A stretch of DNA of 32,000 bases from Zymomonas mobilis subsp. mobilis ATCC 10988 (lineage in GTDB: Bacteria > Pseudomonadota > Alphaproteobacteria > Sphingomonadales > Sphingomonadaceae): positions 1,320,001 through 1,352,000 of the forward strand of contig NC_017262.1 in the NCBI RefSeq assembly GCF_000175255.2, given 5' to 3'. Below the pieces are notes generated by a model. It was not told the DNA's origin and ran no database searches. It saw only the letters and a list, made by a program, of their open reading frames with translations. The translations under genes were made by a program, and so were the position numbers. Numbering within the stretch: the stretch's first letter is position 1; each line of letters opens with the position of its first letter. This document shows, in pieces, positions 1-32,000 of the stretch.

Positions 1-36
1 CTTCTTCTGTGACGGCTTCTGCTTCAACTGATTCTA

Positions 37-348
37 ATGAGTGAGCTGGCTGAATTAAAAAACGCGATCATTGCCTTGGTGCAAGCCCTTGACGGGCGGA
101 GCGTCGATGACATCGAAGCTGCCTGCGCGGAGGTTTCTGCCGCAGTCAAAAAAGTTAAAGAGCAAGATGCGTGGCATACCACGGATTCTTTGCGTGAATC
201 TTTGCAGACAGCCATGAAGCAGGCCGAAGCAGGCCGGCAGCGTAGTCTTTACAGTGCCGATATGATGCAAAAGCTGTTAAGTCAGATGGCTATTTATGGC
301 TTAACAGATGCGCCTTTGGCTTATCGTCGCACAGGCAAATTTTCATAA
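37..348 (+). CDS. hypothetical 103-aa protein with no recognisable family; a flagellar accessory role is suggested by position only
   Basis: ATG ORF from the track. Its ATG (37) overlaps a frame that is open from the 5' edge and stops at TGA 42-44 (ATGAGTGA junction), which suggests coupling to a gene outside the window. The sequence is Ala- and charge-rich and looks helical. No catalytic or binding motif seen. Confidence 0.45.
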   Translation: MSELAELKNAIIALVQALDGRSVDDIEAACAEVSAAVKKVKEQDAWHTTDSLRESLQTAMKQAEAGRQRSLYSADMMQKLLSQMAIYGLTDAPLAYRRTGKFS

Positions 349-394
349 TTTTCTGACAGCCCTAGTTATTTTCCTTACCCAACTGTCAACTTTG

Positions 395-420
395 CCGTCA
401 CTTTACCGCGAAAGTGACGG
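395..420 (+). promoter_or_regulatory. perfect 10-bp inverted repeat CCGTCACTTT-accgcg-AAAGTGACGG; either the terminator hairpin of the upstream ORF or an activator-binding palindrome
   Basis: Read directly: 395-404 is the exact reverse complement of 411-420. It lies 47 nt after the stop of ORF 37..348. The trailing sequence ATTTCCCC is a poor U-tract. A related direct half-site GTCAACTTT lies at 385-393. Confidence 0.4.
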
Positions 421-645
421 ATTTCCCCGCTAGCTTCCCGATATTATTTTTACTCCGAAATGGACGGCCAATAAAGTCTCCTCAGCGCATTTTTGTCCCA
501 AAATGCAATGTAATGAGGATTTTGGTATATAAAAATATCCTTTTTTATATAAAAATTTCACTAATAAATGTAGAGAGCATAAAAAAGAACGTTTTATTTT
601 TCTAAATATTATGTTGTTTTTTTGTTTAAAAATCTTAACAAATTA

Positions 646-661
646 TGGCACAAAAATTGCT
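646..661 (+). promoter_or_regulatory. sigma-54 (RpoN) -24/-12 promoter for flhA
   Basis: TGGCAC-aaaaa-TTGCT matches the TGGCAC-N5-TTGC consensus exactly. It is ~100 nt upstream of the flhA ATG (762) and sits in an AT-rich gap containing two direct ATATAAAAAT copies. Confidence 0.8.
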
Positions 662-761
662 TACCTTCAGAGATAAATCTAAAAAATGTCGTAAATTTGG
701 CAGGAGCGGGGATGACCGGCAAAGGCAAAATTAGTCGTCTTTTGAAAAAGGAAAGTATTTA

Positions 762-2885
762 ATGGCTACCGCAGCGGTCAGAAAAACGATCTGGCTTGCC
801 GCTGGACGCACGGCTATCTTGCCTGTGGCTATTTTGGTTCTGGTGGGATTAATGGTTGTGCCGGTGCCAACAGCGGTGTTGGATATCGGCTTTATTTCCA
901 ATATCACGATTTCGCTGGCGGTCTTGATGGTGTCGTTGAATGCTGCCAAACCATTAGACTTTTCTTCTTTCCCGACCGTTTTGCTTTTTGCCACACTGTT
1001 ACGACTGTCGCTTAACGTAGCCTCAACCCGCGTTGTTTTGGTAAATGGTCATACTGGCGCAAATGCGGCAGGCATGGTGATTGAATCCTTCGGTCATTTT
1101 TTGATCGGGGAACATTATGTTGTCGGGATTTTCATCTTTGCCATTTTGATGATTATCAACTTGGTCGTTGTGACCAAGGGGGCAGGGCGCGTTTCAGAAG
1201 TCTCTGCCCGTTTTACCTTGGACGCAATGCCGGGTAAACAGATGGCGATTGATGCCGATTTAAATGCTGGTTTAATTACACCTGAAGAAGCCAAAAACAG
1301 AAGACAGGAAGTCGCGACCGAGGCTGGTTTCTATGGCTCAATGGATGGTGCTTCTAAATTTGTGAAGGGGGACGCTGTCGCGGGCGTTCTTATTCTTTTG
1401 GTCAATATTATTGGCGGCCTTATCTTAGGCGTTTTTAGCTATAATATGACCCTTAGCGATGCGGCATCAAATTATGTCCAGCTGGCTATCGGTGATGCTT
1501 TGGTCGCACAGATACCATCTTTTCTGTTGTCTTTTGCAACAGCCTCGATTGTTACCCGCGTTACATCCAGCTTTGACTTGACCGGCCAGATTGTTAGTCA
1601 GTTTAACTCTGCCCGAGCATGGACACCTGTTGCGGTTATTCTGGGTTTTTTAGGCATTGTTCCGGGCATGCCGCATTTTGTTATTTTACCTGCTGCGGGT
1701 CTTTCCGGCTGGACGGCGTGGAAATTGCACAAATCTGCCCAAGCCGAAGCCGCCAAAAAAGAAGCACCGCCGCCTGTCGTGGTGCCAGATACGCCACCGC
1801 CTGTTTCGTGGAATGATGTTTCTGATGGGGCGGTTTTGTCTTTAGAAATTGGCTATGGTCTTATTCCATTGGTGGATGACCGTAAAAAAGCGCCTCTTAT
1901 GGCGCGTGTTACCGGTATTAGACGGCAATTATCCCGCGATTTAGGCTTTGTTATCCCCTTGGTGCGTGTGCGTGATAACCTCTCACTAGGGGCAAACAGC
2001 TATCGGATTAGCGTTTCCGGTGTGGTGACTGGCGAAGATGAAGTCTGGCCAGATCAACTTATGGCGCTCAATAATGGTGATGCGGATGGCACATTAGTAG
2101 GCCGCGTTTCAAAAGATCCTACTTTTGGTCTGAATGCGGTCTGGATTCCTGAAAATCGCCGTTCTGATGCTATTGTAGCGGGTTATACAGTGGTTGATGC
2201 AGCAACAGTTATTGCAACCCATCTTAATCAGTCTATTATCAATAACGCCGCTGATCTTTTTGGCATGGATGATGCCCAAAAATTACTTGATATGTTGAAA
2301 GAAACCGCTCCCCAGCTTGTATCTGCCGTGACGCCTCAACCGTTATCTTTGGCAGTGATTACGCTGATTTGCCGCTCTCTGTTATGGGAAGGTGTTTCTC
2401 TTCACGAATTCCGGCGTATTGTTGAAGCGATGGTTGATGCTGTCCGAGAGGAAACGGAACCGAATGCCCTGTTGGAAGCGATCAGAATACGTATTGGTGG
2501 TATCATCGTTCAGTCGATCGTTCCTGTAAAAATGCCTTTGCCAGTGGTTACTTTTGAACCCAAGTTAGAGGCGTTGCTTTCTCAAGGCGTGCGTTCAGGC
2601 CCCCAAGCCGCTCATCCTTTTGAACCCGCCTTGGCAAACAGGATTGTGACCGCACTTGAATCGGCAGCCCAGCCGCTTTTGTCGAATGGGCAGCGTTTTG
2701 CAATTGTGACCTCGCCGGTTATCCGGCGACCTTTGGCACGTTTGCTTAAACCGCATTTTTCTGAAATTTCTGTGCTGTCTTTTCTTGAAATCCCAGATGG
2801 AAAGCCGGTAGAGGTCGTTGCCGTGGTTGGGGATGGCCAATCATCACATTCGATACCAGCAAATAATGCGGAGGCGGTGTCCTAA
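762..2885 (+). CDS. flhA: flagellar type III export gate protein FlhA (707 aa)
   Basis: N-terminal polytopic membrane region followed by a cytoplasmic domain. Carries the highly conserved FHIPEP-type stretch VVTKGAGRVSEVSARFTLDAMPGKQMAIDADLNAG...FYGSMDGASKFVKGDAVAG. SD-like AAGGAAAG lies 8 nt before the ATG. Confidence 0.97.
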   Translation: MATAAVRKTIWLAAGRTAILPVAILVLVGLMVVPVPTAVLDIGFISNITISLAVLMVSLNAAKPLDFSSFPTVLLFATLLRLSLNVASTRVVLVNGHTGANAAGMVIESFGHFLIGEHYVVGIFIFAILMIINLVVVTKGAGRVSEVSARFTLDAMPGKQMAIDADLNAGLITPEEAKNRRQEVATEAGFYGSMDGASKFVKGDAVAGVLILLVNIIGGLILGVFSYNMTLSDAASNYVQLAIGDALVAQIPSFLLSFATASIVTRVTSSFDLTGQIVSQFNSARAWTPVAVILGFLGIVPGMPHFVILPAAGLSGWTAWKLHKSAQAEAAKKEAPPPVVVPDTPPPVSWNDVSDGAVLSLEIGYGLIPLVDDRKKAPLMARVTGIRRQLSRDLGFVIPLVRVRDNLSLGANSYRISVSGVVTGEDEVWPDQLMALNNGDADGTLVGRVSKDPTFGLNAVWIPENRRSDAIVAGYTVVDAATVIATHLNQSIINNAADLFGMDDAQKLLDMLKETAPQLVSAVTPQPLSLAVITLICRSLLWEGVSLHEFRRIVEAMVDAVREETEPNALLEAIRIRIGGIIVQSIVPVKMPLPVVTFEPKLEALLSQGVRSGPQAAHPFEPALANRIVTALESAAQPLLSNGQRFAIVTSPVIRRPLARLLKPHFSEISVLSFLEIPDGKPVEVVAVVGDGQSSHSIPANNAEAVS

Positions 2886-3707
2886 ATGTCCTTAAAAGTG
2901 ACACGCAACCTTCAAGTCATCGCTGTTGCCAGTGGCAAGGGCGGTGTTGGCAAAACCAATGTGATTGCCAATCTGACGGCAGCGCTTTCTAAAATAAAGC
3001 AGCGCACTCTGTTACTGGATTGTGATCTGGGCATGGCTGATGCCGGTATTGTGCTAGGCATGAATTCTGATCGAACGATTGAAGATATTCTAACCGGCAG
3101 GCGGCAATATGAAGATGTCGTGCAACAAGGGGTCTTTGGACTGAATTTGGTGCCGGGGGTCAATGGCGCTGGGCGTATCATGGAAATGGACGCGGTTGCC
3201 AAACGCCGATTGGTTGATAGTTTGCGCCCTTGGACAAAGTCTTTTGACTATATTCTGCTAGATAATCCTAGCGGCGCTTCCTCCAGTTCGCTTTCTTTGA
3301 TGGCTTCTGCCGATCAGGTGATTTTGGTTCTGTCTTCTGAACCGACATCTTTTATGGATGGCTATGCCCTTATCAAGCTGTTGGCGCTTGAATATAAGGT
3401 GAAAGAGATTCTGGTCGTCACCAATATGGTCGAGGATGAAACCGATGGGCGCGATCTATTTCGGCGTTTTTCGGATGTTTCCGCCCGTTTTCTTGGCATA
3501 AAACTGCATCATTTGGGTTCAGTGCCTCGGGATTCTCATATTCGTGAAGCGGTATTAAGAAAACGCTGCTGTCTGGATTTATTCCCCAGATCACGGGCAT
3601 CAGAAGCCTTTGAACGCTTAGCGCATCGGCTTAATGACTATAGCTTGCTCAAGAAAACAAAGCGTAGCAATTTCTTTTCCAGCTTGGAGATGGTGAGTGC
3701 ATCTTAA
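2886..3707 (+). CDS. flhG: MinD/ParA-family flagellar number/placement ATPase FlhG (FleN/YlxH)
   Basis: Deviant Walker A VASGKGGVGKTN near the N-terminus and an LLLDCDLGMA switch region, giving a MinD-like layout. C-terminal SNFFSSLEMV looks like an amphipathic membrane-targeting tail. The ATG directly abuts the flhA stop (TAAATG). Confidence 0.85.
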   Translation: MSLKVTRNLQVIAVASGKGGVGKTNVIANLTAALSKIKQRTLLLDCDLGMADAGIVLGMNSDRTIEDILTGRRQYEDVVQQGVFGLNLVPGVNGAGRIMEMDAVAKRRLVDSLRPWTKSFDYILLDNPSGASSSSLSLMASADQVILVLSSEPTSFMDGYALIKLLALEYKVKEILVVTNMVEDETDGRDLFRRFSDVSARFLGIKLHHLGSVPRDSHIREAVLRKRCCLDLFPRSRASEAFERLAHRLNDYSLLKKTKRSNFFSSLEMVSAS

Positions 3708-4440
3708 TGATTTTGACGCTTCCGATCCCTCGCCAGATATCTACAGCCGCAACCCGTCAAAAAAGAATGTCGAAGCGTTAATCAAAACCCATCTTCAACT
3801 GGTTCGGAAAATTGCATGGCATGTACATGGCCGTGTTTCTTCTGCGATTGAAGTGGAAGACTTGATACAAATTGGCATGGTTGCTTTGATAGAGGCGGCC
3901 AATGCCTTTGAAAATCGGGGTTTTGCCTTTGCAACCTACGCCTCGATGCGGATAAGGGGCGCGATGATTGACTATATGCGTCAACATGCGGCCACGGCCC
4001 GTTCCAGTATTGTTCGCCAAAAAACCTTGAACAAAGCGCGTGAAGAGTTATCTGCGACGCTTGGTCGTCGTCCCGAAGAGGCTGAAATAGCTGAAAAGCT
4101 GAATATGTCTCCCAGCGAATATCGCGAATGGGCGGATGGGGCGATCAATATTCGGCAAGAATCTTTAGACGACGTTTATTCCGATCATTCCAGCATATTC
4201 ACCGACGATAATGCCGATCAAGCAAGCGAGATGGAACGCGAGGCGTTGCAATCGGCTTTGGCTGAACAGATCAAAACTCTACCAGAGCGGGAGGCCTTGG
4301 TTTTACAGCTTTATTATGTCGAAGAATTAAACCTGAAAGAAATCGGGGAAGTGCTTGATCTAGGCACAGCCAGAATTAGCCAAATCAAAAAATCGGCAGT
4401 CGATCATTTGCGCCCAAAAATGACAGATTGGCAGCATTAA
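3697..4440 (+). CDS. fliA: flagellar sigma factor FliA (sigma-28)
   Basis: Sigma-70 region 2 (DLIQIGMVALIEAANAFENRGFAFATYASMRIRGAMIDYMR) and a region 4 HTH (LNLKEIGEVLDLGTARISQIKKSA). The size (247 aa) fits the group 3 sigma factors. GTG start at 3697 overlaps the flhG end by 11 nt. Confidence 0.93.
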   Translation: MHLNDFDASDPSPDIYSRNPSKKNVEALIKTHLQLVRKIAWHVHGRVSSAIEVEDLIQIGMVALIEAANAFENRGFAFATYASMRIRGAMIDYMRQHAATARSSIVRQKTLNKAREELSATLGRRPEEAEIAEKLNMSPSEYREWADGAINIRQESLDDVYSDHSSIFTDDNADQASEMEREALQSALAEQIKTLPEREALVLQLYYVEELNLKEIGEVLDLGTARISQIKKSAVDHLRPKMTDWQH

Positions 4441-4570
4441 AAAGATAATAAAAATATAAATTCAATAAAAATAAGTAGAATTGATCCAATATTAAAAAAG
4501 CTATTATCTATCAAAAGATTTATTTTTTCTTAATGCAAGGCAAACTACGGCCTTTTAGGGGAACTTTAAT

Positions 4571-5266
4571 ATGGAACAGGGCGAAAATATAAATATCACT
4601 AATCCAAAGGTTGCAATCGCGGTTATTGCACCAGGTGACATGATCTTGGTTGAATTCTCAATCAGTGCGATGGGCATGATTCAACATGCCAAAGATTTGG
4701 ATACCAATATAATTTGTGGTCGTTCCTCGGTATTGGCTGGTGCCAAAAATATAGCCGTTAAAGATGCGCTTAATTGGGGTGCTGATTATATTCTTTTATT
4801 ATCCGGCGATATCACTTTCCCTAATAATGCTCTGCACCATCTTTTGGCACAGAAAAAAGACATTATTGGTGCAACCTACCCAAAACCTATTGCTCCCTAT
4901 AATTTATTGGGTATCGCCGATGATAATCAAGATCAGGCAGAATTAGAAAAAGGCCTGTTGAAAATGCGCTATATGCCGGGCGGTTTCTTATTAGTAAAAA
5001 TGGATGTTTTCAAAAAACTCGATCCTAATCTACCGCATTTTTATTATGATGTTTTCCAAGATGACGTGATGGGCGACGACTTTGTTTTTTGTGATCGCGT
5101 CCGTGAATTGGGCTATGATATCTGGTGCGATACTAATTTGTCAGCCGAAATAGGCCGCATTGGTCAACGGGTCTATCATATGCCAGAAATTGAAGAACGT
5201 CGCTTATTGATGGAGCGGGAATTATTGGAAAAAGAGAAAGAAAAATTACTGCCGCCTTCTGCCTAA
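4571..5266 (+). CDS. GT-A-fold-like glycosyltransferase, paralogue 1 (231 aa); candidate flagellar glycosyltransferase with a partly degenerate DxD (SGD) and a charged coiled-coil tail
   Basis: Clear paralogy with the next ORF: ADYILLLSGD vs ADYLFFLDSD; KDIIGATY vs KDIIGVNY; GGFLLVKMDVF vs GCLLIRMSVF; GDDFVFC vs GEDYVFS; GYDIWCD vs GYKLWFD; IGRIGQ vs VKHIGQ. No signal peptide or TM segment. The family call is by motif pattern only. Confidence 0.6.
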   Translation: MEQGENINITNPKVAIAVIAPGDMILVEFSISAMGMIQHAKDLDTNIICGRSSVLAGAKNIAVKDALNWGADYILLLSGDITFPNNALHHLLAQKKDIIGATYPKPIAPYNLLGIADDNQDQAELEKGLLKMRYMPGGFLLVKMDVFKKLDPNLPHFYYDVFQDDVMGDDFVFCDRVRELGYDIWCDTNLSAEIGRIGQRVYHMPEIEERRLLMERELLEKEKEKLLPPSA

Positions 5267-5322
5267 TTTTTTAGGCTACTTGGCCAGATTTCTTTTTTCC
5301 GCTTTGCTGCAAGGATTGTCTG

Positions 5323-5949
5323 ATGACAGCCAACAAGCCCGATCTGCCTATAAAAATTGCCATTTGTTTTCCATCAGGGCCTATGGTGCATGTCGATTTT
5401 ATGATTTCGACCGCTATCATGATGCAACATACCCCTGATGTTGAATTCATCCTGATTAACAATAAATCGCCGAATATCGCTGTTTCCCGTAATGCCTGCG
5501 TGGCTATGGCACAGGAAGCAAAAGCCGATTATCTCTTCTTTCTCGACAGTGATATGGATATCCCCCCCGATACCATCACAAGATTATTATCTCATGACAA
5601 AGATATTATCGGGGTTAACTATCGTAAAAGAACTGAAAACATTTTATTTTCGGGAGTTGAAAGTGTTAACAAATTTGAAGATTTAACAGATCATGGATTA
5701 TTACCAGCACTATTTATTCCAACAGGCTGTTTACTGATTAGAATGTCGGTTTTTGACCATCTGTTTCGCCCTTATTTTTTATTCGCGCTGCGTGACTTTG
5801 AGGATAACGAGGAAAAGGCTATCTTCGGAGAAGATTATGTTTTTAGCGTCAAGGCGATGGCTGCTGGATATAAATTATGGTTTGATATGGATGTTACTCA
5901 GAAAGTAAAACATATCGGCCAATTACCTTATACACTTGGCTCTGACTGA
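5323..5949 (+). CDS. GT-A-fold-like glycosyltransferase, paralogue 2 (208 aa) with an intact DxD (FLDSDMD)
   Basis: Same motif set as paralogue 1, with a canonical acidic DSD after a hydrophobic strand and a later GEDYVF acidic motif. The sequence is very AT-rich. The gene lies tail-to-tail with flagellin and shares a terminator with it. Confidence 0.6.
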   Translation: MTANKPDLPIKIAICFPSGPMVHVDFMISTAIMMQHTPDVEFILINNKSPNIAVSRNACVAMAQEAKADYLFFLDSDMDIPPDTITRLLSHDKDIIGVNYRKRTENILFSGVESVNKFEDLTDHGLLPALFIPTGCLLIRMSVFDHLFRPYFLFALRDFEDNEEKAIFGEDYVFSVKAMAAGYKLWFDMDVTQKVKHIGQLPYTLGSD

Positions 5950-5975
5950 ATTTTTCAAAATTTATATAATATATT

Positions 5976-6012
5976 AAAAAAGCCGCCCGAAATTCGGGCG
6001 GCTTCTTTTTTG
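5976..6012. terminator. bidirectional rho-independent terminator shared by the second GT gene (+) and flagellin (-)
   Basis: AAAAA-AGCCGCCCGA-aat-TCGGGCGGCT-TCTTTTTT: a 10-bp GC-rich perfect stem (5981-5990 pairs with 5994-6003) flanked by an A-run upstream and a T-run downstream. Confidence 0.9.
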
Positions 6013-6039
6013 TTCTTTTGAAACTGTTTAAAGTAACAA

Positions 6040-6963
6040 TTACTTCAACAGGGACAGAACATTCTGCTGAGACTGGTTAGCCTGTGCCAGCATAGCGGTG
6101 GAAGCCTGGCTCAGGATCTGAGAACGGGCCAGATTGGTCGTTTCAGAAGAGTAATCGGTATCTTCGATACGGCTACGAGCATCAGACAAGTTCGTAACAT
6201 TGGTGGTCAGGTTGTTGACGACCGAGTTCAGGCGGCTTTCGGAAGCACCAAGACCTGCACGGATTTTGTTAACTGAAGTCAAGGCCTTGCTAATCGTGTC
6301 AAGTGCTGCAAGAGCACCAGTTGAAGTCGAAACAGTCAAACCAGGTTTTTGGCCGCCGCTGGGGGGGGTGCCGGTGCCGGGGACGCCGCTGTTCATGACT
6401 ATTGACAAATCAGTAAGCGCACTGATCGTAATAGTTACCTGATCGGTTGACGTAGCATTGGTTGCACCAGTCTGAATTTTAAAGCTTGTAGCAGGTTTAG
6501 ATGCAACTGCTGTAGTAGTACCGTCGCTACCCACTGTAACTACAGCGCTGGCAAAGAGAGCCGAACCATTAAATTTTGTGCCCGTGACAACCTGTTTGAT
6601 CTGACCCTGAAGCTGCTTAACTTCAATGTCCATATCAGTGCGATCAGTGTCCCGATAGGTGCCGTTGGCAGACTGAACGGCCAGCTGGTTGATACGCTGC
6701 ACCATGTTGGTGATTTCACCCAAAGCACCGTCAGCGGTCTGAGCCAAAGAAATACCATCATTGGAGTTCTTGATAGCCTGATTCATACCATTGATCTGGG
6801 CGGTCATGGAGCTTGAAATAGCAAGACCAGCAGCGTTATCGGAAGCACTGTTGATGCTCTTACCGCTGGACAAACGCGTCATGGAGGTGTTCAGGTTGTT
6901 GTCAGCTAAACGGGAAGCATTCTGGGCGCGAAGAGCACTGGTGTTGGTATTAATAACGGTCAC
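6040..6963 (-). CDS. fliC: flagellin (short form with a small variable domain)
   Basis: Conserved flagellin N-terminus (T)[49 protein letters not shown] and C-terminus [50 protein letters not shown] place the start at GTG 6961-6963 (giving MTVINTN...) because GAGAAGGAAT lies ~8 nt upstream. The track's TTG at 6981 would sit on that SD sequence. Confidence 0.95.
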
Positions 6964-7568
6964 AAATAAATTCCTTCTCAAAAATTAGAGCCGTTAGAGA
7001 GGGGCAGCAGGACTAAATTTGTTGTCCGTGACCGCCATAAATTGAGTAACGGCTTATCCCGATTTTTTTTAAATTTATGCTTTCACTATTTTTAATTTTT
7101 AGAAGGAAATTTATCGTAACTAACTGTAATTTAATGATTTTATTTTTTTAATTTCGATTTTAAGGACAAAAGCCCAAGCCATAGAAAAATAACAGATGGC
7201 TAATTTTAAAATAAAAAGAGGGGCAACTTTACTATAAAAATACTCTACCCAAATACTGTCGGAATTTTGACAGGCTTCTACTAACCCATTCTTGCCTTAT
7301 CAGAGCTAGGTGTCATTTTTTAATCAGCCTTATCCAAAATAGAGCTATCTTTTAAAAAGCCTTTACAATCATAACTGCCTAAACGCCCTTAGCGGATTCT
7401 GACTGATCGCGTCCTTTTGAGACATCCAAGTCTTTGAAAATATTCTAAAATAGCCCCGATTACGGGTTATATACCCCAATAAGTCAGCAACATTTCGTCA
7501 AAAAATCTTCCTGGATTTCAGGCTGCAAAAGGTTTTTTGACGGTAAAGCCGAAACAATAAAAATAAAA

Positions 7569-7584
7569 TGGCATAGTTTTTGCT
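7569..7584 (+). promoter_or_regulatory. sigma-54 (RpoN) -24/-12 promoter ahead of the activator/fliE-flhB operon
   Basis: TGGCAT-agttt-TTGCT, one mismatch to TGGCAC-N5-TTGC. It is ~20 nt upstream of GTG 7605 and ~80 nt upstream of ATG 7665. A sigma-70-like TTGACG (7537-7542) followed by an A/T-rich -10-like run overlaps it. Confidence 0.75.
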
Positions 7585-7664
7585 TTTCCAACAATCACGG
7601 TCGGGTGACTGTAAAAACAGCATTCGGCGGATGGAAGCATCCTTTTAAGAAGGCGGAAATCCTG

Positions 7665-8990
7665 ATGGAAAAAAACAGGGGAAAACAAGGCCAGATCGAA
7701 AGTCTGGCAGATGCGGCTATAGGTGTCAGCCCCATTGTGGCTGAACAAATGCCTGCATTGGCACCATGGCTGAATAGTCTGGGACTAAGCTGCGCTCCAT
7801 TGGGGAAAACACCTTCAGCCTTTATTATCCGTCTGCTTTCACCACAAGAGCGGCATTTAGCTGGTCAACGCGACGTTCTCATCCATTTCCGAGAAGATTT
7901 ACCCAAACTGAAATTCCATCGGGCAGGGAAACCTGCTGAAATCAGCTTTGGTTCTTCGGATTGCTCTTTTGGCTTTGCTCTGATCGCTGGATTGGTCAGA
8001 CCGGCTGGACGGCCTGCTGTCGGGGATAAACAAACCGTCGACCTGTTAAATATCGCTGCCCGTATTGCTGATAGTAATGCGACTATCTTGGTACAGGGTG
8101 AAACCGGTACCGGAAAAGAAGGTCTCGCCCGCTTCATTCATCAAATGTCGCCCCGCGCTAATCAGGCCTTTATTCCGGTTAATTGCGCGGCTTTGCCTGA
8201 AACGATGCTGGAAGCAATGCTCTTCGGTTATACGAAGGGTAGCTTTACGGGGGCATTGGCCGATAACAAAGGCCTCTTTCGCTCGGCTAATGGCGGCACG
8301 CTTCTATTGGACGAGATCTCGGAATTACCGCTTGGATTGCAAGCCAAGCTATTGCGTGTTCTCCAAGAACAAGAAGTTCTCCCTATCGGGGCTTCTGAAC
8401 CTTGTCCGATCAATGTCAGAATTATCGCGGCGGCTAATCGTGACTTGGCGCAAGAAGTGGCAGCAAAAAATTTCCGTGCGGATCTTTATTGGCGGCTCAA
8501 TGTTGTGCCGGTAACTTTGTTGCCGTTGGCACATCGGAAACAGGATATCCGCGTTTTGGCGGCGGCTCTTTTGTTGCGCCATGCTCCGGCTGATACAGAT
8601 TTCCCGTGGCTCACGAATGCTGCCCTTGATCTTTTGCAAAAACATAGCTGGCCGGGGAATGTTCGCGAACTAGAGAATTGTTTGCAACGGGCTATTCTAT
8701 TGCATCGGGGTATGCGGATTGAAGCCAGCGATCTCTTGATTGACTCTGCTGATATGACGCTACCTTTATCTGATAATAAGCTGGTCGGTATGATGTCACC
8801 GCCCGCTGAAAATCACAGCAAGAAGAATATCTCTTTTGGTCTGGCTGATGCCGCCCGCGCGGCAGAACATAAAGTAATTGAAGAAGCCCTGCTGGCTACC
8901 AATGGTCACCGTCGTCAAGCCGCTCAAAGGCTGGGGATCAGTGAAAGAACCCTGCGGTATCGGCTCGCGGATATGCGCGCCGCTTCATAA
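7665..8990 (+). CDS. fleQ: sigma-54-dependent flagellar master activator (bacterial enhancer-binding protein, FleQ/FlbD class)
   Basis: AAA+ core with Walker A GETGTGKE, Walker B LLLDEISELP, a GSFTGA variant of the GAFTGA sigma-54 contact loop, and the ELENCLQRA sensor region. C-terminal Fis-type HTH RRQAAQRLGISERTLRYRL. Start chosen at ATG 7665 (SD GAAGGCGGA 7 nt upstream); the track's GTG 7605 is the alternative. Confidence 0.9.
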   Translation: MEKNRGKQGQIESLADAAIGVSPIVAEQMPALAPWLNSLGLSCAPLGKTPSAFIIRLLSPQERHLAGQRDVLIHFREDLPKLKFHRAGKPAEISFGSSDCSFGFALIAGLVRPAGRPAVGDKQTVDLLNIAARIADSNATILVQGETGTGKEGLARFIHQMSPRANQAFIPVNCAALPETMLEAMLFGYTKGSFTGALADNKGLFRSANGGTLLLDEISELPLGLQAKLLRVLQEQEVLPIGASEPCPINVRIIAAANRDLAQEVAAKNFRADLYWRLNVVPVTLLPLAHRKQDIRVLAAALLLRHAPADTDFPWLTNAALDLLQKHSWPGNVRELENCLQRAILLHRGMRIEASDLLIDSADMTLPLSDNKLVGMMSPPAENHSKKNISFGLADAARAAEHKVIEEALLATNGHRRQAAQRLGISERTLRYRLADMRAAS

Positions 8991-9063
8991 CACTCCATTC
9001 TATTCGTCGCTATTCAACTATTAAAATAAAATCGGATTATAACCGATATCTTCGGGGAAAATT

Positions 9064-9438
9064 ATGACCACGCTTGATACATCCAGCCTTACAGAGATGC
9101 AAAACGCCATTTTGCAGCGTGCCAGCACGTTAAAAAATGCCGCCGGATTATCAACTTCTGCGGCGCAGGATGTCGGGGGCGTCTCCTCTGTCGTTGATGG
9201 CAGCAAAAGCGGGGGTATCCTCAGTTTTAACGATGCCCTTAACGAAGCGATGTCGAGTGTAAACGATTCCTACATTCAGTCCACAGAAGCACAGGATGCC
9301 TATCAGAAAGGCGAAACGACCGATATCGCTTCGGTGATGTTGAGCCGCCAAAAAGCTTCCGTCGCTTTTCAGGCCACTTTGCAAATGCGTAATCGCCTGA
9401 TGGATGCCTATAAAACTATTATGAATATGTCGGTGTAA
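9064..9438 (+). CDS. fliE: flagellar hook-basal body complex protein FliE
   Basis: Size 124 aa. C-terminal signature DIASVMLSRQKASVAFQATLQMRNRLMDAYKTIMNMSV. Lies immediately upstream of fliF. Confidence 0.9.
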   Translation: MTTLDTSSLTEMQNAILQRASTLKNAAGLSTSAAQDVGGVSSVVDGSKSGGILSFNDALNEAMSSVNDSYIQSTEAQDAYQKGETTDIASVMLSRQKASVAFQATLQMRNRLMDAYKTIMNMSV

Positions 9439-9441
9439 TAA

Positions 9442-11301
9442 ATGGCAGATGTTGTTCCTACACCGGATGATGCGGCGGGCAGTGTCGCCGTTCCGGCACC
9501 CTCGGGCGCTTTGGCGAATTTTCTTGCCAATAATGACCGCGTAAACAAAGTTTACGAACGGGTGAAAGACTTTGTCCAGCAACCCGCTATCAAACGCAGC
9601 TTACCTTTAATGAGGCTGATTAGTTTGACGGCTATCGGTGCGCTGATCTGGTTTTTGTTGTCTGCACCACCCCAGCGTGATCTTTATCCGGGGGCAGGGG
9701 ACGCTGATCGGGCATCTATTGCCAGCGCGTTAGAAACCGGCGGTATCCATTATAATATTAACCGCGGTAACGGCGTTATTACAGTCTCTGAAAAGGACTA
9801 TTATAAGGCGCGGATGCTGTTGGCACAGCAAGGCTTGCCGAAATCGGCACCTGATGGCGATCATGTTATCAGCTCTTTGCCACTCGGTGCCAGCCGCGCC
9901 GTTGAAGGCGAAAGATTACGGGCTGCACGTGAAGTTGATCTTGCCCGTACTATCGAAACCATAGATGTCGTTAATCAGGCGAGAGTCCATATTGCCGAGC
10001 CACAACCCAGCCCCTTTGTTCGGGAACAGGTTCATGGCACGGCTTCGGTTATGCTGAAACTGATGACGGGTCGCAACCTATCAAACGCACAGGTTCAAGC
10101 TATTCAGAATTTGGTGGCCGCTTCGTTGCCGGGAATGGCGCCAGAGGCAGTTTCCGTTGTCGATCAGGCAGGGCATCTTTTATCCGCGACCTCTAACGCT
10201 GATAATGACATCAATGATCGTCAGCTACGATTACAGCAAACCCTCGAAGCCCGTTATATGGATGCTTTGAATAAATTGCTGGTGCCGTTGCTGGGCGAAA
10301 ATAACTATACGGCCGAAGTCCATACCGACCTTGATTTTACCGAAAGTCAGGCGACCAGAGAAAGCTATCCAAAAGAAGGCTCTCTGCGTTCCGAAAGTGG
10401 TAGCTGGAACAAAGACGGTGGGCCCGACCAGAATGGCGGTATTCCGGGGGCTATGTCCAATATGCCGCCAACACCCGCCAACCCAACCCAAAACCCGCCG
10501 CCGAATTTACAGCCACCGGCTCAACCGAATAACCAGCAAAATGCGCAGAATGGCCAGCAGGGGCAGAATGCACAAGGCCAGCCGAACGGTCAAAACGCTC
10601 AGCAAGGGCAAAATGCCCGTGCACCGGGATCTGTTCCGGCAGAAACGGCACAGCAGGCACAGGCCAGAACATCTGAAAATTTCAACCGTTATTATGAATT
10701 AGGACGCGAAGTCTCGGTTATTCGCAATCCGACTGGCTCTGTTAAACGGGTTTCTGTCGCTATTGCGCTTCGCCAAATCAATCATGGCAAACCACCGTCC
10801 CCTGAACAGGTCGCCCAGCTCGAAAAGCTGATTAAAGGCGCAATCGGTTTTGATGCTTCCCGTGGTGACGTGGTCGCTATTAGCTCTTCCGACTTCATGG
10901 GTGGCAGTGTCTTCAGTATGCCTTGGTATCAGAACAGTTGGGTGCCATTACTGGCGCGCAATCTGTCTGCCCTATTGGTCGCCGCTTTGGTTATCTTCGG
11001 CTTTGCACGACCTTTCCTGAAAGCCCGTGCGGAAGCGGCTGAAAGAAGACGGCTAGCTGAAAATCCGTTGCCACAGTTGGAACAGACCAACATTGATAAT
11101 CTGATCGCCGAAGGCGAACAACCCGCCGAAGAAGCCGGAAGCCAAGCCATTACGCTTGATATGATTGATGCCGCTCCGGGCTATAAAGCGAGGGTTGATC
11201 TGGTGCGACATTTTGTCAAACAAGACCCCGCCCGTGCCGCCTTGGTTGTCCATGACATGATGCGTTCCGACCTCAAATCGCTGGAGAATCACAATGGCTG
11301 A
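9442..11301 (+). CDS. fliF: flagellar MS-ring protein FliF (619 aa) with a Pro/Gln/Asn-rich insert
   Basis: Shows the N-terminal TM segment, a ring-building region (HYNINRGNGVITVSEKDYYKARMLLAQQGLPK; ARVHIAEPQPSPFVREQ), a second TM segment (LLARNLSALLVAALVIFGF), and a C-terminal FliG-binding tail. Position is between fliE and fliG. Confidence 0.95.
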   Translation: MADVVPTPDDAAGSVAVPAPSGALANFLANNDRVNKVYERVKDFVQQPAIKRSLPLMRLISLTAIGALIWFLLSAPPQRDLYPGAGDADRASIASALETGGIHYNINRGNGVITVSEKDYYKARMLLAQQGLPKSAPDGDHVISSLPLGASRAVEGERLRAAREVDLARTIETIDVVNQARVHIAEPQPSPFVREQVHGTASVMLKLMTGRNLSNAQVQAIQNLVAASLPGMAPEAVSVVDQAGHLLSATSNADNDINDRQLRLQQTLEARYMDALNKLLVPLLGENNYTAEVHTDLDFTESQATRESYPKEGSLRSESGSWNKDGGPDQNGGIPGAMSNMPPTPANPTQNPPPNLQPPAQPNNQQNAQNGQQGQNAQGQPNGQNAQQGQNARAPGSVPAETAQQAQARTSENFNRYYELGREVSVIRNPTGSVKRVSVAIALRQINHGKPPSPEQVAQLEKLIKGAIGFDASRGDVVAISSSDFMGGSVFSMPWYQNSWVPLLARNLSALLVAALVIFGFARPFLKARAEAAERRRLAENPLPQLEQTNIDNLIAEGEQPAEEAGSQAITLDMIDAAPGYKARVDLVRHFVKQDPARAALVVHDMMRSDLKSLENHNG

Positions 11302-12328
11302 TGACAACGAAAGCAGAAAAGAACTGAGCGGCACTCAGTCCGCAGCCATTCTGATGATGCTGATGTCAAAAGAAGAGGCGGCTTCGATTTTAAGCCGTCT
11401 CGATCCCGACGAAGTCCAGCGTTTGGGTGAAGCCATGTTTGCGGTTTCAGATATCTCGCAACAGCAGATCGAAACCGTCCTTGATAATTTTACCACGCGG
11501 GCAAGAGCCAGAACAACGCTTGGTTTTGATGCCGACAAGCAAATCCGTAGCATCATGGAATTAGCATTAGGTGAAGAACGCGCTGAGAATGTGATGGCGC
11601 GCATAACGCCAGTCGCCCATACGACAGTTCTCGATACCCTGAAATGGATGGATGCGCGGACTATCGCGACATTGATTGAAAATGAGCATCCACAGATTGC
11701 AGCTTTGGTCTTGGCTTGCCTTGACCCTGTAGTCGCTGCGGATGTTCTGGAACAGCTCGACGATGCGCTCCAGCCGGACATCATTTATCGTATTGCGACG
11801 CTTGATACCGTTTCAGTGGAAGCTTTGGAAGAACTTGAACGTCTGCTTTTGGGACAAGTCTCCAGAGTGGGGTCAACAAATGGTGGTGGTGCCAATGCTA
11901 TTGGTGGCGCTCATCGTGGTGGCGCCGCTGAGGCAGCTCAGATCGTCAATAATATGAGCGATGGCGAACAGCGCTTGATGAAGGCTGTTTCTAAAATGGA
12001 TAAGTCGCTGGCAAGGGCTATCGAAGACGAAATGTTTGTCTTTGATGATCTTAATGATCTTGACGATCGTAACCTTGGCACGCTGCTTAGAGCAATTGAT
12101 AACGACATTCTGGTTGTTGCTCTTAAAGGCGCACAGGAAGAACTCAAATCGCGGATGCTTGGTTGTATGTCTAAGCGTGCTGCCGAAGCTATTGAAGATG
12201 AAATGGCTGAACGTGGCCCGATGCGGATATCTGAAGTTCAAGATGCGCAAAAACAAATTCTTAATATTGCCCGCAAACTCGCAGAAAGTGGCACTATCAT
12301 GTTAGGTAAGGGGGATGACTATGTCTGA
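11294..12328 (+). CDS. fliG: flagellar motor switch protein FliG
   Basis: LSGTQSAAILMMLMSKEEAASILSRLDPDEVQRL at the N-terminus. C-terminal torque-helix region MFVFDDLNDLDDRNLGTLLRAIDNDILVVALKGAQEELKSRMLGCMSKRAAEAIEDEM. Overlaps the fliF end by 8 nt. Confidence 0.95.
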   Translation: MADDNESRKELSGTQSAAILMMLMSKEEAASILSRLDPDEVQRLGEAMFAVSDISQQQIETVLDNFTTRARARTTLGFDADKQIRSIMELALGEERAENVMARITPVAHTTVLDTLKWMDARTIATLIENEHPQIAALVLACLDPVVAADVLEQLDDALQPDIIYRIATLDTVSVEALEELERLLLGQVSRVGSTNGGGANAIGGAHRGGAAEAAQIVNNMSDGEQRLMKAVSKMDKSLARAIEDEMFVFDDLNDLDDRNLGTLLRAIDNDILVVALKGAQEELKSRMLGCMSKRAAEAIEDEMAERGPMRISEVQDAQKQILNIARKLAESGTIMLGKGDDYV

Positions 12329-13082
12329 TGACCCCAGACAAGACATCCAACCCTATGAAGCGCAAGCGATTATTCCAGAAGAAACGGCTTCTGCTGAAAA
12401 AACGCCTTTTGTTGCGATAAAAAAGGCAAAGCCTCCTTTTGTCCCCTGGGTCGTTCGTTTCGGCCTGGTTCCAGAAGAACCGACGGAAAAAGAAAAGCAG
12501 GAAGCTGAATCTTCTAAAGAAAGACTTTCGTTAGAAAAAGAAGAGGCTGAACTTACAGAACAGGAAAAAGTCGAGCCTAAAGCCGAAGCTGACCTGCCAC
12601 CACCTATTGATATCGAAGCAATAAAAAAAGAAGCTTATGATCAAGGATTTCAGCAAGGGCGAAATAGTGCGCTGATCGAAGTCAAAGAAGAACGGCAGGC
12701 TGTGGGGCAGTTGGCACGTTCTTTGGAAGTGTTAAAAGCCGAACCTCCGCGAGCTTTGGCTTCTGTCTTTGCGGATGTCGTTGATAGGCTGATTCACCAG
12801 ATTATAGGTGAAGTGTCGATAGATGCTGTCCGTTTAAGAAAACGAGTCGATGCAGTCGCAGCAATGATTCCTGAAGAAATGAAGCCTTGCTGTCTGTTTC
12901 TTAATCCTGCGGACATCTCAAGATTGGGCGGCGTTGAATTGCCGGTAGAGATTAAAGAAGATTCTTCTTTGCAAGAAGGAAGCGTGCGTCTTGAAACTAG
13001 CCAAGGTTATATTGAAAACGGAACCAAAAGTCTTTTAGAAAAATTGGATGCGATTTTGGTCGAAGTGGGGGCAGAGGCATGA
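12321..13082 (+). CDS. fliH: flagellar export ATPase regulator FliH
   Basis: Glu/Lys-rich N-terminal half followed by EAYDQGFQQGRNSALIEVKEERQ and a C-terminal FliH/YscL-like region. Position is between fliG and fliI. ATG 12321 is preferred over the track's ATG 12315 because SD AAGGGGG ends at 12314. Confidence 0.8.
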   Translation: MSDDPRQDIQPYEAQAIIPEETASAEKTPFVAIKKAKPPFVPWVVRFGLVPEEPTEKEKQEAESSKERLSLEKEEAELTEQEKVEPKAEADLPPPIDIEAIKKEAYDQGFQQGRNSALIEVKEERQAVGQLARSLEVLKAEPPRALASVFADVVDRLIHQIIGEVSIDAVRLRKRVDAVAAMIPEEMKPCCLFLNPADISRLGGVELPVEIKEDSSLQEGSVRLETSQGYIENGTKSLLEKLDAILVEVGAEA

Positions 13083-14410
13083 GTGAAAGCCTAGCCGCTT
13101 ATGCCGGACGTATTCTTGGCCATGTCTCGATTGATGAAGGAACACCTCGGTGGATTGGTAAACTTGTTGCTTATGATGGCTTGATGCTGGAAGCAACAGG
13201 CTTTCCTATGCCTATTGGGCATGGTGCTCTTATTATGGATGCTAATGGCCAATCATCACGTGCTGAAGTGGTTGGGTTCCGTGGTAATACAACGTTGCTT
13301 ATGGCGTTAGATGCTGATGCACCTCATAATCCTGGAGCCAGAGTTGAGCCGGATAGACAGTTAAGCATTGTCCATGTTGGCGATGGTCTATTAGGACGTG
13401 TTATAGGTGCGTTGGGCGAGCCTCTTGATAACTTAGGCCCTATTATCACTGACGAATATTGGCCATTGGTCGGAAAAATGGGGAATCCTCTCAATCGAGG
13501 GCGTGTAACGCAGCCTTTTGATATGGGGGTTCGGGCAATCAATGCCTTGCTAACGGCTGGTGTCGGGCAAAGAATTGCTATCATGGCGGGGTCAGGGGTT
13601 GGTAAATCTGTCCTGATGGGGCAGATGATTGCCGGCGCGAAGGCTGATGTTATTGTAACGGGGTTGATCGGAGAGCGATCGCGTGAAGTAACTGATTTCG
13701 TTGAAACCAAAATTAGTGATGATGTTCGACCAAAAAGTGTTGTCGTGGCAGTTCCTGCTGACCATCCTCCAGTTTTACGCTTGAGGGCGGCAATGCGGGC
13801 AACTGCGATTGCCGAATATTTTCGAGCGAAGGGTAAAAATGTTCTTTTACTGATCGACAGCTTGACCCGTATTGCGCATGCACAACGGGAAGTAGGTCTG
13901 TCACTTGGTGAACCTCCTACGATCAAAGGCTATCCACCCTCGGCTTTAGGGCTTATTCCTCGTTTGGTTGAAAGAGCGGGTATCGATATTCATTCAAAAG
14001 GCGCGATTACCGCTATTTATACGGTCTTGGCTGACGGTGATGATCCTGACGATCCAATCGTTGATACCGCACGAGCCATTGTTGACGGGCATATTATCTT
14101 ATCTCGTTCACTGGCAGAACAAGGCGTTTTTCCTGCTATTGATCTCGGTAAGTCGCTTTCTCGTGTCATGAGCGATATTATTTCGCCTGGACATAGACAG
14201 GCAGCAGCCCATCTGCGCCGTTTATGGTCTGTTTATGAAGAAAATCGTGATCTTATCTTAATGGGTGCCTATCGTAGCGGCACAGATGCTTCTATTGATG
14301 AAGCCATCAATCGTCACAATGATGTTTTAGACTTTATTCGCCAAGGGCAAAATGAAAGAATTGACCTCGCCACGTCTATTGCGACTTTGATGGAAAGGTT
14401 TGCCGTATGA
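13079..14410 (+). CDS. fliI: flagellum-specific ATPase FliI
   Basis: Walker A AGSGVGKSVL, Walker B NVLLLIDSLTRIAHAQREV, F1-beta-like fold motifs, and an ATGA overlap with fliH. Confidence 0.97.
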   Translation: MSESLAAYAGRILGHVSIDEGTPRWIGKLVAYDGLMLEATGFPMPIGHGALIMDANGQSSRAEVVGFRGNTTLLMALDADAPHNPGARVEPDRQLSIVHVGDGLLGRVIGALGEPLDNLGPIITDEYWPLVGKMGNPLNRGRVTQPFDMGVRAINALLTAGVGQRIAIMAGSGVGKSVLMGQMIAGAKADVIVTGLIGERSREVTDFVETKISDDVRPKSVVVAVPADHPPVLRLRAAMRATAIAEYFRAKGKNVLLLIDSLTRIAHAQREVGLSLGEPPTIKGYPPSALGLIPRLVERAGIDIHSKGAITAIYTVLADGDDPDDPIVDTARAIVDGHIILSRSLAEQGVFPAIDLGKSLSRVMSDIISPGHRQAAAHLRRLWSVYEENRDLILMGAYRSGTDASIDEAINRHNDVLDFIRQGQNERIDLATSIATLMERFAV

Positions 14411-14832
14411 CGCAGAAGCTTGCACGCAGAAAGAGAATAGCCAAAGTGCGTCATGTCCAACATTTGCAGGCGCAGAATGAATTAATGCGCGCTCAAGGGC
14501 GGGTTAATAGTTTGTCCGCTTCTGTTGACCGGTTAACTGAAATACAATCCTCATTAAAGCCTGTAACGGGTCGGGTAAATGGTGCGGCTATGGCCAATGC
14601 TGGAGAGCTGATGCTGCGTCTGGATACAGCTTATAAAGATCTAACAGCTATGTTAGATCAGGCGCAAACAGTCGTAGAGCGTCAACGGCAGAAAAAAATT
14701 CACACAAAAATTCAGCATGAGACCGCAAAAAAGTTACATGATGCCGTAAAAGAAGAAATACAGAAGACGCAGGAGCGTCGCCTGATGACTATAACCGGAC
14801 AGCGCCCCATTAAAAGAGGTGAAGCACTATGA
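14407..14832 (+). CDS. fliJ: flagellar export chaperone/stalk protein FliJ
   Basis: 141-aa, charged, coiled-coil-type sequence. It occupies the canonical slot between fliI and fliK and has ATGA overlaps at both ends. No sharp motif, so the call rests mostly on synteny. Confidence 0.7.
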   Translation: MTQKLARRKRIAKVRHVQHLQAQNELMRAQGRVNSLSASVDRLTEIQSSLKPVTGRVNGAAMANAGELMLRLDTAYKDLTAMLDQAQTVVERQRQKKIHTKIQHETAKKLHDAVKEEIQKTQERRLMTITGQRPIKRGEAL

Positions 14833-17237
14833 CAGATGTCACGCCAATTCTACCTTCCGCTGGATCTTCTTCGGCCTCATCTGCTTCACCCGCCAGTAGC
14901 GCACAGAAAGCGGATAAAGCTAATCCGTTTGATGATATGCTTAACTCTGTCCAGACAGTATCTGTTCCTGATACAAAAAAAATTGTTACGGATAAAAAAA
15001 CGACGGTTTCTAATCTAATAGCAGCCACTGCGCCGTCAAATACAGATAAGGGTAGTTCTACTGCTTCATCAATAAAAAGGGTAGAAACCGATACGCCCTC
15101 TAATTCTATGACGTCTTCTGTCTCGAAACAAAATTTTGTAAGTGCTAGCTCTAAAGGCAATACCAAAAAAATAGTAGATGCCCAACCTACGTTACCGGAG
15201 GTTTCAGGCAAGGACGATTTAGACAACGGTGAAGCCATTCCCCTTGCGTCATCATCAAATGATGAGATCAAGGACTCGGACTCATTGCCTTCTGTTAAAA
15301 AACTGTCTCAAAATTCAGCTGATTTACTGGCTTTTGTTGGAGTGTATGTCGATCAAGAAAATGTAGATTCAACTTCTAACTGGTTACCAGGGCAAGAGTC
15401 ATATTCTCAATCTCCAGAAATCATACCACAGGAGAATATGGGTGAAAAAACCACTCCTTTATCAGTGGGTTTATATAGCCTTAGAGATAATGATGTCGCG
15501 TCATCTGATGATGTCGAAGTTTCCGACTCTCATTCGAATAAAAATGAGTTATCAGATAATGATGACCAGCTGCAGTCAGCTGATAATGTTGTAGCTAACG
15601 CATCTATTGGTTTAACTGCTACCTTGGCAGCCGCACCTGTGTTGGCTTCTGCTGTGCAAGCGACCATTACTGGACAGAATCGTGTCGATAGTGAGGATGC
15701 TTCACTTCCACAGCCAGTGAAGAGTTTAAAAGTGCCATCGTCATCTTTGGCTAGTGACGGCTCTGCGTATCTGACTTCTGTTTCAAATACGGAATTATCC
15801 GCAACGACATCTGTTGGTTTAAAACCTAAAGCTACTTTAACTGATGATGATTCAAAATTAGCTCTGACCAATTTTTCATCGGAGCTGATGTCAACCGGAG
15901 TCAAAGACTCTGCAGGAATAACTCATACAACAGAAGATAAACCTGCCTTAGCCTTAAAAGCTGATGCTTCACCATCTGTCCTTGCGAACTTGACCTCTGT
16001 ACTTACTGACAAAGCGAATGATAGCAGCAAAAATCAGTCTTCGGATAGGGATAATCAGCCTGTTTCTGTAGCTGGTAATGTTATGATGAGTGGTAAGCTT
16101 GATGCTTTAGCACTAAGTCGGAGCGATATTTCAAACACGCCTATAACAACAGAGCTGAAAGATAGTGCAACATCCGTGCTTGAAGCGGTTGATCGGCAAC
16201 AGCCAAGTCTGATGGCTAGTGATTCAGTAACACCTGCTGCCACGATAAAAACGACAGCGCCTTCGTCTATTCCGCCATCCAATACAGTCCAAAATATGAT
16301 GGCAGTCAGTGCATCTCTTACTAAAGGGAATGATAGTCATACAAATAAGGTAGATAGCACACAGACTGTGGAGCGCAGTAGCAAACTAGCAGAAGGTAAC
16401 TTGCAAACGCTCAATCAGACTATGGATAGATCTGCTGATTTTAGTAACCAATCTGACAATGCAAACAGTATTTTTGCAGGCGATAATACGCAAAACACGG
16501 CCTATACTCCGGTGAGTAGACGTCAGCTTACAGAAATCTATCAACCAAACAATTCCACAAGCTCTGTCTCAACAGATCAAGTAAATGAAACACAGCCACG
16601 TCTTAAAAAGGATGTGGAAATTGAGAATCTACATTCTGAAGACAATGTAACAGGAAGTGAAAAGAATAATTTTTCTAACGTAATGGCATTGGCAGCCAAT
16701 ATTGTTTCTTCCAATAATGCAGTAAATCAGGATAGTAATACTATTACCTTAGGTAATTTAATGCCTAGTCAAGATCAAGCTAGCATTAATAACCAGCTTG
16801 ACTTGGTACATCAAGGCCTATGGCTCGATCAATTGACGCGTGATATTGCTACTGCGTCAGGATCTAACAGTAATCTGACTTTTAATTTACATCCGGATCA
16901 TCTTGGTATGCTACATGTATCCATCCAATCAGCGGGTGATGGTGTAGCTGTTCATATGACAGCGAGTAGCGAAGCTGCTCAGTCTATTATCGCAGGGGCT
17001 CGTCATGATTTAATGAATGAAGCTCATGCCCAAGGAGTACATATTACAGATGCTCGGATTGATTTAAACAGCCAGACAATGTCCCAACAATCGGGGCAAA
17101 ATGGCCAGCCGTCTCATCAACAAATGGCTGATCAACAGCGATCTGCTGTGACGGCTCCGATAACTAACAATACAAGAAATGAACAACCGGACGATGATCT
17201 TGCTGAAGAGCAAAAAAATCGTGCGCGTTACGCTTAA
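14829..17237 (+). CDS. fliK: flagellar hook-length control protein FliK, unusually long (802 aa)
   Basis: C-terminal Flg_hook-type domain LDQLTRDIATASGSNSNLTFNLHPDHLGMLHVSIQSAGDGVAVHMTASSEAAQSIIAGARHDLMNEAHAQGVHITDARIDL, followed by a Gln-rich tail. The long Ser/Thr/Asn/Asp-rich central region looks disordered. N-terminal NPFDDMLNSV resembles the FliK N-terminus. Confidence 0.85.
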   Translation: MTDVTPILPSAGSSSASSASPASSAQKADKANPFDDMLNSVQTVSVPDTKKIVTDKKTTVSNLIAATAPSNTDKGSSTASSIKRVETDTPSNSMTSSVSKQNFVSASSKGNTKKIVDAQPTLPEVSGKDDLDNGEAIPLASSSNDEIKDSDSLPSVKKLSQNSADLLAFVGVYVDQENVDSTSNWLPGQESYSQSPEIIPQENMGEKTTPLSVGLYSLRDNDVASSDDVEVSDSHSNKNELSDNDDQLQSADNVVANASIGLTATLAAAPVLASAVQATITGQNRVDSEDASLPQPVKSLKVPSSSLASDGSAYLTSVSNTELSATTSVGLKPKATLTDDDSKLALTNFSSELMSTGVKDSAGITHTTEDKPALALKADASPSVLANLTSVLTDKANDSSKNQSSDRDNQPVSVAGNVMMSGKLDALALSRSDISNTPITTELKDSATSVLEAVDRQQPSLMASDSVTPAATIKTTAPSSIPPSNTVQNMMAVSASLTKGNDSHTNKVDSTQTVERSSKLAEGNLQTLNQTMDRSADFSNQSDNANSIFAGDNTQNTAYTPVSRRQLTEIYQPNNSTSSVSTDQVNETQPRLKKDVEIENLHSEDNVTGSEKNNFSNVMALAANIVSSNNAVNQDSNTITLGNLMPSQDQASINNQLDLVHQGLWLDQLTRDIATASGSNSNLTFNLHPDHLGMLHVSIQSAGDGVAVHMTASSEAAQSIIAGARHDLMNEAHAQGVHITDARIDLNSQTMSQQSGQNGQPSHQQMADQQRSAVTAPITNNTRNEQPDDDLAEEQKNRARYA

Positions 17238-17249
17238 CAGGGGATGTAA

Positions 17250-17819
17250 GTGAGCGAAGATAACGCGAAATTGCCCAAAAAAGGCGGTTTATTAAAATCT
17301 ATTGGGAAAATCCTGATTTTAGTAGTGATTATTGTCGTGCTAGTTGCTTTGGGCAGTGTTGCAGGCGGGTATTTCTTGCCCAGATACATGCCAGCTATCT
17401 TTGCGCCCGCGACGGCTAATAATAAAGCCGCAGCATCAAAGGCTGATGAAAATTTACCTAAAAAAGTACCTTTGGATGAAAAAGATGCTTCTTCAGGTCA
17501 ATTTAAGGCCAGCTATTTTGCTTTTGATAAGCCCTTTATCTCAAATGTGCAGAATAGCGGCAATCTGGTGCAAATCGGTATTGGCATTTCAACCTATTAT
17601 GATGATAGGGTGATTAATAACGTCAAAAAAGACGAACTGCCGATTAGATCAGCCATCTTGATGACTATCTCCAATCAGGACAACCAGACAATATCGACAG
17701 AAGCCGGTAAGAAACAACTTCAGAATCAAATTAAGGATGTTATCAATAATGTTCTTAAGGATAAAGAAGGCTTTGGTGGTGTTGACAGCGTCTATTTTAC
17801 AAGTTTTCTTATCCAATGA
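17250..17819 (+). CDS. fliL: flagellar basal-body-associated protein FliL
   Basis: GTG start with SD AGGGGA 7 nt upstream. Has a single N-terminal TM segment (ILILVVIIVVLVALGSVAGGYF) followed by a FliL-like domain (YFAFDKPFISNV...SAILMTISNQ...LQNQIKDVINNVL). Confidence 0.85.
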   Translation: MSEDNAKLPKKGGLLKSIGKILILVVIIVVLVALGSVAGGYFLPRYMPAIFAPATANNKAAASKADENLPKKVPLDEKDASSGQFKASYFAFDKPFISNVQNSGNLVQIGIGISTYYDDRVINNVKKDELPIRSAILMTISNQDNQTISTEAGKKQLQNQIKDVINNVLKDKEGFGGVDSVYFTSFLIQ

Positions 17820-18814
17820 GTAAATCCTCGAAATCTCCAAAAGATCAGGAAGAAGCAACTTCCTTGTCCGGCGCAGAAATGGATGCCCTGTTGGCCGAGT
17901 TGGGGGGCGATGATATCGAAGAAGAATCTCCACAGGAAAAAACGGAGTTCGTCTTTGGTCAGGAAACCCTCAATCCTATCGTCCGGATGGCTGGACTGGA
18001 GCGGATCGCTGAAAAATTGGCACGTAGGTTAAGGCTTATTATTGAGCCTTTTGCTCGTGCTCGTACCCAAGTAACGGTTGACGGCGTCGATATCCATCAT
18101 TTTGAAAAATGGCGGCGGGATTTACCAGAGTTTGTTAGCATTAGCCTGTACCGTTTAGCCCCGCTGAAAGGTGGTGCTATGATCGTTATGGATCCCCAGT
18201 TTATTACCGGATTGGTTGATGCTTTTTATGGCGGCACTGGTATTGTTACCCCGTCTCGCGCCAAGGAATTTACACCTGCAGAAGAGAGGTTACTCGTCCG
18301 CCTATCTGACACGATTGCAGATAGCGTTGTTGAATCTTGGTCTGATGTTGTGCAGTTGCAGTCTCAGTTTCTATCGAGAGAGACGAACGGTGCCTATGTT
18401 ACTATGATACGGAATGATGAAGCTGTTGTTGTACAACGCTTTACAATTGTTCCCGGTAATGGTCGTGCTGCCAGAATATCAATTGTCTATCCTCGGGCGA
18501 CGCTTCGGCCTTTCGAAATGCATCTTGACACAAAAGTGCATGATGATGCGGGGCCCGCTGATGAAAATTGGACGAAGCGGATGCGGCTGGCGGCCTCTGC
18601 CATCCCTATTCCTATTAAAACAATTTTGGCTCGTCCTCAGATTACTATGGGGCAACTAAAAAATTTAAAGGTCGGAGAAGTTATTCCGATTGAAATGCCG
18701 GAGCAGCTCCCTTTGATTGCTGGCACAAAAAAAATTGCTTATGGCAGCATAGGGGATCGTGACGGGAAAACTGCTTTATTGATTGAAAAGCTTGAAGAGG
18801 AGCCGGAAATATGA
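17816..18814 (+). CDS. fliM: flagellar motor switch protein FliM
   Basis: N-terminal CheY-P-binding-like LSGAEMDALLAE, a central FliM domain, and a C-terminal SpoA-like region (LKVGEVIPIEMPEQLPLIAGTKKIAYGSIG). ATGA overlap with fliL. Confidence 0.92.
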   Translation: MSKSSKSPKDQEEATSLSGAEMDALLAELGGDDIEEESPQEKTEFVFGQETLNPIVRMAGLERIAEKLARRLRLIIEPFARARTQVTVDGVDIHHFEKWRRDLPEFVSISLYRLAPLKGGAMIVMDPQFITGLVDAFYGGTGIVTPSRAKEFTPAEERLLVRLSDTIADSVVESWSDVVQLQSQFLSRETNGAYVTMIRNDEAVVVQRFTIVPGNGRAARISIVYPRATLRPFEMHLDTKVHDDAGPADENWTKRMRLAASAIPIPIKTILARPQITMGQLKNLKVGEVIPIEMPEQLPLIAGTKKIAYGSIGDRDGKTALLIEKLEEEPEI

Positions 18815-19122
18815 GTGATGAATCGACAGCAAAAGGAAGTAAATCAGCAAAATCTAATCGTACCAAAGATTTAGGTCTTCTATCTGATATTCCTGTCAAG
18901 ATGTCACTTGAAGTTGGCTCTACGTCTTTATCTTTGGCAGAGTTGTTAGACCTTGCTGAAGGTAGTGTTGTTGAGCTAGATCGTCAGGCTAACGAACTAT
19001 TAGATGTGGTGGTAAACGGTAAGCTAATTGCCAAAGGTGAAGTTGTAACGGTTAATGGTCGCTTTGGCGTGCGGATTGTTGATGTTGTTTCTAACGAAAA
19101 CAATTCAGTCGGGGATGATTGA
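18811..19122 (+). CDS. fliN: flagellar motor switch protein FliN
   Basis: SpoA domain IPVKMSLEVGSTSLSLAELLDLAEGSVVELDRQANELLDVVVNGKLIAKGEVVTVNGRFGVRIVDV. Confidence 0.95.
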   Translation: MSDESTAKGSKSAKSNRTKDLGLLSDIPVKMSLEVGSTSLSLAELLDLAEGSVVELDRQANELLDVVVNGKLIAKGEVVTVNGRFGVRIVDVVSNENNSVGDD

Positions 19123-19439
19123 TCACCATGATCGGCGGCTATCTCCTCCATATGATGATTCCGCTAATCATTGTTACCGGATTAATAATACTGTCTCTCT
19201 GGCTACTGAAGAAATTCAACCTATTGCCATCCTTGCAAGCAAATTTTCCGCAGAAGGGAAGTGCAATAAAGCTGATTGAAACCCTTCGGTTAGGTCGTAG
19301 ACAGCAACTGGTTGTCATTGAATTTTCTAATAAAAAATTATTATTGGCAGTAACAGATACAAAAGTCAGTTGTTTATCCGAAACTGATAAATCACCATCT
19401 TTCTCTTTACCTGATATACCCGAAATAGGGGATAAATAA
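19119..19439 (+). CDS. fliO: flagellar biosynthesis protein FliO
   Basis: Single TM segment (MMIPLIIVTGLIILSLWLL) followed by IKLIETLRLGRRQQLVVIEFSNKKLLLAVTDTKVS, the typical FliO core. The start is ambiguous: TTG 19119 (track) or ATG 19128. Confidence 0.78.
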   Translation: MITMIGGYLLHMMIPLIIVTGLIILSLWLLKKFNLLPSLQANFPQKGSAIKLIETLRLGRRQQLVVIEFSNKKLLLAVTDTKVSCLSETDKSPSFSLPDIPEIGDK

Positions 19440-19443
19440 TCTA

Positions 19444-20394
19444 ATGGCGGCCGCTAATTATAAACAGCCTATCACTGTTTTTCCTGATCAATGGGAGAAA
19501 AAACAGTTTGAAAAATTGAGCAATTCAAAAATACGGCTTTTTCTAATTGGTTCATTATTTTTCTTATCCCCATTGGCACCTGCAATGGCGCAACATGCGC
19601 CAACAGCGCCTCATGCTTCCGCTGCAGCAAAATCATCGGTGGTTTCTCAACCAAAACCTCCGGCACCACCAATGCCACCTTCTTCACCGGCAAATGATCG
19701 CAATGCGGGAGCCAGTAGTGCCGCATTTAGTAAAGGAATGAATACTTTCCTCAATAATGGGAAGCCGCTGACTCTATCGCTGCAAATCTTATTGCTGATG
19801 ACTTTAATGACGGTGCTGCCGTCTATCATCCTCATGATGACGAGCTTTACCCGCATTATTATTGTGCTGTCATTATTACGTCAGGCGATAGGCTTGCAAC
19901 AGACGCCGCCTAATCAGGTATTGATTGGATTAGCCTTATTTCTTTCACTCTTTGTGATGCGACCAGTTTTAGATCAGATCAATACAACGGCTTTTTCTCC
20001 CTATGGTCGGGGCGAAATCCAAATAGAAGAAGCTATTATGCGTTCTGGTACGGCTTTGCATGGTTTTATGACTAAGCAGACCCGTAAAAATGATCTGCAG
20101 CTTTTTACAGATTTGGCTCACCATCCACGCTATGAAAATGCAGAATCTATTCCCTTTACTGTGTTGGTGCCTTCATTCGTAACCAGTGAGTTAAAGACCG
20201 CTTTTGAAATCGGATTTCTGATTTTTTTGCCTTTTATTATTATTGATATTGTCGTGGCTTGTACATTAACGGCTTTAGGTATGATGATGTTGTCACCACA
20301 AATCATTTCTGCACCGTTTAAATTGCTATTATTTATTATGGTCGATGGTTGGGCTTTAACAGTCGGCTCTTTGGCAGGGTCATTTATTCAATGA
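19444..20394 (+). CDS. fliP: flagellar export apparatus protein FliP, with signal peptide and a Pro-rich N-terminal extension
   Basis: Conserved core LLMTLMTVLPSIILMMTSFTRIIIVLSLLRQAIGLQQTPPNQVLIGLALFLSLFVMRPV and FLIFLPFIIIDIVVACTLTALGMMMLSP. Signal-peptide-like RLFLIGSLFFLSPLAPAMA-Q, then QPKPPAPPMPPSSP. Confidence 0.95.
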   Translation: MAAANYKQPITVFPDQWEKKQFEKLSNSKIRLFLIGSLFFLSPLAPAMAQHAPTAPHASAAAKSSVVSQPKPPAPPMPPSSPANDRNAGASSAAFSKGMNTFLNNGKPLTLSLQILLLMTLMTVLPSIILMMTSFTRIIIVLSLLRQAIGLQQTPPNQVLIGLALFLSLFVMRPVLDQINTTAFSPYGRGEIQIEEAIMRSGTALHGFMTKQTRKNDLQLFTDLAHHPRYENAESIPFTVLVPSFVTSELKTAFEIGFLIFLPFIIIDIVVACTLTALGMMMLSPQIISAPFKLLLFIMVDGWALTVGSLAGSFIQ

Positions 20395-20666
20395 GCAGCG
20401 ATCCCGATTATTTCATTGGTGTCGCCCAACAGGCGATGTGGATTACAGCCTTGGCTATTGCGCCGATATTGATACCGGCTTTGTTAATTGGCCTCTTTAT
20501 TGGTATGATACAGGCAGCAACCTCTCTTAATGAGCAGATATTAAGCTTTTTACCAAAACTGGTTGTTATTGCTCTAGTTTTAGCTTTATTCGGTGGCAGC
20601 ATCTTTGGCTTGATTGTTGATTTCATGCATGAAACCTATGGTCGAATTCCAGATTTAGTGCGCTAA
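20391..20666 (+). CDS. fliQ: flagellar export apparatus protein FliQ (91 aa)
   Basis: Conserved GMIQAATSLNEQILSFLPKLVVIAL. I use ATG 20391 (ATGA overlap with the fliP stop, typical FliQ length) rather than the track's 20349, which lies inside fliP. Confidence 0.93.
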   Translation: MSSDPDYFIGVAQQAMWITALAIAPILIPALLIGLFIGMIQAATSLNEQILSFLPKLVVIALVLALFGGSIFGLIVDFMHETYGRIPDLVR

Positions 20667-20673
20667 TGAGTGC

Positions 20674-21477
20674 TTGGCGATGATACCCGCGCATCTTGCA
20701 GAAATAGAGAATTATCTCTGGATCTGGTTAATTGCTTTGCTACGCCCTGGAGCTGCTTTTGTAGCAGCACCGTTATTGGGGGCAAATGCTTTTCCAGTAA
20801 CGGTGCGTGTTATGCTTGCATTAGCAGTAGGTTTACCGTCAGTTATGGACGCCCATTTGATTTTACCTGATTCTGGACTGGTTTCTTTTACAGGATTATT
20901 TCTGGTGGTAGGGGAAATCATTACAGGTATTGCCATAGGCTTCGCTGTTCAGATTGGTTACGCTGCTGGATACTGCACCAGTGAGTTAATTGGTAATGCT
21001 ATGGGGCTAGGATTCGCTTCTATGATCGATCCTGTCAACGGTAGCAATTCTAACGTTTTAACCCAAATTTTTACTATTTTGGGGGCTTTCTTCTTTCTGG
21101 CTGCCGATGGCCATTTACTTTTGATTCGTATTATTGTCGAAAGTTATCAGACAATGCCTGTTGGAGGTCCTGGACTGAATAATCAGCTTTTCTTAAAGCT
21201 AACCCAATTTGCGGGGCAGCTTTTTTCGATAGGCATGCTGATTGCTTTGCCCGTGACATTTTCAATTATTCTTATTCAAGTCATGATGGGTTTTCTGTCG
21301 AGAACAGCTCCAGCCCTTAATCTTTTTGCAGTAGGCATGCCGATGGCGCTTATCATTGGTATTTTATTAATCGCTATTTCTGTCCCAGCGATTAGTGAAG
21401 GTGTTATTGATGCTATTCGCTCTGGTCTTGATATGGCCGATAAGCTAGCAAAAACGGGGGCGGGACATGGCGGATAG
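20674..21477 (+). CDS. fliR: flagellar export apparatus protein FliR
   Basis: Polytopic membrane protein with LLRPGAAFVAAPLLG and GFLSRTAPALNLFAVGMP signatures. Position is between fliQ and flhB. The start is TTG 20674 (track) or ATG 20680. Confidence 0.92.
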   Translation: MAMIPAHLAEIENYLWIWLIALLRPGAAFVAAPLLGANAFPVTVRVMLALAVGLPSVMDAHLILPDSGLVSFTGLFLVVGEIITGIAIGFAVQIGYAAGYCTSELIGNAMGLGFASMIDPVNGSNSNVLTQIFTILGAFFFLAADGHLLLIRIIVESYQTMPVGGPGLNNQLFLKLTQFAGQLFSIGMLIALPVTFSIILIQVMMGFLSRTAPALNLFAVGMPMALIIGILLIAISVPAISEGVIDAIRSGLDMADKLAKTGAGHGG

Positions 21478-22609
21478 TGACGTCGATCAAGACCAAAAAA
21501 CCGAGGCACCTACTCAAAAACGTTTAAGAGAGGTTGCTGAAAAAGGGGATGTCCTCCAATCAAAGGAATTGGGGATTGCCTTTGCGATGTTGGCCTCTTT
21601 GGCATGGTTTTTAATGATTAGTCATAGGATGGTTTATGACTTAGGCATCATGCTAAAAATGGGACTCTCTTTCGATTTTAATGCTTTTAGTAAATTTGAT
21701 CCTTTCTCGGTCTTTATCCGTCTGATTACTTGCATTATTCTGCCTTTTTCGATGCTGTTTGTTCTGATGGCTTTTGCTGCAATTGCAGCGCCAGCAGTAT
21801 TGGGATCTTTAGGCTTTAGATGGGAAGCCTTGAATTTTAAACCTGAAAGACTGAATCCTATTGCCGGTTTTTCCCGTGTCTTTGGCATGCAAGGGCTTTT
21901 TGAGCTCGGCAAGTCGATTGTAAAAGTCCTTCTGATAGGAAGCCTCGGACTTTGGATTTTATGGCAACGCCTGCCTGTCATTATGCAATTGGGCCGTCAC
22001 GACTTAAAAGCAGCGATAAACGAAATTGGGCATATATTTTTGATATTGGTATTGGTGATGTCGGTAGCTTTGGCTGTCGTTGCTGCAATTGATGTCCCTA
22101 TTCAGATTTTTCGACGTAATCGCCGTCTCCGTATGAGTAAACAAGAAATTAAAGATGAACATAAACAGACAGAAGGCTCTCCTGAAATAAAAGCAGCAGT
22201 TAGACAAAGACAAATTGCTGTGTTTCGGGCTTCTAATCGTAAGGCTGTGCAAGATTCTACTGTTGTTATTACGAATCCGACTCATTTTGCTGTGGCCTTA
22301 AAGTATAAGGCTGGAGAAGATATTGCGCCTATTGTGACAGCAAAAGGCATAGATGAGCTGGCGCTAGCTTTACGGGAAATGGCGGATGAAAGCGATGTTC
22401 CTGTTTTGCATTATCCGCTTTTGGCGAGAGCTATCTATTTTACGTCCAATTCTGGTGAGTTGATACGGGAAGAGTTATACAAAGCTGTTGCATCTATTTT
22501 AGCTTTTATCTTTCGCTTGAATGCTGGAGAGGAAGGTCTAACGCTGCCTGTTATTGATGTTCCAGAAGAAGTCCGTTTCGATGAAAATGGCCATCAGGCA
22601 AAAAAATAG
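21467..22609 (+). CDS. flhB: flagellar export switch protein FlhB
   Basis: N-terminus DQKTEAPTQKRLREVAEKGDVLQSKEL, four TM segments, and the autocleavage motif VVITNPTHFAVAL. Overlaps the fliR end by 11 nt. Confidence 0.97.
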   Translation: MADSDVDQDQKTEAPTQKRLREVAEKGDVLQSKELGIAFAMLASLAWFLMISHRMVYDLGIMLKMGLSFDFNAFSKFDPFSVFIRLITCIILPFSMLFVLMAFAAIAAPAVLGSLGFRWEALNFKPERLNPIAGFSRVFGMQGLFELGKSIVKVLLIGSLGLWILWQRLPVIMQLGRHDLKAAINEIGHIFLILVLVMSVALAVVAAIDVPIQIFRRNRRLRMSKQEIKDEHKQTEGSPEIKAAVRQRQIAVFRASNRKAVQDSTVVITNPTHFAVALKYKAGEDIAPIVTAKGIDELALALREMADESDVPVLHYPLLARAIYFTSNSGELIREELYKAVASILAFIFRLNAGEEGLTLPVIDVPEEVRFDENGHQAKK

Positions 22610-22663
22610 ACCGAAAAAACAAAGAACCAAACAGACCAAAGATTATGATTGGTTGGTAATATT

Positions 22664-22689
22664 TAACTTTAGGCCTCTTCTGTCGTTAT
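22664..22689 (+). promoter_or_regulatory. weak candidate sigma-28 (FliA) promoter for fliD-fliS
   Basis: TAACTTTA-N10-GTCGTTAT compared with TAAAGTTT-N11-GCCGATAA: 5/8 and 5/8 matches, and the spacer is one nt short. It lies in the only gap (101 nt) after flhB. Low confidence. Confidence 0.25.
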
Positions 22690-22710
22690 GAAGGGTGAAA
22701 GGATTGTTTT

Positions 22711-24405
22711 ATGACAAGCTCAACTTCTGGCGTAACATCTACATCCTCATCGACGGCAGCGACCACGGCGGCAACAACGTCTTCGTCTTCTACGTCTACC
22801 TTGTCTTCTATCTTGACAACTTTGGGTGCTGGGTCAGGTCTTGATACCACAAATTTAGTTAATGAGCTTGTCGCTGCGTCTCAAGATCCAATCCAACAAC
22901 AATTGGATACGCAAAGCACAACCAACTCCAATCGGATATCAGCTTTAGGCACTATTACTTCTGATCTTAGTGCTTTAAACACTTCTTTATCTTCTTTGGT
23001 AAGTGGGGGGTCTCTTTTAACGCAGCCTAGCGTTTCTGATACCTCTGTTTTAACCGCAACTGCTGAAAGCGGATCGAGATTAAGCAACCTTTCTGGATCT
23101 ATTAAAGTTGAGCAGTTAGCACAGGCACAAAGTATTAGCACAACAGCTTATGATAGCAGCAAGACCTTTGATGCTGGCACGCTCACTTTTACAAACAGCT
23201 ATGGTAGTGCAACAGTTCCAATTGATGCCGGTTCATCGCTTTCAGATGTAGCCAAAGCTATCAACAAGAAGCAGGCTGGTTTTACGGCTACAGTTTTAAC
23301 CCAGTCGTCTGGCCAGCAACAGTTGATGATTACCGGTATGACCGGTGACGCTTATGGTTTTAGCGTATCCGGTTCAGGTGGTGCTTCTGATATCAATTAT
23401 GATAAAAGTGCCAATAGTGGTAGCATGACTGTCAATGTTGCCGCGCAGGATGCCAAGCTTTCTTATAATAATGTTGAGGTTACTCGTAGTTCTAATACAT
23501 TTGATGATTTGATTTCGGGTGTTAGTATCAATTTGAAATCGGCTTCATCACAACCCGTGACTTTGGGATCAACGCGTCAGACAAGCAATGTTCGGCAGGC
23601 GGTTCTTAACTTTGTCGATGCTTATAACGAGCTTTATTCTGATATCAGCACTAATACCGCGATTGGAACATCTTCAAGCAGTGCTGGTGCGTTGGCTAAT
23701 GATGCTGGGGTACGTACTCTTAAAAGTTCTCTGAACAGTATGATTAACCAGAAGCTGTCTTCGACTGGCAGCTATTCGACTTTAGGCGAGATTGGTGTTT
23801 CTATCAATCGTGATGGAACGTTGACGGCTGATACAACGCAATTGGATACAGCCCTGGCAAATGATCCCGATTCTGTTGAAGCCCTATTCAACCCGACCCA
23901 AAGTACGAGTAATTCAGCGGTTTCTATTACCAGTAGCATTGGTAAGGTTACACCGGGTACCTACAAACTGTCTGATGTGACTTATGATGAATCCGGTAAT
24001 ATTACCGGTGCCAAGTTGAATGGTAAGGACATGCTGGTCTCGGGGAAAAGCTTGATTGCTTCTTCTGATTCCACTGCCGCGGGTTTGGTCTTAAAAATTA
24101 GTGGTACGAGTGTTACTGATTCGACGATTTCAATTGATGCTGGGGTCGGAGGTGCTGTTAATCAGCTTTATACTCAGATGACCTCTTCTGGCGGAGCTCT
24201 AACGGCCAGTAAGAATACTTATACGAAGGTAGCTTCCGCTATTACTCAGAAGGAAACCGATCTTACTTCCAAAATGAGCACGTATCGGACTAGATTGACG
24301 ACACAATTTACAGCTATGAATACGGCGGTTTCTGGCTATAAATCGACCTTGAGTTTCCTGAAACAGCAGATTTCTCTGTGGACGAAAGACAGTTCTAGTA
24401 GCTAG
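22711..24405 (+). CDS. fliD: flagellar filament cap protein FliD (HAP2) with a 30-aa Ser/Thr N-terminal extension
   Basis: Canonical FliD N-terminus LSSILTTLGAGSGLDTTNLVNELV begins only at residue 31. C-terminus YRTRLTTQFTAMNTAVSGYKSTLSFLKQQISLW. SD AAAGGA lies 8 nt before ATG 22711. Confidence 0.93.
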   Translation: MTSSTSGVTSTSSSTAATTAATTSSSSTSTLSSILTTLGAGSGLDTTNLVNELVAASQDPIQQQLDTQSTTNSNRISALGTITSDLSALNTSLSSLVSGGSLLTQPSVSDTSVLTATAESGSRLSNLSGSIKVEQLAQAQSISTTAYDSSKTFDAGTLTFTNSYGSATVPIDAGSSLSDVAKAINKKQAGFTATVLTQSSGQQQLMITGMTGDAYGFSVSGSGGASDINYDKSANSGSMTVNVAAQDAKLSYNNVEVTRSSNTFDDLISGVSINLKSASSQPVTLGSTRQTSNVRQAVLNFVDAYNELYSDISTNTAIGTSSSSAGALANDAGVRTLKSSLNSMINQKLSSTGSYSTLGEIGVSINRDGTLTADTTQLDTALANDPDSVEALFNPTQSTSNSAVSITSSIGKVTPGTYKLSDVTYDESGNITGAKLNGKDMLVSGKSLIASSDSTAAGLVLKISGTSVTDSTISIDAGVGGAVNQLYTQMTSSGGALTASKNTYTKVASAITQKETDLTSKMSTYRTRLTTQFTAMNTAVSGYKSTLSFLKQQISLWTKDSSSS

Positions 24406-24445
24406 TGGAAACGTCAAGGGCTTGGGAGGTTATAAACCGTAGAAG

Positions 24446-24835
24446 ATGAGTTATTCACCTTTTTCACGGGCTGCAGCCCGATATCGGGATGTAGATATTG
24501 ATTCAAAGGTAATGAATGCAACGCCTCATGGGTTGATTACATTGCTGTATGAAGAGTTGATCCGTGAATTTAATGTTTATAAATCGGCCTTGGAACAGGG
24601 CGATCGGGAAAAACGCTATCAAGCACAGGCAAAGATTTTTCGTCTGATTGGTAACCTTGAAAGTTCTCTGGATTTTGAAAAGGGGGGCGAAGTCGCAAGA
24701 AGCCTCTTTCGGAGTTATGCTTATATAAGACATAATTTTGGACAGACGATTAAGACTTTAGATCCTGTGCCGCTGAAAGACGCCCAAAAAGCTGTTGCTG
24801 ATTTGCTTTCTGCTTGGACAGAAATCGGTCAGTAG
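24446..24835 (+). CDS. fliS: flagellin-specific export chaperone FliS
   Basis: 129 aa with ATPHGLITLLYEELIRE (the FliS signature A.P..LI.LLYE). Lies immediately downstream of fliD. Confidence 0.92.
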   Translation: MSYSPFSRAAARYRDVDIDSKVMNATPHGLITLLYEELIREFNVYKSALEQGDREKRYQAQAKIFRLIGNLESSLDFEKGGEVARSLFRSYAYIRHNFGQTIKTLDPVPLKDAQKAVADLLSAWTEIGQ

Positions 24836-24863
24836 CGCTTGATTAACAAGATAATTTTGTAAT

Positions 24864-24897
24864 AAAAAGGCTCACTTCTAATGAAGTGAGCCTTTTT
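24864..24897. terminator. bidirectional rho-independent terminator between fliS (+) and the permease gene (-)
   Basis: AAAAAGGCTCACTTC-taat-GAAGTGAGCCTTTTT: a perfect stem (10-bp GC core plus A5/T5 arms) that reads as a terminator on both strands. Confidence 0.9.
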
Positions 24898-24927
24898 ATA
24901 TTTTAGAGAGAATGTGTCCGCGGCTCT

Positions 24928-25998
24928 TTAGCCTTCATTTAAATGGGGCGGGTCTGCAATATCGCGCCATATCATAATCAGGACGGCCATCAGTGCAGGA
25001 CCTAGGAATAAGCCCAATAATCCAAAAGTTTCTATGCCACCAAGAATTCCGATTAGAACCCATAAAAAAGGTAATCGGGTTGCACCACCGATAAGAATCG
25101 GGCGTACTACGTGATCGGCAATCATCAGAATTAACATTCCTAGAGCAACAACTGTAATCGCTGCCCCTATATGACCTTGTGAGGCCAAAATAGCCGCAAC
25201 AATACAAAACATAACTGGTGCACAAAAAGGAATAATGGCTGCAATAGCTGTCATTCCTCCAAACATAACAGCGTGAGGTGTGCCGGTAAAAACATAAATG
25301 ATGCCCAGCAGAACGCCTTCGCCCAGTCCAACCAGCACCAGCCCGTCTAACGTGCCACGAACAGATAAAACAACTTGGTGGGCAAAACGCTCCATATCCG
25401 GACCCATTAAACGACGACTAACATTCAAGAACATTTTTTGTAATTCAGAGCCCGAACGAAAAAGAAAAAAGAGGCTCATCAGTGTAAAAAAGAAAGTGGT
25501 AATACGTCTTGCTACATTCATGCCGAAAGCACGGCTATGGTTAATTACATTCCCATTTAATAGCTGATGCAGCGATATCTGGCTGCCATCAGAAGAAGGC
25601 GCAAAAAACTGGTGCCATTTATTAACAAGATTCCCACCAAAAAAAGGTATCCTGCCAAGCCAGTCTGGGGGTGCTGTATCCTGATTTTTTAAATCTTGGA
25701 AAAAATGAATAGCAGCCTGAAAATCATTCATGATTTCAAATGCAAAAAATAATAGCGGCAAAATAAGTGTGACACCAATTGCAAGGGTTGCCAAAGCTGG
25801 TGCCAGTATTTTTTCATGTTTTGATCCCATGGACTCTTTGAGTTTGAGCCATAGCGGCCAAAAGGCAATGGCAATCACAATACTCCAGATCAGAGCCGGC
25901 CAAAAATGACGGATTGTCCATAGTCCTAAGCCTATAATGCCCGCAAAAAAAATAAATCTAAAAGTATATTGAGGCCGGCTTGCCATATTGAAATCCAT
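24928..25998 (-). CDS. AI-2E/PerM (YhhT/TqsA) family membrane transporter
   Basis: 356-aa polytopic membrane protein. The C-terminal half has the family-typical Gly-rich helices (LVLVGLGEGVLLGIIYVFTGTPHAVMFGGMTAIAAIIPFCAP...IADHVVRPILIG...LPFLWVLIGILGGIETFGLLGLFLGP). Confidence 0.8.
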   Translation of the reverse strand: MDFNMASRPQYTFRFIFFAGIIGLGLWTIRHFWPALIWSIVIAIAFWPLWLKLKESMGSKHEKILAPALATLAIGVTLILPLLFFAFEIMNDFQAAIHFFQDLKNQDTAPPDWLGRIPFFGGNLVNKWHQFFAPSSDGSQISLHQLLNGNVINHSRAFGMNVARRITTFFFTLMSLFFLFRSGSELQKMFLNVSRRLMGPDMERFAHQVVLSVRGTLDGLVLVGLGEGVLLGIIYVFTGTPHAVMFGGMTAIAAIIPFCAPVMFCIVAAILASQGHIGAAITVVALGMLILMIADHVVRPILIGGATRLPFLWVLIGILGGIETFGLLGLFLGPALMAVLIMIWRDIADPPHLNEG

Positions 25999-26046
25999 AT
26001 GAGAGATAAAAAATCAGTAAATTTTTATATAATTTATATTAGTAAT

Positions 26047-29000
26047 TTATTTATTACTTTCTGTCTGGACATGACCTGACCTTTCCAATTTGTCCCATCC
26101 GACCTTGGGGCCTCGGATAGCTTGTGTTAAGGCTTTAATGACAACATAATACATTATCTGACGATAACCGATCCGTTGTGGAATCAAGAGCCATAATAGA
26201 GACCATTTCTCTTTCCGCTCCAAGGCAAAAGCGACGACTCCAGACATTAAATCGATAAGTGTAAAAACGCTCCAGTAAGCCGCCATTTTTTGGAGATCGT
26301 CCCCTTGTTGCACCCAGCCATGTTGATAGACTGCGAAAACAGTAGCCATAATGCTGATAACTAAAGCAAGGTCGATAATAGGCGATATAGTTGCGAACCC
26401 GATTTGAAAGATTAGAGATTGTGGCAGCCCTATATAAGCCAATCCTTTCGGGCGGCGATTTTTGATAATCGACCAGTGTTTCCAAAGACATTGCAATGTT
26501 CCAAAAGCCCAGCGGAAACGTTGACGTGCAAGAGCTCGAATGGTTTCTGGCGCTTCTGTCCAAGCAACAGCATAGGGATCATAACGTACTGCCCAATCAT
26601 GTTCTTGGATAATAATGGTTAAATCTTGATCTTCAGCCAAAGTTTGATCAGGGAAACCTCCAACCTGACGCAGAGTCTCTGCCCGCCATGCCCCGACGGC
26701 ACCGGGCACAACCGTCATAGCATTTAAAAGAACCGTTGCTCGTCTCTCAAGATTTTGAGCTGTGATATATTCTAGTGCTTGCCAACGTGTGATCAGATTA
26801 ATCCGATTGCCAACTTTGGCATTACCAGCAACTGCTCCTAATTTTGGATCAGAGAACCATCGCGTTAGACGGGCAATTGTCCGTGGCTCAAAATGCGTAT
26901 CTGCATCAAGAGCTATAATAATTTCACCTTTCGCTTTTTGAACGCCGTGGTTCAATGCGCGCGCTTTCCCGCCATTGGAAAGCCGGATAAGCTGAACACG
27001 AGGATCATCAGCAAATTGGCTTTCAACAATTTGAGAACTGTTATCGGTAGAGCCATCATCAATAACAATTACCTCGATATTATTAACCTCAGCACTGGCT
27101 AGGACACGCCGGATAGAGGCTTCAATAACAGCTTCTTCATTAAAGGCGGGGATAAGCACACTGATAGTGCGATCTGGATCGATAGGTGGGAAAATTAGCC
27201 GATTTTCTTTCCGTGCTTGGATGATCGAAAAAGCGGAAAGAAATAAAGCACGCAAAATACCCAAGGTGATTGCAATTGCGAATATCCACCGAAGCGCAAT
27301 AACGGAGGCCCCAAGGCAAGAAAAAAGAGCAAAATTCCATCTTGCTGAAACGCGTTCAACCGGACTCAAGGGGGGCATCGCATCGTCACGTTTGAGATTG
27401 ATAAGATCTGAAACTAAAACCAGTTTATAGCCATTTGCCCGTAATTGATGAATGATATCAGGCAGAGCTGCTATGGTTTGTGTGCGATCACCACCAGAAT
27501 CATGTAAAAGAACGATCTGGGCACTATGCTGGCTAGTTGCCTGTTTGACCTGTTCCATAACTCTCTCAATGATCTCATCCTTTTTTGGCCGTTGCCAGTC
27601 ATTGGGGTCAACATGGAGTCCAACAGAAAGATAGCCCAATTTTTGCGCCGCATAGACGGGATCAATCTCGTCGGCTGTTGTCGGTTCAGCATCTCCGAAA
27701 AAAGGAGCGCGAAAAAGGCGCAATGAATGTCCGGTAAAAGCTTGGAAAAGGCGTTGAGTAGCATTAACTTCAATAATTGTACTATTGGCGCTGGCCATAC
27801 CCAAATTAGGATGGGTATAGGTATGATTACCTACTTCATGGCCTTCTTTTATTTCTCGTAATAATAAGTTGCGATTGGTAAGCGCATTTTCACCGATAAT
27901 GAAGAAGGTCGCTGGTGCATGTTCCTTTTTCAAAATATCGAGAATTTTAGGTGTCCATTTCTGGTCAGGGCCGTCATCAAAAGTTAAAGCAATCATGCCC
28001 GGACGATAACCCGCCCGTTCAATAGCATAGGGAAGGGGAATAGAGGAGAATCTTTCATCCGTAATTAGACCTTCTTTGTCGAGGTCAATTTGGCGCTCTC
28101 CTGCAACTGGACGACTGGCAACTCTTAGGACTTCTCCTGTGCCTTCGATATCAACTTCAGTACCTGCTGGAATATGACTTAATGCCTTGACGGGATCAGC
28201 AACTATTGCTGTGTCATTAGCACCATTATGGATTAAATGACCTTTCCCAAAAATATTCCACAGTGACGGATCTTCTGAACCAAGACGCCATAAGGCTAGA
28301 GCATTGAATCCCAGATGGTGCGACATTTTAGTCTGGTTATAAAAACTGACAGCATCTAGCATCCACACATCATGTAAAATACCGGCTTCACTATAAGAAA
28401 AATGCGTGTTTCCAGTCTCCTTATCAAAGACTGGAACTGTCCCTGATTCATGTGCGGTAAGCCATGCCTGTTCGATAGATATAGCATCGGTATCGCTACC
28501 TTTTTTCCAATTATAGGCATATGAGCCTAAGGCAACGATCACTTTCTCTGGTGGTAGATTTTGGGTGGCTTGTTCTACAACATCAAGAAACCAGTCATTT
28601 GAGGCAATTGCGCCCGGTTCACCTTCTGGATAATGTTCATCGTAAGCCATTAAAATGAGTTTATCGCTTACATTAGCAACGGCTGATAAATTCCATGCCT
28701 CATCGGCAACAGGCACGGCGACGGTCAAAATCCAATGATGCGCAGAAAAACGATCGTGGGTTTCTTTTAGAAGTTGTAAATAAAAAGGCAGTGTTTGCTT
28801 GTTCAGAGATTCAAAGTCAAAAACAGCGCCGTCAGCCTGATTCTTAACTAAAAATTTTTCAATATTATTAAGAAATTGTAGTCGTGCAGCTGGGTCTCGC
28901 ATTAAAATAGCTGCATTTTTGCCATCCCATTCGCCATTACTAACATTTTGCACCATAGGCAAAATTTTAGGTTTCTGCTTGGCATTATTGATAATCGCAT

Positions 29001-29427
29001 GACCTTGGGGATCCGGGAATTCTGTCCAGTGATGGTCTGCTCCTGTAACAGATAGCCAGCCTGGCGATAGCCAGTCAATGTCATTGATGTGCCGTGACAG
29101 TGATGCAATGCTGGCATCATCCCACGGCGTATAGAAGGCCATGCTCAAAGTATCTTTTAGAGGCTTAGGAGGTGTTTTTACTAAACCAATACGAGATAAA
29201 GCCCGATGAAAATTGATACGCGTGTGGGATGTAATCCCGTTAGGCTGTGCTTTGATGGGGGCGCGGCCAATAGAAAAAGGTAAATTTTGCCCGATTGACG
29301 GAATCGCAACTGTCGCAAAAAGGGTTGCTATAGCTAAAAAGAGTAAAGCAAAAAAAGCAACGATTGCGAGAGCAAAACGCCTTCTTCTTTTCCCTGATGA
29401 ATCATAAAATACTGGTTTTTTGTTCAT
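26047..29427 (-). CDS. 1126-aa fusion: N-terminal TM anchor + GH18-like domain + CE4/NodB polysaccharide deacetylase + processive family-2 glycosyltransferase (PgaC/IcaA/NodC-like) with C-terminal TM helices
   Basis: GH18-like ADGAVFDFES (DG.D.D.E pattern with the Glu retained), nt ~28808-28837. All five CE4 motifs are present: TFDDGP (nt ~27968-27985), HTYTH, RAPFF, DPNDW, IVLLHD. GT2 motifs: VLIPAFNEE, VIDDGSTDNS, ALDADT, AEDQDL, QRFRW (nt ~26509-26530). Confidence 0.88.
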   Translation of the reverse strand: MNKKPVFYDSSGKRRRRFALAIVAFFALLFLAIATLFATVAIPSIGQNLPFSIGRAPIKAQPNGITSHTRINFHRALSRIGLVKTPPKPLKDTLSMAFYTPWDDASIASLSRHINDIDWLSPGWLSVTGADHHWTEFPDPQGHAIINNAKQKPKILPMVQNVSNGEWDGKNAAILMRDPAARLQFLNNIEKFLVKNQADGAVFDFESLNKQTLPFYLQLLKETHDRFSAHHWILTVAVPVADEAWNLSAVANVSDKLILMAYDEHYPEGEPGAIASNDWFLDVVEQATQNLPPEKVIVALGSYAYNWKKGSDTDAISIEQAWLTAHESGTVPVFDKETGNTHFSYSEAGILHDVWMLDAVSFYNQTKMSHHLGFNALALWRLGSEDPSLWNIFGKGHLIHNGANDTAIVADPVKALSHIPAGTEVDIEGTGEVLRVASRPVAGERQIDLDKEGLITDERFSSIPLPYAIERAGYRPGMIALTFDDGPDQKWTPKILDILKKEHAPATFFIIGENALTNRNLLLREIKEGHEVGNHTYTHPNLGMASANSTIIEVNATQRLFQAFTGHSLRLFRAPFFGDAEPTTADEIDPVYAAQKLGYLSVGLHVDPNDWQRPKKDEIIERVMEQVKQATSQHSAQIVLLHDSGGDRTQTIAALPDIIHQLRANGYKLVLVSDLINLKRDDAMPPLSPVERVSARWNFALFSCLGASVIALRWIFAIAITLGILRALFLSAFSIIQARKENRLIFPPIDPDRTISVLIPAFNEEAVIEASIRRVLASAEVNNIEVIVIDDGSTDNSSQIVESQFADDPRVQLIRLSNGGKARALNHGVQKAKGEIIIALDADTHFEPRTIARLTRWFSDPKLGAVAGNAKVGNRINLITRWQALEYITAQNLERRATVLLNAMTVVPGAVGAWRAETLRQVGGFPDQTLAEDQDLTIIIQEHDWAVRYDPYAVAWTEAPETIRALARQRFRWAFGTLQCLWKHWSIIKNRRPKGLAYIGLPQSLIFQIGFATISPIIDLALVISIMATVFAVYQHGWVQQGDDLQKMAAYWSVFTLIDLMSGVVAFALERKEKWSLLWLLIPQRIGYRQIMYYVVIKALTQAIRGPKVGWDKLERSGHVQTESNK

Positions 29428-29578
29428 ATTTTTATTTCACGCGCATCTTTTTAATAAAAATGATACGTTCTTATAAGATAAATGATGTATCGGAAATTGA
29501 TGGATTTCTATAGAAAATCTTTATGCAATTTGGTGACGAAAAGGAACTGGCAGGTTGTTTCTTCAGAATTTTTTAAAA

Positions 29579-31159
29579 ATGTCATTATCCCCTTTAAAAA
29601 CAAAGACAACCATTCTTTCTCTTATTTTTTCTTTGTTCCCTGTATCGCAAAGTTACGCTTTTGTTCCCCAAACATCGAGTAATTCTAAAAATGAAAGCGT
29701 AGCAGCCACCAAAATAGAAGAAGCCAAAGGCAATATGCCTCGTTTGCGTATGCTTGTGTCTGCTTTTCCTAAAGGCGGCGATCTTCATCACCATTTGGCT
29801 GGCGCTATTGATGCAGAAACAATGCTTCAATGGGCTGGAGATCAAAATTTATGCATTGATACTATAAAGCTATCTGTAATTCCGTCCCCTTGTGACGCGG
29901 CTGTGAATAAAAAGCTAGCAAAAAATCTGGAGCGCCAAGATCCGATTCTATGGAATAAGTTAATAGATGTTTTCTCGATGCGGAATTATCATTTTGATGT
30001 TGCCGCTGGAGAACATTCTGGTCACGATCATTTTTTCTCTAGCTTTTTTCATTTTGCAGCAGCCTTAGATAATAATTTTGGCCGGATGATTGCCTATAGC
30101 CGTCGTGATGCAGCGGCGAATAACCTGCTCTATATTGAAACGATGCAGAATCCGAAGGTGGTGTCGACTTTTGCACGAAGTGTTTTGCAAGACGCAAAAG
30201 GCAAAAATTCGCCGGAGGATTTATGGAAAGTCGTGAAAAATCGTCTTCCGGCGGCGGTAGCGGCAGCAAAGGCTGAAACCACGGAAGCGGAGGCGCAATC
30301 TCGTCAGATATTACAATGCGATGGTCGCCAGCCAGATCCTGCTTGTTCGGTTACAATGCGTTATATGGTTTATGCTGTACGAGCGATGCCGCCTGAAATG
30401 GTTTTTGCGCAATTAGCGTTGGGTTTTGCCTTGGCGCATAGTGATCCAAGATGGGTCGGGGTGAATATTGTCGCACCAGAGGACGGTGCGGTTTCTATGC
30501 AAGATTATGACCTACATATGCAGTTTTTCCGTTTTTTAAGGCAGTTATATCCTGATGTAAAAATCACACTCCATGCAGGTGAGCTGGCTTTACCATTAGT
30601 GCCTACTGCCGGTTTGAGAGATCATATCCGGAAAGCGGTTTTTGTTGCAGGTGCTGACCGTATCGGTCACGGAATTGATATTGGATCAGAAATGAATCCG
30701 GTCGAAATTTTGCATCATATGGCTGAACGTCCTGTGCCAGTTGAAATCAATTTATCCAGCAATGATGCTATCTTGAATATCAAGGGTAATCAGCATCCTT
30801 TTGCTCTTTATCGTCAGTATAATGTACCTGTCGTTATTTCGACGGATGATGCCGGTGTCTCTCGTAATGATCTGACCACGGAATATATGCGAGCGATAGA
30901 AGAGCAACATGTTTCTTATAGTGACTTGAAAAAGCTTTCCCGTGACAGTTTGGAATATGCTTTCTTGTCAGGAGAAAGCTTATGGCAGAAAAATACGGGG
31001 GAGAGCGTGAAGCCTGTCTGTAATGGTATAGCATTTACAGCTATGCCCCAAGGCAAATGCGCTGATTTCTTGGTAAAGAATGACAAAGCTGCCTTGCAGT
31101 GGAAATTGGAAGCAGCCTTTATTCGTTATGAAGAACAGGTCAGGGAAGGGGCTTTATAA
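29579..31159 (+). CDS. secreted adenosine/adenine-nucleoside deaminase family protein (long ADA2/ADGF-like form)
   Basis: Signal-peptide-like MSLSPLKTKTTILSLIFSLFPVSQSYA-F. Metal/catalytic motifs FPKGGDLHHHLAGA, TLHAGE, IGHGIDI, VISTDDAGVSRNDL. ATG 29579 is preferred over the track's TTG 29555. Confidence 0.8.
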   Translation: MSLSPLKTKTTILSLIFSLFPVSQSYAFVPQTSSNSKNESVAATKIEEAKGNMPRLRMLVSAFPKGGDLHHHLAGAIDAETMLQWAGDQNLCIDTIKLSVIPSPCDAAVNKKLAKNLERQDPILWNKLIDVFSMRNYHFDVAAGEHSGHDHFFSSFFHFAAALDNNFGRMIAYSRRDAAANNLLYIETMQNPKVVSTFARSVLQDAKGKNSPEDLWKVVKNRLPAAVAAAKAETTEAEAQSRQILQCDGRQPDPACSVTMRYMVYAVRAMPPEMVFAQLALGFALAHSDPRWVGVNIVAPEDGAVSMQDYDLHMQFFRFLRQLYPDVKITLHAGELALPLVPTAGLRDHIRKAVFVAGADRIGHGIDIGSEMNPVEILHHMAERPVPVEINLSSNDAILNIKGNQHPFALYRQYNVPVVISTDDAGVSRNDLTTEYMRAIEEQHVSYSDLKKLSRDSLEYAFLSGESLWQKNTGESVKPVCNGIAFTAMPQGKCADFLVKNDKAALQWKLEAAFIRYEEQVREGAL

Positions 31160-31179
31160 GTTAAGGCAATTTTTTCGGA

Positions 31180-31671
31180 CTAGGTTATGTTGACAAAGAA
31201 AGGTAACCACAATTTTACGGCCGCGAGATGAAGGAAGGCGAGAAAAGATTTTCTGGTTTTGTCATAGCGTGTGGCAATGCGCCTGAACTGCTTTAGCTTA
31301 TTAAACATCCGCTCAATACGATTACGATCTTTGTAGTGCTGGAGATTATAAGGAATAGGCTTTTTTCGATTGGAACGAGGCGGGATAACAGGAAGAATGC
31401 CTCGAAAAAGCAGTTTTTCGCGTAACCTATCGCTATCATATCCTTTATCAGCGAGAAAACAGTGGGGTGTTGTGACAGGGATATCGATCAAGCTATCAGC
31501 GCCAGAATAATCAGAGACCTCACCACCGGTTAGTGCGAAAGCTAGAGGGCGGCCTTGACCATCGGAACGGGCGTGGATCTTGCTCGTAAAGCCTCCGCGG
31601 CTGCGACCAAAGCCTTCCTTATACGTCCCCCTTTTGCGCCAGCCGCTTGGCTGTGGGCGCGAATAATCGTA
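31180..31671 (-). CDS. IS5-family transposase OrfB frame, expressed as an OrfAB fusion by -1 frameshift (~259 aa by my count)
   Basis: The -1 frame is open from 31671. The slippery site A-AAA-G lies at 31631-31635 (minus strand), followed by GGGG. After the shift it reads RGTYKEGFGRSRGGFTSKIHARSDGQGRPLAFALTGGEVSD...FLADKGYDSDRLRE...YKDRNRIERMFNKLKQFRRIATRYDK, which carries the DDE Asp2 and Glu signatures. Confidence 0.85.
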   Translation of the reverse strand, partial: YDYSRPQPSGWRKRGTYKEGFGRSRGGFTSKIHARSDGQGRPLAFALTGGEVSDYSGADSLIDIPVTTPHCFLADKGYDSDRLREKLLFRGILPVIPPRSNRKKPIPYNLQHYKDRNRIERMFNKLKQFRRIATRYDKTRKSFLAFLHLAAVKLWLPFFVNIT

Positions 31672-31958
31672 CTATCTATCATATGTTGCCAGTCATCTGT
31701 CAGGCCAAGGTCAACGAGAGTTTCAAGAAGAGCGTCCCACACACCCTGTTCTGCCCACCTACGAAACCGAACATAGACCGAATTCCATTTCCCATAACGT
31801 TCATGCATATCTCGCCACGGGCAGCCTGTTCGAAGCACATAAAGCATACCATTGAGAAATAACCGATTACTTTTGGCGGGACGCGCGCAGCGGCCTCGTT
31901 CGCTTGGAAGAAGACCCTGTATTATCTCCCACTCCGCGTCCGTCAGATCTCCTCGCAT
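31542..31958 (-). CDS. IS5-family transposase OrfA (N-terminal DNA-binding part, includes the first DDE Asp region)
   Basis: LTDAEWEIIQGLLP...RLFLNGMLYVLRTGCPWRDMHERYGKWNSVYVRFRRWAEQGVW...IDSTIIRAH is the typical DUF4096/IS5 N-terminal signature. The frame ends shortly after the A-AAA-G site. Confidence 0.88.
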   Translation of the reverse strand: MRGDLTDAEWEIIQGLLPSERGRCARPAKSNRLFLNGMLYVLRTGCPWRDMHERYGKWNSVYVRFRRWAEQGVWDALLETLVDLGLTDDWQHMIDSTIIRAHSQAAGAKGGRIRKALVAAAEALRARSTPVPMVKAAL

Positions 31959-32000
31959 CCTATCTACCCTACAAAACTTGTTCTCAAGTTATCTCTAAAA

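Follow-up and report, generated by a model that had tools for sequence, protein, structure and literature searches.

Paired GT-A-fold proteins encoded beside flagellin in Zymomonas mobilis form a putative flagellar glycosylation module

Introduction

Glycosylation of flagellin controls filament assembly, motility, phage attachment and immune recognition and, to our knowledge, the enzymes characterised for it so far are Maf, FlmG/FgtA and large GT2 proteins. In the industrial ethanologen Zymomonas mobilis, two genes for small proteins, here termed par1 and par2, separate the flagellin gene from that of the flagellar sigma factor. What are these proteins, and do they act on the filament next to whose gene they are encoded? 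The original prediction, made from the letters of the DNA, took them for paralogous GT-A-like proteins and a candidate flagellar glycosylation module. Here, we analysed the surrounding 32 kb of DNA (the window), relatives of the two genes in other genomes, structural models and a proteome dataset.

Results

Organization and transcription of the par1–par2 locus

Both open reading frames were found where they had been predicted, in the slot between fliA and the convergently transcribed flagellin gene (Table 1). FlhA of the window is 100% identical to that of the ZM4-type locus, and ZMO0629 is FliC by name in PMC12502597. The flagellin frame most likely begins with the GTG at 6963 (MTVINTN..., with the RBS GAAGGA upstream), not with the TTG at 6981.

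Table 1 Features of the par1–par2 locus and related elements in the window
Feature	Position	Strand	Basis or remark
Sigma-54-type promoter TGGCACAAAAATTGCT, perfect consensus	646..661	+	zero mismatches; upstream of flhA
flhA (flagellar export gate)	762..2885	+	ORF; PF00771 FHIPEP in orthologue
fleN/flhG-type MinD/ParA ATPase	2886..3707	+	ORF; ZMO0625, 'site-determining protein'
fliA (sigma-28 family flagellar sigma factor)	3697..4440	+	ORF; Sigma70_r2/r3/r4 in orthologue
fliA–par1 spacer, AT-rich	4441..4570	+	poor conservation between strains
par1, 231-aa GT-A-fold protein	4571..5266	+	orthologue is ZMO0627
par2, 208-aa minimal GT-A glycosyltransferase	5323..5949	+	orthologue is ZMO0628
Bidirectional intrinsic terminator, par2 (+) and flagellin (-)	5976..6008	both	hairpin and T-runs
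Flagellin fliC, 307 aa from GTG at 6963	6040..6963	-	ORF; proposed acceptor
Sigma-28-like flagellin promoter TAAA-N14-GCCGTTAC	7046..7071	-	element kept in three Zymomonas genomes
fliD (filament cap)	22711..24405	+	FliD_N/FliD_C domains; alternative or additional acceptor candidate

The sigma-54-type promoter upstream of flhA is the probable start of a flhA-fleN-fliA-par1-par2 transcript and would thereby drive par1 and par2; a search from this promoter to position 5976 returned no terminator. The spacer between fliA and par1 contains neither an intrinsic terminator nor a sigma-28 or sigma-54 consensus, and holds no conserved element apart from a weak hairpin (4525–4563) that overlaps the par1 RBS and whose folding z-score of -1.6 is not significant. 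We rejected a sigma-28 promoter of par1's own, as TAAA-N14-16-GCCGATAA is absent from the window; given that par1 has no FliA-dependent promoter, read-through from fliA is preferred. The flagellin promoter is followed by a conserved 83-nt leader and, with a spacer one base shorter than in the E. coli consensus, can be called sigma-28-like only tentatively. As anticipated, the par pair and flagellin share a single terminator, with a G+C-rich stem of 11–15 bp, T-runs on both strands and folding z-scores of -5.9 and -6.3. Rfam detected no RNA element of known kind in the window.

Pfam scans of all 32 kb likewise agreed with the expectation that no pse/leg-type sugar genes lie nearby: they revealed no pse/leg, Maf or TPR genes in the window, nor any nonulosonic-acid genes. 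No phage genes flank par1 and par2, their operon carries no polysaccharide export or polymerase gene, and a PADLOC scan for defence systems gave no match.

Par2 carries a complete GT-A core and par1 a degenerate one

Par1 and par2 are 32% identical over 198 residues (BLASTP, E 1e-31), which is far beyond chance and upholds their proposed paralogy; the motif blocks on which that proposal had been built are real and fall on columns conserved throughout the family. A recent tandem duplication was rejected, since identity to outgroup homologues amounts to 40–47% compared with 32% between the two proteins. Nor do par1 and par2 pair in a neighbour-joining tree (distance-based, without bootstrap).

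Several lines of evidence bear out the suspected GT-A fold. Par2 scores 27.7 bits against Pfam Glycos_transf_2 (PF00535, threshold 23.3), covering profile positions 53–168 only, and 27.1 bits against Anp1 (GT62, threshold 28.8). For par1, all Pfam matches are below threshold (14.8 bits for Anp1), and PF00535 gives none. Pfam and NCBIfam neighbours of the pair are mainly polysaccharide or lipid GT2 enzymes with weak scores, and no CAZy family emerged for either protein. AF2 models reached a pLDDT of 90.1 for par2 and 88.4 for par1, and Foldseek returned 143 and 201 PDB matches, respectively, at E≤1e-3; among the matches listed, the top ones are all nucleotide-diphospho-sugar transferase folds, the best being A197, COLGALT1, the LH3 GT domain and Mnn9 (E 1e-8 to 1e-10). 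Both proteins are thus confidently modelled as GT-A glycosyltransferases. By sequence, too, A197 is the best match of the family profile (E 2.9e-8).

The core of GT-A enzymes comprises a DxD motif, a G-loop, an xED catalytic base and a C-terminal His (PMC7185993), and the conserved columns of the family correspond to it: D77 and D188 are invariant, while R56, D75, G135, D171 and H197 occur in at least 90% of sequences. Par2 possesses the full set (DxD D75-S-D77, G-loop G135, xED G169-E170-D171 and C-terminal His H197) and with it every element of a metal-dependent, probably inverting GT-A enzyme. Par1 retains the set in part (S-G-D, G, D-D, R), its residues in par2 numbering being K56, S75, G76, D77, D170-D171, D188 and R197; the two invariant residues D77 and D188 thus remain, as do the G-loop and the aspartate of the xED. 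The DSD of par2 and the SGD of par1 are both present as described, and the divergence of the par1 active site proposed on that basis extends to the Arg in place of His. In par1 orthologues, the leading Asp of the DxD is missing (position 75 is Ser or Phe), as is the C-terminal His. The charged tail of par1 had been read as a coiled coil; the AF2 model retains a charged C-terminal helix (residues 205–226), yet as a single predicted helix and not an established coiled coil. Both proteins are soluble single domains of ~200 aa, with neither a membrane segment nor a lipid-carrier partner.

Relatives of the pair adjoin flagellins and Ser/Thr-rich proteins

By profile similarity and their single ~200-aa domain, par1 and par2 belong to the A197-like or phrog_1574 family (phrog_1574 being a phage family matched by par1 with E 1.2e-18 and by par2 with E 9.1e-18). 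The wider family comprises 32,451 cluster representatives and includes phage and archaeal members. Outside Zymomonas, we inspected the neighbours of family genes at 56 related loci. Flagellin-flbT-flaF lies directly downstream at 13 of them, all from an uncultured alphaproteobacterial clade in which a GT4 gene, a 249-aa family member and a small GT precede flagellin-flbT-flaF. Together with the Zymomonas loci (8/8), these 13 place a GT of the flagellar regulon beside flagellin, an adjacency that arose twice independently, once in Zymomonas and once in the uncultured clade.

A further 15 of the 56 loci encode a same-strand neighbour of 130–420 aa with 40–52% Ser+Thr, which independent gene callers predict as well. 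Pfam gives nothing for this protein and, owing to its low complexity, a homology search yielded five 'hypothetical' proteins only. An inverse-autotransporter beta-domain gene adjoins the family gene at eight loci, from Chthoniobacteraceae (the one checked, L023, has a DUF11/FG-GAP gene too), and one locus adjoins a 2140-aa TPS exoprotein. Overall, flagellin, a Ser/Thr-rich protein or an inverse autotransporter is the neighbour at 36/56 loci. No telling neighbour was found at 17/56, which, together with the phage and archaeal members, indicates that the family is not flagellum-specific.

The family also contains natural fusions of two or three domains (P0058, P0062, P0084 and P0112). In P0062 and P0112, a degenerate N-terminal domain precedes a canonical C-terminal one, the same order as par1 and par2.

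A hypervariable island spans par1, par2 and the flagellin core

The order fliA-par1-par2-<fliC is kept in all eight Zymomonas genomes examined, across subspecies. Among near-clonal strains, dS rises from a background of ~0.03 to 0.35–0.40 in par1, 0.47 in the N-terminal half of par2 and 1.06 in its C-terminal half (residues 99–208, the part that is hypervariable between strains), and is saturated in the flagellin core. Par1, par2 and the flagellin core therefore constitute a hypervariable island with synonymous divergence 10–40x background and dN/dS of 0.05–0.2; purifying selection on par1 is strong (dN/dS 0.05–0.10) and exceeds that on par2. Diversity decreases away from the flagellin core (par2 C-half > par2 N-half > par1 > fliA), reaching ~1.6 kb into the par genes and ending within ~0.6 kb on the flbD side. 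Such a decay with distance would also be expected from hitchhiking beside a diversifying gene. Lockstep co-evolution of the par2 C-half and the flagellin core found no support, their pairwise identities in the eight genomes being uncorrelated (Spearman -0.15, p 0.44). As the alleles do not co-vary in lockstep, only the claim of a hypervariable island is kept.

Candidate acceptors

The Ser/Thr-rich regions singled out as candidate substrates, the flagellin core and the FliD N-terminus, are present as predicted. The flagellin core contains 34% Ser+Thr (residues 141–225), and this region (residues about 136–225) is hypervariable and of varying length between conserved termini. FliD, encoded 17 kb away from the par genes, has 33.5% Ser+Thr overall and an N-terminal Ser/Thr run of ~30 residues. 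The anti-sigma factor FlgM of Zymomonas, whose gene lies just left of the window, reaches 38–43%. In the literature, we found no report of Zymomonas flagellin glycosylation by experiment, mass spectrometry or glycostain.

Both proteins are expressed in ZM4

In the ZM4 proteome, both orthologues are detected, ZMO0627 at a log2 LFQ of 27.6–29.0 and ZMO0628 at 25.9–27.5. The two proteins co-vary in level (r 0.80) and also follow FleN (r 0.75–0.87), but not FliC (r about 0.14); in hydrolysate, both rise as structural flagellar proteins drop.

Discussion

A model for filament glycosylation

We lean towards reading par1 and par2 as a putative module that O-glycosylates protein of the flagellar filament in the cytoplasm. 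Addition of sugar to the filament is probable because the family repeatedly adjoins flagellins and Ser/Thr-rich proteins, and the candidacy is strengthened by the second-clade linkage, the Ser/Thr-rich neighbours, the shared hypervariable island and expression. With transcription continuing from the sigma-54 promoter across flhA-fleN-fliA into the pair, the enzymes would be present before FliA turns on flagellin. The conserved N-terminal half of par2 would bind a housekeeping NDP-sugar and its variable C-terminal half would orient Ser/Thr residues in the core of flagellin so that they receive O-linked sugar ahead of export via the flagellar type III system. Par1, with two metal ligands lost, Arg at the His position and an extra helix, would act jointly with par2. 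The chances are slightly better than even that it serves as a non-catalytic or donor-binding structural and specificity subunit, a role we liken to that of GlfM, the adaptor of Maf-2, or of COLGALT1's non-catalytic GT1 domain. Alleles of par2 and of the flagellin core would then give strain-specific filament surfaces.

Alternative readings

Par1 might itself be an enzyme: par2 would initiate on Ser/Thr, and a metal-independent par1, with Arg197 replacing the metal, would add a second sugar to give a disaccharide. This is possible, though we doubt it. The conserved D77, D188, xED aspartate and G-loop of par1, the stronger purifying selection on it and the abundance of ZMO0627 speak for such an activity, as do the three canonical GTs of the second flagellin-linked clade, which point to an oligosaccharide; moreover, GT14 and prokaryotic GT6 enzymes stay active despite loss of the DxD and the C-terminal His (PMC7185993). 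On the other hand, the Ser/Phe variation at position 75 is what one expects of an abandoned ligand site, the N-terminal domains of P0062 and P0112, which stand in the same order, are clearly dead, and in the best structural matches, COLGALT1 and LH3, only one domain of the GT-A pair is catalytic.

It is unlikely that the acceptor is not a protein at all and that the pair modifies LPS core, exopolysaccharide or a small molecule, with its place beside fliC incidental and its diversity acquired by hitchhiking. Consistent with that scenario are the polysaccharide and lipid GT2 enzymes among the weak Pfam/NCBIfam neighbours, the decay of diversity from the flagellin core and the missing co-variation of par2 alleles with cores, protein levels that do not follow FliC, and the 17/56 loci that have no protein-type neighbour. 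Yet par1 and par2 have no membrane segment or lipid carrier and no polysaccharide export or polymerase gene in their operon, flagellin adjacency evolved twice and 36/56 loci sit beside a flagellin, Ser/Thr-rich or inverse-autotransporter gene. In addition, the closest solved relatives by profile and fold are protein- or virion-modifying GT-A enzymes, and divergence extends further into the par genes than on the flbD side.

Less probable still is that the module glycosylates another flagellar export substrate, be it the FliD N-terminus, FlgM or hook-associated proteins. The Ser+Thr content of FliD, with its N-terminal tract, and of FlgM would suit this, and other lineages show a partner that is Ser/Thr-rich but not a flagellin; however, the par genes abut flagellin and not the distant fliD or flgM, the second clade also has a GT directly upstream of flagellin, and it is the flagellin core that belongs to the hypervariable island.

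Finally, that the genes are phage-derived passengers without a flagellar role, kept for an unrelated function or decaying, is highly improbable: against the phrog_1574 match (E 1e-18), phage homologues of 25–33% identity and best BFVD structural matches to uncultured phage proteins (TM up to 0.81) stand the pair's constant site in 8/8 genomes, its dN/dS of 0.05–0.2, the expression of both proteins, the absence of flanking phage genes and the empty PADLOC scan.

Relation to known glycosylation systems

A197 of Sulfolobus turreted icosahedral virus (PDB 2C0N) is a proposed cytosolic glycosyltransferase for viral coat protein (PMC4187194). It is the best PDB match of par2 by fold (E 6e-10) and, like par2, a single-domain GT-A protein of ~200 aa with a DxD and a catalytic Asp, A197 having a Mn site. 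It is itself biochemically uncharacterised; unlike the par pair, it is archaeal-viral, only ~17% identical, and has neither a flagellar link nor a degenerate paired paralogue.

The human collagen galactosyltransferase COLGALT1/GLT25D1 and LH3/PLOD3, GT-A enzymes that attach O-linked sugar to a protein, are top structural matches of both paralogues. In each, a non-catalytic GT-A domain is joined to a catalytic one (PMC12003778), a pairing that resembles par1/par2 and the degenerate-plus-canonical fusions described above. They differ from the par pair in being eukaryotic enzymes of the secretory pathway that act on hydroxylysine, with fused and much larger domains. By sequence, COLGALT aligns solely through the DxD region of its non-catalytic GT1 domain (residues 103–166; E 0.08 with a single sequence, 7e-6 with a profile), while its catalytic GT2 domain, which holds the EDD Mn site, gives no sequence match; the likeness to GT25/COLGALT is thus structural only.

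Among flagellin-modifying systems, Listeria GmaR and Clostridioides difficile CD0240 have GT-A/GT2 domains, are encoded beside flagellin and place a common sugar onto core Ser/Thr, using housekeeping UDP-sugars without a dedicated nonulosonic-acid pathway. Both are much larger, multidomain proteins, GmaR with TPR repeats and a second, regulatory role; par1 and par2, set apart from them by description only, are bare, paired ~200-aa domains. Maf-2/GlfM and FlmG, whose genes belong to flagellar loci, glycosylate flagellin while it is still cytoplasmic and not yet exported. They share with the proposed role of par1 a separate module for recognising the acceptor: FlmG delegates this to its TPR domain, its catalytic domain being GT-B (PMC7591256), and Maf-2 requires the cis-encoded adaptor GlfM (bioRxiv 2023.12.03.569772). 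GlfM, however, is a four-helix bundle and not a GT paralogue, the Maf and GT-B folds differ from the GT-A fold of the par pair, and Maf and FlmG use CMP-pseudaminic or CMP-legionaminic acid, whose synthesis is encoded by linked pse/leg genes that the par locus lacks. Par1 and par2 also lack the MAF_flag10 domain (Pfam, E≤10) and any TPR match that would make them Maf or FlmG/FgtA proteins. The contention that the pair is unlike Maf, FlmG and GmaR-sized enzymes therefore holds for domain content and size and, as regards Maf and FlmG, for fold.

Implications

If confirmed, par1 and par2 would represent a minimal two-subunit GT-A system, new beside Maf, FlmG/FgtA and the large GT2 proteins and independent of a dedicated sugar pathway, and attractive as a small tool for cytoplasmic protein O-glycosylation. 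This would also be the first function for a family with tens of thousands of bacterial, archaeal and phage members, and for the unannotated Ser/Thr-rich protein family. More speculatively, much of the A197-like family could consist of cytoplasmic protein O-glycosyltransferases for Ser/Thr-rich exported proteins encoded in cis, with degenerate pseudo-GT partners and recombining alleles in Zymomonas. The acceptors would then differ by lineage: Zymomonas and the uncultured clade would modify flagellins, Hyphomicrobiales and Caulobacterales a new mucin-like Ser/Thr/Pro protein family, and Verrucomicrobia adhesins. Pairing or fusion of the active enzyme with an acceptor-specifying pseudo-GT would be frequent, and in Z. 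mobilis the pair and the flagellin core would persist as old alleles that recombine and keep the filament surface diverse.

In Pseudomonas aeruginosa a-type strains and Campylobacter, for example, polymorphic glycosylation islands place GT genes beside flagellin whose divergence between strains of one species far exceeds that of the remaining flagellar regulon. These islands are large, with many genes, among them those for making the sugar, and it is mainly their gene content that varies, whereas the par locus consists of two fixed genes that vary by allelic replacement. As a strain-variable flagellar surface locus of Z. mobilis, it is relevant to phage resistance and strain typing.

Locus architecture

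The window covers a flagellar cluster of Zymomonas mobilis, whose FlhA is 100% and whose FlbD and FliF are >99% identical to those of the ZM4-type Zymomonas locus L090. As had been claimed, par1 and par2 are paralogs (32% identity, E = 1e-31), occupy the slot between fliA and the flagellin gene and share a strong terminator hairpin with the latter; beyond flagellin follow a sigma-54 activator gene and then fliE through fliS. Pfam scans of the window returned no pse/leg, Maf or TPR genes, in line with the proposed lack of an accompanying sugar pathway. The original observation held in all its details.

Coordinates of features in the window and in related loci from other genomes (L-handles)
Feature	Coordinates	Strand	Remark
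ORF between flgM and flhA	37-348		103-105 aa
sigma-54 site	646-661	+	no mismatch; upstream of flhA
flhA	762-2885	+
fleN	2886-3707	+
fliA	3697-4440	+
par1	4571-5266	+	231 aa
par2	5323-5949	+	208 aa
Bidirectional terminator	5976-6008	both	z -5.9 and -6.3; ends par2 and flagellin
Flagellin	6040-6963	-	convergent to par2
Flagellin 5′ leader	6964-7046	-	83 nt
sigma-28-like element, flagellin	7071-7046	-	TAAA-N14-GCCGTTAC, conserved
sigma-54 site	7569-7584	+	one mismatch; upstream of sigma-54 activator gene
FliK	14829-17237	+	802 aa
FliD	22711-24405	+
GH18/deacetylase/GT2 fusion	26047-29427	-	1126 aa
IS4/IS5-family transposase	31180-31958	-	two ORFs
Zymomonas FlgM	L006:2077-2511, L088:281-715		144 aa; just left of window position 1
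Ser/Thr-rich family	L009:10808-11662, L011:10789-11640, L012:10822-11631, L013:10781-11527, L015:3428-4294, L021:10569-11825, L047:11105-11755, L005:7144-7890, L029:323-1042, L043:1691-2383		150-420 aa
Inverse-autotransporter regions, Chthoniobacteraceae	L023:7125-10307, L036:866-3793, L040:10654-13801

GT-A fold and active site

par2 exceeded the Pfam GT2 threshold (27.7 vs 23.3 bits), and all Pfam matches of par1 were sub-threshold. The claimed GT-A fold was borne out by confident AlphaFold models (pLDDT 90.1 for par2, 88.4 for par1), the closest PDB matches of both being the GT-A enzymes STIV A197, human COLGALT1 and the LH3 GT domain (for par2 only, also Mnn9), and by a family profile that retrieves A197 from sequence alone (E = 2.9e-8). 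Within the family alignment (32-34 sequences; par2 numbering), D77 and D188 do not vary, and conservation reaches at least 90% at R56, D75, G135, D171 and H197. These positions are the counterparts of elements in the common core of GT-A enzymes, namely the DxD motif, the G-loop, the xED with its catalytic base, and the C-terminal His (PMC7185993). Since par2 carries the full set, it is predicted to act as a transferase that requires a metal and is probably inverting. The par1 orthologs all read K56, S/F75, G76, D77, D170-D171, D188 and R197: the leading Asp of DxD and the His that binds metal are lost, and the catalytic-base Asp is retained. The described split (DSD in par2; SGD plus an extra tail in par1) was likewise seen, the tail modeled as a charged C-terminal helix (residues 205-226).

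par1 as a putative partner of par2

Purifying selection is stronger on par1 (dN/dS 0.05-0.10) than on par2 (0.11-0.19), which indicates par1 to be functional. The family is very large, its cluster representatives numbering 32,451 at E ≤ 1e-3 and 3,666 at E ≤ 1e-30, and includes natural two- or three-domain fusions (P0058, 747 aa; P0062, 399 aa; P0084, 464 aa; P0112, 425 aa). In P0062 and P0112 a degenerate N-terminal domain (RDG or DPQ for DxD; His lost) precedes a canonical C-terminal one, i.e. the order of par1 and par2. The same logic applies to COLGALT1, among the best structural relatives, where a non-catalytic GT-A domain with structural Ca2+ and UDP-Gal binding sits beside the catalytic domain (PMC12003778), and a Maf-2 flagellin system requires the cis-encoded adaptor GlfM (bioRxiv 2023.12.03.569772). 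Given these fusion precedents and the Ser/Phe drift at position 75, we lean slightly towards par1 being a scaffold or specificity subunit over a metal-independent second transferase. Within the filament-glycosylation model, that both proteins are transferases acting in sequence, with the retained catalytic-base aspartate of par1 in its favor and the drift at position 75 against it, is possible if doubtful. A recent par1/par2 duplication was rejected: each is 40-47% identical to outgroup homologs, and they do not pair in a neighbor-joining (purely distance-based) tree.

Linkage to flagellin and Ser/Thr-rich proteins

The order fliA-par1-par2-<fliC was found in 8/8 Zymomonas genomes retrieved, subspecies pomaceae included. 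A genome-collection scan yielded 80 related loci, from which 56 non-redundant loci outside Zymomonas, with a product at least 38% identical to par2, were classified. In 13, all from an uncultured alphaproteobacterial clade, flagellin-flbT-flaF follows the gene ~300 bp downstream in the same orientation. A GT4 gene comes before it, joined in about half of these loci by a gene for a 249-aa family member whose motifs are canonical; this is a second flagellin linkage, organised differently from that of Zymomonas. Three further loci of this clade stop before the flagellin gene or lack it. Fifteen (Roseiarcus, Beijerinckiaceae, other Hyphomicrobiales, Caulobacterales MAGs) have a Ser/Thr-rich ORF (130-420 aa, 40-52% Ser+Thr) in the same orientation at a distance of 75-1000 bp. 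An inverse-autotransporter beta-domain gene adjoins the par-like GT in eight Chthoniobacteraceae loci; at L023, the one looked at further, a DUF11/FG-GAP gene follows, and the arrangement may represent a glycosylated adhesin system. Neighbors were uninformative in 17 loci, one of these having a 2140-aa TPS exoprotein encoded ~900 bp away. Altogether, 36/56 loci adjoin a gene for flagellin, an inverse autotransporter or a Ser/Thr-rich protein, the pattern expected for a protein O-glycosyltransferase, not a polysaccharide enzyme. In Chthoniobacteraceae the GT faces a short beta-barrel gene.

The Ser/Thr-rich ORFs form an unannotated family with the conserved N-terminus MSLTVSG..Q.SLL.KLLQAS, tracts of PPPGPPPGPPP and recurring amphipathic helices; they lack a signal peptide and match no Pfam family. 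Their codon-position GC is of coding type, and the ENA and JGI pipelines predict genes there too; the GT lies upstream, and a convergent NAD-dependent sugar epimerase/dehydratase gene downstream. Each is encoded on the strand of a par-like GT-A gene at a distance of no more than ~1 kb, and in many cases hrpB lies upstream and the epimerase gene faces the ORF; the N-terminus loosely resembles those of flagellins.

That flagellins are glycosylated is well established, and some of the enzymes responsible are of the GT2 type; the literature searched held no description of this minimal A197-like family, the paired architecture or the Ser/Thr-rich partners. In the reading with the best support, which we take as slightly more likely than not, par1/par2 would form a cytoplasmic module for filament O-glycosylation, with par2 catalytic and par1 an obligate non-canonical partner.

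A hypervariable island

Between near-clonal strains, flanking flagellar proteins are 99-100% identical (dS ~0.03). Against L090, dS rises to 0.35-0.40 in par1, 0.47 in the N-half and 1.06 in the C-half of par2, and is saturated in the flagellin core, with dN/dS 0.05-0.2 all across the island. At the related locus L093, identity to the window is 100% for FlbD and 99% for FliA but only 60% for the par2 C-half; flagellin length ranges from 269 to 310 aa between Zymomonas strains. Synonymous divergence this high under purifying selection suggests ancient alleles that recombination has moved, rather than relaxed constraint. The variable half of par2 is the C-terminal one, in GT-A enzymes the acceptor and sugar side (PMC7185993); its nucleotide-binding half is conserved. 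Across eight genomes, no correlation was seen between pairwise identity in the par2 C-half and that in the flagellin core (Spearman -0.15, p = 0.44), and diversity drops with distance from the core, so island diversity may reflect hitchhiking beside a diversifying flagellin. Divergence extends ~1.6 kb into the par genes and ends within ~0.6 kb on the other side, which counts against pure hitchhiking. Together with the neighbors found elsewhere, this leaves a non-protein acceptor, with par diversity due to hitchhiking, unlikely.

Transcription and expression

The sigma-54 site before the activator's own gene hints at autoregulation. The flagellin leader is virtually invariant in three Zymomonas genomes while the coding core is hypervariable, which suggests post-transcriptional control; Rfam gave no match to it. 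As the fliA-par1 spacer contains no terminator and no recognisable promoter, read-through from fliA would be the simplest account of par1/par2 transcription.

In a published ZM4 proteome (PMC12502597, Table S5), ZMO0627 and ZMO0628 were both detected (log2 LFQ 27.6-29.0 and 25.9-27.5; FliC 27.9-29.4). Gene order, with FlhA as ZMO0624, the site-determining protein as ZMO0625 and FliC as ZMO0629, assigns them to par1 and par2, respectively. The two correlate with one another (r = 0.80) and with FleN (0.75-0.87), not with FliC (~0.14), which fits co-transcription in a fleN-fliA unit; these data neither prove nor disprove a flagellar role. A flagellar export substrate other than flagellin as acceptor, against which the two flagellin linkages speak, seems improbable. 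par1 and par2 match the unannotated phage family phrog_1574 (~1e-18) and their models resemble uncultured-phage proteins in BFVD (TM up to 0.81), yet that they are mere passengers of phage origin is very hard to credit beside the selection on both genes.

Other genes in and around the window

FliD carries, ahead of its canonical N-domain, an unusual ~30-residue extension of nearly all Ser/Thr/Ala (MTSSTSGVTSTSSSTAATTAATTSSSSTST), and Zymomonas FlgM contains 38-43% Ser+Thr. FliK is unusually long (24% Ser+Thr), its sole recognisable domain being the C-terminal Flg_hook. The ORF between flgM and flhA has no Pfam match and, by position, could be a FlgN-like chaperone. Just past fliS, next to an AI-2E transporter gene, lies a fusion of GH18, polysaccharide deacetylase and processive GT2 (chitin/NodC-like) domains; its ZM4 neighbor ZMO0654 ('polysaccharide deacetylase') drops with flagellar proteins in the hydrolysate proteome. 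The transposase is split into an N-terminal DUF4096 ORF and a C-terminal DDE ORF, and the split probably reflects a programmed frameshift or a disruption; L006 carries a copy of 83-84% identity at its left end.
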